In this document: positions 1 through 64,000 of the stretch, one piece after another
Layout: the number at the start of each line of letters is the position of its first letter
Position numbering within the stretch: the stretch's first letter is position 1
Assembly (NCBI GenBank): GCA_964291395.2
Contig: OZ219856.1
Coordinates: forward strand, 544,001-608,000
DNA: 64,000 nucleotides
Direction: 5' to 3'
Source of the DNA: Alphaproteobacteria bacterium
GTDB lineage: Bacteria > Pseudomonadota > Alphaproteobacteria > UBA2966
Translations under genes and position numbers: made by a program
The notes under the pieces: model-generated
Databases searched by the model: none
Told to the model about the DNA's origin: nothing
What the model saw: the letters and a program-made list of their open reading frames with translations, nothing else

Positions 1-81
1 GCCCTCGGCCGCGTCGAGGCTGATGCCTCGCAGCACCTCGATGTTGCCATAGGCAGTGACGAGGTCTCGAATGCTCAGCAT
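1..81 (-). CDS. livF: Branched-chain amino acid-type ABC transporter ATPase (LivF-like), 5' part only; runs off the window
   Basis: Minus strand from ATG at 81 reads MLSIRDLVTAYGNIEVLRGISLDAAEG, a typical LivF N-terminus, directly downstream of the LivG-like gene. Confidence 0.8.
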   Translation of the reverse strand, partial: MLSIRDLVTAYGNIEVLRGISLDAAEG

Positions 82-85
82 GGGC

Positions 86-862
86 TCAGGCGCTCCCGTC
101 GACCGGGCGGGATTTCGGGGCGGATGTCCCGAGATAGGCCTCTTGCACCGCCTTGTCGCGCTGCACCTCGCCCGGAGTGCCGAAGGCGATTTTGTACCCG
201 AAGTTGAGGACCGCGATCTGCTCCGTCACGCCCATGACGAGTTCCATCACGTGCTCGACGAGCAGAATCGTCACTCCCGAGTCACGCATCCGGCGAATGC
301 GCCGGCCCAAATTATCGATCTCCTGTCGGCTCATGCCCGCCGCCGGCTCGTCGAGCAGCAGCAGCTTCGGGCGAGCCGCTGCGGCGCGTGCGAACTCCAG
401 CCGTCGCTGCTCTCCGAATGCGAGATTGGACGCGAGCTCATCGCCCTTGTGTCCCAGATCGGCGAGCTCGAGCAGCCGGGCGATCTCCTTCCGCGTCCGG
501 CGGGTGGCGCCGAACCAGCGCGGCAGAAAGCCGTGCGCGGAGACGTCCTGGGACGAGTTCTGCGCCACCCACAGGTTCTGCCACACCGTGAGGTTCGGAA
601 ACAGGCGGATGTTCTGGAACGTGCGGGCGATTCCCGCTCTCAATCGCGTGTGCGGGGGCTTACCGTTCATCAGGTTCCCCCGGAAGTGAACCGTACCGGC
701 CGTTTCTCCGTACACGCCGCAGATCAGGTTGATCGTTGTGCTCTTGCCCGACCCGTTGGGGCCAATCAAGCCGAAGATATCTCCCTCGTTGACGGTCAGG
801 TCCAGCCCGTCGAGTGCCTTGACCCCGCCGAAGTGCTTCGATAGTCCGCGCAGCTCGAGCAC
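86..862 (-). CDS. livG: Branched-chain amino acid-type ABC transporter ATPase (LivG-like)
   Basis: Walker A GPNGSGKST, RTFQNIRLF, LLLDEPAAG, C-terminal EAYLG. Confidence 0.92.
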   Translation of the reverse strand: MLELRGLSKHFGGVKALDGLDLTVNEGDIFGLIGPNGSGKSTTINLICGVYGETAGTVHFRGNLMNGKPPHTRLRAGIARTFQNIRLFPNLTVWQNLWVAQNSSQDVSAHGFLPRWFGATRRTRKEIARLLELADLGHKGDELASNLAFGEQRRLEFARAAAARPKLLLLDEPAAGMSRQEIDNLGRRIRRMRDSGVTILLVEHVMELVMGVTEQIAVLNFGYKIAFGTPGEVQRDKAVQEAYLGTSAPKSRPVDGSA

Positions 863-866
863 CGGT

Positions 867-1769
867 CTAATCCCTGCCGCCCAGACCGACCGCCCGCTTC
901 AAAACCTGAGCGGTACGTGCATCGAACAGACCGGAAGGCTTCAGGTTCATCGCGGCGATGATCAGCAGTCCGAACACGATGTTGCGCCAGTCGCCGAGGA
1001 AGCGGAGCCCTTCCACGAGCACTCCTTGAATGAAAATGACCGCCACCAGGGTGCCGAACACGCTGGAAAGGCCGCCGAGGATCGGATAGGCGATCGCGAA
1101 GGTCGCGAGAAGCACCGTGAAAGTGAGATGATCGACGTAGGTCGCGGTGTGCGCATAGAGCGCCCCGCCGATGCCGGCAATGAAGCCGCCGGCGGTCATG
1201 GCCGTCACCTTGACGGCGGTGAGATTGATCCCCACGCTCTGGGCCGCTAGCTCGTCCTCTCCCACCGCTCGCAACACCGCCCCGGCGCGCGAGCGGTCCG
1301 TCCACCACAGCGCCGCCATGACCAGGATGACGAAGATCCAAACGAAGGCGGTGATCTCCCATGCCGACCAGCCGTTCGCCACGAAGAAGCGTATCTCCCG
1401 AAAGCCGTTGGTGCTGTCCGGTCCGACCTCGATGTCGCCGCGCGGCACGCGCCAGCTCAGATTGAAAAAGAACAGGCGAACGAACTCGCTGAAGGCGATG
1501 GTCGCCACCACGAGCATCAAGCCTTTGACCCGCAGAGCGGGAAAGCCGACGAGGAACGCGAAGAACGACGCGATGGCGGCGGCGGCAAGCAGCGCGGGAA
1601 GAATCGGCAGCTCGAAGATGACGGTGAGAATGCCCGCGGAGTAGGCCCCGATCGCAAAGAAGCCGGCCTGTCCCAGGGAAAGCTGGCCGGTCAGCATCAG
1701 GACGTAGGCGGACAGTCCGAGAAGGGTATGAATCCCGATGAGCTGGACGAGGCCGAGGTAGTACGACAT
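867..1769 (-). CDS. livM: Branched-chain amino acid-type ABC permease (LivM-like)
   Basis: Hydrophobic; GQLSLGQAGFFAIGAY, LRAVGEDELAAQSVGIN, ILGG motifs. Confidence 0.88.
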   Translation of the reverse strand: MSYYLGLVQLIGIHTLLGLSAYVLMLTGQLSLGQAGFFAIGAYSAGILTVIFELPILPALLAAAAIASFFAFLVGFPALRVKGLMLVVATIAFSEFVRLFFFNLSWRVPRGDIEVGPDSTNGFREIRFFVANGWSAWEITAFVWIFVILVMAALWWTDRSRAGAVLRAVGEDELAAQSVGINLTAVKVTAMTAGGFIAGIGGALYAHTATYVDHLTFTVLLATFAIAYPILGGLSSVFGTLVAVIFIQGVLVEGLRFLGDWRNIVFGLLIIAAMNLKPSGLFDARTAQVLKRAVGLGGRD

Positions 1770-1775
1770 CGCCGG

Positions 1776-2672
1776 TCAGTCCCGATCGATGGCCGACCCG
1801 AAAATCCCGTGCGGCCGGAAGACCAGAAACACGAAGAGCAGCAGCAGCACGTACATGTCGCGTTCGTTGACGCCCCGGAAGTACAGGAACACGTTCTCGA
1901 GCACGCCGACCAGCAGACCGGCCGCGATGGCCCCCGGAATCGATCCCAGACCCCCGATGACCGTAACGATCAGGCCCTTGACGGTGAGCGGCACCGTGAT
2001 CAGCGGCGAAAGTACGCCGACCGCCGCCGCCGTCATCGACCCCGCGATACCGCCTAGCAGGCCCGCGAGCACGAAGGTGACGGCATTGGTCCGGTGGACG
2101 TCGATACCGCAAAGCCGGGCCGCCACGTCTTGCTGAGACACAGCTCGCGTCGCCAGGCCCAGACGGCTTCGGTAGAGCACGTAGAGCAGGCCGAAGGTGC
2201 CGGCGATGCACACCGCAAACACGAATAGGAGGTCGCCGCGTATCCCGTAAGGACCCAGCTCTAACATCACGTCGTCGAACATGGCCGGAAACGTGAGCGG
2301 CGAGCCGTCCGTGGCATGCACGATGATCTCGTCGATGAAGAACAGCGCCCCGATCGAGGCCATCAAGGCAGCGAGATGGTTGTCAATCGGAATGAACCTG
2401 AAGCAGGCCACGTACACGATGAAACCCACGAGCCCCGAGGCGAGGGCCGAGACCAAGAAGACGACCAGGGCCGACGCATTGACGAGGGTGAATGCGGCGA
2501 GGCCCACGTACGCTCCGGCCAGGGAGGCCGCGGCATAGGTCATGTTGAGCTTGCCCATGGCGCCGAAGATCAGCGTGAAGCCGATCCCGATCAGAGCGTA
2601 GGTCGCGCCGAACAACAGGCCATCGCCGATGGTCTGGGTAATCTCGACGAACTCGAACCAAAAATCACCCAT
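1776..2672 (-). CDS. livH: Branched-chain amino acid-type ABC permease (LivH-like)
   Basis: GATYALIGIGFTLIFG, RAVSQQDVAARLCGID, IGGLGSIPGA, RPHGIFG motifs. Confidence 0.88.
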   Translation of the reverse strand: MGDFWFEFVEITQTIGDGLLFGATYALIGIGFTLIFGAMGKLNMTYAAASLAGAYVGLAAFTLVNASALVVFLVSALASGLVGFIVYVACFRFIPIDNHLAALMASIGALFFIDEIIVHATDGSPLTFPAMFDDVMLELGPYGIRGDLLFVFAVCIAGTFGLLYVLYRSRLGLATRAVSQQDVAARLCGIDVHRTNAVTFVLAGLLGGIAGSMTAAAVGVLSPLITVPLTVKGLIVTVIGGLGSIPGAIAAGLLVGVLENVFLYFRGVNERDMYVLLLLFVFLVFRPHGIFGSAIDRD

Positions 2673-2780
2673 GGCCTGATGTCACTCACCCCCCAGCGTA
2701 CGGAGCGTCAGGCAACCTCGCCGGACCGTAACGCACATGACCGGGCCGGCCAACCCGGTCACGTTCCCGCCCGGCGGTAT

Positions 2781-2811
2781 GGTGAAAGAGGGTCATCGGA
2801 CCCCTTTCACC
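2781..2811. other. Intergenic stem-loop between the binding-protein and permease genes (probable mRNA stabiliser or partial terminator)
   Basis: GGTGAAAG-a-GGGTC-atcg-GACCC-CTTTCACC inverted repeat. Confidence 0.55.
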
Positions 2812-2848
2812 TCGCGCTCGAGCAAGTCACGACTCTACCGGAGACTTG

Positions 2849-4129
2849 CTAGCGCGGATCGTGGACGACCTTCCACGTACCGCTGTCGGCCTGCACGAAG
2901 ACGTAGGGCTTGATAGACTCACCCTCGTCCTGCACGCGTCCGATATCTCCCATAAGACCATCGACGTTGGCTAGGGTCTCGAGACCGTCGCGGATCTTGC
3001 GCCGGTCGTCGTTGAGAGTATCGGGCTTGGCCATGACCCCCGTCGATTCGATCACCTGCTTGATGATGTGCGCATTCTCCCAGGCAGCCGCGCTATGAAG
3101 GTCGGCAGACCCACCATTTGCTTCGGCCGCCGCCGCAACCTTCGCCGCAGCATCCGTGATCGGTGCGAAGCCGGTCGGGATGTACATGCCTTCCGCCGCA
3201 GCGGAACAGCCCTTGAGTGTTTCCGCGCTGGACGAGCTGGTGAGCCCTACCAGCACCTTCGGCTTGATCCTTTGACGCTTCATCTCCTTCAACATGCCGC
3301 AGGTGGTGAACGGGTGCGAGGAGACGATCATCATGTCGGCGCCCGATTTCTTGAAGGCACGGGCCTGGACCGAGAAGTTCGTATCGGCCATCAGCCAGTT
3401 CGACGACTTCGAGACCTCCAGCACGTTCTCGTAGCCCTCCCTGACCTTGCCGGTGACCCCTTCGATCCCCCCGCCGACCCACTCGAAGCCGTGCTTCTTG
3501 GCCATCGGCACGATGACGATCGCGAACGTCAGCTTCGAATGCGCCTGGTCGGTCTCAGTGCCGCCGTAGATCGTCTTGGCGTCGGGATACTGGGTGCGCA
3601 GCCAAGCGAACAGCGCGTCATACATAGTGATCTCGTTGGGCACATTGCGGAAGGTCCACTGGGACTTCTTGGCTAGGCCGGGACGGATCGCGGTGTCGGT
3701 GAGAATGGGGAACTGAAGGCCGGTGTCGGACTCGTCGTCCACCGTTTTCTGGAAGATGCCGTACATGGCCGCCGCTGCGCCTGAGCATGTCGGTCCGATG
3801 CCGATCAACGCTTCAGTCTGCGATTCGACCTTGCGTGCGACGGAAATTGCCTGATCGGCGTTGCAGGCGGAGTCGTAGTACGTGAACTCCATCTGGGCCA
3901 TGGTGCCGTCGCCCAGTTTCACGCCGCCGGAGTCGTTTATGGATTGCACCGCCGCCTTGAGCACAGCCTCGGAGTTGACACCGAACGAGCGCAACGGTCC
4001 GGACTTGGCGCCCCATCCGGCGATCTTGACTGTGCGTTCGTCCGCAGCAGACACCGGCTGCGCGAACGCGATCAATGCGGCTACAGCCATGCTGGCCAGA
4101 GCTGTCGTCGACAATCTTACTGCAGACAT
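2849..4129 (-). CDS. ABC transporter substrate-binding protein, Liv/Peripla_BP_6 family
   Basis: Signal peptide (AVAALIAFAQPVSA); SGPLRSFG...AVQSINDSGG; YYDSAC; first gene of the liv-type operon; GAGAGGA RBS. Confidence 0.88.
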   Translation of the reverse strand: MSAVRLSTTALASMAVAALIAFAQPVSAADERTVKIAGWGAKSGPLRSFGVNSEAVLKAAVQSINDSGGVKLGDGTMAQMEFTYYDSACNADQAISVARKVESQTEALIGIGPTCSGAAAAMYGIFQKTVDDESDTGLQFPILTDTAIRPGLAKKSQWTFRNVPNEITMYDALFAWLRTQYPDAKTIYGGTETDQAHSKLTFAIVIVPMAKKHGFEWVGGGIEGVTGKVREGYENVLEVSKSSNWLMADTNFSVQARAFKKSGADMMIVSSHPFTTCGMLKEMKRQRIKPKVLVGLTSSSSAETLKGCSAAAEGMYIPTGFAPITDAAAKVAAAAEANGGSADLHSAAAWENAHIIKQVIESTGVMAKPDTLNDDRRKIRDGLETLANVDGLMGDIGRVQDEGESIKPYVFVQADSGTWKVVHDPR

Positions 4130-4901
4130 AGTCGATTCCTCTCTTTGAAGACTTCTATGGGCTAGGTTACAGCCGTTGGTTGTTGAGGGTGGTGAAGCGA
4201 ACGGGTCGCACTCAAGGCCGTCAAATCATCTCGAACTTACGTATTGTTCCGACTGTCCGGCGAGTGGCCGGGACCACAGTTCGCAATACAGTAGATTCTT
4301 CGCGCCGCCTATTTGTCAAGCAAATTAACATAACCAGTCGAGGCTGATCCGTCGTTTGACCTATACTGACTGCACAACTATGTAGTGCATTGTTATTCGG
4401 CTTTTTTCTGAATAATGAACTAGGAGGTTTCGAAGAGGGGATAATACCGCTCGCGTTGACTCGCTGCATTCGTCAACGCTTGTAGCGAAGCCGCGCTTCG
4501 GAGCTACGAGGCATGAGTTGGAAGAGGGCTGTGGAAGGTTCCGGGCTGCGTCGCCGTCTCGCCTGCGGCGGGTCGCGGGCCCATGATCGTCCATGCGGAC
4601 GAAGCGCAGGTGCTCCCGGAACACCTGCGTTCCCATTCCGACCGCCACCGCGCAAGACTTCGCCAGTTTGGCAGCGACGGCGCCGCGCCGAAAGGATGGA
4701 GCAGAGGCGCGGGCTTGATTACGCGCAGATCAACGTCGGGAGCGACCTGGACTCGTCACCGTCGAGCGTCTTGAACCAAGCCCTCGTTCGTCTGCGCGAT
4801 TACAACCTCGAAACGTCAGGGCGTGATTGTCGAAGTGGTCGCGATTGGACGACTTCGGACCCGTCGCGGCAGACTACTTACCGTCAGAAGGGAGATTGAC
4901 G

Positions 4902-5663
4902 TTGGCCAAGACGAAAGTGAGCTATGGACCGTTGATGACGGCGAGCCTTGCAAAGCAGATTGCCGAGCAAATCCGGGAGTCAATCACCGATGGAACCCTC
5001 AAGGCTGATGACCAGCTCCCGACCGAAGAAGAGCTCGCCCGCCAGTTCCGAGTCTCCCGACCCACTATACGCGAGGCGTTGAAACGGTTGGCGGCGCAGA
5101 GCTTGATCCGGTCGCGGCGCGGCCCGGCCGGCGGTACTTTCATCAACCGTCCGAGCCATGAGGAGGTCAGCTCGAGCCTGACGACCGCTACCGCGCTCCT
5201 GGTCAGCCTGGGTGAATTTAAAATCCCGGAGATCTTGGAAGCCCGCCAGGAACTGGAGGTGCTGTGTGCGCGCCAGGCGGCAGCCTATTGCGGGGAAGCG
5301 GAGCTCGACGCGATGGCCCAAGAGATCGAAATACAGCGACAGGCTTCGATTTCGGACGAGGATTTCTGCGCATCCGATGTTCGGTTTCATCGAGCCATCG
5401 CCGACGCGACCCAAAACTCGGTCCTGAAGTTCGTCATGTTCACCGTGATCGAAGCCCTGCAGCCGATCGAGAACATGGTGGTCTTCCGAGTGCGTGAACG
5501 CGAGGTGATCGTTCGGCAACATGAGGACATTCTGGCCGCATTGCGGTCCAAGGATGCGGATGCAGCGTCGCAGGCCATCCGGGAGCAGACCGCGTATCTG
5601 CGTGAACGTTTCGACGCGGCGCAGGCGATGCGCCGCCGGAAGATTGGCGCCAGGACTGCCTGA
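4902..5663 (+). CDS. GntR family transcriptional regulator, FadR subfamily
   Basis: LPTEEELARQFRVSRPTIREALKRL wHTH; FCD domain DVRFHRAIADATQN. TTG start after GGGAG chosen (ORF open from 4827). Divergent from the ABC operon. Confidence 0.92.
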   Translation: MAKTKVSYGPLMTASLAKQIAEQIRESITDGTLKADDQLPTEEELARQFRVSRPTIREALKRLAAQSLIRSRRGPAGGTFINRPSHEEVSSSLTTATALLVSLGEFKIPEILEARQELEVLCARQAAAYCGEAELDAMAQEIEIQRQASISDEDFCASDVRFHRAIADATQNSVLKFVMFTVIEALQPIENMVVFRVREREVIVRQHEDILAALRSKDADAASQAIREQTAYLRERFDAAQAMRRRKIGARTA

Positions 5664-5675
5664 TTTCTGACTGCC

Positions 5676-5718
5676 GCCATCAACGCATTGCCATCAACGC
5701 ATTGCCATCAACGCATTG
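5676..5718. repeat. Tandem repeat, 3 x 14 bp (GCCATCAACGCATT)
   Basis: Three exact copies at 5676, 5690 and 5704. Confidence 0.95.
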
Positions 5719-5759
5719 ATCGTCGCAACCAGTGCCATCTTCCGCGACTCAGCGCGTTT

Positions 5760-5990
5760 CGGCACGGGATATGTTCGGGCCCCGGCGGTCGCCACCGTCT
5801 GTGTCCCCGGGCGGAGAGCGCATAGCGGAGATGCAGGGCGAGGGTGAGCAAGGTGTCGGTATCCTCGTAGCCGCAGGCGATCGCCACGATGCGGAAGCGC
5901 AGTATCGTGGTGGATTTGATAGGTCGCGTTGCGGCCCGCGCGAGCGCTCACCCCCGCGCCCGAATTCCGCCGTCAAGCATTGGATTTCCT
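5760..5990 (-). mobile_element. Degenerate IS1380-family transposase remnant
   Basis: Minus strand 5905-5855 translates as ILRFRIVAIACGYEDTD, resembling the R(I/V)xAIACGYED motif of IS1380 transposases; no full ORF; boundaries approximate. Confidence 0.55.
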
Positions 5991-6395
5991 GATCGCCGTT
6001 CCAGGAATCGGTATTGAAATCATGTTCGTTGTGAGAAAGTTTTCCGACCGGGACGGCCCCCGGAAGCCGCAAGGGAAAGAAGCGGTGAATTGCTGGAGTC
6101 GCGATCGGCAGAGGCAAAGCGATGGACGTTAGGACGGGCCGGCAGGACGATGCCCACCGTCAAGAAGAGGGTGTTGCTGTCCTCGCGAGCGGCAGCCCCA
6201 GCCGTTGGGCGGGTAGTGGATCCGCCACCAGGAATCGTCGGCGGACGGTACGGTTCGATGCGTTGCCGGGAGTGAATGATCCCAACCGGACCGGCGGCGC
6301 GCCTCGTAATCCATCGGAGCCCGGTCACGGGCTCGACCATGCGCGTGGAACCTGCCATCGTGGAGCCCGGAACGAATCGTCCGCGACACGAGCCC

Positions 6396-7268
6396 ATGGG
6401 ACCCGTAAAATACATCAAGGCGACGGTCGATCGTTACGCCCGGCTCGGCCATGACCCCTATCGCTACTTCCACGCTGAGGAAGCGCCGCCGTGGGCGGTG
6501 TTGAGGAAGCCGCTGCCGGACAGCCGTGTCGGCGTCGTCGCGACCGCGGGCGCGTACGTCAAGGGGCAGGTCGCGTTCCATTACAAGGACGACACCTCGT
6601 TCCGGAGAATTCCCAAGGCGGCGCCCTTGGAGGATCTCCGCTTCTCCCACGTCACCGAGCACTATCTGGGCAGCGCCCGCCGGGACCCCAACAGCGTCAT
6701 CCCGCTGGACTCCCTGCGGCGGCTCGAGCGCGAGGGCCTGATCGGTGCGCTCGCGGAAGATCTCTTCTCCTGTATGGGAGGCATCTACTCGCAGCGCAGG
6801 GTGCGCGACGAACTCGCGCCGGCCCTGGCCGAGCAGTTCGCACGGCAAGAAGTGGACGTGGTCCTGCTCGTCCCCATGTGACCGGTCTGTCATCAAACCG
6901 TGAGTTTGATCGCACGCCACCTGGAGAGTTTGGGAACGCCGACGGTATGCATAGGCACCGCGCGCGACATCCTCGCCGCAGGCAACCCTCCGCGCGCCGT
7001 GTTCCTGGACTATCCCCTGGGAAATACCCTCGGTCGGCCTTTCGCGCCCGACGAGCAATACGCTGTCACGCGATCCGCGATCGAGGCGCTGGAAAGAACG
7101 GTCGTGCCGGGAACGATCGAGACGCTGGACCATGTCTGGTCGGACGACGAGAGCTGGAAGGCCGAAGCGGGTAGGACGGACGGTATCGACCGGCGCCAAC
7201 CACGAGATCTGACGCCCCGGTATCAGTTCGAGGAAGACCGTATCGCGGCCGAGGCGCTGCGGGCTTGA
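6396..7268 (+). CDS. Selenoprotein of the glycine/sarcosine/betaine/D-proline reductase selenoprotein B (PrdB/GrdB-like) family; Sec at UGA 6879-6881 (U-P-V-C motif)
   Basis: ORFs 6276..6881 and 6900..7268 are in the same frame, separated only by TGA plus 6 sense codons: VLLVPM-U-PVCHQTVSLIARHLESLGTPTV...PPRAVFLDYPLG. N-half has DDTSFRRIP...RRDPNSVIPLD. Start placed at ATG 6396 (about 290 aa). Confidence 0.88.
6879..6910 (+). promoter_or_regulatory. Putative bacterial SECIS element
   Basis: TGA, 10-nt spacer, then a perfect 7-bp stem ATCAAAC/GTTTGAT (6892-6910) with loop CGTGA (GU at loop positions 2-3). Confidence 0.7.
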
Positions 7269-7399
7269 TAGGGCCGGCGGACGGCGGCCATCGTCGCCTT
7301 GCGTTCGATCCCCCGGTCGATCCCGCCGGTCATCCCCTTGCCGCGAAGCGCGCGTTTCCATAACTTGGCTTGGCGCGACTCGATTCTCGGGGACCGGAC

Positions 7400-8239
7400 A
7401 TGTCACAAGCGGCGGAAGCACGGCACGCGGATTCGGTGATGGCCACGCTCAACTTCGTGTCGTCGATCGACCAGTTGCCCGTGGCGCTGGTCAAGGAACC
7501 GGGTCTCGGACCCGACCGGAACACGATCACGACCACGGACCACGAAGTCCTGGTCGAAGACGCCCGGCCCATCGCGGCGGAGCTCGACCTCGATCGGCAG
7601 GGTTTCGCCCTCATGAGCCACCCGACGGCCGTCGAGGACTTCTACGACGACGACGAGGTGCGTGAGGTCTACTACCCGGAGATGGAGGCGCTGGTCGGAA
7701 ACGTGACCGGGGCGGGCAAGGTCGTCGTCTTTGATCACACCATCAGGGTGGATGACCAGGAAAAGCGGGTCCGCCGCAAGGTTCGCGCGCCCGTCGCCGG
7801 CGTCCACAATGACTTCACCACGCGGTCGGCGCCGCAGCGCGTCCGCGACTTGTTGCCCGGGGACGAAGCCGAGGCGCGGCTCCGGAAGCGATTCGCCTCG
7901 ATCAATGTATGGCGTCCCGTCGTCAGCCCCGTGGAGACCAAGCCGCTGGTCGTCTGCGGGTACGAGGGCATTGACGAGGCGGATCTGGTGCCGGCCGAGC
8001 GCCACTATCCCGACGGCCGGGTCGGCGGCGTCTATTACATCGTCCACAATCCGGATCAGCGCTGGTACTACTTCCCGCGCATGGCAGGTGACGAAGTCGT
8101 GCTCCTCAAGTGTTACGACTCGAACACGGACGGCACCGCGCGCTGGACCGCACACGGGACGTTCGACGACCCCGCCAGCGGCCCCGATTCCATCCCGCGC
8201 GAGAGTATCGAGATCCGGACGCTGCTGTTCTTCGACTAG
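7400..8239 (+). CDS. CmcJ/NvfI/AsaB family oxidoreductase (putative Fe/2-oxoglutarate oxygenase)
   Basis: LDRQGF, VVFDHTIR, VHNDFT, INVWRP, QRWYYFPRM, LKCYDS, AHGTF, PRESIEIRTL. Confidence 0.85.
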   Translation: MSQAAEARHADSVMATLNFVSSIDQLPVALVKEPGLGPDRNTITTTDHEVLVEDARPIAAELDLDRQGFALMSHPTAVEDFYDDDEVREVYYPEMEALVGNVTGAGKVVVFDHTIRVDDQEKRVRRKVRAPVAGVHNDFTTRSAPQRVRDLLPGDEAEARLRKRFASINVWRPVVSPVETKPLVVCGYEGIDEADLVPAERHYPDGRVGGVYYIVHNPDQRWYYFPRMAGDEVVLLKCYDSNTDGTARWTAHGTFDDPASGPDSIPRESIEIRTLLFFD

Positions 8240-8249
8240 GCCTCCCGCC

Positions 8250-9077
8250 TCAGAACGCGTAGCGCAGGGAAAGCCGGAGCCCGTGACTCGCGAGCCGCGC
8301 CTGCGTCGCGGCGAGATCGAGCACCCTCGGCTCACGGCTCCCGTCGCGCCAGACCACCCGGCCCTCGCCCCGGCCGGTATGGACCGTGCCAAGGTCCGTG
8401 TAACGCCAGGCGAGATCGAGTGTCGTGCGCTCGCCCAGCGCCGCCGCGACCCCTGCCGTCAGCATCCAGGCGAAACCGACCCGGCTGGCGCCCGGGACAA
8501 CGGTTGTCGTCCTCGGAAACGTCATGCGCGTCTCGCCGATCCGGGCGCGGGCGGCGCCGGCGCCGGCGCCGATGAACGGCCCGAAAGGGCCGAACTCCGG
8601 CAGGCCTAGCCCGGGCAGGTCGACGTAGACGGCCAACATGCCGGACAGGGACGACAGATCTGCGGCGACCGATTGTCGGCGCCCGGGCTCCAGGAAATTG
8701 GCGCGTCCCTCAAAGGCGAGGCGCGGCCAGTAATCGATCAGGACCTCGATCCTCGCTGTGGGCGCGGCGGCGTAGCCGAGCCCGACTTGGAACGCGGCCG
8801 CCGTCCCGAAACCGCCGAGCGAACGGTAGGGCTCGCCGTCGCCGCCCCTGCCGCAGCCGTACAGCGCCGCCGGAGAGGTGCTCGAACAGTCTCGGTCCGT
8901 GAACCGTGTGTCGGCCGGACGGTCGAGTCCGGCCCCGGCCCGCAGATAGAGATCGCCGGCGTCCGCGGCCCCAGAGCCCATCAGCACCCCCGTCGCGATC
9001 ACGGCCGCCGCCAGGCGGCGCCGTGCCGCCGTAGCGCGCGGCGGTCCGGCTTGGGGAGGACGTGGTCTGCGTTTCAT
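8250..9077 (-). CDS. Outer membrane beta-barrel protein (opacity/OmpA-like)
   Basis: Signal-like segment then GDLYLRAGAG; PFIGAGAG; DLAWRYTDLG; terminal LRYAF (C-terminal Phe). Confidence 0.8.
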   Translation of the reverse strand: MKRRPRPPQAGPPRATAARRRLAAAVIATGVLMGSGAADAGDLYLRAGAGLDRPADTRFTDRDCSSTSPAALYGCGRGGDGEPYRSLGGFGTAAAFQVGLGYAAAPTARIEVLIDYWPRLAFEGRANFLEPGRRQSVAADLSSLSGMLAVYVDLPGLGLPEFGPFGPFIGAGAGAARARIGETRMTFPRTTTVVPGASRVGFAWMLTAGVAAALGERTTLDLAWRYTDLGTVHTGRGEGRVVWRDGSREPRVLDLAATQARLASHGLRLSLRYAF

Positions 9078-9350
9078 AGTCGGACGGGACCCCTTGCGAG
9101 GGACGCTTTCCGGGGTCGGGAACATAACCGATTCGGCGCGGTCCGCAACGGCCGCCGTCCCCGCCCGGCGCCCTGGAAGGAACTCATGGTCGTGTAACGC
9201 CGGATGAAGGAGCACGTTGTGATGCCATGCCAGCCGGCACGGTCGGTCCTTGACGGATTTAGGTGTGTCGTCCTTCGCCGAGCCCGTTCTGCGGTCCTCT
9301 CTTCGGGTGTGCGACGAACCGTCCGGCTCCGGTGTGCGGGAGCGAAGGGC

Positions 9351-10331
9351 TCACAACGGCGTATTCGCGAAATCGGGCTGAAGGTCTATCCAGTCCATGT
9401 AGTCGTCGAACGATTCGTCCAGTCCATACCGGGGGACGAAGCCGGCGTCGGCTTTCAGCCGCGACATGTCCAGGATCCCGCGATCCCTCGGGTTGTTCAG
9501 CTCGATGTTCGAATCGTCCCCGATCCGGTAGGCGAACCCGGGAACGCGTCTGACCAGCCGTTCGCACCAGCTCTCCAGGGTCCAGGACTCCGGTCCGGCC
9601 GAGTTGTAGACCACGCTCTTCGGGTCGTCGGCCTCCAGGAGCGCGACCGCGGAGTCGGCGATATCCCGGCTGTATACCCAATCTCGGAGGCAGGGTCTCG
9701 GCAGCACGGCCTCCTCGCCTCGCACCGCCGCGACCGAGACCTGCAATACCGGCGACAGCGTATCGCGGACACCGGTATTCCGTTCCCACGGACCGAACAC
9801 GTAGCCGGGACGCAAACACACGAGATCAAGGCCGTGCAACGCCCGATGACGCAGGGCGATCCGCTCGCCCGCGTACTTGGTAATCGTGTAGAGCGAATCG
9901 GGAAGCGGCATCGCGCTATCCTCGTGGAGGACCTCGTGCTCGAACGAACTCTCGCCATACACGCCGGACGAGGAGAAGTGGACGATCCGCCCGACACCGG
10001 CCTCGCGGGCGGCATTCATCGCATTGACGGTACCCTTCACGTTGACGTCCACGATCAGATGAGGATCACGCTGCTCCCGCTCGAAACCCGCAGTGATCGC
10101 CGCAGCATGGATCAAGGTATCGCAACCCGACATCGCCCGGGCGACGGCTCCCAAGTCACGGACATCGCCCGTCACGACCTCCACGCGGCCGCCGAATTCC
10201 GCGAGAGCGGCATCTCCCCCCGGCGGCAGCGGTGCCGCGTCGAACGCCACGACGTCGTCGCCTCGAGCGAGCAGCGCCTCGACGACGTTCAGCCCGACGA
10301 ACCCCGTGGCTCCGGTCACGAGAACGCGCAT
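9351..10331 (-). CDS. NAD-dependent epimerase/dehydratase (extended SDR)
   Basis: MRVLVTGATGFVG, IHAAAIT, FSSSGVYG, YxxxK (YTITK), LRPGYVFGP; real start ATG 10331 inside the 1002-aa ORF. Confidence 0.88.
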   Translation of the reverse strand: MRVLVTGATGFVGLNVVEALLARGDDVVAFDAAPLPPGGDAALAEFGGRVEVVTGDVRDLGAVARAMSGCDTLIHAAAITAGFEREQRDPHLIVDVNVKGTVNAMNAAREAGVGRIVHFSSSGVYGESSFEHEVLHEDSAMPLPDSLYTITKYAGERIALRHRALHGLDLVCLRPGYVFGPWERNTGVRDTLSPVLQVSVAAVRGEEAVLPRPCLRDWVYSRDIADSAVALLEADDPKSVVYNSAGPESWTLESWCERLVRRVPGFAYRIGDDSNIELNNPRDRGILDMSRLKADAGFVPRYGLDESFDDYMDWIDLQPDFANTPL

Positions 10332-10396
10332 TGTCCGGCCCCTCTGTCCAAACGTTACGAAATCGATCTCGGGCTTTGGCCCGGGGAACGTCCGGC

Positions 10397-12088
10397 CTAC
10401 CGCTGCGCCCGGTGGGTGAACGCGTCGCGGCGGAAGCTGATCATCGCCTCGGGATCGACTTTGACGTGGACGATCACCGGGCAGTCTGCCTTCACCGCCT
10501 GGCTCATGGCGTCCGCCACGCTTCCCGGCTCCTCGCAGAAGTATCCCTCCGCGCCATAGAGCCTGGCGAACTCGTCGTATCGCGGATTGATGGTATCGCA
10601 ACCGATGTAGCGGCCCTGATAGAAGTCGCGCTGATAGGATTTCTCGGCGCCCCAGCAACCGTTGTCGAAGACGACCGTGACGGTGTTGATCTCCGACTGG
10701 ACGGCGGTCGCGAACTCCGGCAGGACCATGCCGAATCCGCCGTCCCCGTGAAGGGTGACGACGGGGCGGCCGGGCTGCCCGCACTTGGCGCCCAGGCCGC
10801 ACGGGAACCCGAAGCCGACCAGTCCGTAATCCAGGGGTGTCAGCATGCTGGGCGCGCCCTCGTACCGCAGCTTGTCCGTCGCCTGCAAACACATGGTGCC
10901 CGCGTCGAGCGTGTACAGCGCGTCTTCGGGCGCCGACCGGCGCAGCTCCGCGAACACGCGCTCCGGCCGCAGAGGCGTGAGCGTGCTCTCGCCGTCCTCC
11001 TCCCGCGCTTTCCAGAGCGCCTCGAGATCCTCGAGGAACTGCTGGGAGCGCGCCTTCCATGGGACGGAGTCCGACTCCATGTCGCTCAAGCCGTCGGCGA
11101 TGGCTCCGGCAGCGGTCCCCGCATCGCCGATGATCCCGACCTCGATCGGGAAATACTTGCCCAGCGCTGCGGGCTCGATGTCGACCTGGATGATCTTGGC
11201 GTCCTCGTTGATGTCGTTGTAGGTGTAGAACGTGGTATTGAACGCGAGACGCGTGCCGATCGCGAGGATGACGTCGGCCTCCCGCGTCGCGGCGCTGGCG
11301 ATTTCGTTGCCGCGCGGGCCGATCTGGCCGGCGAAGAACGGGTGGCTCGTGGGAACCACGTCGGGGTGCCCCGCCGACGCTGTGACCGGGATCTGCAGCC
11401 GGCTCGACAGGCGGCAGACCTGATCCGCGCCTCTGCCCCATTTCACCCCTGCGCCGGCCAGAATGGCGGGAGCCTTGGCACCGCGCAGGATTTCGCAGGC
11501 CCTGGCGACGGCGTCCGGGTTGCAGGTTCCCGCCGCCGCGCCGATCTCGAAGTCGGGCGCTCTGATGTCGGCCTCGATCTGCGCGGCGAACATGTCCCGC
11601 GGGATGTTCACGGCGACGGGGCCCCGGCGGCCCGAATTGGCGATGCGCAGGGCCTCCTCGATCGCGGCAGGCACCCGGTCGGGGCGAATCACCGTGATGT
11701 TCTTCTTGACCAGGGACGCGAAGAGATTCTGTTGATCGACCTCCTGGAACGCATCCCGGCCGAAGTGATCGGTGGCGACCAGTCCGGTGAGACAAACGAC
11801 GGGCGAGTAGGCGAGCTTGGCCGCGGCCATGCCGGCCACCATGTTGACGGACCCGGGGCCGGCTTGGCCCGCTAGGAAGACGCCGGGTCGGCCCGTGGCA
11901 CGCGCGAACCCGTCCGCCATGTGAACGCCGAAGGCTTCGTGCCGGACGCCCACGTACTTGATGTCGCGGGTGTCGTAGAGGGCGTCGTAGACCTCCATCG
12001 TCGAAGATCCGAGAAGGCCGAACACGTGTGTCACTCCCGCGGCCCGCAGTGTCTCGACGACCGCCGCTCCTCCATTCATCTGGGCCAT
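10397..12088 (-). CDS. Thiamine diphosphate-dependent enzyme, acetolactate synthase/sulfoacetaldehyde acetyltransferase (Xsc)-like
   Basis: VRHE, MADGFARATGRPGV, GPG, FQEVDQ, GDGGFGM...NGCWGAEK. Confidence 0.88.
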   Translation of the reverse strand: MAQMNGGAAVVETLRAAGVTHVFGLLGSSTMEVYDALYDTRDIKYVGVRHEAFGVHMADGFARATGRPGVFLAGQAGPGSVNMVAGMAAAKLAYSPVVCLTGLVATDHFGRDAFQEVDQQNLFASLVKKNITVIRPDRVPAAIEEALRIANSGRRGPVAVNIPRDMFAAQIEADIRAPDFEIGAAAGTCNPDAVARACEILRGAKAPAILAGAGVKWGRGADQVCRLSSRLQIPVTASAGHPDVVPTSHPFFAGQIGPRGNEIASAATREADVILAIGTRLAFNTTFYTYNDINEDAKIIQVDIEPAALGKYFPIEVGIIGDAGTAAGAIADGLSDMESDSVPWKARSQQFLEDLEALWKAREEDGESTLTPLRPERVFAELRRSAPEDALYTLDAGTMCLQATDKLRYEGAPSMLTPLDYGLVGFGFPCGLGAKCGQPGRPVVTLHGDGGFGMVLPEFATAVQSEINTVTVVFDNGCWGAEKSYQRDFYQGRYIGCDTINPRYDEFARLYGAEGYFCEEPGSVADAMSQAVKADCPVIVHVKVDPEAMISFRRDAFTHRAQR

Positions 12089-12294
12089 GTCGCTCCCCGT
12101 TCCGATGTGGATCGATTGGATGGAAACCCGCTCTCGGCACCGAGCGCGCCGCCGGGCTCACGGGCCGGAAGATACACACCCGCATGGCCGGGGAAAAGGG
12201 CTTCGCCCGGCGAACCGCCGCCGCCGTCCCCGCCCTGCTCGAACCGTCGCCGGAGTCGACGTCTTCGGGTTCCCGGAACCAGGCGCCCGCACGA

Positions 12295-12984
12295 TCAGGA
12301 TTCGGATGACCCGGCGGACACGGCTTCAAGTCCGGCATCGCTGACCACCGCTTTCGCATCGAGGAGCGGGGTGAGCTGGTCCCGAACGTGCTTCCACTGA
12401 AAGCGCATGGAATTCCGCAGCGCTTCGACGTCGTACTGTTTCAGTTCATCGGCGACCGGCGCCCAGTGTACCAGCGCGTCCAAGCTGCCCGCGAACGCCG
12501 TCTCGTCCGCTGGCACGTCCGGCCACGAAATCGCGTCCACCCGGGAGGCAAACGCCTTTTCGTCTCCGGCGAATCCCCGGCTGCGCTGCGCCGGCAGTTC
12601 TTCCACGGATATCCCCGCCCGAAAGGCCGTGAGCGCCAGTTCGTCCAGCTTTTCCGAATCGACCCGCGCCCCGCGCCCCACCGCGGCGACCGCGTACACC
12701 GCGAGGTCGGACAGGCAGGCGAGGTAGACCTCCCATTTCGCGGCGTCGACGGACGCCGCGAACACCTCGTCCTCGAACAGCGACACGTAACGGGTCCCGG
12801 CGCGCGCCTTCACGTAACCGAACAGCGTCCTCTGCGACACGTATTTGGACCGGGTCTCGACGAACGTCACCAGATCCGCCGGCGTTTGGATGGGAGGCTC
12901 GCGCCGCCAGAAGTACAGCGCGCGAAGGGCGAGCCAGACGAAGTACACGGCCTCCCTCAGGCCGTCCTTCAGATCCCTCAGCAT
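12295..12984 (-). CDS. Conserved hypothetical protein divergent from the symporter operon
   Basis: Well-formed ORF (RSKYVSQRTLFGYVKARAGTRY...NSMRFQW) with coding-like codon usage; function not recognised. Confidence 0.7.
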   Translation of the reverse strand: MLRDLKDGLREAVYFVWLALRALYFWRREPPIQTPADLVTFVETRSKYVSQRTLFGYVKARAGTRYVSLFEDEVFAASVDAAKWEVYLACLSDLAVYAVAAVGRGARVDSEKLDELALTAFRAGISVEELPAQRSRGFAGDEKAFASRVDAISWPDVPADETAFAGSLDALVHWAPVADELKQYDVEALRNSMRFQWKHVRDQLTPLLDAKAVVSDAGLEAVSAGSSES

Positions 12985-13210
12985 ATTTGTTTGCGTGCGC
13001 AAGAAAGTGAAGTAACGTAGTCGCGAGAACGATTAGGAGGGGCAGCGCATGTCTGTAGTCTGCGCGACCCGCGTAACCTTGCCATTTTCGGCAGTCGCAC
13101 GAAACGCTCAAGAAAATCGTTCCAAGTCTCGGGGGGACGCGAATAGGCGCGCCGCGCCGTATTCGGGTGTCGTGTACAGGTGAGCAAAAACTCAGTCGGG
13201 AGCTCGTATC

Positions 13211-13477
13211 ATGTCTGATGTGTCGCCCGAAGTGCGCTCGGCGCACTGGGCCAAAACCAAGAATCTAACCATCATCGTCCTCGTCATCTGGTTCATCTTC
13301 TCCTTCGGCGTTCACTGGTTCGCGGACGTATTCAACTCGGTGTCGTTCCTCGGATTCCCGCTCGGCTTCTACATGGCCGCTCAGGGATCGTTGATTGCCT
13401 TCGTCGTGCTGATCTTCTGGTTGGCCAACCGGCAGAACAAGATCGACGAGGAATTCGGCGTGGCCGAAGACGAATAG
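13211..13477 (+). CDS. DUF4212 small membrane protein (symporter accessory subunit)
   Basis: HWAKTKNL, GFPLGFYMAAQGS, NKIDEEFG; immediately upstream of the SSS gene. Confidence 0.88.
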   Translation: MSDVSPEVRSAHWAKTKNLTIIVLVIWFIFSFGVHWFADVFNSVSFLGFPLGFYMAAQGSLIAFVVLIFWLANRQNKIDEEFGVAEDE

Positions 13478-13504
13478 ACACGGCAGAGCGATTGGAGAGA
13501 AACC

Positions 13505-15316
13505 ATGAAAGGCAACTTCATCGACAATCTGCCGAAGATCTACGGTCTGTATACCGGCGGATTCATCGTCTTCATCCTGCTGATGGCGGTCTTGGAACAG
13601 ATGGGCCTCAGCGCCGAAATCATCGGCATCGTGTTCGTCGCCTTCACCGTGCTCATCTATGCGGCCATCGGCTGGCTGTCCCGGACCATGCAGGTCGACG
13701 CCTACTACGTCGCCGGCCGCCAGGTCCCGTCGGTGTTCAACGGCATGGCGACGGCGGCGGACTGGATGTCCGGCGCCTCCTTCGTTGCCATGGCCGGCGG
13801 CATCTACTTCGGCGGCCACGGCTATCTCGCGTTCGTCGTCGGATGGACGGGCGGATACGTGCTCGTGGCGTCGCTGATGGCGCCGTACCTTCGCAAGTTC
13901 GGGTGCTACACGGTGCCCGACTACATCGGCACCCGGTACGGCGGCAACACCGCCAGACTGTGCGCGGTCATCGTGCTCGTGGTGGCGTCGTTCACCTACG
14001 TGACGGCGCAGATCAACGCGACGGGTACCATCTCGGCTCGCGCGCTGCAGATCCCGTTCGAGGTCGGCGTCTGGTTCGGCCTGCTCGGTATCCTGCTGTG
14101 CTCCATGCTCGGCGGCATGCGGGCGGTCACCTGGACCCAGGTGGCGCAGTACATCGTCCTGATCATCGCGTACCTGGTGCCCGTGATCTGGATGTCCAAC
14201 AAGCAGGGCTTCGGTCTCGTCCCGCAGATCGCATACGGCGACGCCGTCGCCCGCGTCATGGAACTGGAAGTCATCCAGCAGGTCGGCGCGCTGAAACCGA
14301 CGGAGGCCTTCGCGGGTCTCCGGGCCTTGACGGTCGAGCACGTGACGGCAGGCACGGGCCTCGCGAGCTGGAAGTTCGTGACCCTCGCCTTCATGATGAT
14401 GGCCGGTACGGCGTCATTGCCGCACATCCTGATGCGCTATTTCACCACGCCCTCGGTGAGAGAGGCCCGTCAGTCCGTGGCCTGGTCGCTGCTGTTCATC
14501 TTCCTGCTGTATTTCACGGCGCCGGCTCTGGCGACCTTCACGAAGCTCCAGGTCCTCGATCCGAACCTGGCGACCGGCATCATCGGCAAGGCGTTCGCCG
14601 ATGTCGCCGCCCTTGACTGGATCCAGAAATGGAGCAACGTGGGCTTCCTGAAAATCGTCGACAGCAACGGCGACGGGATCCTGCAGATCAACGAATTCTT
14701 CATGCGCGGCGATATCGTCGTGCTGGCGACGCCGGAGATCGCCGGCCTGCCATTCGTGATCTCGGGCCTCGTGGCCGCTGGCGGCATGGCGGCCGCCATG
14801 TCGACGGCCGACGGTCTGTTGCTGGCGATCGCCAATGCCCTCTCGCACGATCTCTACTACAAGATGATCGATCCCACCGCCGACACCAGGAAACGCCTGG
14901 TGGCCGCCCGGGTATTGCTCATCGGGATCGGCGCCGCCGGAGCGCTGGTGGCCAGCCTGAAGCTGACCGGCATCCTGGGCGCCGTGGCATGGGCCTTCAA
15001 CTTCGCGGCATCCGGCCTGTTCTTCCCGCTCGTGCTGGGAATCTGGTGGAAGCGCGCGAACCGGCAGGGCGCCATCGCCGGAATGGCGCTCGGATTCCTC
15101 GCGGGGACCGCGTACCTCATCTACGTGCGCTTCCTCGGCGGGGAACCGTGGATCGGTCTCGATCACCTGAGATTCGGGATCGTCGGCATGGCGGTCAGCC
15201 TGGTGGCCATGGTGGTGGTCACGCGGATGACCGAAGAGCCCGACGAAGAGACCCAGAAAATGGTGGATGACATGCGCGTGCCCAAGGGCGCGACCGTGCT
15301 GGCGTCCGAGCAATAG
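13505..15316 (+). CDS. Sodium:solute symporter, ActP/VC_2705 subfamily (monocarboxylate/acetate permease-like)
   Basis: YYVAGR, NGMATAADWMSGASF, GTASLPHILMRYFTTPSV, AAMSTADGLL. Confidence 0.92.
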   Translation: MKGNFIDNLPKIYGLYTGGFIVFILLMAVLEQMGLSAEIIGIVFVAFTVLIYAAIGWLSRTMQVDAYYVAGRQVPSVFNGMATAADWMSGASFVAMAGGIYFGGHGYLAFVVGWTGGYVLVASLMAPYLRKFGCYTVPDYIGTRYGGNTARLCAVIVLVVASFTYVTAQINATGTISARALQIPFEVGVWFGLLGILLCSMLGGMRAVTWTQVAQYIVLIIAYLVPVIWMSNKQGFGLVPQIAYGDAVARVMELEVIQQVGALKPTEAFAGLRALTVEHVTAGTGLASWKFVTLAFMMMAGTASLPHILMRYFTTPSVREARQSVAWSLLFIFLLYFTAPALATFTKLQVLDPNLATGIIGKAFADVAALDWIQKWSNVGFLKIVDSNGDGILQINEFFMRGDIVVLATPEIAGLPFVISGLVAAGGMAAAMSTADGLLLAIANALSHDLYYKMIDPTADTRKRLVAARVLLIGIGAAGALVASLKLTGILGAVAWAFNFAASGLFFPLVLGIWWKRANRQGAIAGMALGFLAGTAYLIYVRFLGGEPWIGLDHLRFGIVGMAVSLVAMVVVTRMTEEPDEETQKMVDDMRVPKGATVLASEQ

Positions 15317-15336
15317 AACGCCGGATCATCTCGCTT

Positions 15337-15372
15337 ATCGGGGCGGAGCCTGGCTTCGCCCCGATCCTTTTT
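15337..15372 (+). terminator. Rho-independent terminator after the symporter
   Basis: ATCGGGGCGGAGC-ctg-GCTTCGCCCCGAT followed by CCTTTTT. Confidence 0.7.
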
Positions 15373-15410
15373 CCCGCTCAGGACCGCACATTCGATCATG
15401 GGCCTGATCC

Positions 15411-15758
15411 TTGCTTGAAGCTTTCCCCCTCTGGGTACTCGTCACGGACTACGTCCTCGGTGTCGTCATGTGGACGCTCATCGGCCGAACCGGGATGTCC
15501 CTGTTCCTCCCGGAGGATTCCTCGTTCTTCTTCATGCGATTCTTCGTGAAGGCGACGAACCCCTTGCTCCACCTGTTCGACCCCATAACCCCGGGGTTTC
15601 TCGTACGGGCCCTGGTGCCGCTCTATGTCGCGTGGTTCTTCTTCCTGTTCAGGTTCTATGTGATGCCGTGGCTGCTCGGATACGAGGTCATGGGGATGTT
15701 GTCCTTCCCGCTGGAGGGCGACATCGCCAAGTTCATCTACCAGTTCGGATCGCGGTAA
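15411..15758 (+). CDS. Small membrane protein (YggT-like hypothetical)
   Basis: Hydrophobic 115-aa ORF: DYVLGVVMWTLIGR...FFVKATNPLL...ITP. Confidence 0.7.
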   Translation: MLEAFPLWVLVTDYVLGVVMWTLIGRTGMSLFLPEDSSFFFMRFFVKATNPLLHLFDPITPGFLVRALVPLYVAWFFFLFRFYVMPWLLGYEVMGMLSFPLEGDIAKFIYQFGSR

Positions 15759-15792
15759 GACCGGATGTCGGGGGGTCCGACCCCACCCCGGA

Positions 15793-17925
15793 TCACCATA
15801 GGCCCTTCGGCAGCCCCACCAGATCCGGGATCCCGCGAACCTGATCGAACGCCCATCTGAGGTCCTGCTTCTGATGGCTGCTCAGCTGGGCCGGGTCGAT
15901 CCCGTTCGAAAGCTTGACGCCCGCCTCGATATCCCGGAGCTGTTGAACCAACACCAGCCCCATCAGTATCCGGTGCGCCTCGACGAGATTCGCGACCACG
16001 TGGCTCCCGACTCCGACCTGCTCCTGCACCGCCTTCAGACGTCCCGGAGTCGACCGCTCCGCCCTTCCGTATTTGAGCGCCAGAACCCGGGCGGTGGAAA
16101 AAATGGGAAGAATGCCGCCGGCCTTCAGATCCACGCGGCCGGCCGTCCGCTGCAACCGCCCGAACATGCCGACGGGAACCTGAAAATCCGCGGCGTTCAT
16201 CGACATCAAGTGGAGGAACCCGGTCGATCGCCGCGCGAGCTCCAGCCCCTCCTGCCGGACCCGGCCGCCCAGTTCAAGCGCCCCGTGCACCGGCAGGCCG
16301 TCGAAGAAAATGTCGGCGTTGAGGATATGTTCCGGCTTGGCGCCGCGAAGCCAGCCCCCGATGGTATCCCGCCAGCGGGTCGCGGACAGGCACCATTCGG
16401 CGTTCTTCGCCATCACGCCGCCGGCGCAATAGCTCACCCCGACGGCGTTCAGGATATCCGCCACGGACCCGCCCAGCTCCCTGAACCACCGGGAGGATTC
16501 GGGATCGTCCGCGGTCTCTCCGAAAACGATCGCGTTGTCCTGGTCCATGGCGAGCAGGCTCTCGCCGCGTCCGCCGGATCCGAGCACCAGCATGGCGTAC
16601 GCCGACGGGGGTTCTCCCCGGCCCCGCTCGATCATGTTCCGTTCCGCGATCTGGCAGGCGCGGCGCGTGAGTTCTCCCAGTTCCTTCGATATGACGGCCG
16701 CGATGTCCCTCGGATCCACCTCCTCGTCGGACAGTCCGCGCACCACCGTCGTCAGATCCGCCCAGACCCGTCCGAGCTCCTCGGCGTTCCGCGCCTGATC
16801 GACGCTGTCTCCCAGCGACACGGCGTCCTCCGCCCGCTGGTAGAGAAGGTCCCGCGAGCTCAGCACTCCCACCAAGGTGCCGCTTCCGTCCGTCACTCCC
16901 AGATGACGGACATTCGACGATGCCATCCTGTTCATCGCCCGGTAGAGAAGCTCGTTCCGGTCGACGGTCAGGAGCGGCCGACTCACGATGCCCGAGATCT
17001 CCAGACCGGCCAGGTCTTCCGGAGAGGCCTCGAGCGCCCGCAGAAGATCCCGTTCAGTGACGATGCCGTCTGCACGTCTGCCGTCCTCCGACCGCACGAA
17101 TACCGAACTGACGTTTTCACGCAGCATCAATCGGTTCGCCGACAACACGCGCTCGCGGGGTTCGACGACGATGGGCGGTGCGCGCATGACATCACGAACC
17201 CGGTGCCGGTAGGGGTAGCTGTCGATCCGCGCATAGGCGCTCACGGAACGGGGCACGGCGTCCTTGGCGGAAGCGACCTCATGCCAGCCGGCGCGGCTTT
17301 CCGCCTCGTGCCGGTCCGGCAGACCGAGGCAGGCCTGCTCCGCCTGGGCAAGCGTCGAGATCCCGCGGTCGCGCAGGAGGGGCGCGACGGCGACAAACAA
17401 TCGCGCGGTCAGCATTGCGTCTCGGAGGGCGTTATGACGGTTGGTCACGGGAATCCCCAACCATGCCGCGGCCGCCTCCAGGGACTCCACGTTGGGGGAG
17501 GGCACCAACAGTCGGAGCAGGTGCCGGACATCCAGGCAGCGCGGCGCGGTCCAGCGCAAACCGGAACGCCGGTGTTCGGCTTGCAGCACGCCGAGGTCGA
17601 AGCCGACGGAATACCCCACGACGAGCCCCTCGCCCGACCACGAGGTGAATGCCGACATGGCATCGCCGAACCCGGCGGCCCCGGAAACGTCCGAATCGGT
17701 AATGCCATGGATACGGCTTGCCGCTTCGGGTATCGGTATTCCCGGATCGACCAGGCAATCGAAGCTGGCGGCCTCGTCGAGGTGCCCGCCGACGATCTTG
17801 ACGGCGCCGATCTGCACGACCCGATCCCCGGAGGTATCGAAGCCCGTGGTCTCGGTATCGAGGACGGTTGCCGAAAGCGACGTCAACGGGACGCCGGACT
17901 GGCTTTCATCCCAGCGAAAGCTCAT
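15793..17925 (-). CDS. Fusion of DEDDh 3'-5' exonuclease, CBS pair and DUF294 putative nucleotidyltransferase
   Basis: LDTETTG / FDLGVL / HNALRDA exonuclease motifs; CBS repeats (GIVTERDLL, VRHLGV); GSGGRGESLLAMDQDNA NTase motif; DLKAGGILPI. Confidence 0.88.
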   Translation of the reverse strand: MSFRWDESQSGVPLTSLSATVLDTETTGFDTSGDRVVQIGAVKIVGGHLDEAASFDCLVDPGIPIPEAASRIHGITDSDVSGAAGFGDAMSAFTSWSGEGLVVGYSVGFDLGVLQAEHRRSGLRWTAPRCLDVRHLLRLLVPSPNVESLEAAAAWLGIPVTNRHNALRDAMLTARLFVAVAPLLRDRGISTLAQAEQACLGLPDRHEAESRAGWHEVASAKDAVPRSVSAYARIDSYPYRHRVRDVMRAPPIVVEPRERVLSANRLMLRENVSSVFVRSEDGRRADGIVTERDLLRALEASPEDLAGLEISGIVSRPLLTVDRNELLYRAMNRMASSNVRHLGVTDGSGTLVGVLSSRDLLYQRAEDAVSLGDSVDQARNAEELGRVWADLTTVVRGLSDEEVDPRDIAAVISKELGELTRRACQIAERNMIERGRGEPPSAYAMLVLGSGGRGESLLAMDQDNAIVFGETADDPESSRWFRELGGSVADILNAVGVSYCAGGVMAKNAEWCLSATRWRDTIGGWLRGAKPEHILNADIFFDGLPVHGALELGGRVRQEGLELARRSTGFLHLMSMNAADFQVPVGMFGRLQRTAGRVDLKAGGILPIFSTARVLALKYGRAERSTPGRLKAVQEQVGVGSHVVANLVEAHRILMGLVLVQQLRDIEAGVKLSNGIDPAQLSSHQKQDLRWAFDQVRGIPDLVGLPKGLW

Positions 17926-18153
17926 CGGAAATCCGAGCGGCAGGCCGCGGTCGATCCGAGCGGGCGCCCGTCGTCACAGACGCGGTCGACACCGTCCTCG
18001 ACCTCCTTCGGGGGCCGCATCAGCGCCATGAACGATGCCTTCGCCATCGGGGTTTCTCCCCTGCTGCCGCGGGAGCGTCCGCAGGCTTGCGGTATCATAG
18101 CCCGGCCGTGGGCCGACTCGACGATCGTGAGACTTTCGATGCGGCGGCCGGCC

Positions 18154-18741
18154 TCAGTTGTCGCGGCTTTCCCCGCCAAGCTGCCGTCTCGCCCAATCGA
18201 TGTTCTCCCGGGCATTTCGCGCATGCGGATTGACGGCCAACGCGCGCTCGAACCATTCGATCGCCTTCTGGAGATTTCCCGAGCGGATGCCGATCAGGCC
18301 GAGACCGGACAGGGCCCCGAAGTGACGCGGTTCGAGTTCTATCGTCCGTTCCGCATCGTGGGCGGACGCCTCCAGATTCCCGATGAGGTAGTAGAGCGTG
18401 GCGCGGTGGTTCCAGGCCTCCGCATACTCGGGGTCCATCGCGATGGCCTGATCGAAACTGGCCAGGGCTTTGGGAAAATCACCGCCCACCATGGCCGACC
18501 GGCCCGTCGACAGGAATTGGTCGATGCGCTCATCGCCCGATTCGTACCAGACCTCCCAGATACGTGTAACGGTCGCCTGCGCCCGGGCCGGGTCGGACGT
18601 GGTGCCCAGCACCGCGAACAGCTCGTCAAGCCTCGGATCGTCCTGGCGCGCGACCGCAGGCGGACAAAGCAGCCCCACGACCACCGCGCCGACGAGGAGG
18701 GAAGCCGATGTCCGCATTGGAGGTTTCATCCCCACGATCAT
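18154..18741 (-). CDS. Secreted tetratricopeptide repeat protein
   Basis: Signal peptide, DPRLDELF, AEAWNHRATLYY, LEPRHFGALSGLG. Confidence 0.85.
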   Translation of the reverse strand: MIVGMKPPMRTSASLLVGAVVVGLLCPPAVARQDDPRLDELFAVLGTTSDPARAQATVTRIWEVWYESGDERIDQFLSTGRSAMVGGDFPKALASFDQAIAMDPEYAEAWNHRATLYYLIGNLEASAHDAERTIELEPRHFGALSGLGLIGIRSGNLQKAIEWFERALAVNPHARNARENIDWARRQLGGESRDN

Positions 18742-19160
18742 TCCTCCACGGTGCCCGCGCTGACCGCGGCGAGGTGTTCCGGCCGTTCCGCGAACCAGGC
18801 CTCGGCCCGCGTCACGTGCTCGTCTTCATAGGATAGGGCATAAAGCACGGCTTGGTCGGGATTGGTCACTTCCTCGACACCGATCCGCTCGATCCAGGCG
18901 GTCAACACCGCGCGAAATACCTGCTCCGGATAGGTTTCCGCATCGTCGAGCGGAAGTCCCAGCGCTTCGATCGACGTCCGAAGCTCGCCGGGCGGCGCGC
19001 CGGCGATACCCCGGTAGAACGCGACCAGAGCGGCCCGGCGTTCCGGCCACAACAACGTCGCCACTTGCCGCACCAGCTCGTCGACGTACTGGCGAAATAC
19101 GGGTCCGAGACGTTCGTAGAACGCCTCCTTTCCCGCCCGCTCGGAGTCGCGTTCCTCCAT
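18738..19160 (-). CDS. Hypothetical protein
   Basis: 140-aa ORF with an ATGA overlap to the TPR gene and coding-like composition. Confidence 0.6.
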   Translation of the reverse strand: MEERDSERAGKEAFYERLGPVFRQYVDELVRQVATLLWPERRAALVAFYRGIAGAPPGELRTSIEALGLPLDDAETYPEQVFRAVLTAWIERIGVEEVTNPDQAVLYALSYEDEHVTRAEAWFAERPEHLAAVSAGTVEE

Positions 19161-19235
19161 GGGAGATTCGTGGAGAAAGATGCGGCGATTTTCAAGTGCC
19201 GAGAATCTTGGGCTCGAGCGGGGTCGGACCGCGAT

Positions 19236-19551
19236 TCAGCGCGGGCCGCGCCGCGGGACGCGCGCTTTCTTCTCGGCTTTCGCGAGCTCCCGCTGTAGGC
19301 GTTCGAAACCATGGTTCGGCTTCCGGGTAATCCACGCTCTCCATGACGTTCAGCCGGAGCGGCCGCCGCCCGCCCCATACGGCGCTTCCTGAAGACGTCG
19401 CCACGCGTCACCATCGCCGCGCCGATTTTACGCCTGCCGCGTTCGACATACACCTCCCGGATGGAGTCGCCCGTACGCAGGATCGGCTCAAACGGGGCCA
19501 TGCGCAGACGTTATCACGGATGCCGGACCAAAATTCCTCCGTCATGGTCAT
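19236..19551 (-). pseudogene. Probable multiply frameshifted remnant of a small gene
   Basis: Protein-like, GC3-rich segments hop between frames: MTMTEEFWSGIRDN / LRMAPFEPILRTGDSIREVYVERG... / RLNVMESVDYPEAEPW / FERLQRELAKAEKKARVPR. Confidence 0.35.
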
Positions 19552-19692
19552 GCCTTGTTTTTCGAGGGGGCTGGCAAGACTCTCACGATCTGCACGGCGG
19601 AGACCGCGAAGGTGATCGGTGCTAAATTGGGAAGTATGGCGGCCCGGCATGATCGGCGTCGCGACCAGCCTCCACAACGGACGGGCAGCCAC

Positions 19693-20841
19693 ATGACTTC
19701 ACCTCAGCCGTTCCGGATTTCGGTTTCCGACGAGACCCTCGATCGCATACGGACCAGGGTCGCCGACTACCGGTGGCACGAGATGCCGGACGACGGCGGC
19801 TGGGGCTACGGCACCAATCTCGACTACATGAAGGAGTTCTGCGCCTACTGGGTGGAGGATTTCGACTGGCGGGCGCAGGAGGAGCGGCTCAACCGTTTCT
19901 CTCATTTCACCGCGCCCGTCGGCGGCATCGGCATCCACTTCATCCACGAGAAGGGCAGCGGGCCGGAGCCCCTGCCGCTGCTCGTCGCCCACGGCTGGCC
20001 CGGTTCGATCTCGGAGTTCGACGGGATCATCGAGCCGTTGGCCCATCCCGAACGCTTCGGCGGCAGCGAGGAGGACGCGTTCGACGTGATCGCCCCGTCG
20101 CTGCCGGGCTTCGGCTTTTCGGGCCGGCCGCCGAGGCCGATGGGGCCGCGGGGCATGGCCGGCGTGTTCGCCAGTCTGATGACCGAGTCCCTGGGATACG
20201 GGAGCTACGTGGCCCAGGGCGGCGATTGGGGCGGCGCCATCTCGAGCTGGCTCGGGCTGGAGCACGCGCCGGCGTGCCGGGCCATCCACATCAACATCCT
20301 GACCATGCGCCATCCGGACGGTCCGCAGGGCCCGGAGGAGGAGGCCTGGGCCGCCCGCTTCGAGCGGGAGCAGGAGATGGAGAACGGCTACCGCACGATC
20401 CAGGCAACCAAACCGCAGACGCTGAGCTACGCCATGAACGACAGTCCCGTCGGAGTCGCGGCCTGGATCGTCGAGAAATTCAATTCCTGGTCGGACACCG
20501 ACGGCGACGACATCGAGAGCGCCCACACCAAGGACGAGCTTCTGACCAACATCATGATCTATCTGGTGACGGGCACCTTCAACTCGGCGAGCTGGATCTA
20601 CTACGGCCGGCGCGAGGAGGGGGGGCGCATCCTCTCCCCGGAGGGCAGGCGGGTCGAGGTGCCGACAGGATGCGCCTTGTTTCCCGAGGAGCTCCTGGCC
20701 TGGCCGCCCCGCAGCTACGTGGAGCGGCTCTACAACGTCACGCATTGGACCGAGATGCCGCGGGGCGGACATTTCGGGGCCATGGAGGAGCCGGAGCTGA
20801 TGATCGAGGACATTCGCGCGTTCGCGCGGATGCTGAGGTGA
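19693..20841 (+). CDS. Epoxide hydrolase (microsomal EH-like alpha/beta hydrolase)
   Basis: PFRISV, HGWPGS, APSLPGFGFS, AQGGDWG nucleophile, DSPVG, GGHFGAMEEP. Confidence 0.93.
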   Translation: MTSPQPFRISVSDETLDRIRTRVADYRWHEMPDDGGWGYGTNLDYMKEFCAYWVEDFDWRAQEERLNRFSHFTAPVGGIGIHFIHEKGSGPEPLPLLVAHGWPGSISEFDGIIEPLAHPERFGGSEEDAFDVIAPSLPGFGFSGRPPRPMGPRGMAGVFASLMTESLGYGSYVAQGGDWGGAISSWLGLEHAPACRAIHINILTMRHPDGPQGPEEEAWAARFEREQEMENGYRTIQATKPQTLSYAMNDSPVGVAAWIVEKFNSWSDTDGDDIESAHTKDELLTNIMIYLVTGTFNSASWIYYGRREEGGRILSPEGRRVEVPTGCALFPEELLAWPPRSYVERLYNVTHWTEMPRGGHFGAMEEPELMIEDIRAFARMLR

Positions 20842-20900
20842 GCGCGCGAGATGCCGGCCGATGGGCTCTTTCCGCCAGACGGTCGCCGCCGCCTGCCGGT

Positions 20901-21569
20901 TCACGGCCTCCGGCTCAGGAAATCGAAATAGGTGTCAGGGTAGGGTTCGCCGCTCAGGGCGAAGTGCCACCACTCCTGGGCGTAGGGCAGGAACCCCCGT
21001 GCCGTCATGAGGCTCTGCAGCAGCGCTCGGTTCGCCCGCTGCTGGGGCGTGACCTCGCGGCTGTCCGGCCAGGAAGCCGGCCCGAAATAATCGAACGGGG
21101 ATCCCATGTCGAGTTCACGGAGCAGCCCGTCGCCTTCGCGGTAGACGATGGTGACGTCCACCGTGCTGCCCCTCGAGTGGCTTGACCGGCTGGCGATATA
21201 GCCCTCCTCGAACAGGTTCTCCTTGGCGACGTCGGGGTAGTAGTCGGGCTTGGTCCGTTGATCGTCGAGATCCCTACCCCACCGGACGAAGTGATCGACC
21301 GCCCGCTGCGGCCGGTAGGCATCGAAGATCTTGAGCCCGAGGCCGAAGGGCCGCAGCACCGCCTGGACCCCGGCGAGAGCCGTGGCGGCCGGCGCCGACA
21401 GGACCGCGCGTGCGTGCCGGTACCCGTCGATCCGCTGGCCGACGAAGTTGTTCGCGGTGGCGTAGCGCAGGTCGATCGCGAGATCGGGAATCGCCTGGTC
21501 GAGGTAGACGAAGCCATCCGGGAGGGGATGACGGTCGTTCGCGGCAACCGCGGGGGCACTGGCCGCCAC
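20901..21569 (-). CDS. ddpX: D-alanyl-D-alanine dipeptidase (M15D, VanX/DdpX); 5' end possibly truncated
   Basis: LRYATANNFVG, FDAYRPQRAV, SSHSRGSTVD, EWWHF. Confidence 0.88.
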   Translation of the reverse strand: MAASAPAVAANDRHPLPDGFVYLDQAIPDLAIDLRYATANNFVGQRIDGYRHARAVLSAPAATALAGVQAVLRPFGLGLKIFDAYRPQRAVDHFVRWGRDLDDQRTKPDYYPDVAKENLFEEGYIASRSSHSRGSTVDVTIVYREGDGLLRELDMGSPFDYFGPASWPDSREVTPQQRANRALLQSLMTARGFLPYAQEWWHFALSGEPYPDTYFDFLSRRP

Positions 21570-21581
21570 CAGAGGCGCGGT

Positions 21582-22520
21582 TCAGGCTGCCTTCTCGCCC
21601 CGGATCGTCGTGCGATGCATGTGCCGGCGGTCTTTCTCGTAGTCGTAGTCGTTGATGGCGTAGTGCATCAGCGTGCGGTTGTCCCAGAACACGATATCGT
21701 TCGGTCTCCACGCGTGGCGGTACACGAACCGCGGCTGCGAGGCGTGATCTGCGAGGAAGTCGAGCAACGCGGCGCTTTCCTCCCGCGTCATGCCGACGAT
21801 GCCGGTCGTGAACCCGGGACTGAGGAACAACGACTTGCGCCCCGTCTCGGGATGCTCGCGCACGAGGGGATGGATCACCGGCGGAGTCCTGGCCAGCTGC
21901 TCCGGCGTGATCGGTTCGTTGAGACCGAGGTTCTTCACGAGGCTCTGCACCTTGGCGAAACTGTGCTCGGCCTCCAGCCCTTCCAGAAACGACCGCATCG
22001 GCGCGGACAGGGCGTCATAGGCCAACGCCAGGTTCGCGAACATGGTGTCGCCGCCGACCTCGGGAACCTCGATGGCGCGGAGCAGGGAGCCGAGCGACGG
22101 TTGCGCCATATAGGAGAGGTCGGAATGCCAATAGTGCCCGGCGCCGGCGCGACCCACGCGTTTCCCGTCCTTCTTCAGGTTCGAGAGGATGTAGATCTCG
22201 GGCAGCCCGTCGAGCAGGGCGTCGTTCAAGACATGATGCTCGAGTTCCCCGAAGCGCCTGCTGAACGCGACATGAGCCTCGGGCGAGATGTCCTGGTCGC
22301 GGAACAACAGCAGGCCATGGGTGTTGAAGGCATTCCGCAGCGTAGCGATCTCGGCGTCGGAGAAGTCCCGCGACAGGTCGATATCGCGGACCAGCGCACC
22401 CAACGCCTGCGAGGCCTTCGTGACGGTCATCTTCGATTCGGCGACGCGGCGGCGCGGCGGAGCCTGCCTCCCGGCCTTGCCCGCGCGCTCCGCGCCGGCG
22501 GTCTCGCTTGCGATTGACAT
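21582..22520 (-). CDS. TauD/TfdA family Fe(II)/2-oxoglutarate dioxygenase
   Basis: WHSDLSY (HxD), GGDTMFAN, HPLVREHPETGRKSL, WDNRTLMHYA. Confidence 0.92.
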   Translation of the reverse strand: MSIASETAGAERAGKAGRQAPPRRRVAESKMTVTKASQALGALVRDIDLSRDFSDAEIATLRNAFNTHGLLLFRDQDISPEAHVAFSRRFGELEHHVLNDALLDGLPEIYILSNLKKDGKRVGRAGAGHYWHSDLSYMAQPSLGSLLRAIEVPEVGGDTMFANLALAYDALSAPMRSFLEGLEAEHSFAKVQSLVKNLGLNEPITPEQLARTPPVIHPLVREHPETGRKSLFLSPGFTTGIVGMTREESAALLDFLADHASQPRFVYRHAWRPNDIVFWDNRTLMHYAINDYDYEKDRRHMHRTTIRGEKAA

Positions 22521-22749
22521 CGATCGTTCCCCTTCGGCAGGTCGTCCCTTGGGATGGGAATATGCCGTCTATCACCGGACCTTGGCAAATTCACGCTGCG
22601 CGGCATCCGGGGCCAAGGGGATTCCCCTTCACGGTAATCGGAACGAACGCCGCCGCCTTGGGCGCCGGGCGCGTTCGTGATATGCAGGCGCGCCCGTCCG
22701 GGCGATCCATCGCGCACCCCGTTCCCAACCACGGGCAAGACATACGGTA

Positions 22750-23235
22750 ATGACCATATCTGACAAAGCCCTCCTTCACGTCCTCAAGCTGCTTGAGGAG
22801 GCCGACAACCTCGCGATCGAGGTCGAGTCGGGTGGCATGCGTCTCACGGCCCGGAAAGGCGACGCCGCCTCAATTCCGCGGACGGATGCCGCTGCCACAG
22901 GTCCGAATGCGAGCGGTGGTGAGGCCGGCGCTCCGTTGCCGGAACCGGCACCCGCGGCGGCGACCGAACCGTCCGCCGACGCGGCGGAAGACGGGGTGAT
23001 CGTCGTGCGTTCACCGATGAAGGGCACGTTCTACCGGGCTCCGGCTCCGGGAGAACCCCCGTACTGCGACGCCGGCGACCGGGTCGGCCCCGACGACACC
23101 GTGTGCCTGGTCGAGATCATGAAGCTGTTCAACTCGATCCCGGCCGGGGTCTCGGGGACCGTCGAGAGGTTCTTCGTCGAGAACGCCGCACCCGTCGACT
23201 TGAACCAGCCCATCGTCTCGATCCGTGCCGACTGA
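22750..23235 (+). CDS. Biotin carboxyl carrier protein (AccB-like)
   Basis: Ala/Pro-rich linker, SPMKGTFYRAPAPG, EIMKLFN biotinylation site. Confidence 0.9.
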   Translation: MTISDKALLHVLKLLEEADNLAIEVESGGMRLTARKGDAASIPRTDAAATGPNASGGEAGAPLPEPAPAAATEPSADAAEDGVIVVRSPMKGTFYRAPAPGEPPYCDAGDRVGPDDTVCLVEIMKLFNSIPAGVSGTVERFFVENAAPVDLNQPIVSIRAD

Positions 23236-23263
23236 GGCCGCTGCACCAAAGCCTGATCCGCCA

Positions 23264-24745
23264 ATGTCCCGGCGATTACAGGTCTTCGACACCACCCTGC
23301 GGGACGGGCACCAGTGCCTGTGGGCGACGCGCATGCCGACGGCCATGATGCTGCCGGTCATCGAGACCTTCGATCGCACGGGCTATGGTGCCATCGAGCT
23401 GATGGGCAACGTGCATTTTGACGCCTGCGTTCGCTATCTGCGTGAGAATCCCTTTGAACGCCTGCGTGAAGTCAAGAAGCGGCTGGTCCGGACGCCGCTC
23501 CAGGGCTTCATCCGCAGTGCCTGCGTCCTCGGATTCGACATCAAGCCCGCCGATATCAACCGCCTTTGGGTCGACGTCCTGCTGCGCAACGGGACCGACC
23601 GTCTGCTCGCCTTCGACGGGCTTCACGATTTCGACAACACGGCGCCCTACCTGAGATACGCGAAGGAAAACGGGGCGCGGACCGTCCATTGGCTGATATT
23701 CAGCGACAGTCCGGTCCATACCGACGAGATGTATGCCGCCAAGGCGCGCGAGATCATCGACCGCGCCGACGTCGACGAGATCGTCATCCAGGACACGAGC
23801 GGAATCCTCACGCCGGAGCGCGCGGCAACTCTCGTGCCGGCGCTGAGGGCCGCGGCCGGCGACCGGCCGTTGGGTCTACACAGCCATTGCCTGGTGGGTC
23901 TTCCCCAGCGGACCTATCTCGAGGCCGCGCGGCACGGCGTGGACGGGCTGTATACCTGCGTCTCCCCCATCGCCGACGGTAACGCGCCGCCCTCGGTCCA
24001 GACGACAGCGAGAAATCTGCGCTATGCGGGCTATGAGCTCGACATCGACGACGCGGCGATCGATGCCATCAGCCGACATCTCGACGCCGGGATCACCCTG
24101 CTCGGCAAGCCCCCGGGGCGGCCGCAGGATTTCGATCTCGGTCAGTTCGATCACCAGATCCCTGGCGGCGTGATGTCCAATCTGATCGCCAATCTGGAGC
24201 AGGCGGGCATGGCCGACCGGCTCGCCGCGGTCCTTGAGGAATCCGGCCGGGTGCGGGCCGAACTGGGTTGGCCCATCATGGTCACGCCGTTTTCCCAGCA
24301 CGTCGCCGTGCAGGCGGCGCTCAACATCATCCACGGCGAGCGCTACGGTGTCGTCCTCGACGAGGTCAAGCTCTACGCCTTGGGATATTTCGGAAAGCTG
24401 CCGGCCCCGGTCGAGCCGGACGTCCTGGACCGCATCATCGAGAGGGGATCGGCGGCGATCGCCTTGGACCCCCCGGAACCGGAGCCGGCCGTGGAGCGGC
24501 TGCGCCGGCAGTATCCCGGAATCGACGATGAGGAGCGCATGCTTCGCTATTCCTTCCCGGAGGATGCGGTCGACGACCTCTACGCCCGGCCCGGCGACAA
24601 CCTGCCCCCGACGATGTCCGTTCCGTTCCTCGACCTGGTCGACAAGCTGCGGGACCGGAACGTCCCGGCCCGGATCTCGGCCGGGGGCGCGGACATCGAC
24701 GTGGAGATCAGTCCCGCCGCGGCGTCCCGCGGGAGCGGCGCGTAG
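23264..24745 (+). CDS. Pyruvate carboxylase subunit B / oxaloacetate decarboxylase alpha-like carboxyltransferase, copy 1
   Basis: DTTLRDGHQ, LHSH, HQIPGGVMSNL, GWPIMVTPFSQ; alternative GTG start at 23225. Confidence 0.85.
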   Translation: MSRRLQVFDTTLRDGHQCLWATRMPTAMMLPVIETFDRTGYGAIELMGNVHFDACVRYLRENPFERLREVKKRLVRTPLQGFIRSACVLGFDIKPADINRLWVDVLLRNGTDRLLAFDGLHDFDNTAPYLRYAKENGARTVHWLIFSDSPVHTDEMYAAKAREIIDRADVDEIVIQDTSGILTPERAATLVPALRAAAGDRPLGLHSHCLVGLPQRTYLEAARHGVDGLYTCVSPIADGNAPPSVQTTARNLRYAGYELDIDDAAIDAISRHLDAGITLLGKPPGRPQDFDLGQFDHQIPGGVMSNLIANLEQAGMADRLAAVLEESGRVRAELGWPIMVTPFSQHVAVQAALNIIHGERYGVVLDEVKLYALGYFGKLPAPVEPDVLDRIIERGSAAIALDPPEPEPAVERLRRQYPGIDDEERMLRYSFPEDAVDDLYARPGDNLPPTMSVPFLDLVDKLRDRNVPARISAGGADIDVEISPAAASRGSGA

Positions 24746-24747
24746 CC

Positions 24748-26211
24748 ATGGCGCGGACCATCCGCATCGTGGACACCACGCTTCGCGACGGGCACCAGTG
24801 CCTGTGGGCGACGCGCATGCCGACGGCCATGATGCTGCCCGTGGCGGACGCCTTCGACCGCTCCGGATTCTGGGTCATCGAAATGATCGGGGCGGTTCAG
24901 TTCGACGCCTGCATGCGGTTCATCGGCGAGAATCCCTGGGCCCGCATCCGGGAACTCCGCCGCCGCATCTCACGACCCCTCCAGGTGATCATGCGCAGCA
25001 ACTGCGCCCTCAATTTCGATCGCCAGCCCGTCGACATCAACGAGCTCTGGGGGGAACTGCTGGCGAGGAACGGCCTCGACCGGGTCTATGCGTTCGACGG
25101 TCTGCACGACTACGACAACACGGTCCCCCAACTTCTGAGCGCCAAGGCGCATGGCGCCCGGATCGGTCACTGGCTGCTCTACAGCGTCAGCCCCGTCCAC
25201 ACCGACGAGCTCTATGTGCGCAAAGCGCGGGAGATCATCGACCGCGCCGGAGTCGAGGAACTCATCATCGAGGACGCGAGCGGCGTGCTGACCCCGGAAA
25301 GGGCCGCCACCCTGGTGCCGGCGCTCAAGCGGGAGATCGGCGACATGCCGCTCGGCCTACACATGCATTCCCTCGTCGGGCTGCCGCAGCGAACGTATCT
25401 GGAGGCCGTCAAGCACGGCGTCGACAACCTCTATTGCTGTGTCTGGCCAGTCGCGGACGGCAATGCGCCGCCATCCGTGCAGACGACCGTGCGTAACCTT
25501 CGATACGCGGGCTACGACGTGGCAGTGAACGACGAGGCGGTGGACGACATCAGCCGTCATTTCGAGGAGCAAGCCTTCCTGCACGACATGCCGACGGGCG
25601 ACCCGCAGGACTTCGACCTCGCGCACTTCGACCACCAGATCCCCGGTGGCGTCCTGTCGAACCTGATCTCCCAGCTCCGGGACGTTGGACTGGAGCACAA
25701 GCTTCCCCACGTCCTTGAGGAATGCGGCCGAGTGCGGGAGGATCTGGGCTGGCCGATACAGGTCACGCCGTTCGCCCAGTTCCTGGCGGTGCAGGGAACG
25801 TTCAACGCCATCCACGGCGAGCGCTACGCCGTGGTTCCGGACGAGGTGAAGAAGTATGCACTCGGCTACTTCGGCAAGCATCTGTCGCCGGTCGATCCGG
25901 ACGTCATGGACCGCATCGTCGAGCGGGGCTCCAAGCAGATCCCCTTGGAAGCGCCTGAGCCGGAGCCCGCCGTCGACCGGCTGCGCGCGCGGTATCCGGA
26001 CATGCCGGACGAAGAGCGGTTCCTGCGCTACTCGTTTCCCGAGGAGATCAGCGAGGCCACGCTGTCGAAAGATCCGATCGCACCACTTCCGCCCATCCTG
26101 ACATCGTCATTCGTCGACCTGCTCAAGGCGCTCCGCGAGATGAAGCGGGGCACCCACGTGTTCATCCGGCAGGGTGGCGTCGAGATCGCCGTGGAGGCGC
26201 GCACCGCGTAG
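24748..26211 (+). CDS. Pyruvate carboxylase subunit B / oxaloacetate decarboxylase alpha-like carboxyltransferase, copy 2
   Basis: DTTLRDGHQ, LHMH, HQIPGGVLSNL, GWPIQVTPFAQ; colinear paralogue of copy 1. Confidence 0.85.
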   Translation: MARTIRIVDTTLRDGHQCLWATRMPTAMMLPVADAFDRSGFWVIEMIGAVQFDACMRFIGENPWARIRELRRRISRPLQVIMRSNCALNFDRQPVDINELWGELLARNGLDRVYAFDGLHDYDNTVPQLLSAKAHGARIGHWLLYSVSPVHTDELYVRKAREIIDRAGVEELIIEDASGVLTPERAATLVPALKREIGDMPLGLHMHSLVGLPQRTYLEAVKHGVDNLYCCVWPVADGNAPPSVQTTVRNLRYAGYDVAVNDEAVDDISRHFEEQAFLHDMPTGDPQDFDLAHFDHQIPGGVLSNLISQLRDVGLEHKLPHVLEECGRVREDLGWPIQVTPFAQFLAVQGTFNAIHGERYAVVPDEVKKYALGYFGKHLSPVDPDVMDRIVERGSKQIPLEAPEPEPAVDRLRARYPDMPDEERFLRYSFPEEISEATLSKDPIAPLPPILTSSFVDLLKALREMKRGTHVFIRQGGVEIAVEARTA

Positions 26212-26231
26212 GACGGAGACGCCGGGCGGTC

Positions 26232-26265
26232 ACAAAATGTGCCCCACCGCGCGGGGTGGGGCACA
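26232..26265 (-). terminator. Terminator hairpin between convergent operons
   Basis: TGTGCCCCACC-gcgcgg-GGTGGGGCACA; TTTT follows on the minus strand. Confidence 0.7.
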
Positions 26266-26286
26266 CATGCCTGAGACGCGCTCGCG

Positions 26287-27360
26287 CTAGGAGCCCGCGC
26301 TCACCTTGCGGTTCCACTTTTCCGTGTAGACCGTGCGGTCGACCTTGGAGAAATCGATCGAGTACATGTTCTTGATTTCGTCGGGCTTCAGCCGCATGAA
26401 ATCCATGCCGGGCTCCGAGGCGTAATCGGCCAGGACATCTTCCCGAGAGGACAGCAGCCAGCCCTTCATGACGCCGCGCTGGTGCTGCTCGCTGATGAAC
26501 TGGTTGACGATCCAGTCGCGGGCCGCGTCGTTCTTGCCGCCCTTGATCTTGACCAGCCACCCCTGCTTGAGCACGCCGAAGATACCGGGCTTGACCTCGG
26601 CATGCGTTGCCCACAACGGGGCCACGCCCAATAGACGGCCCATGGTGTGGACGCCGGCACAGGCGGCCCAGACGTCTCCGCTCTTGAGCAGGGTCCGGAG
26701 CGCGGAGTTCGACTTCCAGAAGGCCTTCACTTCGAGGCTGGCGATCAGATCGAGCGCCGGGTCGATGTTGGACTCGTCGCCACCGCCTTCCAGGGCCATG
26801 CCGACGAGACAGGGCATCACGCCGCCACCGGCGATGTCGGGTACCGAGATCTTGCCCTGCAGCTTGGGGTGCTTCAGGTCCGCGTACTTCTTCGGCACCG
26901 GAATGCCGTGCTCCTTGAACTTCTCGGTGTTGTAGATGATGGCCGATTGGGTGGTCCAGGTCTTCACCCAGTGCTTCGACTTGTCCTGTTCCGCCAGGGC
27001 CGACGCGTTGGGGACCTTGCCGAAGTCGATCTCGTCGAGGTAGCCCTTGGCTGCCAACGGCGGCAGGAAGTCGTCTGTCGTTTCCATCAGATCGAACGGC
27101 GGTTCCGCGCCGCGCGACGCCACCAGCTTGCCGAAGTTGGGGCTGGGCGACCCGGCGACGTAGACCATCTTGCCGCCTTCCTTGGCGAAGGCCTCGCCGA
27201 CCGTCGATTCGATCAGGTTGCGCCATTTACCGCCGAAGCTCGCGACGCGAACCTCGACGCCGTCGAACATGCCGGCGAAGGACGGTTTGACGCCCGTGGT
27301 TGCCATGCCCGCGGCGACGAGGCCGACGGCCAACAACCTGATTGTTGTCCTAGAATTCAT
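26287..27360 (-). CDS. ABC transporter substrate-binding protein, PotD/PotF-like
   Basis: Signal peptide; VASFGGKW, KVPNA, IIYNTEK, PKKYADL motifs; ATG 27360. Confidence 0.85.
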   Translation of the reverse strand: MNSRTTIRLLAVGLVAAGMATTGVKPSFAGMFDGVEVRVASFGGKWRNLIESTVGEAFAKEGGKMVYVAGSPSPNFGKLVASRGAEPPFDLMETTDDFLPPLAAKGYLDEIDFGKVPNASALAEQDKSKHWVKTWTTQSAIIYNTEKFKEHGIPVPKKYADLKHPKLQGKISVPDIAGGGVMPCLVGMALEGGGDESNIDPALDLIASLEVKAFWKSNSALRTLLKSGDVWAACAGVHTMGRLLGVAPLWATHAEVKPGIFGVLKQGWLVKIKGGKNDAARDWIVNQFISEQHQRGVMKGWLLSSREDVLADYASEPGMDFMRLKPDEIKNMYSIDFSKVDRTVYTEKWNRKVSAGS

Positions 27361-27488
27361 GCTGTTCCTCCCAGTGGGTGCCTGTCCGACCAAGTACCAA
27401 GCGACGACACTTCTCGAACTTTGGGGACTCTAGTCCCGCGACGCGGCGCCGTCCAATCGACCCATCGAATCAGTCAAATGCACCGAAT

Positions 27489-28319
27489 TCATCTCGTGCG
27501 GACGAAGACGTCGAGGCCGGTGAACCGCTGGATTACGAGCAGCACGATCAGGGAGAAGACGACAACGATGGTCGACGCGGCGAGCACGGTCGTATCGAAT
27601 TCCTGCTCGAGTGCGAGGAAGACCTCGACGGGGAAGGTCGACGTTCCCGGCTTGGACAGGAATATGGCGATGGGAACGTCGCCGAACGACACCATGAATG
27701 CGTAGAGGCTGCCGGCGAAGACGCCGGGGGCGATCAACGGCAAAGTGATCCGCCGGAAGGTCGTCCACCGGCTGGCCCCCAATGTCTGCGCGGCTTCTTC
27801 CAGTGCCGGCTGGAAGCGCTGGAGCACCGGCACGACAGCTCCGATGACGAACGGCGTGGCCGCGAATACGTGGGCGATGGCGAGTCCGACGAACGTCCCG
27901 TTGGCGTACCACCCGGTCGCGGCGCCGATCGCGTAGTAGGCCTGCAGAAAGGCGAGGCCCATGACCACGCCCGGGATCTGCAGGGGCACGCGGAACAACG
28001 TCATGATCACGGACTTGCCCACGACGTTGCTGCGCACCAGCCCCAATGCCGCCGGTATGCCGATCAACGAGGCGCCGAGCGCCGCGGCGACCCCGACCGT
28101 GACGCTCAGGTAGATCCCGTCGGTGATGTATTCGGGGATGTTGAGATAGGCGTCGAAGGTGAAGCGCTCCGGCGGAAACACCACGTACGCCCGCTCCCCG
28201 TAGTCGAACGAAGAGGCCACCACGATGACGATCGGCGCGAAGAGGAATACGTAGACCGCGGCAAGAACGAAAGCTCGCGATCCTTTCGAGACAAGCTTGC
28301 CCCGCGTCTGAGGGTTCAT
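27489..28319 (-). CDS. ABC permease (PotC-like)
   Basis: FLFAPIVIVVASSF; EAA loop LEEAAQTLGASRWTTFRRITLP. Confidence 0.9.
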   Translation of the reverse strand: MNPQTRGKLVSKGSRAFVLAAVYVFLFAPIVIVVASSFDYGERAYVVFPPERFTFDAYLNIPEYITDGIYLSVTVGVAAALGASLIGIPAALGLVRSNVVGKSVIMTLFRVPLQIPGVVMGLAFLQAYYAIGAATGWYANGTFVGLAIAHVFAATPFVIGAVVPVLQRFQPALEEAAQTLGASRWTTFRRITLPLIAPGVFAGSLYAFMVSFGDVPIAIFLSKPGTSTFPVEVFLALEQEFDTTVLAASTIVVVFSLIVLLVIQRFTGLDVFVRTR

Positions 28320-28337
28320 CTTTGCGCCTCCCCTGCC

Positions 28338-29201
28338 TCAGACCATGATCGCCTGGCCGCGCCGGAAGCGCTTCACGAGCGCGACCGAGAACAGATTGAT
28401 GAGTACCACGGCGCCGAGCAGGATGACGGCGAGGGCCGCCCCCATGCCGTAGTTCGTGTTCACGATGACGCTCTGCTGCACGATGACCGGCAGAGTCACG
28501 ATCTTGCCCGCGCCGATGAGCGCCGTCGAGGCGAACCCGCCGATGCTGATGTTGAAAACCATCAGCGAGCAGATCACGACTCCCGGCGTCGCCAGGGGCA
28601 GAATGATCCGCCGATAGACGTTGAACCGTCCGGCGCCGTGAATCTGTGCGGCCTCCTCGAGGCTGCGCGGGATGGTCAAGATGATGCTGTAGATCAGCAG
28701 CACCGCGAAGCCCAGCGAATAATACATGAGTCCAGTGATGACTCCGGCGAAAGTACCCAAAATGGTGAACGTCTCTTCGATCAAACCGAGCGCCAGAAAC
28801 AAGCGGTTGACGATTCCGTCGGGACTGAACAACACGATGAGTCCCAGGACCTTGATGGCGATGGTCACGAACTGGGCGACCACGACCAGCGCCAGGAACA
28901 ACATCGCCCAGCGGGACGTCATACGCGCGATGATGTAGGCGACGGGCACCGCGCAGACCATGGTGAGAACGGTCGCCGCGGCGGAGATGTTGATCGATAG
29001 CAGGAGAACGTTCAGGTAGTAGGGGTCGGAGAAGGCCCTGAGGTAGTTGACGAGTTCGTAGGTCGTCGAGAGATCGCCGTACCCCAGATCCTTGTGGAAA
29101 CTCCCCTTGATGAAGATGAACTGCGACGCGACCAGCAGCACCACCGTCAGGACGAGCGGTGGGAACAGGATCAACTCCCATCTGGCCTTGATGCCGCTCA
29201 T
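28338..29201 (-). CDS. ABC permease (PotB-like)
   Basis: GIVNRL; EAA loop SLEEAAQIHGA; LPLATPG; ATG 29201 overlaps the upstream stop. Confidence 0.88.
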   Translation of the reverse strand: MSGIKARWELILFPPLVLTVVLLVASQFIFIKGSFHKDLGYGDLSTTYELVNYLRAFSDPYYLNVLLLSINISAAATVLTMVCAVPVAYIIARMTSRWAMLFLALVVVAQFVTIAIKVLGLIVLFSPDGIVNRLFLALGLIEETFTILGTFAGVITGLMYYSLGFAVLLIYSIILTIPRSLEEAAQIHGAGRFNVYRRIILPLATPGVVICSLMVFNISIGGFASTALIGAGKIVTLPVIVQQSVIVNTNYGMGAALAVILLGAVVLINLFSVALVKRFRRGQAIMV

Positions 29202-30187
29202 TCGTTCATCTGCAACAGGATCTTTCCGGTGCGGTCGCCGTGCCCCGCATGGTGAAGCGCTTCCCGCACTCTCCACAAGGGATAGACCGCTTCCACGTCC
29301 GCGTGGAGCTTCCCGTCGACGATCAGTTCGGCCAGACGGTCCGTGACGCGGGAAATCTCTTGCGGTGGCGCCGTGACCTGCCACTTGGCGCGCCAAAAGC
29401 CGCGTAGCTGAACGTCCCGGAAGATCACATCCCGCGGGTCGACCATGCAGGGCTCTCCGCTGAGCAATCCGTAGTTGACGATCGTGCCGCCCACGGCGAG
29501 GCAGCGTGCCATCTCTTCCGTCGCCTTCCCCGCCACGGCGTCGATTCCGAGCCCGATTTCCGCCCCGCCGGTCTCCGAGGCGACGCGTTCGGCGAGGTCC
29601 GGGCCGTCGAGCAAGACCACGTCGGCTCTCAGCCGCTTCAGGGGCTCGATGGTCCGTGGCCGGCGGACGACGTTGACCGTCCTGAAGCCTTCGATCCTCG
29701 CCAGTTGGACGAGGTATCGCCCGACGGCGGAGTTCGCGGCGTTTTGAATGACCCAGTCGCCGCGGGACAGCTCGACGAAAGTCGTCAGCATGAGGTAGGC
29801 CGACGCCGGATTCGCGCGCATCATGCAGAGTTGCCGCGAATCGCCCTCGTCCGGCAGCGGCGTGACCTGGGTGGCGGGCGCCGTAATTTTCTCGCACCAG
29901 GTGCCGCGCCCCGGCGGCAGTAGCACCCGGTCGCCGACCTTGGCACTCGCGACGTTGTCTCCAACGGCGCTCACCCGGCCCAGGCCCTCGACACCGGCGA
30001 TGGCCGGCAGCTCGGGCGCCGCCGCGCCGTAGCGCCCCTCCATCGCCAGCAGGTCGCCTGGATTCACCGGCGCGAACAAGACGTCGATCGAGACCTCGCC
30101 GTCCCCCGGCGCGGGCGGGTCGGGCACCTCGTCCAACTCGATGACTTCGAGGGGTGATCCGAGGTGGGCGAACCGTGCAGCTTTCAT
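29198..30187 (-). CDS. MDR-family trans-2-enoyl-thioester reductase (MECR/Etr1-like)
   Basis: PVNPGDL, GVEGLG, ANPASAY, WVIQNAANSAVG, NYGLLSG, RGFW. Confidence 0.85.
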   Translation of the reverse strand: MKAARFAHLGSPLEVIELDEVPDPPAPGDGEVSIDVLFAPVNPGDLLAMEGRYGAAAPELPAIAGVEGLGRVSAVGDNVASAKVGDRVLLPPGRGTWCEKITAPATQVTPLPDEGDSRQLCMMRANPASAYLMLTTFVELSRGDWVIQNAANSAVGRYLVQLARIEGFRTVNVVRRPRTIEPLKRLRADVVLLDGPDLAERVASETGGAEIGLGIDAVAGKATEEMARCLAVGGTIVNYGLLSGEPCMVDPRDVIFRDVQLRGFWRAKWQVTAPPQEISRVTDRLAELIVDGKLHADVEAVYPLWRVREALHHAGHGDRTGKILLQMNE

Positions 30188-30234
30188 GTTTCGTGTCTCC
30201 GAGAGAGGGCGCACGCCCCGTTTGCCGCCGGGCG

Positions 30235-31797
30235 TCAGCCCACGCGGCGTTCCTGGCCCGCCCAAAACTTCTCGCGGACATCCTTCTTCAGGACCTTGCC
30301 GACCGCGCTTCTCGGAAGCTCGTCCCAGAACTCTACGGTCTTTGGCGACTTCACGCTGCCTAGCCTGGCCTTGCACAACGAGATGACTTCGTCCTCGGAG
30401 ACGTGCCGTTCGGGCTTGAGCTCGACGACCGCCTTGACCGCTTCGCCCCACTTTTCGTCCGGAACCCCGATCACCGCACAATCCTGAACCGCCGACAGCG
30501 TCAGGATCACGTTCTCGACCTCGCTCGGCCACACGTTGAATCCGCCGGACACGATCATGTCCCGTTTGCGGTCGACGATGTAGACATAGCCGTCCCCGTC
30601 CTTGTAGCCGATGTCGTTCGTATGATGCCAACCGTGGGCGGAGACCTCTTCGGTCGCGTCCGGGCGTTTGTAGTAGCCATCCATGACGATTCCGCCCCGC
30701 GTCACGATCTCGCCGACCTCACCGGCCTTCAGAATACTGCCTTCGTCGTCCATGATCTCGACCGCGGTGAAGAGGCTGGGCCGGCCCGCGCTGCGCAGAC
30801 GATGTTCCTTGTCCGGATCCCGGCAGGCTTCCGCCTGGTCCTGCCTGGAGAAATAGGTGCTGATGAAGGGCGATTCCGTTTGCCCGTAGGATTGCGACAT
30901 GACGGGTCCGAAGACGTCGACGGCCTCCTTGAGCTTGTCCGGAGACATCGGCGACGCCGCGTAGTGGAAGTACTTCAGGCTCGAGTAGTCGCAGTCCCGC
31001 ACCCCGGGGTGCGCGAGCCACCTGTAGATCGCGGTCGGCGGCAGGAACACCGTCGTGACCCGGTGCGTCTCGATCATCTCCATCATGACCTCGGGAAGGG
31101 GCCGTTCGACGACGACGATCGTCGTGCCGTGCGGCAGCAGCATCAGCGACATCGCGCCCGCCACGTGCGTCATCGGCGCCGCCGCGAGATAGACCGGCGG
31201 CTCCTCGTAGGGCATGGCGGCCGAGGCGTTGGCGAGCATGAAGGCGAAGTTGAGATGGGTCAGAGGAACGCCCTTGGGAACGCCGGTGGTGCCTCCGGTA
31301 TAACGAATGGCCGCGTAGTCCCGCGGGTCGCAGGCGATATAGGGCGCCCGATCCTCCCGGTCCGCGATCCAGTCGTCCAAAAACGGCGCGTTCGCGCCCT
31401 CGCGATCCACGCAAACGAACTTGCGGATGCCGGGCACGCGGTCCCGGATCTCGGCGGCGTGCTCCTCGAACGCGCTGTGATAGAAGAGGAGTTCGCAGCC
31501 GCTGTCGCCGAGGACATGGACGTTTTCCGCCATCGCGCCGCGCGCGTTGATCGGCACCCACGCCGCGCACGCCCTCAGGATTCCCAGCACGCAGATGAAC
31601 GCCATGGCGTCGTTGGGGCTGAAAACGGCGGCTTGGCGGCCCTTGGAGATTCCTTCCGCGATGAGGGCATTGCCGATCCTGTGCGTGAGCCGTTGGGTCT
31701 CGCCGAACGTGACGCGTCGGCCGCCCTGGATGAAGCAGTCCCGCTTCGGGTTCAGGGAGACACCTCGGTCGAAATAGTCGATCAGCCTGAGTACCAT
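30235..31797 (-). CDS. AMP-binding acyl-CoA synthetase
   Basis: YTGGTTGVPKG, YGQTE, VDRKRDMIVSGGFNV, PRSAVGKVLK. Confidence 0.93.
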   Translation of the reverse strand: MVLRLIDYFDRGVSLNPKRDCFIQGGRRVTFGETQRLTHRIGNALIAEGISKGRQAAVFSPNDAMAFICVLGILRACAAWVPINARGAMAENVHVLGDSGCELLFYHSAFEEHAAEIRDRVPGIRKFVCVDREGANAPFLDDWIADREDRAPYIACDPRDYAAIRYTGGTTGVPKGVPLTHLNFAFMLANASAAMPYEEPPVYLAAAPMTHVAGAMSLMLLPHGTTIVVVERPLPEVMMEMIETHRVTTVFLPPTAIYRWLAHPGVRDCDYSSLKYFHYAASPMSPDKLKEAVDVFGPVMSQSYGQTESPFISTYFSRQDQAEACRDPDKEHRLRSAGRPSLFTAVEIMDDEGSILKAGEVGEIVTRGGIVMDGYYKRPDATEEVSAHGWHHTNDIGYKDGDGYVYIVDRKRDMIVSGGFNVWPSEVENVILTLSAVQDCAVIGVPDEKWGEAVKAVVELKPERHVSEDEVISLCKARLGSVKSPKTVEFWDELPRSAVGKVLKKDVREKFWAGQERRVG

Positions 31798-31891
31798 GAG
31801 TTCGGTCGAGCGGCGGCATTGGATCCTGCTGCCGGATGAAAAAAGCCGCCGCCGCGAGTTATGTCAACGGCCTGCGCACGCTGGGTGTGCC

Positions 31892-32386
31892 CTATTTCTG
31901 GTGCCCGTCGTGGCCCGTTTCTCCCCGACGCGCCGTGCCCGCCTCGATAACCACGTCCACGTCGACATCTCCCGCCGATTCGAACTCGAGCGTCATGGGA
32001 AAGGTCATCCCCTTCCTGAGCGGCGTCCTGAGTCCCAGCAGCATGATATGCAGGCCGCCGGGCTCGAGCACGACCGTTCCGCCGGCCGGAATCTCGACGG
32101 CCTCGACGGGACGCATCTTCATCACGTCTCCCTTCATCTCGTGGGTGTGAAGCTCGGCGCGGTCCGCGATGTAGGTCGACGCGCCGATCAAACGGTCGGT
32201 TCGAGACCCGGAGTTGTACACCGTGACGTAGCTCACTCCGTTTCGCGCCTTCAGCGACAGCGAGGCACGCGCCCACGGATGGGTGATCCTGATGTCGCCG
32301 GCCGTGATCTCGTGTCCCAGAGAAGCGGGGCTCTGCACCGAGCAGACGGTCAGTATCAGGACGGCGAGGAGAAGGCTGCGACTCAT
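31892..32386 (-). CDS. Copper chaperone PCu(A)C
   Basis: Signal peptide; HPWARA, ELHTHEMKGDVMKMR, LEPGGLHIML; His-containing tail. Confidence 0.92.
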   Translation of the reverse strand: MSRSLLLAVLILTVCSVQSPASLGHEITAGDIRITHPWARASLSLKARNGVSYVTVYNSGSRTDRLIGASTYIADRAELHTHEMKGDVMKMRPVEAVEIPAGGTVVLEPGGLHIMLLGLRTPLRKGMTFPMTLEFESAGDVDVDVVIEAGTARRGETGHDGHQK

Positions 32387-32535
32387 ATCGGTCTCGGGAG
32401 ACTGGTGCCGGCGAGCGAGATTATCTCGACGGCGGCCCGCGGTGTCCATGACAGCCGATGATGTCCTCAATATGATACCGCTCGAATCCTTCTCGCTCGG
32501 ACGAGCGAGGACGAAAGCAATTGGAAGGGATGGAC

Positions 32536-33342
32536 ATGGCCCAGGCGTTCTCGATGATCCCGTTACCCCCGGAACGCAGCACGACGAAGCCGCGCATCAA
32601 GGGGCGAACGATGATGATGGATTGGGGCATGCCCCTTCGCGAACAGGAAGACCTCTTGAGCCTGATCGCGCCTTACGTGGATATCGCCAAGTTCGTCGTC
32701 GGCACGGCCCGCCTCTATGAGGAGGAGTATCTGAGAACGAAGATCGGGGTCTACGAGGACCACCAGATAGAACCCTTTCTCGGCGGCCAGTTCTTCGAGT
32801 TCGTGTTCGGCACCCAGGGCGTCGAAGGGGTGAAGCCCTACTGTGAAGAGGCCAAACGCCTGGGTATCGGCGCCATCGAGATTTCGGACAACGTGGTGCC
32901 GCTTTCGAGCCGGGATCGCCACGAAATCACGGAGATTGCCGTTGACTGCGGGCTGCACGTCCACGGAGAGGTCGGGTCCAAGCACGACGTGACGACGGCC
33001 GAGACCCTGATCGAGCAGGCGAACGAGTTCTTTGACGCCGGCGCGGACGTCGTTCTCGTCGAGGCTGCCGAACTGGTCGAGGACGGGGAGCCCAACAAGC
33101 CGTTGATCGGCGATCTGGCGAGCGGACTGGACGTCGCCAAGGTGTTCTTCGAGCTCCCCGGAGCATGGATCAAGGGAACCACGACGACCGAGGTGATCTA
33201 TCTCAAGAAGTTCCTGATCGACGAGTTCGGGCCCGACGTCAACATCGCCAACGTGCTGCCGGGCAACGTGTTCGAGACCGAGGCGCTGCGCTCGCATCTG
33301 AGCTTCGCCGGGCCCCGGCAGATGAACCGGGCAGCCGAATAG
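32536..33342 (+). CDS. comA: Phosphosulfolactate synthase (ComA) family protein
   Basis: KPRIKGRTMMMDWG, YVDIAKF, GGQFFE, IEISD, EVGSK, FGPDVNIANV, EALR. Confidence 0.82.
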   Translation: MAQAFSMIPLPPERSTTKPRIKGRTMMMDWGMPLREQEDLLSLIAPYVDIAKFVVGTARLYEEEYLRTKIGVYEDHQIEPFLGGQFFEFVFGTQGVEGVKPYCEEAKRLGIGAIEISDNVVPLSSRDRHEITEIAVDCGLHVHGEVGSKHDVTTAETLIEQANEFFDAGADVVLVEAAELVEDGEPNKPLIGDLASGLDVAKVFFELPGAWIKGTTTTEVIYLKKFLIDEFGPDVNIANVLPGNVFETEALRSHLSFAGPRQMNRAAE

Positions 33343-33372
33343 GCGGACCCCCCAATTCATGGGGAGCATGGC

Positions 33373-34284
33373 ATGAGGGAACGGCTGGGTTTCGTCGGAT
33401 TGGGCAGCATGGGCGGTCCCATGTGCCTCAACCTTCTCAAGGCCGGATTCGAAGCCACAGTCTTCGACGTCGCCGAAGGCGCCGCGGACCGGCATCTGGA
33501 GGCGGGGGCGAAGCAGGGACAGGGCCTGGGCGACGTGGCGAGAAACAGCGATGTCGTCGTGACCATGCTGCCGAACTCGGGTGACGTGGAAGACGTCGTC
33601 CTGGGTGAGGACGGCGTTTCGGCGCACGCGCGGGAGGGCATGCTCGTCATCGACATGAGTACGATCTTCCCGGAGATGTCGATCAGGGTCGCCGGGGAGC
33701 TCCGGGAGAAGGGCGTCGGCTTCCTCGACGCGGCGGTGGGCCGCACGGCGATGCATGCCGCGGCGGGCACGTCGATGTTCATGGTGGGTGGCTCGACGGA
33801 GGATCTCGAACGCGCGCGGCCCATTCTGGAGGCCATGGGCGATACGATCCATCACTGCGGGCCCGCGGGCAGCGGCGTGCAAACCAAACTGGTCAACAAC
33901 TACATGACCGCGAGTCAGGCCGTAATCACCTCGGAGGCCTTGTCGCTGGCGCGGAAGCTCGGTCTCGATCCCGAGCGGACGGTGGAGATCATGTCCAGCA
34001 CGATGGCGTCGAACGCGCTGGTCTCGTTCTATTTCCCGAGAAAGGCGCTGGCCGGCAACGTCGATCCCGGATTCGCGTTGATGCATGCCCGGAAGGACCT
34101 GACGCTGGCGGTCCGGCTCGGCGAGCAGCAGGATGTCGCTATGGCTACGGGCGCGGCGGCCTTGGACACGTACGACCGCCTCTTCGACGAAGGTCACGGT
34201 CAACGGGACTTCTCATACACGTTGATGGGTGCCTGCGAGGCCGCAGGTGTCGAACCTCCCCGCATCGAGGCGCCCGAGGATTAG
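33373..34284 (+). CDS. Beta-hydroxyacid dehydrogenase family, sulfolactaldehyde reductase (YihU)-like
   Basis: GFVGLGSMG, TMLPN, DMSTI, DAAVGRT (instead of DAPVSGG), KLVNNYM, KDL. Confidence 0.85.
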   Translation: MRERLGFVGLGSMGGPMCLNLLKAGFEATVFDVAEGAADRHLEAGAKQGQGLGDVARNSDVVVTMLPNSGDVEDVVLGEDGVSAHAREGMLVIDMSTIFPEMSIRVAGELREKGVGFLDAAVGRTAMHAAAGTSMFMVGGSTEDLERARPILEAMGDTIHHCGPAGSGVQTKLVNNYMTASQAVITSEALSLARKLGLDPERTVEIMSSTMASNALVSFYFPRKALAGNVDPGFALMHARKDLTLAVRLGEQQDVAMATGAAALDTYDRLFDEGHGQRDFSYTLMGACEAAGVEPPRIEAPED

Positions 34285-35426
34285 CTCTGCAGGACCGCGT
34301 CGCTCTTTATCAGCGCCGAGATCTCCGAAGCGTCGAAGCCCCAGTCACGCAGGATTTCTTCGCTGTGCTCGCCCCGCGCGGGCGGCGGGCCGGCAATCTC
34401 CGCCTCGGTGCGGCTGAACCTGGGTGCGGGCGCGGGCTGGTCGACGCCGTCGACGTTCGCGACGGTCTGGCGAGCGGCGATATGCGGATGATCGGCCACT
34501 TCGGATAGCGAGAGGACGGGTGCGACGCAGACTTCCTCGCCGTCGAAGATCCGCGTCCATTCGTCCCGCGTTTTCCGACGGACGACCGCCGCCACCGTTT
34601 CCTTCGTCTTCGGCCAGGCGCCGCGGTCGTGCTGGGGCGGCATTCGCTTGATATCGAGACCGAGGAGGCGCCACGTCCGCTCCCAGAATTTCGCTTCCAC
34701 GGAGCCGATCGCGATCCATTTGCCGTCCCTGGTCTCGTAGGTGTCGTAGAACGGCGAGCCCGTATCGAGGTAGTTGCTCCCGCGCGCGTCAACCCAGTAG
34801 CCGCCGGCGTGAAAGCCGAAGAAGTACGCCATCATCGACGCTGCGGCGTCGATCATGGCGGCGTCGACGATCTGTCCCGTTCCCGACTCCCGTGCTTCGA
34901 GTATGGCGGCCAAAAGCCCCATCGCGAGGTAGGCGCCGCCGCCAAAGTCGCCCACGAGATTGAGCGGCGGTGTCGGCGGCCCGCCCGTGCGGCCGATCGC
35001 GTGCAGAGTCCCGGTCAAGGCGATGTAGTTGATGTCGTGGCCGGGTGCGGAGGCGAGGGGTCCGTCCTGTCCCCAGCCCGTCATGCGGCCGTAGACCAGG
35101 CGGGGATTCCTCTCCATGCAGACGTCCGGACCAAACCCGAGCCGCTCCATGACGCCGGGACGGTAGCCTTCGATCAGCGCGTCGGCCCGATCGACGAGGC
35201 GAAGGACGGCGACTTGGCCGGCCGGGTTCTTGAGATCGACCGCGATGGATCGCCGCCCCCGGTTCATGATCTGCGTCCTGGGATCGTGATCGATGCGCCC
35301 GGCGATCGCCTGCTGCCGGTCGATCCTGATTATCTCGGCGCCCAGATCCGCGAGCAGCATGGCACAGAACGGCGCCGGCCCCAGACCCGCGAACTCGACG
35401 ATCCTGATCCCTTTGAGAGGCCCCAT
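34281..35426 (-). CDS. CaiB/BaiF CoA-transferase family, alpha-methylacyl-CoA racemase-like
   Basis: GPLKGIRIVEFAGLGPAPF, EGYRPGVMERLG, GHDINY, PLNLVGDFGGG, PAPAPRFSRT. Confidence 0.92.
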   Translation of the reverse strand: MGPLKGIRIVEFAGLGPAPFCAMLLADLGAEIIRIDRQQAIAGRIDHDPRTQIMNRGRRSIAVDLKNPAGQVAVLRLVDRADALIEGYRPGVMERLGFGPDVCMERNPRLVYGRMTGWGQDGPLASAPGHDINYIALTGTLHAIGRTGGPPTPPLNLVGDFGGGAYLAMGLLAAILEARESGTGQIVDAAMIDAAASMMAYFFGFHAGGYWVDARGSNYLDTGSPFYDTYETRDGKWIAIGSVEAKFWERTWRLLGLDIKRMPPQHDRGAWPKTKETVAAVVRRKTRDEWTRIFDGEEVCVAPVLSLSEVADHPHIAARQTVANVDGVDQPAPAPRFSRTEAEIAGPPPARGEHSEEILRDWGFDASEISALIKSDAVLQS

Positions 35427-35739
35427 TGCCTTCCCCCGTACCGCATGTCCCATCGATCGGAGCCGGAACGTTCCTGAGCGAAGCCCGCTCCCGGTTTTGC
35501 AGCGACCTGGCGCTCTCGTCCCAGTGTTGCAAGGCAACGCAGCCTTTCGCAAGTGAGCATCGCTCCGGAACACTTCGGCTTCCCGGGGATGTCGAACCGG
35601 AGCGCTTGAATCCGAGGATCTTCTTGGAGACCGCCTTCAGGCAGGTGGGATCAGGGCAAGCTGGCCGGTGAGTTTCTCCGTCAGATTGGCGTTCGGTGTC
35701 GCGGCGGCCCGTCTCGCCAAGTCGGAACCGCCGAGAATA

Positions 35740-35797
35740 TACTACCAAGTGGTTGAACATCGGATGAGATGCCCTTATATTCAACCGTATGGTTGAA
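35740..35797. promoter_or_regulatory. Two ArsR-type operator palindromes (autoregulation)
   Basis: Perfect TTCAACC-gtat-GGTTGAA (35780-35797) overlapping the ArsR start codon, plus degenerate TACTACC-aagt-GGTTGAA (35740-35757). Confidence 0.75.
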
Positions 35798-36130
35798 CAG
35801 AACCTCAATCTCGTCTTCCATGCACTTGCAGATCCCACCCGCCGAGCCATCCTCGATCGCCTGGCGGTGGGGGAGGAGACCGTCGGCAGCCTCTCCGAGC
35901 CCTTTTCCATTTCCTTCGCCGCGGTGTCCAAACACCTCGGCGTGCTCGAGCGCGCCGGCCTGGTGACGCGCGAAGCGCGCGGCCGGGAACGGGTGTGCCG
36001 GATCAATCCGGCCGCACTCGAGGACGCCCGCGCCTGGCTCGAATTCCACGAGCGCTTCTGGACTGAACGCTTGGATGCGCTCGACGACTTGATCAACACC
36101 ACCTTCGGCCAGTCGGGCACATCGCGATGA
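35789..36130 (+). CDS. ArsR/SmtB family transcriptional regulator
   Basis: FHALADPTRRAIL, AVSKHLGVLERAGLV, GRER. Confidence 0.93.
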   Translation: MVEQNLNLVFHALADPTRRAILDRLAVGEETVGSLSEPFSISFAAVSKHLGVLERAGLVTREARGRERVCRINPAALEDARAWLEFHERFWTERLDALDDLINTTFGQSGTSR

Positions 36131-36187
36131 CCGTATCCAGACCCACGAGCGCGGACCGCCGCACGGGCCCCCACAGGAGCTGCTGAC

Positions 36188-36637
36188 ATGGCACAGCATC
36201 AGCCGGACGAACGGGAGATCTACCTGACGCTGCATCGCACCCTCGATGCGCCGGTCGAGGCGGTGTACGCCGCGTGGACGGATCCGAAGCTGATGCAGCG
36301 ATGGTTTGCGCCCGGCGATCTCGTGGTGGCCCGGGCGATTGCCCAGGTCGAGGTTGGGGGGACGTTTCTCATCGAGATGCGCGGGGCCGACGGTGAGAAC
36401 CACGTCACCCGCGGCGTCTATCGGGACGTGGTGCCTAACCGTCGCCTGGTGCACACCTGGCGCTGGGAAGGAAGCGATGTGGAATCGCTGGTCACCGTCG
36501 AACTCGAGCCGGAGTCGGCCGGGAGGACGCGCCTTACGCTCACGCATTCCCGATTTGCGAGCGTCGAGGCCCGCGACCAGCATGAGAGAGGCTGGGCGGG
36601 TTGCCTCGCCAAGCTCGAGGCACTCTACGCCGGCTGA
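36188..36637 (+). CDS. SRPBCC/AHSA1 domain protein
   Basis: APVEAVYAAWTDP, GGTF, RLVHTWRWE, HERGW. Confidence 0.9.
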   Translation: MAQHQPDEREIYLTLHRTLDAPVEAVYAAWTDPKLMQRWFAPGDLVVARAIAQVEVGGTFLIEMRGADGENHVTRGVYRDVVPNRRLVHTWRWEGSDVESLVTVELEPESAGRTRLTLTHSRFASVEARDQHERGWAGCLAKLEALYAG

Positions 36638-36687
36638 GGCGTCCGTGGCGGCCACGGCCCATTTCAAGCAATCAAGGAGACACCCCT

Positions 36688-37335
36688 GTGAAACTTTACT
36701 ACTTCCCGCTGTCCACCTACTCGCAGAAGGTGCTTATCGCGTTGTTCGAGAAAGAGGCCGAGTTCGAGTCCGAGCAGGTGAAGCTGTTCGACGAGGCGGT
36801 ACGCGAGCGCTATCGCAGCGAGATCTATCCGTTGGGGCGCATTCCTCTGCTGGTGCTCGACGACGGCCACCTCATTCCCGAATCCTCGATCATTATCGAA
36901 TATCTCGATGCCAGCTTCGACAATGCGCCGCGGTTGATTCCGGCCGCGCCCGACGAGGCACGCCAGACCCGGTTTCACGACCGCATGCTGGACCTCTACC
37001 TCAACGACTCGATCGCCTCGCTGCTGTTCCAGAGTTGGAAGCCGGAGGAGGCGCGCGACCGGGAGTTGATCGATCGCAGCCGCTTTCGTGCCGGTGTGAT
37101 GTACGACTTCCTGGAGCACCGGCTCGACGGGCGCACCTGGCTGATGGGCGAGGACTTCACCATGGCGGACTGCGCCGCCGGACCGGCGCTGCTCTACGCC
37201 GGGGATATGTTCCCGTTTGCCGAACGTCCGGCGATCGCGGCCTACTGGGAGCGGCTGCGCACGCGCCCGTCCTATGCTCGGGTGCTGGAGGAAGCCGAGC
37301 CTCACCTGCGCGAATTGCGGGAGCGCGCCGCCTGA
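36688..37335 (+). CDS. Glutathione S-transferase family protein
   Basis: GTG start after AAGGAG; LYYFPLSTYSQKV, PLGRIPLL, ESSIIIEYL, FTMADC. Confidence 0.92.
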   Translation: MKLYYFPLSTYSQKVLIALFEKEAEFESEQVKLFDEAVRERYRSEIYPLGRIPLLVLDDGHLIPESSIIIEYLDASFDNAPRLIPAAPDEARQTRFHDRMLDLYLNDSIASLLFQSWKPEEARDRELIDRSRFRAGVMYDFLEHRLDGRTWLMGEDFTMADCAAGPALLYAGDMFPFAERPAIAAYWERLRTRPSYARVLEEAEPHLRELRERAA

Positions 37336-37527
37336 GCGTACGTCCGTACATCGGACGCCCATCGGTATCCGGGTTTCGGGGCTTGACGCCGGACAGGACG
37401 CCGGGTGGCGTGGCCGGGCGAGGGACGCGAGGGGCTGGAGTTTCAGTTCAACTGGAACCACTCTAGATTCCGTCTCGGAATTTGGGTGCGTCCGCGAGCG
37501 CCCGACTTGGGGTACACTGGGCGCCAA

Positions 37528-38211
37528 ATGCTGCGCTTGGTCCTGGGATTCATATTTCTCCTGGCGGCAACCCCACCGGCGTCGGCCAACTACGCGTTGG
37601 GCACCATCGCGTATGAGCGGGGGGACTATGCGGCGGCCTACGAGAACTGGCGGCCCCTGGCGGATCAGGGGAGCCTGGCCGCCCAGTTCAATATCGGTCA
37701 TCTCTACCACCGGGGCCTGGGCGTGGCGCAGGACCTGGACGCCGCCAGGGAATGGTACCTGAAAGCCGCGAACCAGGGAGACAGCAACGCCCAGTACGAA
37801 CTGGGCGCGATGCACGCGCAAGGCGACGGCGTTCCCAGGGATTACGCCGCCGCGATCGGCTGGTACCGGCAGGCCGCCGAAGCGGGCCACTCCAAGGCCA
37901 GCATGAAACTGGGGAACCTGTACCGGGACGGCCGGGGCGTGCCGCAGGATGACGAAAAGGCGGCGCACTGGATCGTGAAGGCGGCCGACCAGGGCGAGAA
38001 ATCGGCGCAGATCGCCGCCAGCGTGATCTTCAGCGAGGGACTGGGCGTGCCGAAGGACCTCGTCGAGGCCTACATGTGGGCGTCCATCGCGGCGAGCAGG
38101 GGCGAGATCTTCGCGCACGCGTTCGTGCGTGCCTTCGAGCGCAGGATGACGCCGGCCCAGATCCAGGAGGGGCGGGAGCGGGCGAAGACCTGGTCGCCCA
38201 GGCTGTACTAG
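37528..38211 (+). CDS. Secreted Sel1-repeat protein
   Basis: Signal peptide; repeated AQxxLGxxYxxGxGVxQD...WYxxAAxQG units. Confidence 0.9.
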   Translation: MLRLVLGFIFLLAATPPASANYALGTIAYERGDYAAAYENWRPLADQGSLAAQFNIGHLYHRGLGVAQDLDAAREWYLKAANQGDSNAQYELGAMHAQGDGVPRDYAAAIGWYRQAAEAGHSKASMKLGNLYRDGRGVPQDDEKAAHWIVKAADQGEKSAQIAASVIFSEGLGVPKDLVEAYMWASIAASRGEIFAHAFVRAFERRMTPAQIQEGRERAKTWSPRLY

Positions 38212-38287
38212 TTGACCGACGTGCAGGGAAAGCCGCGCCGTGCGGCCCCTGTGTGGGCGCCCCGGTAAGGGTGGGTGAAGGTCGACC

Positions 38288-38954
38288 ATGCGATGGGCAC
38301 TCCCGTTCATCGCTCTGGTGGCTGCCGCGGTCGCCGCCAACACCGCGGCGCAGGCCGATCTCGACGCCGCGCGCGAAGCCGCCCGCAGGGGAGACCATGC
38401 CCGGGCCTATCGGGAACTCGTGCCCCTGGCACGAGGACGTCGATGCCCAGTACTATCTGGGCGGCCTCTACTACAAGGGTGAAGGCGTCGAGCAGGATTA
38501 CGGGAAGGCCGGGGACGCGATGGTACTATCTGGCCTCTACTACAAGGGTGAAGGCGTCGAGCAGGATTACGGGAAGGCCGCGGAATGGTTCGGGAGATCC
38601 GCGAACCGGGGAAACGCCAAGGCGCAGACGGACCTCGCCCAGTGCTACCTTTTCGGCTTTGGCGTCGAGAAGGATTCGGAGACCGCGGTGACGTGGTATC
38701 GGCGCGCCGCGGCCCAAGGGTATGCGCCCGCCGCCCTCAACCTCGCGACGCTCGTGTTCAGCGGCACGGGAACCGAAAGGGACCTCGTCGAGGCCCATGT
38801 GTGGGCGACGATCGCCATGTCCAAGTTCGGCGGCGAGGACTACGAGTCCGCGGTCAGGATCCGGGCGTCGACGGCGCGGTTGCTGCCGCCGGCCGAGCTA
38901 GAGGACGCGCACAGGCGGGTGCGCGAGTGGCGCCCCGTTCCGGAAAAACCTTGA
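38288..38954 (+). pseudogene. Second Sel1-repeat gene, frameshifted and carrying an internal duplication
   Basis: Signal peptide and N-terminus (MRWALPF...LVPLAR) are in one frame; DVDAQYYLGGLYY... continues in another frame from about 38436. Confidence 0.7.
38463..38580. repeat. 49-bp exact direct repeat (period 69 bp) inside the Sel1 gene
   Basis: GGCCTCTACTACAAGGGTGAAGGCGTCGAGCAGGATTACGGGAAGGCCG at 38463 and 38532. Confidence 0.92.
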
Positions 38955-38984
38955 GCGCGCGTCCCTTGTCACGGGGGTGGCCGC

Positions 38985-39752
38985 ATGGCAGTTTCGCGGC
39001 GGGAGGAGCAGCGATTGAGCGGTCAGGAGTCCCTCGCATCGGAGTTCGTGGTCGAAATCTGGCGCGGCCGGGAGTCGGGGAAGTTCGTCTCCTATCGTGT
39101 GCCCCAGCGGGAGAGCCAGACGATCCTGGATGTCGTCTCCCACGTCCAGCGCCGAATCGATCCCACCCTGTCGTACCGGTTCGCGTGCCGGGTCGGCATG
39201 TGCGGCTCGTGCGCCATGACGGTCAACGGCGTTCCCCGCTGGACCTGTCGTACACACGTGGATCGCGTGGCCAAGGACGGGCATATCCGGATCGAGCCGC
39301 TTCGTAATTTGCCGGTCATCCGCGACTTGGCGGTCGACATGGCGCCATTCTTCGACAAATGGCAGCGCGCGACCGGCCGGTTCGTGCCGTCGGACAAGGA
39401 CAACAGGCAAACGTTTGCCCGCGTGCCGCCCGATTCACGGGAGCGGCGGGCGGCCGATGCCGGCATCGAATGCATCGGCTGCGGCGTGTGCTATTCGGCC
39501 TGCGATGTCGTTGCGTGGAATGCGGACTATCTGGGCCCTGCCGCGCTCAACCGCGTATGGACCCTCGTCAACGATTCGCGTGACGGCGGTCGGCGTGAGC
39601 ACCTGGCGGCCGTGGCGGGAGACGCGGGCTGTCATCAGTGCCACAGTCACCAGGCCTGCATGTCGTATTGTCCGAAGGACCTGAACCCGACGGCCGCCAT
39701 CGCCGGGCTGAAACGCGAGACGGTCAAGTCCTTGCTGCGAGGTGAACTGTGA
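38985..39752 (+). CDS. Succinate dehydrogenase/fumarate reductase-like iron-sulfur subunit
   Basis: CRVGMCGSC...C (2Fe-2S), CIGCGVCYSAC, CHSHQACMSYCPK. Confidence 0.9.
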   Translation: MAVSRREEQRLSGQESLASEFVVEIWRGRESGKFVSYRVPQRESQTILDVVSHVQRRIDPTLSYRFACRVGMCGSCAMTVNGVPRWTCRTHVDRVAKDGHIRIEPLRNLPVIRDLAVDMAPFFDKWQRATGRFVPSDKDNRQTFARVPPDSRERRAADAGIECIGCGVCYSACDVVAWNADYLGPAALNRVWTLVNDSRDGGRREHLAAVAGDAGCHQCHSHQACMSYCPKDLNPTAAIAGLKRETVKSLLRGEL

Positions 39753-40084
39753 CCGGCAGGTTGGAGGTCTGGCTGTACGTCGCGCAGCGGGGGAGCGCGT
39801 TCGTGCTCGCCCCGCTCGTGATCATCCACCTTGCGACCATGATCTACGCCATTCAGGGCGGGTTGTCGGCGGAGGAGATTCTTTCCCGGACCGAGGGGAG
39901 CGCGGTTTGGGGAACCGTGTACGGCCTCTTCGTGGCTGCCGCGGCCGTTCATGCACCGATCGGCGTCCGATCGATCATCAGAGAAATGACTCCCTGGAAG
40001 GGCAGGATGCTTGATTTCGCGGCGCTCCTGTTCGGCACCCTCATCGTCGTTCTGGGCATTCGCGCCGTGGGGGCATTGGTATGA
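39749..40084 (+). CDS. SdhD-like membrane anchor
   Basis: WLYVAQRGSA, three TM helices, VHAPIGVR heme-His; overlaps its neighbours. Confidence 0.75.
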   Translation: MTGRLEVWLYVAQRGSAFVLAPLVIIHLATMIYAIQGGLSAEEILSRTEGSAVWGTVYGLFVAAAAVHAPIGVRSIIREMTPWKGRMLDFAALLFGTLIVVLGIRAVGALV

Positions 40085-40428
40085 AATACGCCGTCGCATT
40101 GCGCAATCACCCGACCTATTGGGCCTTCGTACTTCACCGGGTATCGGGGTTGGCGCTGGCCGTGTTCGTTCCCGTACATCTCTACACGCTCTCGCTGGCG
40201 GTCCAGGAAGCCGCGCGTTTCGATGCCTTCCTCGAATGGACCGAGGCTCCGGCCGTCAAGGCGGGAGAGGCCCTGCTCGTCCTGTTGCTTGCGGGACACC
40301 TGGTGGGAGGCTTGCGTCTGCTGGCGCTTGAATTCCTGGAATGGCGCGACTGGCAGAAGTCGGTGGTCGCGATCACCGCGGGTGTTGCGGTCGCTTGCGG
40401 GCTGCTGTTTCTTATGAACGCATTTTGA
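40081..40428 (+). CDS. SdhC-like cytochrome b subunit
   Basis: LHRVSG, GHLVGGLR, three TM helices. Confidence 0.8.
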   Translation: MKYAVALRNHPTYWAFVLHRVSGLALAVFVPVHLYTLSLAVQEAARFDAFLEWTEAPAVKAGEALLVLLLAGHLVGGLRLLALEFLEWRDWQKSVVAITAGVAVACGLLFLMNAF

Positions 40429-40459
40429 TCGGCTCGCTACCCGAAGACGGACGTCTGAA

Positions 40460-42208
40460 ATGACCGAACATGCCGTTGCCCGTCACAAGACCGACATTCT
40501 GATTCTGGGAAGCGGCGGTGCCGGGCTGTTCGCGGCGCTCCACGCCCATAAGGCGGCGCCGGATCTGGATATCACCGTGGCGGTCAAGGGTCTGCTCGGG
40601 AAGTGCGGTTGCACGCGGATGGTGCAGGGCGGCTACAACGTCGCGATCGGGGCCGGCGACTCGGTCGAGCGTCATTTCATGGACACGATCGAAGGCGGAA
40701 AGTGGCTCAACAACCAGGAACTCGCCTGGACCCTGATCACGACGGCCGTCGAGCGCATACACGAACTCGAGAACGAACTCGGATGTTTCTTCGACCGCAA
40801 TGCGGACGGCTCGATCCATCTGAAGGCGTTTGCGGGGCAGACCTACGATCGGACGGTGCACAAAGGCGACCTCACGGGCATCGAGATCATCAACCGGCTG
40901 GCCGAGCAGGTGTGGGCCCGGCGCATCAACCGAATGGAGGAACATCGCGCCATCGCACTGGTTCCGGCGGACGATGGCAGCCGGATCTCCGGCGTGCTCC
41001 TGATCGATGTCCGGGACGGCCGTTTCCACTTCGTTCAGGCGAAGGCCGTGCTGCTCGCGGCGGGTGGGGGGCCGACGATGTACCGGTACCACACGCCGTC
41101 CGGCGACAAGACCTGTGACGGGATGGCGATGGCGCTGCGCGCGGGATTGGCGCTTCGCGACATGGAAATGATTCAGTTCCATCCGACCGGTCTGATCGCG
41201 GGCCGGGAAACCCGGATCACGGGAACCATCATCGAGGAAGGGCTGCGCGGCGCCGGCGGTCATCTGCTGAACGGGGACCACGACCGTTTCATGGAAAACT
41301 ACGATCCCCGAGGCGAGCGCGCGACCAGGGATATCGTCAGTCGCGCCATGTTCGAGGAAATGCGGCAGGGACGGACAGGACCCAATGACGGTCTGTTCAT
41401 CACGATGCGCCACCTGGACCGCGACCTCGTGCGCCGGCAGTTCAAGGGCATGGTCGAGCGCTGCGCCGACTGCGGGTTCGACCTCGTGGGCGGCCTCGTG
41501 GAAGTCGTTCCGACGGCGCACTACATCATGGGTGGAGTCGAGTTCGATACCTCGTGTCGAACGTCCCTGGAGGGGCTTTTCGCCGCGGGCGAGGACACCG
41601 GCGGCGTTCACGGCGCCAACCGGCTCGGCGGCAACGGCGTTGCAAACTCGACCGTATTCGGCGGCATCGCCGGCGACGTGATGGGGCCTTGGGTCATGAA
41701 GGAGGGGGCGTTCGTCGATCCGGACCGGTCCGTGATCGACGCCGCGGTCGGGTACAGTTTGCATCCGTTCGCCAAACCCCAAGGCGACCTGCTCGACATG
41801 CGGGAGCGACTCGAAGACATCATGTGGGACGACGTGGGAATCATTCGTGATCCGGAACGCCTACGCCGTGCGCGCCGGTCCCTGGCCGAGCTCAGAGAGG
41901 AACTCTCGGAAACCGGCGTGGCGGCGTCGGATCCTGCGTTCAACCTGACGTGGCACGACTGGCTGAACCTGGACAGCCTCATTCTCGTGAGCCAGGCCAT
42001 CACCGAAGCCGCCTTGGCGCGGGAGAACTCGCGCGGCGCCCATTTCCGCGAGGACTTTCCGGAGGAGGGCGACTTCGCGGCGTCGTATTTCACCACCGCA
42101 CGATTGGACGGTGAGGGCATCGATGTCGAAACTGCCCCGGTCGAATTTTCTCGAGTCGAGCCGGGAGAAACGCTGATACGTGAAGAAGCGGAAACGGCCG
42201 CAGCATAG
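40460..42208 (+). CDS. Succinate dehydrogenase/fumarate reductase/L-aspartate oxidase family flavoprotein (non-canonical)
   Basis: GSGGAG, QFHPTG, PTAHYIMGG, HGANRLGGN, RENSRGAHFRED. Confidence 0.9.
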   Translation: MTEHAVARHKTDILILGSGGAGLFAALHAHKAAPDLDITVAVKGLLGKCGCTRMVQGGYNVAIGAGDSVERHFMDTIEGGKWLNNQELAWTLITTAVERIHELENELGCFFDRNADGSIHLKAFAGQTYDRTVHKGDLTGIEIINRLAEQVWARRINRMEEHRAIALVPADDGSRISGVLLIDVRDGRFHFVQAKAVLLAAGGGPTMYRYHTPSGDKTCDGMAMALRAGLALRDMEMIQFHPTGLIAGRETRITGTIIEEGLRGAGGHLLNGDHDRFMENYDPRGERATRDIVSRAMFEEMRQGRTGPNDGLFITMRHLDRDLVRRQFKGMVERCADCGFDLVGGLVEVVPTAHYIMGGVEFDTSCRTSLEGLFAAGEDTGGVHGANRLGGNGVANSTVFGGIAGDVMGPWVMKEGAFVDPDRSVIDAAVGYSLHPFAKPQGDLLDMRERLEDIMWDDVGIIRDPERLRRARRSLAELREELSETGVAASDPAFNLTWHDWLNLDSLILVSQAITEAALARENSRGAHFREDFPEEGDFAASYFTTARLDGEGIDVETAPVEFSRVEPGETLIREEAETAAA

Positions 42209-42253
42209 GCACGCCCGGCGGGGGCCTCCGGCCGGGCGCGATTGAGGTTGAGA

Positions 42254-43225
42254 ATGATCAAACAGGATGCCATTGGCGAAGCCGCGCAGGAGATCATGCG
42301 CCGGGCCGCCATCGTGATCCCCGAGGACTACAAGTCCGGGATCCGAAAAATGGTCAAGGAAGAGGAAAACGAGCTTAGCCGGTTCGTCCTGGAGGCGATG
42401 TGCGAGAACTGGGACGTCGCCGAAGAGGACCGCCGAGCCATGTGCGCCGACACCGGGTTGCCGCGCTACTACGTGAAAGTCGGGAACGAGGCGCGGGTCG
42501 AAGGCGGGATGGTCGCGCTCGAGCGGACATTGCGCCGAGCGACGGCGCAGGCCACTCGGGACATCCCGCTCCGGCCCAATCGCGTCCATCCGCTATCCCG
42601 GGTCGATCACAACAACAACGTCGGCATCCTGGCGCCCGAGATCGAATACTCCTTCGAGCCCGGCGCCGACTGGATCGACATAACGTCGGTGCACAAAGGG
42701 GGCTTGTTCGGCAGCGACTACCGTATGCTCTTTCCGGGTGACGGCATCGACGGGATCAAGAGGTTCTTCCTCGACGTGATGCTCGAATTCGGGCGCCGGG
42801 GCCTCGCCTGCCAGCCGGCCATCGTCGGGGTGGGTCTCGGGGGCAGCAAGGACACGGCGATGACGATCGGAAAGCAGGCGGCGTGCCTGCGGGTCGTGGG
42901 CGATCGCAGCCCGGACCCCGAGATCGCGGCGCTGGAGGAAGAGCTGATGGAGATGGGCAACAACATCGGCATGGGACCCATGGGATTCGTCGGGAAGTCC
43001 ATGGTGGTCGACTGCCACGTCGAGGTCGCGTACACCCATACCGGCGGCATGCCGATGAGCGTGCACAGCTTCTGCCTGTCGTCCCGCCGCGCCGTCGCGC
43101 GCATCGGCGCGGGCGGTGAAGTCGGCTACCGAACCGATCCGCAGTGGTTCACCCCGTACCACCGGCGAAGCGGCGTAGAATGGGAGGGTGAAACGCCCGG
43201 CCTTGATCAGGCGGTGGCGCAGTGA
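42254..43225 (+). CDS. Class I fumarate hydratase / L-tartrate dehydratase-like, alpha subunit
   Basis: MCADTG, PLRPN, ACQPAIVGVGLGG, GMGPMG, CLSSRR. Confidence 0.85.
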   Translation: MIKQDAIGEAAQEIMRRAAIVIPEDYKSGIRKMVKEEENELSRFVLEAMCENWDVAEEDRRAMCADTGLPRYYVKVGNEARVEGGMVALERTLRRATAQATRDIPLRPNRVHPLSRVDHNNNVGILAPEIEYSFEPGADWIDITSVHKGGLFGSDYRMLFPGDGIDGIKRFFLDVMLEFGRRGLACQPAIVGVGLGGSKDTAMTIGKQAACLRVVGDRSPDPEIAALEEELMEMGNNIGMGPMGFVGKSMVVDCHVEVAYTHTGGMPMSVHSFCLSSRRAVARIGAGGEVGYRTDPQWFTPYHRRSGVEWEGETPGLDQAVAQ

Positions 43226-43881
43226 AGACCAAACGGATCACACTTCCACTGACCGACGAGGCTCTGGACGGGCTCGAGCTGGGCACGGCGGTCTATCTCG
43301 ACGGTGTCGTCTACACGGGTCGCGAGGGTCTCTACAAACGGGTCCTGGATCAGGGAGTGGAACCGCCCGTACCTTTCGATTCACTCGGCAATGCGAACTT
43401 CCACTGCTCCCCCGCCGCGTCGGTCAACGACGACGGCACCTACAACCTGGGCGCGGTGACGGCGACGGCCAGCTTTCGTTTCGCTCGATGGCTTTCACAA
43501 TGGTTCGAGGCGTCGGGTTGCCGGGTCATCATCGGCAAGGGAGGCATGACGGAGGAGGACTACCGCACGCACTTCGTTCCAAACCGGGCGATCTACCTGT
43601 CCACGGTCGGTTACGGGACTGGCGCCCTGCTGGGCCGGGGCATCAAGCGGGTCATCGACGTGCACTGGCTGGAAGAGCTGGGTATCGCGCAGGCGATGTG
43701 GGTGCTCGACGTGGAGAATTTCGGCCCATTCCTCGTCGAAAGTGATTCCCGGGGCAACAGCTTGTTCGAACGCGAGGGCCGGGCCATCAATCAGCGGGTT
43801 GATGGTCTCTACGACGGGTTGAGGCAGCCGGCCCTCAAACGCTATGGCGAGACGACCTCACGTTCCGACGAGGTCGTGTGA
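43222..43881 (+). CDS. Class I fumarate hydratase / L-tartrate dehydratase-like, beta subunit
   Basis: LDGVVYTGRE, FHCSP, TATASFR, IIGKGGM, FGPFLVESDSRGNSL; GTGA overlap. Confidence 0.85.
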   Translation: MKTKRITLPLTDEALDGLELGTAVYLDGVVYTGREGLYKRVLDQGVEPPVPFDSLGNANFHCSPAASVNDDGTYNLGAVTATASFRFARWLSQWFEASGCRVIIGKGGMTEEDYRTHFVPNRAIYLSTVGYGTGALLGRGIKRVIDVHWLEELGIAQAMWVLDVENFGPFLVESDSRGNSLFEREGRAINQRVDGLYDGLRQPALKRYGETTSRSDEVV

Positions 43882-44017
43882 CGAGCCGAACCGGCTCGAC
43901 AAGCGATCGCAAGCGTGCCCATGGTGCCGCCGCACCTTCCGTTTCGAACCGTTGCGTTCTGAGAACGCATTCATCGGGGTTGGGCGGAGAACGGGGATGG
44001 CTGACCCGTTTGCCGGC

Positions 44018-45853
44018 CTAAAGTTCGAAGATCGTTATGTCGGAGTCGAGTCCGCGTAGAGTTCGCGTGCCGATCTCGCTTCCCGTTATCGAGCCGGAAG
44101 CGCGTTTCATCGTGTCGGCGCTGACCAGGATGGCGACCGTCTCCGAAGACTCGGTCCTTTCTCGCCCCAGTTGCTCGATGCGGTTGGCGACGTTTACGGC
44201 GTCTCCGACGATCGTGTAGTTGACCCGCCCGGGCGCGCCGATGTTTCCGACGACCACTTCTCCCGTGTGAATTCCGATTCGAAGCCGAACCGGCGGGAGT
44301 CCTTGTTTCCGTCGTCGGGTGTTCTCCGTCTCGAGGGCCTCGCGGATCACAAGCGCCGCTCGGCAGGCGCGGACCGCGTGATCGGGCTGATCTTCCGGCG
44401 CGTTCCAGAATGCCATGAGGGCATCGCCGATGAACTTGTCGATCGTGCCGCCCTCCGCCTCGACCGCCGCTCCCACCATCTCGAAATGATCGTTGAGGAA
44501 TTCGGCCGTATCTTCCCCCGACATTGCCGATGACATCGCGGTAAATCCGACGATGTCCGTGAACATCACGGTCACGTCCCGCTGCCGGGATTGCGTGATG
44601 CCGGAGTCGCCGGCGTGGACCAGTTGTTGAACCAGTGTCCGGGGAAGGTAGAGCTCGAACCATCTCAGGCCCACGATCATCGAGTTGAACGCCTCGGACG
44701 CCGACGAGATTTCGCGAAACAGGCTGGTGCTGAGCGGGGCAACGCCCTTGAGTGAGAGTTCGCGCACGCGCTCCGCCGCTGCAGCGAGCCTGTCGATGGG
44801 CGCGCTCAGATACCGCGCCAGCAGGTAGGCCAGAGCGAGCGCGGCCGCGAGGACGAGTAATCCGGCGATCGCCGCCCATCTCAGGCGCCGGAATTCCTCG
44901 TCGATGTCAGCAGCCGGGAATGCGACGACGATCTGCCAAGGACTCGTCCCGAACCGGTCGACATCGCTCGACACGATCGCCCAATTTGCTTTCGGGGTGG
45001 CAACCATACGGATTCCCGTCGCCTCTTCTAGGAGCTGTTCCCGGCGGCTCTGGGCCTCCCGTTTGTTGACGGCCGCGGTGAGGGGGTCGGCGACCTGGTC
45101 GAGGGTGGGCAACACCTGTCCTTCTTCCAAGTTCGAAATGCCGGAAGTGAGAGTCGGGTGCGCCAGGACGTATCGATTGTCGTAGAGCACGAAGGCGTGT
45201 CCGCCGAGGGTTTTCGCCGTCGCCTCGAGGATCTTCGAGAGTTGATCGATCTGTACGGTCGCGGCCAGGACGCCTATGGAACCATCCGCATGCAGAACCG
45301 GATATCGGGCATTGAGAAGCGTCGCGGAAGCCGTTTCCGGACGAATGATCTCACCCCAGAAAACGTCGACCTCGTTCCGGGCCTCTTCCACCGCGTTCAG
45401 GATGACCGGCATTTCGCTGACATCGATAACGTCCAGCTCGACGCCTCGTTCCCGTCTCAGGGCGATCACCATGCGGGCGTTCTCGCCGATGTAGACCATG
45501 GAGCGGACCTGGGGCGTCGCGGCCAGGGATCCGGACAGGTACTGCCCCACTTCGGTCTCGTTCGAAACGTCGATGCTGCCATCCTGCATCTGCAGGCCAA
45601 GATGCCGAAGCGCGTCCTCCGCTGGGGTCAGGTGCTGCTCCAGGCGGGCGAAGACGATCTCCGTCGTGGCGTGCGACCTGTCGGAGAGCAGATCAAACGT
45701 GTTCTGACGGGCACTCCACATGCCGAGGCCAAGGACGACCAAGACAGCAAGCAACACCAAGCCGCCGAAACTCGCCAGCAGTCCATAAGCGATCCGGATT
45801 TGAAACCTGGGTCGGCTGCTGCGGTCCGCGTTGACGCCCGAGGGGAGGGCCAT
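44018..45853 (-). CDS. Membrane-bound class III adenylate/guanylate cyclase with Cache and HAMP domains
   Basis: Two TM helices flanking a periplasmic domain; VMFTDIVGFT, DKFIGDALMAFW, RIGIHTG, GDAVNVANR. Confidence 0.92.
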   Translation of the reverse strand: MALPSGVNADRSSRPRFQIRIAYGLLASFGGLVLLAVLVVLGLGMWSARQNTFDLLSDRSHATTEIVFARLEQHLTPAEDALRHLGLQMQDGSIDVSNETEVGQYLSGSLAATPQVRSMVYIGENARMVIALRRERGVELDVIDVSEMPVILNAVEEARNEVDVFWGEIIRPETASATLLNARYPVLHADGSIGVLAATVQIDQLSKILEATAKTLGGHAFVLYDNRYVLAHPTLTSGISNLEEGQVLPTLDQVADPLTAAVNKREAQSRREQLLEEATGIRMVATPKANWAIVSSDVDRFGTSPWQIVVAFPAADIDEEFRRLRWAAIAGLLVLAAALALAYLLARYLSAPIDRLAAAAERVRELSLKGVAPLSTSLFREISSASEAFNSMIVGLRWFELYLPRTLVQQLVHAGDSGITQSRQRDVTVMFTDIVGFTAMSSAMSGEDTAEFLNDHFEMVGAAVEAEGGTIDKFIGDALMAFWNAPEDQPDHAVRACRAALVIREALETENTRRRKQGLPPVRLRIGIHTGEVVVGNIGAPGRVNYTIVGDAVNVANRIEQLGRERTESSETVAILVSADTMKRASGSITGSEIGTRTLRGLDSDITIFEL

Positions 45854-46213
45854 GGGTTCAGCTACGTGGGTGGTTGTCGGAATGCACGCGTCTTGTAACG
45901 GGAACCACCCGCGCTCGGCACCCGACTTCGAAGTCTGGTGTTCCTCGGCGAAAACTCATGTATGCGGACTCGCGATTGAACGGCGCGTAAGCCGTGCCGC
46001 CGTCAGGATAATCCGTCCGCCGATATGGAGCGGTATTGCCGATGCTCTTGGCCGACGAAACCTTTCTCAGGATACTATACGCGTTTGGTCCGGGGATACA
46101 TTGCGGGCTCTGAAGAGCGGTACGGAATGCCGGGGTGGAACGGCACGCCGGAGTCTCGCGGACTGTTCCGATGTTCCCGACGACGATCGAACCGACGTGG
46201 ATGAGGGTGTCCG

Positions 46214-47062
46214 GTGGCTTTGAAAATCAGCCAGCTATCGCCGGTATTGGGGGCGGAGGCGACCGACGTCAAACTCGCCGCGGGGATTTCCGGGGCAGAG
46301 TTCGAGGTCCTGTTTCAGGCTTGGCTCGACCACAACGGCATTCTGGTCATACGGGACCAGGAACTGACGCACGATCAGCACATCGAGTTCAGCCGGCGGT
46401 TCGGGGAACTCGACCGTCACGTGGTCACCCAATTCGTGCCTGACGGTTATCCGGAGCTGTACCGGGTTTCGAACCAGGAGGACGAGCAAGGCAGATACCT
46501 GGGCAACCCGCAGGCTGGAAATCACTGGCATACGGACAATTCCTATCTCGATCCGCCGGCCAAGGCGTCACTGCTCCATGCGGTCGAGGTTCCTCCGGTC
46601 GGCGGCGACACAATGTTCACGAGCATGTACCGGGCGTACGAATCCCTGTCTCCGGCGATGCGGGAAATGCTTTCCGGCCTGAGCGCCGAGCATTGCTTCG
46701 AACATACGCTTTCGAATTTTTCGACCTTCAAGGCGACGGACCGTCAGATCGAAATCACGCCGCCCGTCAGGCACCCGGTGGTGTCCACGCACCCGGACAC
46801 CGGGCGCAAATCCCTCTACGTGAATCCCGGCTTCACGACCCGCATCATCGGGATGAATGCCGACGAGAGCGAAGCTCTTCTGACCTTTTTGTTCACGCAC
46901 GCGACGCAACCGCAGTTCATTTATCGGCATCGCTGGCGCAAGCATGACCTCGTCATTTGGGACAACCGTTGCACGATGCATTACGCCGTTCAGGACTTTT
47001 ACGATCAGGGGGTGCGCGACCTGTACCGCACCACCGTCAAGGGTGAAAAGGCGGCTGCATAA
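46214..47062 (+). CDS. TauD/TfdA family dioxygenase
   Basis: WHTDNSY, GGDTMF, HPVVSTHPDTGRKSL, WDNRCTMHYA. Confidence 0.92.
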   Translation: MALKISQLSPVLGAEATDVKLAAGISGAEFEVLFQAWLDHNGILVIRDQELTHDQHIEFSRRFGELDRHVVTQFVPDGYPELYRVSNQEDEQGRYLGNPQAGNHWHTDNSYLDPPAKASLLHAVEVPPVGGDTMFTSMYRAYESLSPAMREMLSGLSAEHCFEHTLSNFSTFKATDRQIEITPPVRHPVVSTHPDTGRKSLYVNPGFTTRIIGMNADESEALLTFLFTHATQPQFIYRHRWRKHDLVIWDNRCTMHYAVQDFYDQGVRDLYRTTVKGEKAAA

Positions 47063-47223
47063 CGGATGGCTCTCGCTCTCCCCGACCTCGCCGCGATGGG
47101 ACCACGTCGGAACGGAGCTCGGCACCCTTGTCACGGTGGCCGCGCGTCGGCTAGACCATGATCCACCGTCGGTGTCGCTACCGACCGTCGATATCACCCG
47201 ATGCTCGAGGAGTTGCCGCCAGA

Positions 47224-48069
47224 ATGGGCTTCACGATCAATTCGCTCTCACCGGTTCTCGGCGCCGAGGTCGTCGGCCTCGATCTGTCGTCACCGATTTC
47301 CGATGCCGAATTCACGGAGCTCAACCAGGCCTGGCTTGATCACAACGGCGTGCTCGTCATCCGTGACCAAACCCTGACGCCGGATGAGCACGTCGCGTTC
47401 AGCAAACGTCTGGGAGAACTGGAAGTGCACGTGGTCGGGCAGTTCCTGCTTGATGGTTACCCGGAGATCTATCGCGTTTCAACCAAGGTAGACGACGACG
47501 GAAGGCCGATGGGCAATCCGGAGTCGGGGCGATACTGGCACTCCGATCTTTCGTACTTGGAACGGCCGTCCAAGGCGTCGCTCCTTTACGCGCTGGAACT
47601 GCCGCCGAGCGGTGGCGATACCATGCTGGCCAGCATGTATGCCGCCTATGACTCGTTGTCGCCGACCATGAAGGAAATGCTCGAGGGCCTGACCGCCGTC
47701 CACGACCTCGGACACGTGGGCAGGCTGTTCTCCACGGGGGGTCCGAACCAGGAGCAAACGGCGAAGACCCCGCCCGTCGAGCACCCCATCGTGAGGACTC
47801 ATCCGGAAACGGGAAGAAAGGCGTTGTTCGTCAATCCTGGCTTCACGACGCACATCGTCCAATTGGCGAGGTCGGAGAGCGGCGCCTTGCTCGAGTTCCT
47901 GTTCGCTCACGCCACGAAGCCGGAATTCGTCTACCGGCACAGGTGGCGGCTGAACGATCTTTTGGTGTGGGACAACCGTTGCACGGTGCATCACGCCGTC
48001 CACGACTTTCACGGCACCGGCCATCGCCACATGCACCGGACGACCGTTCTCGGCGAGGCGGCCCTTTAG
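47224..48069 (+). CDS. TauD/TfdA family dioxygenase (tandem paralogue)
   Basis: WHSDLSY, GGDTML, HPETGRKAL, WDNRCTVHHA; ATG 47224. Confidence 0.92.
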   Translation: MGFTINSLSPVLGAEVVGLDLSSPISDAEFTELNQAWLDHNGVLVIRDQTLTPDEHVAFSKRLGELEVHVVGQFLLDGYPEIYRVSTKVDDDGRPMGNPESGRYWHSDLSYLERPSKASLLYALELPPSGGDTMLASMYAAYDSLSPTMKEMLEGLTAVHDLGHVGRLFSTGGPNQEQTAKTPPVEHPIVRTHPETGRKALFVNPGFTTHIVQLARSESGALLEFLFAHATKPEFVYRHRWRLNDLLVWDNRCTVHHAVHDFHGTGHRHMHRTTVLGEAAL

Positions 48070-48522
48070 GGGTCCGCGGGGCGACCGGCGCTGAATATCA
48101 AAAGAGCGCCTGGCGAACTGCCGGACCGTCGGTACCCCTGACGGGGCGTCAGCTGGATTTATTCCCGTCTAAATGCACAGCGTGCCGGAACTCATCGCGT
48201 CGATGAATGCGATGAAGTGGGCGTCAAACGCGTACTGCGCAGCGCGCAAAACCGAGCCTCACCACTCCACGGGCGCAGCCACGGTCGCGACGCCGGATAC
48301 GCCGCCGAGTACGTAGGCAGCTTTCAACGTGTTGCCGAGCTTATCGAAACGCCCATGAGTTCTCGATCCGCGGCAGGTGGACCGCGGCGCAAGCGGAAAA
48401 GAACACGGCCGGGCCTTTTTGTGCTTTCGGGTCGCGCGGCGGGCTGTGCATATGCGAGGATGTCGGCGGGATCAACTCGGCAGTGTGGCCGTCGGGCCGA
48501 TGATCGTTGAAGGGGAGCCTAA

Positions 48523-48978
48523 ATGTCGGAAGTCAAGGTGCTGGGAAGCAATCACACGAGCTTCACCGTATCCGATATCGAGCGGTCGATTTCGTACTTT
48601 ACCGAAGTTCTGGGATTTCGGGTGACGTCCCACGAACCGAGAGACCCCGCCATGATCCAGGCGCTCACCGGGATCGACGGGGCCGACATCGACGTCGCTT
48701 ATCTTCAGATGCCGGGACACGCGCTCGAACTCATCGAATACAAGGGCCCGGATGATCGCGGGAGAGTGGACTGCCGAGTGTGTGACGTCGGCGCCGCACA
48801 TATCGCCTTCGACGTCGAAGATCTTCAGGCAGTCGTCGATCTGAGCCTGCGGAACGGCGCCGAGTTGATGGGGGAGATACTGGAAATCACCGGTGGGCCC
48901 AACAAGGGCAAGCGGGTCGCCTACATACGTGATCCCGACGGCGTCACCATGGAGTTCATCCAGCGCGGCGCCGGATGA
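48523..48978 (+). CDS. VOC/glyoxalase family protein
   Basis: NHTSFTVSDIERSISYF, LELIEY, HIAFDVED, RDPDGVTMEF. Confidence 0.9.
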   Translation: MSEVKVLGSNHTSFTVSDIERSISYFTEVLGFRVTSHEPRDPAMIQALTGIDGADIDVAYLQMPGHALELIEYKGPDDRGRVDCRVCDVGAAHIAFDVEDLQAVVDLSLRNGAELMGEILEITGGPNKGKRVAYIRDPDGVTMEFIQRGAG

Positions 48979-49057
48979 CTCGTGAGATGGCGCGCCGGGC
49001 GCGGCCCGCGGTAGACGTGGAGTCCATCGGCAGCTCGCACCGAATCGGTCGCCTCGC

Positions 49058-50203
49058 TCACGCAGCCCTGCGGTAGTTCGTCACGGCGATTTGCCCTGGT
49101 TTGCGGTCCATGTGGATGGCGGCGAAATCCCCCTCGCACGGCGGGCCCGAGCAGAAGTGCAGAACCCGGTCCGTCAGGTCCATGATGATGCAGCCCAACG
49201 TCTCGATGCCTCGGCCTTCTCCGGCGTTCGGATTGGGGTGCCGGCAGATCGAGTCCGGATAGTTGAAATGATCGCTCATGGCGTGCGCGAGCACACCGAG
49301 ATCGATGCGGCCGTGCCGGCCGCTCAGAAGATCGTGGAGCCGGACATCGCGTAAGAGGGTGTCGGGGAAGATGTTGCGGCCGATGTCCTCGCGGTCCGCC
49401 CGTGTGACCTGGAAATGGTTGGCGTGGGTGATCAAGCCGTCCTTGGCGTGGATGATGTCGAGCCCGCCGGGCCATGCTTCCAGCGCGACGCCGGCACCGT
49501 CGACGTGGCCCATCATGTAGTTGGCGGCGAGCGAGCGTTCGGAGTTGAGAACGGCGCCGATGGCGTCGCTCAGGATCCGCGCGGTGAGGGCTTTGCGGCG
49601 GATGACGTGGACCGGCATGCCGAAACGCCGCTTGTCCGACAGCATGAAGTTGTTGCACAGGCCGATCCCGTCCTCATTCAGGCCGTGCTTGCCTACGAGG
49701 CCGGCCTCGGTGAGGGTCAGGATCCGGGGATCCCCCTCGCGCCGGATGTCGAGCACGACGGCGTTGGGCTTCATGGCCGGATTCCAGTCCCAGTTTTGGC
49801 CCACGTAGGTGTGGCCGTCGGCCGTTGCTTCGCCGAACACGACGAACGAGGTGCAGCCGTCGTCGAGTTGCGCCTTGAGGCCGTGGACGAGCTCGCTCCG
49901 CGCATTGATGGTCAGGACGGCTTCGAGGGGCGCGTCGGCGCCTTCGGCGATGCCCTTGATCTCTTCCATCGTGGCAGGGTCGAACTCTGCGATCACCGGC
50001 TCGAATTTCCGCGCCAGCTCGAAAATGTCGTCTCGCTCCAGTCCATGCAGAACGCGAAAGGACTCGAGGTAGGCCCTGAGCGATCCGTGGATGAGATCGG
50101 CCGCGGCGCGGCCGTACTGGACGCCGCACTCCCGCGGCGAGCCCTTCATCGCGATGACCGGAATCTCGTGACCGTTGGTGGCGAACGTCTCCAGGTTCGT
50201 CAT
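49058..50203 (-). CDS. C45 family autoproteolytic acyltransferase/hydrolase (Ntn hydrolase)
   Basis: EIKGIAEGA, INARSE, DG|CTS autocleavage site, GQNWDW, GLNEDG, HANHF. Confidence 0.88.
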   Translation of the reverse strand: MTNLETFATNGHEIPVIAMKGSPRECGVQYGRAAADLIHGSLRAYLESFRVLHGLERDDIFELARKFEPVIAEFDPATMEEIKGIAEGADAPLEAVLTINARSELVHGLKAQLDDGCTSFVVFGEATADGHTYVGQNWDWNPAMKPNAVVLDIRREGDPRILTLTEAGLVGKHGLNEDGIGLCNNFMLSDKRRFGMPVHVIRRKALTARILSDAIGAVLNSERSLAANYMMGHVDGAGVALEAWPGGLDIIHAKDGLITHANHFQVTRADREDIGRNIFPDTLLRDVRLHDLLSGRHGRIDLGVLAHAMSDHFNYPDSICRHPNPNAGEGRGIETLGCIIMDLTDRVLHFCSGPPCEGDFAAIHMDRKPGQIAVTNYRRAA

Positions 50204-50428
50204 CGTGTCCTCCCGAGCGGATTCATGGCGAACTCTATCAGAAATCGCCGGTCGCGACGCCTGTTCGGATCGGGGAGGGCATACCGTGTTTTTTCGGCGG
50301 CTTGTGTGGAATGACGACACGGCGGAACGCCTCGCCCGGTATCGTGCGAATTGGGCGGTACGCCGCGGCAAGGATCCGCGTCCCGGCGAATGCGAGTCCC
50401 GTCCGGTTTCGTCGGGGGTGTTCGCCGC

Positions 50429-51616
50429 CTAAGCCAGGGCCGACTTCAACGGGTCCACGAGATCGAGACGCTCCCAGGAAAATCCGCCGTCGGGCTCGGG
50501 CGCGCGGCCGAAGTGGCCATAAGCGGCCGTACGCTCGTAGATCGGCTTGTCGAGCTCGAGTCGTTCGCGAATACCTCTCGGGCTGAGGTCCATGACGTCC
50601 GCCAGCGCCTTCTCCAGCCTTTTCTGGTCGACTTTGCCGGTGTCGTAGAGATCCACGTAGACGGCGAGGGGCCGCGCGACGCCGATGGCGTAGGCGACCT
50701 GGATGCCGCAGCGGTCCGCGAGTCCGGCGCCCACGACATTCTTGGCCAGATACCGGGCGGCGTAGGCGCCCGACCGGTCGACCTTGCTGGGATCCTTGCC
50801 CGAAAACGCGCCGCCGCCGTGGAGGGCCGCGCCGCCATACGTGTCGACGATGATCTTGCGTCCGGTCAGGCCGCAATCGCCGTCGGGTCCGCCGATGACG
50901 AACCGGCCCGTCGGATTGACGTAGAACCGGTCCTCTTCGCACATCCAGCCGTCGGGCAGCGTGTCCAGGACATAGGGGCGGACGATGTCCCGAACTTCGT
51001 CCTGATCGATGTCGTCGCTGTGCTGGGTGGAGACGACCACGCACGTCGCCCGCACGGGCATACCGTTCTCGTATTGCAACGTGATTTGGCTCTTGGAATC
51101 GGGGCCCAGCTTGGGTTCTTTGCCCGCGTGCCGCGCGGCGGCCATGGCGCGCAGGATGTTATGGGAGTAGTAGATTGGCGCGGGCATCAATTCGTCGGTC
51201 TCGCGGCAAGCGTAACCGAACATCATTCCCTGATCGCCCGCGCCTTCGTCTTTGTTGCCGCGGGCATCGACGCCCTGCGCGATATCGGTCGACTGCTCGT
51301 GGATGAAATTGCGGATGTCCGCCTTCTCCCAGTGGAAGCCATCCTGTTCATAGCCGATTTCGCGGACACAGTTGCGGGCCAGTTCGACCATGCGGTCCTT
51401 GGTCACCGAGGCGGGGCCGCGTACCTCGCCGGCCATGACGATCTGGTTCGTGGTGGCCATGGTTTCGACGCCACAACGGCTGTCCGGATCCTCGGCCATG
51501 AAGGCGTCGACGATGGCATCCGAGATCCGATCGCAGACCTTGTCGGGATGTCCTTCCGAGACGGACTCGCTCGTGAACAGGTAGGTTGCATGTGTCAATT
51601 GTGGCTCCTCCGGCAC
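50429..51616 (-). CDS. metK: S-adenosylmethionine synthetase
   Basis: [57 protein letters not shown]. Confidence 0.97.
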
Positions 51617-51667
51617 GGCCCGGAGCCTCTGTTCCCGGACCGGACAGGCTTGTTCGCGCTTTTCGCC

Positions 51668-52660
51668 TCACATGGTCAGAATGATTTTTCCGATGTGCGT
51701 CCCTTCGTCGATCCGCTCGTGGGCCTTGGCGGCGTCCGCAAGGGGGAAGGTCGAGTCGACGACGGGCTTGATCCGGCCGTTCTCGACCAGCGGCCAGACC
51801 TTTTCCTTCAACGAGTTCGCGATGTCCGCCTTCGCCTCGATGCTCTGGGACCTGAGCGTCGAGCCCAGAATGGACAGGCGCTTGAGCATCGTCGACATCA
51901 GATTGAGCTCGACCTTGTGACCGCCGAGAAAGGCAATGTGCACCAGTCGTCCCTCGGGCCGCAGCAGCGAAATGTTCTTCTGGACGTAGTCTCCCGCCAC
52001 CATGTCGAGAATGACGTCCATGCCGCCGGTCGGTTCCTTGAGCGCCTCGAGGAAGTCCTCCTCGCGGTAGTTGACGGCCCGTTCGGCACCGAGTTCCATG
52101 CAGGCGTCGCATTTCTCCTTGGATCCGGCGGTCGCGAAAACACGGGCCCCGAGCTGGCTCGCCATCTGGATGGCCGTAGTCCCGATGCCCGAGGATCCGC
52201 CATGCACGAGCAGTTTCTCGCCCGCCCGAAGGCCCGCCCGGTCGAAGACGTTTGTCCATACCGTAAAGAACGTTTCCGGCACCCCGCCGGCATGCTCCAG
52301 GCTGACCCCCTTCGGCACGGGCAGGACTTGAGGTGCGGGCGCCGGACAATATTCGGCATAGCCGCCGCCGGTCACCAGCGCACAGACCTCGTCGCCTTCC
52401 TGCCATTCGGAAACGCCGGTTCCAACCTTGACCACGGTCCCGGCGATCTCCAGTCCGGGGATGTCCGAGGCTCCCGGCGGCGGCGGATAGCTGCCTTGGC
52501 GCTGCATTACGTCCGGGCGGTTGACTCCCGCGGAGGCCACTTTCACCAGGACTTCCCCATGCGCCGGTTCGGGTACGGGCCGGGCGCCGGGCGTCAGGGC
52601 GTCGGGACCTCCCGGCTCGGGGACTTCAATACAATTCATGGTCTCCGGAATCGTGGCCAT
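51668..52660 (-). CDS. NAD(P)H-quinone oxidoreductase, PIG3 family
   Basis: AGVNRPDVMQRQGSYPPP, PETFFTVWTN, HGGSSGIGT, GSTLR, HIGKI. Confidence 0.92.
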   Translation of the reverse strand: MATIPETMNCIEVPEPGGPDALTPGARPVPEPAHGEVLVKVASAGVNRPDVMQRQGSYPPPPGASDIPGLEIAGTVVKVGTGVSEWQEGDEVCALVTGGGYAEYCPAPAPQVLPVPKGVSLEHAGGVPETFFTVWTNVFDRAGLRAGEKLLVHGGSSGIGTTAIQMASQLGARVFATAGSKEKCDACMELGAERAVNYREEDFLEALKEPTGGMDVILDMVAGDYVQKNISLLRPEGRLVHIAFLGGHKVELNLMSTMLKRLSILGSTLRSQSIEAKADIANSLKEKVWPLVENGRIKPVVDSTFPLADAAKAHERIDEGTHIGKIILTM

Positions 52661-52862
52661 TGGACTGTCTCGTCTGAGGGGATTCGGCGGGTGGGATGCG
52701 GCTGTTTACCCCGAAACCCGGCTTGGTGCAAACGGCGTCCATTCTCGGCGCCGCAGCGCCCGGGGCCCGCGTTGCGGCTCTCCGGTCCGGCACCTACCAT
52801 GACGCGATCCTCGCCCGTTTGAAGCGCAGCCGCGTTGGTTACCGCACGACAGGGGAAGCCCG

Positions 52863-53729
52863 ATGTCCAATCCCAGAATTCCGTTCCAGCTCTCCGCGAA
52901 CCGCCCCGAGCTGCCTCCCCCGAACGGCAAACCGACGATCGTTCAGATCACCGTCGCTGTGGAGTATTGGCCGTTCGACGAACCGGTGCCGCGCAAGATC
53001 GTCTCCGGGACACACGGTCAGGACCATCTCCCCGACGTCGCGAACTATTCCTGGAAGGAGTACGGACTGCGATGCGGATTTCCGCGCATCCTGAAGGTTC
53101 TGCAGGACAGGGGCATTCGGGCCAACGCCTGTATGAGTGCCGGGATCATCGATCTCTACCCGGAAGTGGCCGAGGCGTGCCTGGAGGCCGGGTGGGAGTT
53201 CCAGGGACATTGCATCCGTCAGAAGGGTCTGACCGCGGAGGACGAGGCCGAGGTCATCGCCGAATCCCGTGATCGGATCGAAGCGTTCGCGGGTGCTCCG
53301 CCGCGGGGTTGGATCGGCCCCGGGTTTCGCGAGACGTTCGATACCCCGGACATCCTGAAGGCCGCCGGATACGACTACGTATCGGAATGGATGCTCGACG
53401 ACTTGCCATGCTGGATGGAGACGCGACATGGTCCCTTGGTGGCCGTGCCCTATACCGTCGATCTCAACGACAGCATGATCTATGTCGTCGATCGTCATTC
53501 GTCTTCCGAACAATACGACCGGCTGATGCACAGTCTGGACGCGATCGACGCCGGGCTCGACGCCGGCCCGCGCGTCATCACGCTGCCGTTTCACGAACAC
53601 ATCATGGGCGTGCTTCACCGCATCGGTTTCGTGGCGAAAATGCTCGACGCGCTTCTCGTCCGCGACGACGTGATATTCATGACCGGCGGGGAAATCTGCG
53701 ATTGGTTTACCGAAGCGCAGGCGGCGTGA
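52863..53729 (+). CDS. Polysaccharide deacetylase family protein (PuuE/allantoinase-like)
   Basis: NYSWKEYGLRCG, GWEFQGH, PRGWIGPG, DDLP, VPYTVDLND, PFHEHIMG. Confidence 0.85.
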   Translation: MSNPRIPFQLSANRPELPPPNGKPTIVQITVAVEYWPFDEPVPRKIVSGTHGQDHLPDVANYSWKEYGLRCGFPRILKVLQDRGIRANACMSAGIIDLYPEVAEACLEAGWEFQGHCIRQKGLTAEDEAEVIAESRDRIEAFAGAPPRGWIGPGFRETFDTPDILKAAGYDYVSEWMLDDLPCWMETRHGPLVAVPYTVDLNDSMIYVVDRHSSSEQYDRLMHSLDAIDAGLDAGPRVITLPFHEHIMGVLHRIGFVAKMLDALLVRDDVIFMTGGEICDWFTEAQAA

Positions 53730-53758
53730 ACGTGGTGGAGTCGGAACAGGGGAGAGGC

Positions 53759-53953
53759 ATGAGGATCGACGGTAAGCTCATTCGGGAGGAGGCCCGACAA
53801 AAGCACGGTATTGATCTCGACACCGATCGGGCGGACGAACTCGCCCGGGAAGTCGACCGCCTCAACACGGCCACGGCGGAGGCGGCCAAGTCGATCGACC
53901 TCAACGACGATCCGACCGTGTTTACCGCGGTGCTTCGCAGACTGCGGCGGTAG
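53759..53953 (+). CDS. Small helical protein preceding the amidases (AtzG/GatC-like accessory subunit candidate)
   Basis: 64-aa ORF with GGAG RBS (MRIDGKLIREEARQKHGIDLDTDRADELA...DDPTVF), packed between the deacetylase and amidase genes. Confidence 0.65.
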   Translation: MRIDGKLIREEARQKHGIDLDTDRADELAREVDRLNTATAEAAKSIDLNDDPTVFTAVLRRLRR

Positions 53954-53965
53954 AGGAGTCACATT

Positions 53966-55396
53966 GTGACCGACGACATCACCGGGATGTCGCTCAACGA
54001 CGTGTCTGCGGCGCTTCGGCGAGGCGCGGTCTCTTCAACGGAAGTGACTCGGGCTTGCCTCGCGCGGATCGAGAGCCAACAGCCGCGTATCAATTGTTTC
54101 GCATCGATCGATGCCGACGGCGCCCTATCCGCCGCTGCCCGCGCCGATGAGGAGATTGCGGCCGGCGGGTGGCGGGGCCCGCTGCACGGCGTGCCGCTCG
54201 CCCACAAGGACATGTTCTATCGGGCGGGCGAGGTCAGCGGCTTCGGCTCCAAGATCTGCCGGGGCTACGTGGCCGACGACACGTCCGCAGTCATGGCGCG
54301 CGTCGACGGGGGCGGAGCGATAGACCTGGGGCCCCTCCACATGACGGAGTTCGCCGTAGGCCATACGGGCGCTCACGAGCACCTTGGCACCTGTCGTAAC
54401 CCTTGGAACACGGAACACATCCCGGGCGGATCGTCCAGTGGTTCCGGCGCGTCGGTCGCGTCGAGGTTGGTCTACGGATCGGTGGCCTCGGATACGGGCG
54501 GTTCGTGCCGCCTTCCGGCCGCCATGTGCGGTGTCGTCGGCATCAAGCCCACTTTCGGCTTGGTGAGCCGTCACGGGGGCATGCCGCGCGCTTGGTCCCT
54601 TGATGTGTTCGGCGTTTATGCAAGGAGCGCGGACGACGCCGCGACATTGCTCGACGTCATTTCCGGCGGGGACGAACGGGATCCGACGACGCTCGATGCG
54701 CCCCGGTTCAAGAACGATGGAGGCTCGGCACCGGATGTCCGCGGACTCAGGATCGGGGTGCCGGTCGGAGAAGCGATATTCGAGGCCGAGCCGCCCCTGA
54801 AGCCCGCGTTGAAAGCGGCGCTGGAGCAGTTCGAGTCCTTGGGCTGCGAAATCGTGGAGGTCACGTTGCCCGATTTGCAGACGATCGGAGCGTTGTCCGG
54901 TACGATTCTGCTCGCCGAAGCGGCGGCCATCCATGATCAATGGACACGCGAGATTCCGGATCAGTACGCGGAGGCCGTGGTGTGGCGGTTGCAGCAGGGA
55001 CGTCATATCCCGGCGACGCGCTACCTGCAGGCGCTTCGGTTGCGGCCCAGGATCACGGAGTCATTCGTATCCGAGGTCTTCGCGACCGTCGACGCCGTCT
55101 TCACGCCAACCATCACGATGCCGGTTCCGGACTTCAGCAGTGCCCAGGCCTTCACCTCCGCCGAAGCGCCTTCGGCCATATTCGAGACCACGAAGTGCAC
55201 CGTATGGGCGAACTATCTGGGCCTGCCGGCGATCTCGATCCCCTGTGGGTTCACGGACGGCAATCTGCCCGTCGGCTGTCAACTGGCGGCGCGTCCGTTC
55301 GATGAGAGCACGCTTCTCGCGTTGGGACGTGCCTACCAGGCCTGCACCGGCTGGCACATAGAGCGCCCGCCCGACTCCGACGAGGCGGCGGCGTGA
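53966..55396 (+). CDS. Amidase signature family protein (GatA/AtzE-like), copy 1
   Basis: GPLHGVPLAHKD, GGSSSGS, SDTGGSCR (Lys-Ser-Ser triad). Confidence 0.92.
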   Translation: MTDDITGMSLNDVSAALRRGAVSSTEVTRACLARIESQQPRINCFASIDADGALSAAARADEEIAAGGWRGPLHGVPLAHKDMFYRAGEVSGFGSKICRGYVADDTSAVMARVDGGGAIDLGPLHMTEFAVGHTGAHEHLGTCRNPWNTEHIPGGSSSGSGASVASRLVYGSVASDTGGSCRLPAAMCGVVGIKPTFGLVSRHGGMPRAWSLDVFGVYARSADDAATLLDVISGGDERDPTTLDAPRFKNDGGSAPDVRGLRIGVPVGEAIFEAEPPLKPALKAALEQFESLGCEIVEVTLPDLQTIGALSGTILLAEAAAIHDQWTREIPDQYAEAVVWRLQQGRHIPATRYLQALRLRPRITESFVSEVFATVDAVFTPTITMPVPDFSSAQAFTSAEAPSAIFETTKCTVWANYLGLPAISIPCGFTDGNLPVGCQLAARPFDESTLLALGRAYQACTGWHIERPPDSDEAAA

Positions 55397-56805
55397 GCCA
55401 CGCGCTGACCGATATGACGTTGGCCGAGGCATCCCAAGCGCTGCGCAGGCGCAGAGTGTCGTCCGTGGAGCTCGTCGGGGCGTGCCTGGCGCGCGCCGAA
55501 CGGGTTCAGTCGCTGCTCAATTGCTTCATCTCGATCGAGTCCGGGGAGGCCGTGGCCGCCGCCGAACGGGCGGATGCCGCGATCGCGCGGGGCGACTGGC
55601 GCGGTCCGCTGCACGGCATTCCGCTGGCCCACAAGGACATGTTCTACCGCGCCGGCAGGGTCGGCACTTTCGGCTCCAAGATTCTCCGAGACTATGCCCC
55701 GGATTACACCTCGACGGTCATGACGCGGTTGGCGGAGACCGGCGCCGTTTACCTCGGCAGCCTCAACATGGCGGAGTTTGCCACGGGGCCGGTGGGCCAG
55801 AACGATCACTTCGGCCAGACCCGCAATCCGTGGAACACCGACCACATTTCGGGAGGATCGTCGAGCGGATCGGGCGCGGCCCTCGCCGCCCGGGCGTGCT
55901 TCGGGTCGCTGGGCTCGGACACCGGTGGATCCTGCCGACTGCCGGCCGGCATGTGCGGTGTGGTGGGTTTGAAGCCCACCTACGGCCTGGTCAGCCGTCA
56001 CGGCGGGCTGGCGCGCTGTTGGAGTCTCGACTGCTTCGGTCCGTTGGCGCGAACCGCCCGCGATGTCGCCATGATCCTGCAGGTGATCGCGGGCCACGAC
56101 GAAAATGATCCGACGACCACGCGAGACGACGTTCCCGACTACCTTGCCGGGCTCGAAGGCGACCTGGACGGATTGAGAGTCGGGGTTCCCGGCAATCACC
56201 TCTACCCGGACGTAGACCTTGAGCTGAAGCCGATGCTGGAGGCGGCGCTGTCGGCACTTGAGGATCTCGGCTGCGAGCTGGTCGAGCTCGAGATGCCCGA
56301 CCCGGAACGGATCCACACGCTCGCCAATGTTATCAACAAGTCCGAGGCCGCAGCATTGCACGACGAGTGGATCCGCACGCGCCCGCAGGACTACTCGATC
56401 TCGGTCCGCTCCCGTCTGGAGGCGGGGTACTTCCTGCCGGCGACTCGGTACATCCAGGCTCAGCGGCTGAGACCGAGGGTGTTGTCCGCGTTCGATGAGG
56501 CGGTGTTCGCCCGTGCCGATGTTCTGTTCACGCCGGTCACGTCGATTCCCGTGCCACGGATCGAAGACGCCGGCATCAGCCGTTCCGCAGACGCGCCTCG
56601 CATCGTCGATGCGATTACCCGGTGTACGCGCTGGGTCAGCTATCTCGGGCTTCCGGCCCTCTCGGTCCCGTGCGGATTTACAGAGAAGGGACTTCCCGTT
56701 GGTTTTCAGGTCGTCGGCAAGCCTTTCGACGAATCCCTGTTGCTGAAAATCGCGAATTCGTACCAGTCGGGAACCGACTGGCATACCCGAACGCCGCCGC
56801 TTTAG
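55393..56805 (+). CDS. Amidase signature family protein (GatA/AtzE-like), copy 2
   Basis: GPLHGIPLAHKD, GGSSSGS, SDTGGSCR; GTGA overlap with copy 1. Confidence 0.92.
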   Translation: MSHALTDMTLAEASQALRRRRVSSVELVGACLARAERVQSLLNCFISIESGEAVAAAERADAAIARGDWRGPLHGIPLAHKDMFYRAGRVGTFGSKILRDYAPDYTSTVMTRLAETGAVYLGSLNMAEFATGPVGQNDHFGQTRNPWNTDHISGGSSSGSGAALAARACFGSLGSDTGGSCRLPAGMCGVVGLKPTYGLVSRHGGLARCWSLDCFGPLARTARDVAMILQVIAGHDENDPTTTRDDVPDYLAGLEGDLDGLRVGVPGNHLYPDVDLELKPMLEAALSALEDLGCELVELEMPDPERIHTLANVINKSEAAALHDEWIRTRPQDYSISVRSRLEAGYFLPATRYIQAQRLRPRVLSAFDEAVFARADVLFTPVTSIPVPRIEDAGISRSADAPRIVDAITRCTRWVSYLGLPALSVPCGFTEKGLPVGFQVVGKPFDESLLLKIANSYQSGTDWHTRTPPL

Positions 56806-56868
56806 CCCCTCGCTCTCCGGCGTAGCCGGGCAGGAGGAGCACCGGGCGTCATTCGCCGTTTTCGACGG

Positions 56869-57447
56869 CTATTTTTCGAGCATCTCCACATTCAAGCGGA
56901 TAGAGATGGCGCCGATATTGTACTTGCCGCCGGAATGGGGGACCGGGAGGCTCAATCGGCTTTGAAGTTCTCCGCTGGAGTTGTCATTTTCCAGATCGCC
57001 GATGAGAATTGATTTCGGACCTTTGCGATAGGTCTTTTCCCAGATGTCCTTCCGGCCGTGCCAGTAGTCCTCGGTCACGTCGCTCAAGCCCGCGCTGATG
57101 CCCCGTTCATCTATGACGATGATCTCCGCGTAGAGGCCTTGGCTTTCTTCCTTCTTCTTCTTGAGAAAGGCGGAGAGGCGGTTGCCCATCACCTCCGAAA
57201 TGATGGGCTGGGCCTCCCTTTCGAGCTCCTTCTTCCACTTCCTGTCCATCACCATGAGGGATCGGGTGTGTTCACCCGCGTGTTTGTCGTTCTGCACCTT
57301 CAACGTCGACTGGATGACGTCGGCCGTGAGCCAGGCTTTGACGGTTTCGGCATGCGCTTTGATGGCATGGGCGTATTCGTTCGCGGCTGCGGGGGATGCA
57401 TAAACGGCCAGCCAAACGGCGACCGCCAGGTATTGGGTGAAGCGCAT
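56869..57447 (-). CDS. Secreted protein, stand-alone PDC/Cache-like domain
   Basis: GGGAGG RBS, signal peptide (ASPAAA), EIIVIDERG...DVTEDYW...IGAI. Confidence 0.7.
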   Translation of the reverse strand: MRFTQYLAVAVWLAVYASPAAANEYAHAIKAHAETVKAWLTADVIQSTLKVQNDKHAGEHTRSLMVMDRKWKKELEREAQPIISEVMGNRLSAFLKKKKEESQGLYAEIIVIDERGISAGLSDVTEDYWHGRKDIWEKTYRKGPKSILIGDLENDNSSGELQSRLSLPVPHSGGKYNIGAISIRLNVEMLEK

Positions 57448-57646
57448 CTCGGACGACCTCCCTGTGTTCACCCGGTTCTTGCGACCGGTTGATTGGCTAG
57501 GTTCCGGAGCATGGCACCAGGTAACCGACATTTCACCACGCATGCACCGGGGAATCCAAGATGATCTGGAATATTCCGGCAATTCCCGTTTGGGTTTTTG
57601 GGGGGTAGGCATCGGACCCGTCGCCCGGCCGAAGAAAACGACACAT

Positions 57647-57738
57647 CCCCCTCCCGGCTTCCTCCCTTCAATGGGGGAGGAGCGCGAACAGGCGTCGGAC
57701 GGTCTACAACGATCTCCTTCTCCCTCGGAAGGGGGGAG
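57647..57738. repeat. Pair of CCCT/GGGA-rich palindromes resembling small intergenic REP-like elements
   Basis: TCCTCCC-ttcaatgg-GGGAGGA and TCTCCCT-cgga-AGGGGGGA hairpins in the intergenic region. Confidence 0.35.
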
Positions 57739-57859
57739 TGGACCCCGGTCCCTCCTCGACGAAACCCCTTGTGCCGTATTGAGCATGTCCTTGGCGCAGG
57801 GAAAGCTCCGGGACGCCCAACGGGTGTTGTCTCACCCACGAGGGTGCTGCCTTGATATC

Positions 57860-59095
57860 CTATTCCGCCGTCTTGGCCAGGTATTCAACGACGGTGTCCC
57901 GATCCCAGCCCAGCCATTCCTGCAGCGTTTCCTCGGTGTGCTGACCGAGCAGGGGCGGCGGCGCCATCTCGGCCTGCGCGCCCGACATGAGCCAGGGCGG
58001 ACCCACGACCCGAATCTTGCCGGACGCCGGATGGTCCAGCGTGCGGACCAAACCACGAAAACCGACCTGCTCGTCCTCGAGCGCTTCGAGATAGGTGTTC
58101 ACGCGGGCGTACGGCAGCTTCTCTTCCTCCAGAACCTTGACGCACTCGTCATAGGTGAGCTCCGCGACGCGCCGGGCGGTCCGCTCGTCGAGAAATTCCC
58201 GCGCGGCGACGCGGTCCGCGCCGCCGGCATACCGCGGATCGTCCAGAAGATCGACGAAGCCCATGGCCGTGCAGAAACGGGTCCAGTGCCGGTCGTTCTG
58301 GACGATCAGCGAAATGTAAACGCCGTCTTTGGTCAAGTAGGTGTTGGCGGGTACGCGCATCGGATTCTGATTGCCGTGGCGGCCGGGGTTGCGGCCGGCT
58401 TGCAGGGGCTCGCCCATGCGGGGGCCGAGCGCCGAGAGCGTCGCGTCCTGCATGGAGACGTCGATGTGCCGTCCCTTGCCGCTGCGTTCCACGGCATGAA
58501 GGGCGCTGACGATGGCGTATGCCGCGAACATGCCGGCCATGACGTCGGACAGGGGCGCGCCTACCATCGTTGGCGGGGAGTCGGGCTCGCCGTTGACCGT
58601 CATCAAGCCCGTGACCGCCTGGATCATGGGATCGAGAGCGTAGCGGTCCCGCGACGGTCCGGTCTGGCCGAAGCCCGCAAGGCTGCAGTAAACCAGTTTG
58701 GGGTTGAGTGGCCTCAGATCCTCCCAGCCCATGCCGAGGCGGTGGGCCGTTCCCGGGGAGAAGTTCTCCACCACGACGTCGGCGACTTTGGCGAGGTCCT
58801 GCCCGATGGCGCGGTCGCCCGGGTTCTTGAGGTCGAGAGCGATGCTCTTCTTCGAGCGGTTGGTGGCGTAGAAATAGTCCTCGTGGCCTTCGCGGCCGGG
58901 ATAGCGTCCCACGGACCGCAAATCGTCGCCGTGTCCGGGTCGTTCGATTTTGAGGACCTCGGCCCCGAGATCCGCCAGCATCAGCGTCGCGTAAGGGCCG
59001 GCGATGACTTGCGTCAGGTCGACGACGCGGAACCCGGCGAGGGGCGGAAGATCGTCCGGGCCTTCCGCCGCGCCGGTCAAGTCCTCTTCGGACAC
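57860..59095 (-). CDS. Family III (CaiB/BaiF) CoA-transferase
   Basis: PLAGFRVVDLTQVIAGPY, NRSKKSIALDLK, ENFSPG, GFGQTGP, PPLLGQHT. Confidence 0.93.
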   Translation of the reverse strand: MSEEDLTGAAEGPDDLPPLAGFRVVDLTQVIAGPYATLMLADLGAEVLKIERPGHGDDLRSVGRYPGREGHEDYFYATNRSKKSIALDLKNPGDRAIGQDLAKVADVVVENFSPGTAHRLGMGWEDLRPLNPKLVYCSLAGFGQTGPSRDRYALDPMIQAVTGLMTVNGEPDSPPTMVGAPLSDVMAGMFAAYAIVSALHAVERSGKGRHIDVSMQDATLSALGPRMGEPLQAGRNPGRHGNQNPMRVPANTYLTKDGVYISLIVQNDRHWTRFCTAMGFVDLLDDPRYAGGADRVAAREFLDERTARRVAELTYDECVKVLEEEKLPYARVNTYLEALEDEQVGFRGLVRTLDHPASGKIRVVGPPWLMSGAQAEMAPPPLLGQHTEETLQEWLGWDRDTVVEYLAKTAE

Positions 59096-59107
59096 GGCGC
59101 CCCGGCG

Positions 59108-59896
59108 CTATTTGCCTTGCCAGACGGGATCGCGCTTCTCCCTGAAGGCCAGGATGCCTTCCTTGGAATCCTCGCTCTCCAGGACGCGGTCGGCGACTTG
59201 GCGGGCTAGCCGCAGGCGCGCCTCGAGCGGCAACTCCAGGCAACGGCGGGCGGCTTCCTTCAGGCCTTGCACGGCGAGCGGTGCGTTCGCGAGGATCTCG
59301 TCAGCCCAGCGCTCGGCCACCTCCAAGAGTTCGTCCTTGCCTCCCGTCACGACCTCGTTGCAGAGACCGAGCCGATAGGCTTCCTCGGCCGAAATTTGTT
59401 TACCTCTCAGCATGTAGCCCATGGCCGTCGGCCAGACCATTGCGTGGGCCCCCTGCGTCGGACCCGACACGGACGAGATGCCGCGTTTCACCTGGGGCCA
59501 GCCGATGCTGGCGTTCTCCGTCATCAGCACGATGTCGGAGCTCAGCGCGAAGCCCGCGCCTTGCGCCATACAGGCGCCCTGAAGCGCCACGATAATCGGT
59601 TTGTAGACCGTCCGCATGTACACGAAGAGCTCGTCGTTGGAATAGACGGTACCGTCATCGGCGTCGGGGTCCACCTGCTCCAGGAGGTCCTTTCCGGCGC
59701 AGAAGACCTTGCCTTCGGCATCGATGATCGCGAGCCAGATGTCCGGATTCGTCTTGATGTCGAACAGGGCGTTCTGGATCTCCCTGCGCATCTGGCGGGT
59801 GAGGGCGTTCGCCTTTTCCGGACGCTTCAGCGTGATGCGCGCGACGTGGTTCTCGACCTCATAGCTCGTTTGTTCGCGGTTGATGATGAGTGCCAT
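59108..59896 (-). CDS. Enoyl-CoA hydratase/isomerase (crotonase) family protein
   Basis: RPEKANAL, FCAGKDL, KPIIVAL, AEEAYRLGL, EGILAFREKRDPVW. Confidence 0.9.
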   Translation of the reverse strand: MALIINREQTSYEVENHVARITLKRPEKANALTRQMRREIQNALFDIKTNPDIWLAIIDAEGKVFCAGKDLLEQVDPDADDGTVYSNDELFVYMRTVYKPIIVALQGACMAQGAGFALSSDIVLMTENASIGWPQVKRGISSVSGPTQGAHAMVWPTAMGYMLRGKQISAEEAYRLGLCNEVVTGGKDELLEVAERWADEILANAPLAVQGLKEAARRCLELPLEARLRLARQVADRVLESEDSKEGILAFREKRDPVWQGK

Positions 59897-60005
59897 GCTT
59901 CGTCCTTTCCATTGCCGCGCGCTGGCGTCGTGCGAACCCGTCACGTCGCTGGAGACCCGACACGGACTCCTGCCGCCCCGTGGCGCCGGGGGCCGAAATT
60001 GAAAG

Positions 60006-60034
60006 CGGGAGGTGCGCGCTTTGCGCACCTCCCG
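60006..60034 (-). terminator. Stem-loop after the dctP-like gene (terminator or mRNA stabiliser)
   Basis: 12-bp stem CGGGAGGTGCGC-gcttt-GCGCACCTCCCG; weak U-tract on the minus strand. Confidence 0.6.
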
Positions 60035-60063
60035 TACCGGGGTGACCGGACTACGTCAAGTCC

Positions 60064-61113
60064 TTACAAGACTCCGGCCTTCTTCATCTTGTCGATGATG
60101 TCGTTCATGCCCTGGTCGGCGAGCACGCGCTCGGCCTCCTTCGGGTCGAACGTACCCTTGAGGCTCTGCCAGGCTTTGACGGCGCCGTCGCGCCACAGCT
60201 TGGCTTCGTCCTCCGTCGGCTCGTACATGTTGACGCCTTTGGCTTCGAGCTCTTTCCAGGAGCTCACTTCCCAGGCCTTGTCGGCTTCGAAGATAACTTC
60301 CGTCATGTGCTGGCCGACCTTGTCCGTGGCTTCCTGGGCCCACTTGGGCAGGTCCAGGTAGCGCGCCCGGTCCATCACCATCACGTTGCCGCCCCACAGG
60401 CCGCCGGTCTTGGTGAAATGGGTGATGACTTCGTACATCTTGACTTGGTAGAGCCAAGGCCACGGAATGTACATGCCGTTCACGACCTTGTTCTGCAGGC
60501 CTTCCCACATCTGCGCCCAATCGTAAGGCGTGGCTATCGCGCCCCAGGCCTTTACGATGCTGAATTCCGCCGGGCTCTTGGTCGTGCGGATCTTGATGCC
60601 CTTGAGGTCGGACGGCACCTTGATCTGCTTGATGTTGTTGTTGAGGCCGCGGAAGCCGCCGGACGGGAAGATCGCCATCGTCTGGACCTTCTCCTCCTGT
60701 TGGGCTCGCTCGACGAGTCTCTTCGCCAGCCAGCCGTCCAGAACCTTCCTGGCGCCTTCCGAGTCCTTGAAGATATAGGGGAGTTCGGTGAAGTTCATCG
60801 TCAGGCCGAACGCCCCCATGTTGCCGGTCGACAGGATCGTCGTATCCACCGAGCGGATGCGTGCGTATTCGACGCATTGGTGTTCGACGCAGAGGTCGCC
60901 GGTCAGGTGGAACTTCACCTTGATCTTGCCGTCCGTGAGCTCGTCGTATTTGTTCTGGAAGTCCCGGAGCACCATTCTGCGGGACGCCACGGTCTCCGGT
61001 CCCGTCGCCGCGAATACGAGGTCTATGGTCTCCTCGGCCGTCGCGGTCCCGATGCTCGTCGTGGCCATAAGGGCGGCCGCACCCGCAATCGTTGAAATGT
61101 TGGCTATTCGCAT
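60064..61113 (-). CDS. TRAP transporter substrate-binding protein (DctP family)
   Basis: Signal peptide; LPYIF, GFRGL, PSDLKGIKIR, GLQNKVVNG; ATG 61113 after AGGAGG. Confidence 0.88.
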   Translation of the reverse strand: MRIANISTIAGAAALMATTSIGTATAEETIDLVFAATGPETVASRRMVLRDFQNKYDELTDGKIKVKFHLTGDLCVEHQCVEYARIRSVDTTILSTGNMGAFGLTMNFTELPYIFKDSEGARKVLDGWLAKRLVERAQQEEKVQTMAIFPSGGFRGLNNNIKQIKVPSDLKGIKIRTTKSPAEFSIVKAWGAIATPYDWAQMWEGLQNKVVNGMYIPWPWLYQVKMYEVITHFTKTGGLWGGNVMVMDRARYLDLPKWAQEATDKVGQHMTEVIFEADKAWEVSSWKELEAKGVNMYEPTEDEAKLWRDGAVKAWQSLKGTFDPKEAERVLADQGMNDIIDKMKKAGVL

Positions 61114-61845
61114 ACCTGTCCTCCTGTGGGTTGCATGCGCCAGACGCGTTGCCGCCGAGGACAGCGCGCCGAACCGACTGTTACCACGCCACCTGAAGTT
61201 CATGGTAAACCCAGGTCGCCCGGCTTCCTAGAAGAAAACCTGACCGGAATACCGATGTAAGCCTTTGTCAAAAAGCGCTTCGCTTTCTCGGCAGGCCTTG
61301 AGTGGGCGGCGGCGCTGTGTATCGCGAACCGGCCGCTCATCTCGTGTTCCCGATGCGGGGCCTGAGCCGAGGCGGCCGCGGGCTCCGCCGGTGGGAGACA
61401 GGGTTATAGAATTTACTCATATGAATCAGAAGAAAACGGTATTTGATCTCATGTATGAGCACCGTCATGATCCAGGATGATTCTGGTGGGTGGTAAGCAC
61501 GCGGCAACGCCGTCGGCCGCCGGACGGGGAAGGAGATCAGAAAACCCCGTCCGGTGGCCTGGGCACCCTCAGGCGGCCTCCCGGTTCGCCCTCGGGTGCG
61601 GTCCGTGTCCGCCTCCCTTTCGTCCTCGACGACTGACCCTCTTCCCCTGCAGGCAACAGAAACGGCACTGATTGCCCACTCGCAAGAGCAAGCCGGCGCC
61701 GAGGCGTGGGGGATTGGCCACGGACCGAAAGCTTACCATTTCCTCCCGCAGGCGGAAGGCTGATTCGCCACGGGCGCCTGCGGGCTGCCGATTCCTGAGG
61801 AACCGCCGCTTGGCCTTTTCGGCACCGAGGCGGTAAACCCACGTT

Positions 61846-63297
61846 CTAGTTCAGGTGGCTGAGGACGGTCTGGACGCTTTCCTTGGCGTCGCCGAAGAGC
61901 ATGCGGGCATTCTCCTTGAAGAACAGCGGGTTTTCGACCCCGGCATAGCCCGTCGCCAGGCTGCGCTTGAGCACCACCACCGTGCGCGCGTTCCACACCT
62001 CCAGCACCGGCATGCCCGAGATCGGGCTGTTCGGGTCCTCCGCCGCCGCCGGGTTCACGATGTCGTTGGCGCCGATCACCAGCACCGCGTCCGTCTCCGG
62101 GAAGTCCTCGTTGATGTCGTCCATCTCCAGCACGATGTCGTAGGGTACCTTGGCGTCCGCCAGCAGCACGTTCATGTGACCGGGCAGTCGTCCCGCCACC
62201 GGGTGGATCCCGAAGCGCACGTTCGCGCCCTTCGTCCTGAGCTTCTCCACCACGTCGCTCACCGAGTTCTGCGCCTGCGCCACCGCCATGCCGTAACCGG
62301 GCACGATGATCACGTTCCTGGCGCCCTCGAGAAGCTCCGCCGTCTCCTCGTGCGTGATCGACACCGCATCGCCGTGCGCGCCCGCGCTGACCGTACCCCC
62401 TTCCGTGCCGAAGCCGCCGAGAATGACGCTGACGAAGTTCCGGTTCATCGCCCGGCACATGATGTAGCTGAGGATCGCTCCGCTCGAGCCCACCAACGCG
62501 CCCGTGACGATCAACAGGTCGTTCCCCAGCATGAACCCCGTCGCCGCCGCCGCCCAGCCCGAGTAGCTGTTCAGCACCGAGACCACCACCGGCATGTCGG
62601 CGCCGCCGATGGCCAGCACGAAGTGGATGCCGAGCATGCCCCCCAGCACGATCACGGCCAGCAGCAGCAGCAACCCGACCGACCCCATGGGCAGATATGC
62701 GGGGTCGAGGTGCAACGGCGCCAGCAGCGAGGGCCCGGGCACGCCCCCGCTGCCTGCCAGCAGGAACTCGTAGCCGAGCCAGAGCAGCGCGACGGCGATA
62801 CCCAAGTTGAGCCAGTTGCGGCCGGGCAGAAGCACCGGGCGGCCCGAGATCAACGCCTGCAGCTTGGCGAACGCGATCATCGAGCCCGTGAACGTCACGA
62901 TGCCGATGAGCGCGCTCAAGTAGATCTCCACGTCAAGGATGATCAGTTCCGCCCGCGTGAGATTCGTCGACGGGTTCAGGTGGCTCGCGACCGCCACCAG
63001 CACCGCCGCCAGCCCCACCAGGCTGTTCAGCACCGCCACGAGTTGCGGCATCTGCGTCATCTCGACCTTGAGGGCAACGGTCACCCCCAGGAGGCCCCCG
63101 ATCGCCACCGCGGGGATCAGAACGGCGTAGTTCGTAACGGTGCCCGTCATCGCGGTCGCCGCGACGGCGATGATCATGCCGAGAACGCCGTAGACGTTCC
63201 CGCGCCGGGCGGTCTCCTGATGGCTGAGCCCGCCCAGACTCAATATGAACAGGATGCTCGCCCCGATGTAGGAAACCGCCAGAAGTCCGCTGGTCAC
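61846..63297 (-). CDS. pntB: NAD(P) transhydrogenase beta subunit
   Basis: [52 protein letters not shown]. Confidence 0.97.
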
Positions 63298-63307
63298 GAC
63301 GCTTCGC

Positions 63308-64000
63308 TCAGCTCTTGCGGAACATCTGCAGCATGCGCTGGGTCACCACGAACCCGCCGGCGATGTTGATGGTCGCGATCACCACCGCCGCGGCCGCCAG
63401 GATCACGATCAGGGTCGAGGAGTTCGACACCATCAGGAGCGGCCCGACGATGACGATCCCGCTGATCGCGTTGGTCACGCTCATCAGAGGCGTATGGAGC
63501 GCCGGTGTGACGTTCCAGATCACCTGCCATCCGACGAAGCACGAGAGGACGAAGATGGTGAAGTGCACCATGAACGAGGTCGGCGCATAGAGGCCGACCC
63601 CATAGAGGATCGAGCCTCCGATCAGCATGGTGATCACCGACTTGATGCCGTCGTTCAGGCCCTTCTCCGGCGGTTCCTCTCCCGGTTCTTCGGTCGCGGG
63701 CGGCGGCGCCGCGCTCGGGGCCGCCGCCGGCGCCGGCGGCGGCCATGTCACTTCGCCGCCTTTGAGCACCGTAGCGCCCCGGATCAGGTCGTCCTCCATG
63801 TCGACGACGATGCGACCGTCCTGGCCGGGTGTCAGATCGTCCATCAGGTGATAGAGGTTCCTGGCATAGAGCTCGCTCGACTGGGTCGCCATGCGGCTCG
63901 GCAGATCCGTAAAGCCGATGATCGAAACACCGTGCTGCACCGTCACCTCCCCCGGCCGGGTCAGCTCGCAGTTGCCGCCCTGTTCGGCAGCCAGATCGAC
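63308..64000 (-). CDS. pntA: NAD(P) transhydrogenase alpha subunit, 3' part (start outside the window)
   Basis: [53 protein letters not shown]. Confidence 0.95.

Follow-up and report, generated by a model that had tools for sequence, protein, structure and literature searches.

The closest described systems are clostridial PrdB (TIGR04483) and the GrdB, GrdF, and GrdH proteins (PF07355, TIGR01917/01918), both of which carry a U-x-x-C motif. A third point of reference comes from metagenomic surveys. Their tables have listed "proline reductase PrdB," with UxxC and pfam07355, as an abundant marine selenoprotein family since 2005, with 42 selenocysteine (Sec) PrdB genes in the Sargasso Sea and 235 Sec plus 110 Cys homologues in GOS (PMC1088965, PMC2398784). 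In one worm symbiont, five selenoprotein genes for "proline reductase" have been reported in the absence of GrdA and GrdB (PMC1976440), and the lists in later reviews contain D-proline reductase/TIGR04483 with UxxC (PMC9312934, PMC13188914). Our literature search, which extended to sponge-symbiont selenoproteins, retrieved no article on what the PrdB-like proteins of the PrdA-less subfamily in Proteobacteria do.

The window, that is, the whole 64,000-nucleotide stretch of DNA analyzed here, encodes a protein that resembles each of these systems in part. It is homologous to clostridial PrdB over residues 31–245, its U-x-x-C motif has Sec at the corresponding position, and its gene likewise contains a hairpin after the UGA. 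Unlike clostridial PrdB, however, it is approximately 50 residues longer owing to N- and C-terminal extensions, its host is an alphaproteobacterium, and the window has no PrdA/PrdC-type context. With GrdB, GrdF, and GrdH, it shares the PF07355 domain and the U-x-x-C motif, but it aligns only with the C-terminal part of their models, and GrdA (PF04723) was not found in its genome by a search run without a positive control. UxxC, pfam07355, and a mixture of Sec and Cys forms, the features of the marine "PrdB" family, all recur in the window protein and its relatives. Judged by the survey tables, the window protein would belong to the same subfamily. The gene adds one more member to a selenoprotein family that has already been catalogued and whose genes are routinely truncated by gene callers.

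Gene structure and family assignment

In the preliminary description of this DNA, two adjacent open reading frames were proposed to be one gene that is read through an in-frame UGA. Both frames, 6276..6881 (201 aa) and 6900..7268 (122 aa, GTG start), lie in the same frame on the forward strand, and the codons around the TGA at 6879–6881 are GTC CCC ATG TGA CCG GTC TGT CAT CAA ACC GTG. Translation of 6396..7268 (+) from the ATG at 6396 to the terminal TGA at 7266–7268, with TGA read as U, yields 290 residues with U162 as the sole internal U, in agreement with the product of about 290 residues and the U-x-x-C motif that had been claimed. U162 lies in the context VLLVPM-U-PVCHQTVSLIARHLE (also written VLLVPM-U-PVCHQTVSLIAR), with the motif M-U-P-V-C-H-Q, in which the TGT at 6888–6890 (+) encodes the partner cysteine Cys165. 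The N-termini of homologues line up with M1 of the 290-residue product. The GC contents of the three codon positions are 0.70/0.44/0.85 on the 5′ side of the TGA and 0.69/0.52/0.73 on the 3′ side, which is the same coding type.

The best NCBIfam match of the protein is TIGR04483 (D-proline reductase PrdB), with an E-value of 2.1e-36 and 125.5 bits over residues 31–245 and model positions 18–231 of 238; the equivalog cut-off of 300 was not reached. PF07355 (GRDB) scored 32.7 bits and passed its gathering threshold of 22. The GrdB/GrdF/GrdH models gave 38.9–47.4 bits against cut-offs of 602–800 and covered only their C-terminal part, approximately positions 278–402 of 431–435. TIGR01917, with 38.9 bits against 602.2, and the subfamily model TIGR01918, with 43.1 against 65.45, both stayed below their cut-offs. 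A search with PF09338 (PrdA/GrdE) gave no match in the organism's own genome or in 401 genomes of the phylum; it had no positive control and gave no match in the control genomes either. Nor did a PrdA-like gene occur among the 11 recurrent clusters of neighboring genes whose representatives were scanned.

These results bear on the possibility that the protein is a true subunit of D-proline reductase (PrdB) or of glycine/betaine reductase (B subunit) that works with a pyruvoyl partner. The TIGR04483 match with its U-x-x-C motif would fit such a function, and some relatives are named "D-proline reductase (dithiol) PrdB" in their source databases. The scores, however, are far below the equivalog cut-offs, and PrdA, GrdE, and GrdA were not found in the searches described above, which argues against a PrdB or GrdB orthologue and makes a true reductase subunit very improbable. 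The earlier label "PrdB/GrdB-like" stands; a designation as a subunit of D-proline or glycine reductase would not be right. The preferred reading is a PrdB-like selenoprotein of Proteobacteria that stands alone.

An AlphaFold2 model based on an alignment of 19 chosen full-length and 6 chosen short database proteins reached a pLDDT of 92.9 and a pTM of 0.93. In this model, U162 is located between the strand 155–159 and the helix 163–178, which it caps at the N-terminus, with C165 in the first turn of this helix. Redox-active motifs of the CxxC type usually occur in such a setting, between a strand and the start of a helix. A sequence search of the PDB with the family profile returned 0 matches at E-values up to 1, and a Foldseek search against the PDB returned none at E ≤ 0.001. 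The matches that VIA-align produced against 48,161 chains were all of a generic, Rossmann-like kind (LacI-type and SDR proteins, Z ≤ 8.7); they correspond to the background level and provide no functional lead.

Conservation of the Sec codon and the downstream hairpin

A protein search of a 5.8-billion-protein collection returned 697 relatives. Among the best 120 of these, 51 were full-length (278–314 aa, 44%–59% identity, 94%–100% coverage), 67 were short (160–180 aa, approximately 54%–56% coverage, identity of up to 98%), and 2 were partial. In the alignment used for the structural model, the column of the UGA is occupied by Cys in all 19 full-length homologues, within the motif C-P-[VI]-C-H-Q, while the six short entries end with ...LLVPM, directly before this column. 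The predicted splitting of such genes by gene callers is borne out by the 67 short entries among the best 120 of the 697 matches. Truncation at this Sec codon is common among the database relatives, and the correct annotation in the window is one selenoprotein, where a gene caller would give a shortened "selenoprotein B family protein" and, separately, an orphan open reading frame.

At the DNA level, we compared 80 species-representative loci, which were the top matches of a profile with the window's Sec-form protein at its head and hence constitute a biased sample. The codon was TGA in 73 and TGC or TGT in 7 of them, as counted with a motif expression that required the partner cysteine and matched all 80 loci. 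This provides the Cys or U that was to be expected opposite the UGA. Each half of the window gene has a relative in 80/80 loci, and the codon between the halves is TGA in 73/80, so that the junction of the two frames is more than chance. The four closest relatives (75%–88% identity) also contain TGA. In a quick maximum-likelihood tree of the family (SH-aLRT support, midpoint root), the Sec/Cys label changes at least four times, and Cys forms are nested within Sec forms.

The minimum free energy fold places a hairpin at 6884–6918 (+), starting three bases 3′ of the UGA. Its upper stem comprises 7 bp (AUCAAAC/GUUUGAU; 6892–6898 paired with 6904–6910) below the apical loop CGUGA at 6899–6903, and the lower pairs are weaker than this stem. 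The 70-nt stretch was no stabler than its shuffles (z = +1.18; 184/200 shuffles fold at least as well), so that the support for the hairpin comes from comparison. In an alignment of 74 Sec-form sequences (68 distinct), standard pairs were present in 89.1% of the cells, compared with 20%–50% when the 3′ partner was slid by 1–3 columns. The observed covariation score was reached by 0/500 shuffles, a control that overstates the signal because the covarying positions are coding and the sequences related. Compensatory changes occurred at pair 15–31 (UA in 36, CG in 28) and at pair 18–28 (GC in 60, AU in 7). This covariation ties the wobble base of a His or Gln codon to the base at position 1 of a codon for Ile/Val or Leu, a link that constraint on the protein would hardly produce by itself. 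Conservation of the lower stem is poor, with pairs 6–40, 7–39, and 10–36 unpaired in 36, 26, and 23 of the 68 distinct rows, respectively.

The upper stem distinguishes the two forms of the gene. All seven pairs are present in 62 of the 73 Sec loci and six in the other 11, whereas the seven Cys loci retain 6, 3, 4, 5, 4, 4, and 3 of the 7 pairs. Within the loop, G24 never varies, and conservation reaches at least 90% at G22 and T23. A location directly 3′ of the UGA and a small G-containing apical loop are features of bacterial SECIS elements, and both are found here by comparison, with a single-sequence stability that is not significant. These features are named in PMC1088965. The window hairpin shares them with bacterial SECIS elements such as that of E. 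coli fdhF, but its sequence is specific to the family. An Rfam scan of 6000–7600 at E-values up to 10 yielded two sub-threshold chance matches and none at the hairpin. We take the comparative evidence to show that the predicted hairpin at 6884–6918 acts as a bacterial SECIS.

Conservation on both sides of the codon also speaks to a split gene, in which a 161-residue protein ending at the TGA and a 122-residue protein starting with GTG 6900 would assemble post-translationally. A GTG start is indeed available at 6900, and databases contain many entries of 160–164 residues. The latter, however, are what gene callers produce at any Sec codon. Moreover, two separate proteins would leave 6882–6899 untranslated, yet the six codons that separate the TGA from the earliest possible restart encode P-V-C-H-Q-T, including the partner cysteine, and are conserved as protein in 80/80 loci. 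GTG 6900 itself is located within the apical loop of the hairpin, and the homologues of the Cys form are single chains. We regard a split gene as very improbable.

Even less credible is a nonsense pseudogene, derived from an intact Cys-type gene by a change of TGC or TGT to TGA. The TGA is one base away from either codon, and full-length Cys-type homologues exist, but the same TGA is found in 73/80 species loci, and the downstream half has been kept as protein in 80/80, with a coding-type GC content of the codon positions. In addition, the hairpin with its compensatory changes follows the codon only in the TGA forms, and an in-frame TGA is common to five paralogues in the same genome (see below).

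An error for TGC or TGT, conceivable in an assembly of metagenome type whose contamination is estimated at 9%, has a practically negligible probability because contigs from three other public runs of three studies cover 6879–6881 without a difference and the four closest relatives have TGA as well. These contigs keep the TGA of the preliminary description: record 8 of run X2 showed 0 differences over 6808–6986, record 11 of run X3 covered the compared region in full with 14 differences, none of them at 6879–6881, and record 2 of run X16 spanned 6444–6920 with no difference at the codon. Taking these lines of evidence together, 6396–7268 (+) very probably constitutes a single gene, whose product is a selenoprotein of 290 residues from the GrdB/PrdB superfamily and in which the UGA at 6879–6881 (+) is predicted to be read as Sec (U162) via the hairpin and SelB.

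Contigs of the metatranscriptome run X4, the only RNA run compared and one in which carry-over of DNA is possible, cover 6301–6746 and 6907–7379, and none extends across 6747–6906. Run X3 differs from the window in the region of the terminal stop (7266–7267), and the C-terminus may therefore vary between strains. A segment of 36 bases in the C-terminal half (6983–7018) also matched deeper contigs in three runs, with a word depth of 38–51 compared to 3–14 for the gene. These contigs run into unlike sequence on both sides, and the match probably reflects a segment that is conserved in a paralogue or in a homologue from another organism.

Sec machinery, paralogues, and proposed mechanism

Selenocysteine insertion would depend on dedicated machinery, and selA, selB, selD, and a tRNA-Sec had been predicted to reside elsewhere in the genome. 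The assembly is of metagenome type and comprises 4.16 Mb in 3 contigs, with 98.1% completeness. All four components were found above the curated cut-offs, with 309.6 bits for selD, 573.6 for selA, 425.6 for selB, and 70.7 for tRNA-Sec. The genes for SelA, SelB, and tRNA-Sec adjoin one another on contig 1, and ARAGORN identified a tRNA-SeC with the anticodon TCA.

The genome contains five additional PrdB-like genes, all outside the window: L104 955–2181 (−), L106 928–2172 (−), L105 880–2175 (−), L107 946–2178 (−), and L108 1399–2628 (+). Each has exactly one in-frame TGA, which lies in a U-P-x-C motif and has a GC-rich hairpin after it. They represent a second, longer subfamily (409–432 aa, motif [VI]-U-P-x-C-T-R-A) that scores 100–124 bits with TIGR04483, and two of the five are adjacent. 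In the sample of 401 genomes from the phylum, 11 were positive for PrdB-like genes, with six genes in the present genome and at most two in each of the other ten. The window gene marks its host as a user of Sec, one that encodes unusually many PrdB-like selenoproteins. Within the window, 124 open-frame TGA junctions occur, 21 of them with a nearby Cys; none of the 10 scanned with Pfam had a domain spanning the TGA.

According to our proposed mechanism, the hairpin at 6884–6918 would recruit SelB with Sec-tRNA(Sec), and the UGA at 6879–6881 would be read as Sec. The Sec-tRNA(Sec) would be made by SelA with selenophosphate from SelD, all four components being encoded in the same genome. In the protein, U162 and C165 are presumably the redox pair of the U-x-x-C motif, positioned where a helix begins. 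If the chemistry resembles that of PrdB and GrdB, the selenol of U162 may attack a carbon or heteroatom of the substrate. C165 would then resolve the adduct, and the resulting selenenyl-sulfide could be re-reduced by a thiol system.

Genomic neighborhood and possible substrates

Upstream of the selenoprotein gene, the window contains a Liv-type ABC transporter (ATPase, two permeases, and periplasmic binding protein; 86–4129, −) and, divergent from it, a gene for a GntR/FCD regulator (4827–5663, +). Approximately 130 bases downstream follows a gene for an oxidoreductase of the CmcJ/NvfI family (7400–8239, +; NF041278, 295.7 bits), which may be co-transcribed with the selenoprotein gene. Among the 80 loci (L023–L102), the CmcJ/NvfI gene is kept downstream only in the four closest relatives (L023–L026). 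The GntR/FCD regulator and the Liv-type transporter are not conserved beside the gene in other genomes, and the ABC ATPase cluster present in 11/80 loci is generic. No universal neighbor was found across the 80 loci.

Several families recur, however, in part of the loci. Those related to acyl-CoA metabolism were CoA-transferase III (16 of the 80 loci), enoyl-CoA hydratase (15), acyl-CoA dehydrogenase (7), acyl-CoA ligase (7), and acetyl-CoA hydrolase/transferase (6). Nitroreductase (7), TauD (6), SDR (6), and rhodanese (6) recurred as well. At least one acyl-CoA-type family was located within approximately 5 kb in 43/80 loci, whereas the window itself has no such context. The own genome contains 16 CoA-transferase III and 19 ECH genes. 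For CoA-transferase III, the 16/80 loci compare with a rough expectation of approximately 4% per 11-kb window, calculated from the 16 copies in the 4.16 Mb of this genome. The association with acyl-CoA genes may thus be a several-fold enrichment, to be taken as a lead only because the expectation derives from the gene density of one genome and phylogeny is uncontrolled.

Starting from this lead, the stand-alone proteobacterial PrdB-like selenoproteins could be PrdA-independent reductases in which a thioester or another carbonyl, and not a pyruvoyl imine, activates the substrate. On acyl-CoA-type or comparable substrates, Sec would then bring about the reductive cleavage of a bond at the alpha-carbon. 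We consider this reading tentative and, on the whole, unlikely. While the recoding itself is textbook, the PrdA-less enzymes of aerobic or host-associated Proteobacteria represent a reasonable target for enzymology. With regard to the habitat, 14 of the 18 runs that contained at least half of the words sampled from 6300–7400 were labelled as sponge metagenomes, which suggests that the organism or close strains recur in sponge-associated communities.

Follow-up and report, generated by a model that had tools for sequence, protein, structure and literature searches.

Much of the carbon and sulfur exchanged in the sea passes through C3 sulfonates such as DHPS, sulfolactate and cysteate, and enzymes for sulfonates and sulfate esters abound in sponge symbionts. 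Utilisation clusters of the ssu/tau/ats type for such compounds are known from E. coli and Pseudomonas; to our knowledge, the classical clusters contain no ComA-family gene. Members of the ComA family itself are labelled 'phosphosulfolactate synthase' in annotations everywhere. Two natural phosphosulfolactate (PSL) synthases have structures in the PDB; they carry EGRESGKGKG (M. jannaschii ComA) and EARESGTGG (B. subtilis YitD), so the E-x-R-E that the original prediction expected in ComA is indeed there, as EGRE and EARE, followed each time by S-G-x-G. The roles that we give to K137, R170 and this loop of the M. jannaschii enzyme are putative. XcbB of Xanthobacter is also reported to be a PSL synthase (PMC9457059). 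For E. coli YihU, the sulfonate pocket is reported to be formed by Asn174, Ser178 and the backbone NH of Arg123 (PMC8006165).

The locus described here lies in a 64,000-nucleotide stretch of contig OZ219856.1 (the window) from a sponge-associated alphaproteobacterium whose genome is 98.1% complete with 9% contamination. It encodes a ComA-like protein (P0001) and a YihU-like dehydrogenase (P0002), and the gene calls confirmed what had been predicted, two same-strand genes 30 bp apart whose products contain DAAVGRT, KLVNNYMT and VLVEAAEL letter for letter (Table 1). The start of the ComA-like gene is the conserved ATG, preceded by a GAAAGGGA-type ribosome-binding site conserved in 8/8 aligned relatives, while the reading that gave P0001 began at an in-frame TTG at 32521. 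The GGGGAG of the spacer sits 6 nt 5' of the dehydrogenase ATG. The promoter-like site upstream has 10/12 consensus matches in a scan that returned 3 sites versus a mean of 0.1 in shuffled sequence, and both of its hexamers fall within blocks invariant in 8/8 aligned clade members, including two without the dehydrogenase; it probably acts as the promoter of the ComA-like gene. No terminator-like hairpin was found within 32300-34500, neither between the two genes nor after both.

Table 1. Features of the locus, with positions counted from the first letter of the window
Feature	Position	Strand	Basis
Promoter-like site, ATGACA - 17 nt - TATGAT	32448..32476	+	Upstream of ComA-like gene
ComA-like gene, 268 aa, loop-less branch of PF02679	32536..33342	+	PF02679 profile match
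Spacer, 30 bp, with GGGGAG ribosome-binding site (33361-33366)	33343..33372	+	Sequence reading
YihU-like NAD(P)-dependent beta-hydroxyacid dehydrogenase/reductase (P0002), 303 aa	33373..34284	+	PF03446 + PF14833

An AMP-binding ligase gene and a family III CoA-transferase gene flank the pair throughout the clade, and these flanking genes are on the opposite strand; P0002 and the convergent CoA-transferase gene overlap by 4 bp at their stops. There is also a divergent PCuAC gene. As had been predicted, neither comB-E, xcb nor sulfoglycolysis genes are adjacent. An Rfam scan of 31500-36000 detected no riboswitch, and its only match, to CRISPR-DR20 (24.4 bits against a threshold of 42), was taken as chance. 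Both genes are partly covered by contigs from sponge metatranscriptomes (4 libraries from 2 studies), one of which runs across the spacer (33298-33506). This is weak evidence, as such contigs show neither strand nor level. A different contig extends through the divergent PCuAC gene, which makes DNA carry-over into the RNA-library contigs possible, and we do not take them to prove that the genes are expressed or co-transcribed. Purifying selection acts on both genes, with dN/dS of 0.04-0.18 for the ComA-like gene and 0.07-0.20 for P0002. On the reading of its sequence, the pair is a co-oriented, tightly spaced unit and a lineage-specific bicistronic operon.

P0001 matches PF02679 (E 2e-53) over profile positions 3-240 of 243, and the ESM Atlas returned only clusters of the 'phosphosulfolactate synthase family'. 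The score against TIGR03849 was 144.6 bits, under the equivalog cut-off of 280; since that model describes archaeal ComA, this shortfall alone is weak evidence. The AlphaFold model (pLDDT 86.8) is a predicted (beta/alpha)8 barrel whose best fold match in Foldseek is 1QWG (E 2e-19, TM 0.76/0.82), with TM 0.72/0.86 for 1U83; the next matches after ComA, with TM ~0.5, are transcarboxylase 5S and the PEP mutase/isocitrate lyase superfamily. Where both natural PSL synthases carry their common motif, P0001 has EAAEL (within VLVEAAEL) and a deletion of 6-7 residues; it also has an insertion of ~11 residues.

This alteration is characteristic of a whole branch. We classified 91 aligned rows, made up of 90 full-length representatives including P0001 and the second ComA-like paralog of the genome, into 16 classical, 59 loop-less and 16 other rows. 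The position of the Arg is occupied by R or K in 16/16 classical rows, whereas its commonest residues in the 59 loop-less rows are A, M, V or G, with no R or K among them. In the loop-less branch, the Arg, the Gly/Lys-rich loop (E-x-R-E-S-G-x-G) and a further Lys are missing, and an insertion follows strand 7. All three classes keep D34, K57, E93, E120, S122, E150, K154, E181 and R257, a core that includes the Lys corresponding to M. jannaschii K137, the putative acid/base. The lost Arg and loop would bind phosphate rather than sulfite. Because the divergence of the ComA-like protein is systematic, with both Arg and loop missing, the altered chemistry suggested in the original prediction is a fair inference, and as judged from the alignment P0001 is not a classical PSL synthase. 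A 377-aa protein among the homologs (P0147, 'ComA + NAD_binding_2') was rejected as a natural fusion of the two partners, as it is a frameshifted gene call that is out of frame at both ends.

P0002 has the two-domain architecture of the HIBADH type (PF03446, E 3e-43; PF14833, E 4e-26). Its best PDB match is YihU (6SM7, E 3e-56), with which it shares 37% identity over 280 residues without a gap, and among NCBIfam models NF012005 (sulfolactaldehyde 3-reductase) scores highest, with 252.6 bits, under the cut-off of 348. The G-R-T of DAAVGRT and the N-N-Y-M-(S/T) of KLVNNYMT were seen in no other top PDB match, the next ones having S-G-G or T-G-G and N-N-Q or N-Q-V; in the alignment, the YihU pocket positions are occupied in P0002 by N, by T (conservative for S178) and by G-R-T. 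Among 119 homologs of P0002, G-R is present in 110 and is thus not diagnostic alone; G-R-L is present in 101, and the common second motif is N-N-x-L-A. E. coli YihU matches two other paralogs in the genome slightly better (38.9% and 39.2% identity versus 37.1% for P0002, its third-best match), and a quick tree placed P0002, YihU and other paralogs in one G-R clade (SH-aLRT 97) with a poorly separated order inside. The likeness to YihU that had been claimed for P0002 holds for the pocket motifs and is less clear at the levels of the equivalog cut-off and of reciprocal matching. Overall, P0002, which falls in the G-R clade with YihU and has YihU-type sulfonate-pocket residues, is predicted to be an NAD(P)-dependent reductase. 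We rejected the reading of P0002 as an (S)-sulfolactate dehydrogenase (SlcC) because SlcC is reported to be a member of the D-2-hydroxyacid dehydrogenase family and not of the HIBADH family to which P0002 belongs (PMC6303947).

Conservation of the pair's neighbourhood had been set as a test of the predicted partnership, and it largely failed. The pair was found in 6 distinct loci (the window, L003 (~L031), L006, L007, L032 (~L033) and L035), all from one genus-level clade. Every P0002 ortholog found (69-89% identity) follows the ComA-like gene after 28-30 bp, a spacing seen in each of the five loci besides the window. Two of six genomes of the genus have lost the P0002 ortholog, which was not found elsewhere in either genome, and keep an intact ComA-like gene (dN/dS 0.10-0.13), so the partnership is not obligatory. 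The 81 more distant ComA-like loci, many of them short, contain no close relative of P0002; one holds a remote HIBADH gene 32% identical to it. Between distant members of the clade, dN is 0.11-0.22 for P0002 and 0.05-0.07 for the ComA-like gene, i.e. P0002 changes 2-4 times faster. A phylum-wide search for the loop-less branch at E<=1e-40 was positive in 0/400 sampled genomes, a rarity that applies to those sampled.

To characterize the surroundings of the loop-less branch in other bacteria, we compared 34 contexts, dereplicated into groups at 90% identity and each with at least 5 kb of sequence. TauD, an SsuA-type ABC importer or a sulfatase is nearby in 22 of them, with individual counts of 15 for TauD, 11 for sulfatase, 11 for SsuA, 8 for GntR and 7 for HAD-II, the neighbours being named from one representative per BLAST cluster on crude ORF calls. 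By chance, TauD would be expected within +/-8 kb of a random gene of the genome studied here (26 paralogs in 4.16 Mb) in ~10% of cases. Operons of the branch elsewhere hold SsuA-type importers, TauD-family dioxygenases, choline-sulfatase-like sulfatases, HAD-II hydrolases and GntR regulators, and several independent co-directional architectures recur, for example GntR>ComA-like>SsuA>ABC>permease>TauD, or sulfatase>ComA-like, where the median gap is -15 bp. The proposed link of this locus to sulfite-releasing enzymes of the TauD type stands at the level of the family, in the contexts of other bacteria; in the window, partners of the importer, TauD and sulfatase types are dispersed and not adjacent to the pair. 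Some contexts carry no sulfur genes and contain ILVD/EDD, HpcH aldolase, 2-hydroxyacid dehydrogenases, GGT or DUF3604. The S/N-oxide reductase adjoining the ComA-like gene in some loci is of the BisC type and is not a sulfite dehydrogenase.

The genome of the bacterium has 26 TauD paralogs, 8 sulfatases and a true Xsc (926 bits, cut-off 676). Two split pairs of SAF and UxaA/GarD-type dehydratase genes, an architecture that we take to be that of SuyAB, could be sulfolactate lyases. The whole-genome search for comB proposed in the original prediction gave 0 matches to PF04029; HpsN was not found in the genome, and tblastn of the genome returned no match (E<=1e-5) to the E. coli sulfo-EMP proteins YihQ, R, S, T, O and P, with YihV matched only at 25%. 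The genome contains 18 HIBADH paralogs, so a HIBADH gene as the neighbour of some other gene is no unusual finding. Its three Ldh_2 genes lie on another contig in a non-sulfur context. A candidate sulfonate island at 736-764 kb of contig C3, with three HIBADH and two Ldh_2 genes, was rejected: it also holds AcnX, peptidases, an aminotransferase and SDRs, and is a general catabolic region.

Our leading explanation, to which we give somewhat less than an even chance, is organosulfonate catabolism, with P0001 eliminating sulfite from a C3 sulfo-acid without phosphate, or adding it, in the manner of ComA, and the YihU-like enzyme serving as a lineage-specific accessory. P0001 would use ComA-type Mg-enolate chemistry to add or beta-eliminate sulfite reversibly on a less anionic substrate, probably a non-phosphorylated C3 sulfo-acid of the sulfolactate type, and it would act in organosulfonate breakdown and not in coenzyme M or PSL synthesis. 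P0002 would interconvert a hydroxy-sulfonate and its aldehyde (DHPS and sulfolactaldehyde, or a near analogue) and, as an accessory, may widen the range of substrates that reach P0001. The genes, motifs, indels, synteny, purifying selection and family context are observed; the substrates, the direction and the link between P0001 and P0002 are what we infer here. The step from aldehyde to acid, a sulfolactaldehyde dehydrogenase yielding sulfolactate, is not encoded in the operon, which speaks against this explanation, as do the two candidate SuyAB-type pairs already present in the genome.

Alternatively, the two genes may be neighbours with no shared pathway, the ComA-like enzyme acting alone, as in the two sister genomes and all other lineages, and P0002 being a general semialdehyde reductase (for succinic, malonic, tartronic or similar substrates) whose gene entered downstream and simply shares the transcript. 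Such an arrangement would fit the loss of P0002 from two of six genus genomes that keep the ComA-like gene, its lack of close relatives at 81 other loci, its faster dN in distant comparisons, the 18 HIBADH paralogs and the standing of P0002 below the NF012005 cut-off and behind other paralogs as a match of YihU. It fits less well with the constant 28-30 bp at which all P0002 orthologs found, down to 69% identity, sit from the ComA-like gene, and with the T for S178 and the G-R-T of the YihU pocket, which most of the closest homologs lack. On balance, we consider it doubtful, though well worth entertaining. A different question is whether the loop-less branch handles sulfur at all, since it might comprise, for example, aldolases, hydratases or decarboxylases of 2-oxo or 2-hydroxy acids whose sulfur context reflects general catabolic islands. 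The fold matches that follow ComA, at TM ~0.5, are to enzymes forming enolates of pyruvate or oxaloacetate, and some contexts carry no sulfur genes; the sulfonate or sulfate-ester genes in 22/34 contexts, spread over several unrelated operon architectures, argue against this view, and it has little chance in our estimation.

Two further readings retain sulfite addition as the reaction of P0001. The original prediction proposed a biosynthetic route from PEP and sulfite through phosphosulfolactate, sulfolactate and sulfolactaldehyde to DHPS, i.e. de novo synthesis of a sulfonate (osmolyte). P0001 does belong to PF02679 with its catalytic core kept, P0002 is similar to the enzyme that reduces sulfolactaldehyde to DHPS, and the AMP-binding ligase and family III CoA-transferase that flank the pair clade-wide could in principle activate a carboxylate. 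However, these flanking genes are on the opposite strand and neither a CoA-acylating aldehyde dehydrogenase nor a carboxylate reductase was seen in the flanks, the genome has no ComB, P0001 is without the Arg and Gly-rich loop of the PSL synthase structures, and the context of the family elsewhere is import and desulfonation. The route to DHPS is poorly supported and very unlikely to be correct. As a sulfite sink, the ComA-like enzyme would trap sulfite released by TauD or Xsc on an enol or enoate acceptor and so protect a cell with 26 TauD paralogs. TauD is co-located in 15/34 contexts, the organism has many sulfite-releasing enzymes and sulfite addition is the known ComA reaction (PMC9457059). 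Sulfatases and importers in the same operons nevertheless fit substrate breakdown better, and the S/N-oxide reductase of some loci, being BisC-type, offers no sulfite dehydrogenase. We know of no precedent for spending PEP-like metabolites on the storage of sulfite, and we find the sink highly improbable.

Returning to organosulfonate catabolism, a bolder version would make the loop-less branch a new group of cofactor-independent, Mg-dependent C3-sulfonate sulfo-lyases, spread widely through marine and sponge-associated bacteria and wired into sulfonate import operons. The group would eliminate sulfite from sulfolactate, from cysteate or from some similar 3-sulfo-acid that is not phosphorylated. 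With its YihU-type partner, the branch would provide this genus with an undescribed desulfonation route for DHPS or sulfolactaldehyde that needs neither HpsN nor SuyAB. We regard this version as unlikely, if conceivable. What makes the branch of interest is that 59/91 aligned rows lack the motif common to the two natural PSL synthase structures, with members near P0001 situated in uptake and desulfonation operons. If its reaction differs, many annotations are wrong and one step of sulfonate turnover is still without an enzyme. Within the collection of papers searched, phosphosulfolactate synthase was linked neither with DHPS nor with sulfatase and taurine. The pair in the window is only a local variation on this wider question of what the loop-less branch does.

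Compared with the PSL synthases of M. jannaschii (ComA, 1QWG) and B. subtilis (YitD, 1U83), P0001 is 29-31% identical, falls likewise into PF02679 with the same predicted fold, and keeps their conserved acidic residues and Lys. It differs from them in lacking the Arg, the S-G-x-G loop and the first Lys of E-V-G-K-K, in having N for the G of S-D-G and in its ~11-residue insertion, and the partners of PSL synthases, ComB/ComC/ComDE or XcbC-E, are absent here, the context of the branch elsewhere being catabolic and uptake-related. P0002 shares with E. coli YihU (6SM7) the G-R-T, the K-x-x-N-N-Y-M of the catalytic region and a residue with a hydroxyl group where YihU has Ser178, although this residue is T, P0002 is not the reciprocal best match of YihU and the sulfo-EMP genes are absent from its genome. 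SuyAB, the (R)-sulfolactate sulfo-lyase, forms pyruvate from a C3 sulfo-acid with release of sulfite, which by analogy may be the reaction of the loop-less branch as well; its fold (SAF and UxaA/GarD-type dehydratase) is unrelated to that of the branch. In gene context, the closest likeness is to clusters of the ssu/tau/ats type, whose SsuA-family binding protein, ABC permease and ATPase, TauD-family dioxygenase, sulfatase and regulator are also found around the ComA-like branch.

The original prediction of two same-strand open reading frames, a ComA-like gene (gene 1) and a YihU-like dehydrogenase gene (gene 2), was borne out: both were found at the positions claimed, and the motifs DAAVGRT, KLVNNYMT and VLVEAAEL were all confirmed in their translations. 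The window (G000:C1:544001-608000) has a G+C content of ~64%. In 8/8 aligned relatives gene 1 keeps its ATG (32536) together with the GAAAGGGA-type ribosome site; a TTG at 32521 lies in frame with gene 1. The promoter-like site sits within clade-invariant alignment blocks, a scan of 32300-34500 found no terminator-like hairpin, and the flanking genes form transcription units apart from the pair. An ATTAT core at 32419-32426 (GATTATC; column consensus GATTATCC) is invariant at the corresponding places of 8 clade members. It precedes the promoter-like -35 element by ~60 bp and falls on the -10-like hexamer of a promoter-like site for the divergent PCu(A)C gene, but may also serve as a regulator site.

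Features of the gene pair and its flanks (window positions)
Feature	Position	Strand or orientation	Description
Gene 1, ComA-like	32536-33342	+	PF02679 (ComA), E 2e-53
Gene 2, beta-hydroxyacid dehydrogenase architecture	33373-34284	+	PF03446 + PF14833
Spacer, gene 1/gene 2			30 bp; GGGGAG 6 nt 5' of gene 2 ATG
Promoter-like site	32448-32476		5' of gene 1; score 10/12
PCu(A)C copper chaperone	31892-32386	divergent from gene 1	upstream
AMP-binding ligase, Zn-ADH-like gene, ABC importer		divergent from gene 1	upstream
Family III CoA-transferase		convergent	downstream; stop overlaps gene 2 by 4 bp

The ComA-like gene was present in 5/5 other genomes of the genus (89-91% identity), in 0/7 genomes from other genera of the same family and in 0/400 genomes of a phylum-wide sample (E<=1e-40). 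Three of these five genomes (L003, L006, L007) have the dehydrogenase downstream of it; in L004 and L005 the dehydrogenase is missing, the ComA-like gene abuts the CoA-transferase, and no ortholog of the gene 2 protein, P0002, was found elsewhere in these two genomes (best matches 44-47% identity). The pair also occurs on same-clade metagenome contigs (L031-L033, L035; L034 ends too early to show presence or absence of the dehydrogenase). Conservation of the neighbourhood, which the original prediction had set as a check, was limited to one genus: with near-identical records merged there were six distinct loci, with dehydrogenase identity down to 69% and a spacer of 28-30 bp in every one, and outside the clade 0/81 loci with a ComA-like gene (42-65% identity; many loci short) had a close relative of P0002. 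Among them, L054 carries a gene of the beta-hydroxyacid dehydrogenase family (HIBADH) with 32% identity to P0002. Purifying selection acts on both the ComA-like gene (dN/dS 0.04-0.18) and the dehydrogenase (0.07-0.20); in distant comparisons the latter has changed 2-4 times more at the amino-acid level. Because of the constant spacer and this selection, the adjacency is a real, maintained operon, yet it is local and dispensable, being confined to the genus and absent in L004 and L005.

As modelled by AlphaFold (pLDDT 86.8), gene 1 encodes a ComA-family barrel, with 1QWG (TM 0.76/0.82), 9CM1 (a ComA-based designed particle) and 1U83 (TM 0.72/0.86) as top fold matches. Against TIGR03849, the archaeal equivalog model, it scored 144.6 bits, below the cut-off of 280. 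The E-x-R-E motif given in the original prediction was correct, as HMMER alignments to the two natural phosphosulfolactate (PSL) synthase structures show: the M. jannaschii enzyme has E-G-R-E-S-G-K-G-K-G and the B. subtilis enzyme E-A-R-E-S-G-T-G-G, whereas gene 1 has E-A-A-E-L and, at this place, a deletion of 6-7 residues. The same alignments show an ~11-residue insertion in the gene 1 protein following F-E-L-P-G.

Homologs were drawn from 1.84 billion representatives, and 91 rows were aligned (90 full-length representatives, query included, plus the genome's second ComA-like paralog). All 16 classical rows carry R/K where the Arg lies, and all 16 keep the G of S-D-G. In the 59 loop-less rows, the type to which the query belongs, the Arg site is most often A, M, V or G, and 42 of them have N instead of that G; the other 16 rows include the second paralog. 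D34, K57, E93, E120, S122, E150, K154, E181 and R257 are conserved across all three groups, so the catalytic core persists, and the conserved Lys of the branch aligns with M. jannaschii K137, the proposed acid/base. Several positively charged residues beside the core have been lost, namely the Arg, the lysines of the loop and the initial K of E-V-G-K-K (S in the query). Because of this loss, the substrate of gene 1 would be less anionic than PEP or PSL, most simply non-phosphorylated; the lost elements may instead be sulfite-binding. The second paralog (G000:C1:2306848-2307564; L014:8816-9610), 31% identical to gene 1 and kept in 5/5 sister genomes, has the motif E-Q-S-E-L, neither classical nor loop-less, and neighbours hydantoinase A/B, two FAD_binding_2 genes, a DJ-1/PfpI protein and two Asp/Glu racemases. 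An apparent ComA-dehydrogenase fusion (P0147, 377 aa, PF02679 + PF03446) was rejected as out of frame at both ends, probably an assembly frameshift.

The genomic company of the branch was surveyed with crude ORF calls at 91 loci (11 genome contigs and 80/106 metagenome matches), clustering neighbour ORFs by BLASTP and naming each cluster after one representative's Pfam or NCBIfam match; the retrieval patterns VHGEVGSK and TMMMDWG biased this sample toward the query's relatives. Dereplication of the ComA-like proteins at 90% identity gave 49 groups, 34 of them with at least 5 kb of sequence. At least one organosulfur neighbour (TauD, sulfatase, or SsuA with ABC) was found in 22 of these 34: a TauD-family dioxygenase in 15, a choline-sulfatase-like sulfatase in 11 and an SsuA-family binding protein with ABC partners in 11. 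DUF3604 (9), GntR (8) and type II HAD (7) also recurred, and a YihU-like gene occurred in the window's own group only. A randomly chosen gene of the window's genome would have a TauD gene within +/-8 kb at a chance rate of ~10% (26 paralogs, 4.16 Mb); the observed figure is 15/34, in operonic order. Four architectures were recurrent: GntR>ComA-like>SsuA>ABC>permease(s)>TauD; sulfatase>ComA-like (median gap -15 bp) followed by a convergent HAD-II<TauD<permease<ABC<SsuA block, in some loci with a BisC-family S/N-oxide reductase after the ComA-like gene (TIGR00509, 1010 bits); MBL-fold<>ComA-like with ILVD/EDD and TauD; and DUF3604>ComA-like>GST. In L089 and L091-L097 (~6400-11200 per locus), the block sulfatase>ComA-like>BisC-family reductase recurs with LysR and GntR regulators and extra TauD genes upstream and, still further upstream, a fused Fer4_11 and molybdopterin oxidoreductase. 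Locus L110 has a TctA gene upstream; ComA homologs flanking a TTT transporter are read as catabolic in a SAR11 pangenome paper (PMC11796062).

In the window's genome, these usual partners are present but dispersed: 26 TauD paralogs (3 within the window), 8 sulfatases (one shares 61% identity with a sulfatase adjoining a ComA-like gene), 4 SsuA-like proteins and one DUF3604 ortholog. The window's TauD/TfdA-family genes (21582-22568, -; 46205-47062, +; 47155-48069, +) encode proteins scoring 244-266 bits, each under the taurine dioxygenase equivalog cut-off of 313. A TPP enzyme at 10397-12157 (-) has sulfoacetaldehyde acetyltransferase (Xsc) as its best models, at 414.9 bits, far under the cut-off of 676; a true Xsc (926 bits) lies ~100 kb away at G000:C1:708995-710725. 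The window also holds tandem HMGL-like + PYC_OADA paralogs of the oxaloacetate decarboxylase alpha/carboxyltransferase type (23225-24745 and 24748-26211, +) beside ABC importer genes; an Sdh/Frd-like set (38985-43881, +; Fe-S subunit, two Sdh_cyt membrane subunits, flavoprotein) with two Sel1-repeat genes 5' and a split class I fumarate hydratase (Fumerase + Fumerase_C) 3'; and two consecutive amidase genes (PF01425; 53954-56805, +) whose called ORFs overlap by ~90 bp.

The best NCBIfam model for P0002 was NF012005 (sulfolactaldehyde 3-reductase; 252.6 bits, below the cut-off of 348) and its best PDB match YihU (6SM7; E 3e-56), with 37% gapless identity to the E. coli enzyme. The sulfonate pocket of YihU is described as Asn174, Ser178 and the backbone NH of Arg123 (PMC8006165); P0002 has N, T and G-R-T at these positions, and the next PDB matches have S-G-G or T-G-G with N-N-Q-L or N-Q-V-V. 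G-R was found in 110 of 119 close homologs (101 G-R-L, 7 G-R-T, 2 G-R-S), so that G-R by itself marks a broad clade; the combination of G-R-T with N-N-Y-(M/L)-T was confined to the tight P0002 clade. A quick tree joined YihU, the P0002 clade, the G-R-L group and several own-genome paralogs (SH-aLRT 97), apart from GarR/GlxR, with branching inside the clade unresolved. The genome has 18 HIBADH paralogs, two of which match YihU slightly better (38.9% and 39.2%) than P0002 does (37.1%), and E. coli YihQ, R, S, T, O and P had no genome match at E<=1e-5. With a single histidinol-dehydrogenase-family gene, the genome shows no visible HpsN-type candidate. For these reasons membership of P0002 in the YihU equivalog is not established; judged by its pocket residues, sulfonate binding is plausible. 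Three HIBADH paralogs lie at G000:C3:736000-764000 (L127, L128), a dense catabolic region with two Ldh_2, AcnX large and small subunits, peptidases, SDRs, a FIST protein and two GSTs; it was set aside as a sulfonate locus because its content looks like amino-acid or hydroxyproline-type catabolism.

We tentatively predict that gene 1 would use ComA-type enolate chemistry, a reversible beta-elimination/addition of sulfite, on a non-phosphorylated, sulfolactate-like C3 sulfo-acid in organosulfonate breakdown, and that gene 2 would be a sulfonate-recognising alcohol/aldehyde oxidoreductase, acting on DHPS, sulfolactaldehyde or an analogue, recruited as an accessory within this genus. One weak point is that the operon encodes no aldehyde-to-acid step linking gene 2 to gene 1. 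Another is that the genome has two split SAF + UxaA/GarD-type pairs, the architecture of SuyAB, which could already be SuyAB.

That the pair are unrelated neighbours, as the loss of gene 2 in two sister genomes might suggest, is only somewhat less likely than this reading; the constant spacer speaks against it. The biosynthetic route first proposed, from PEP and sulfite towards DHPS, has become improbable because ComB (PF04029; none in the genome, 98.1% complete with 9% contamination), the loop of gene 1 and a visible carboxylate-reducing step are all missing. We give little weight to the ComA-like enzyme being a sulfite sink, or to the loop-less branch performing non-sulfur chemistry, against which its organosulfur neighbours speak.

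Metagenomes and metatranscriptome libraries of sponges, along with other coded sources, gave word matches to the locus. RNA-library contigs (4 libraries, 2 studies) cover 32530-33261, 33298-33506, which bridges the spacer, 33527-33893 and 34113-34311; because one 907-nt contig also crosses the divergent PCuAC gene, they may be DNA carry-over, and expression is not claimed. In literature searches mostly outside subscription journals, 'phosphosulfolactate' with 'DHPS' returned one paper, whose PMC copy has the former term solely in its reference list, and 'phosphosulfolactate' with 'sulfatase' and 'taurine' returned nothing; the titles and abstracts retrieved there on phosphosulfolactate synthase from 2019 onward do not describe the loop-less branch.

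As a gene arrangement the pair is minor and limited to the genus level, and the better lead is the family-level tie of a putatively mis-annotated ComA branch to sulfonate import and desulfonation operons. The known enzymes nearest to gene 1 are ComA, YitD and XcbB, and the nearest to gene 2 is YihU; each gene departs from its counterparts in at least one defining feature.
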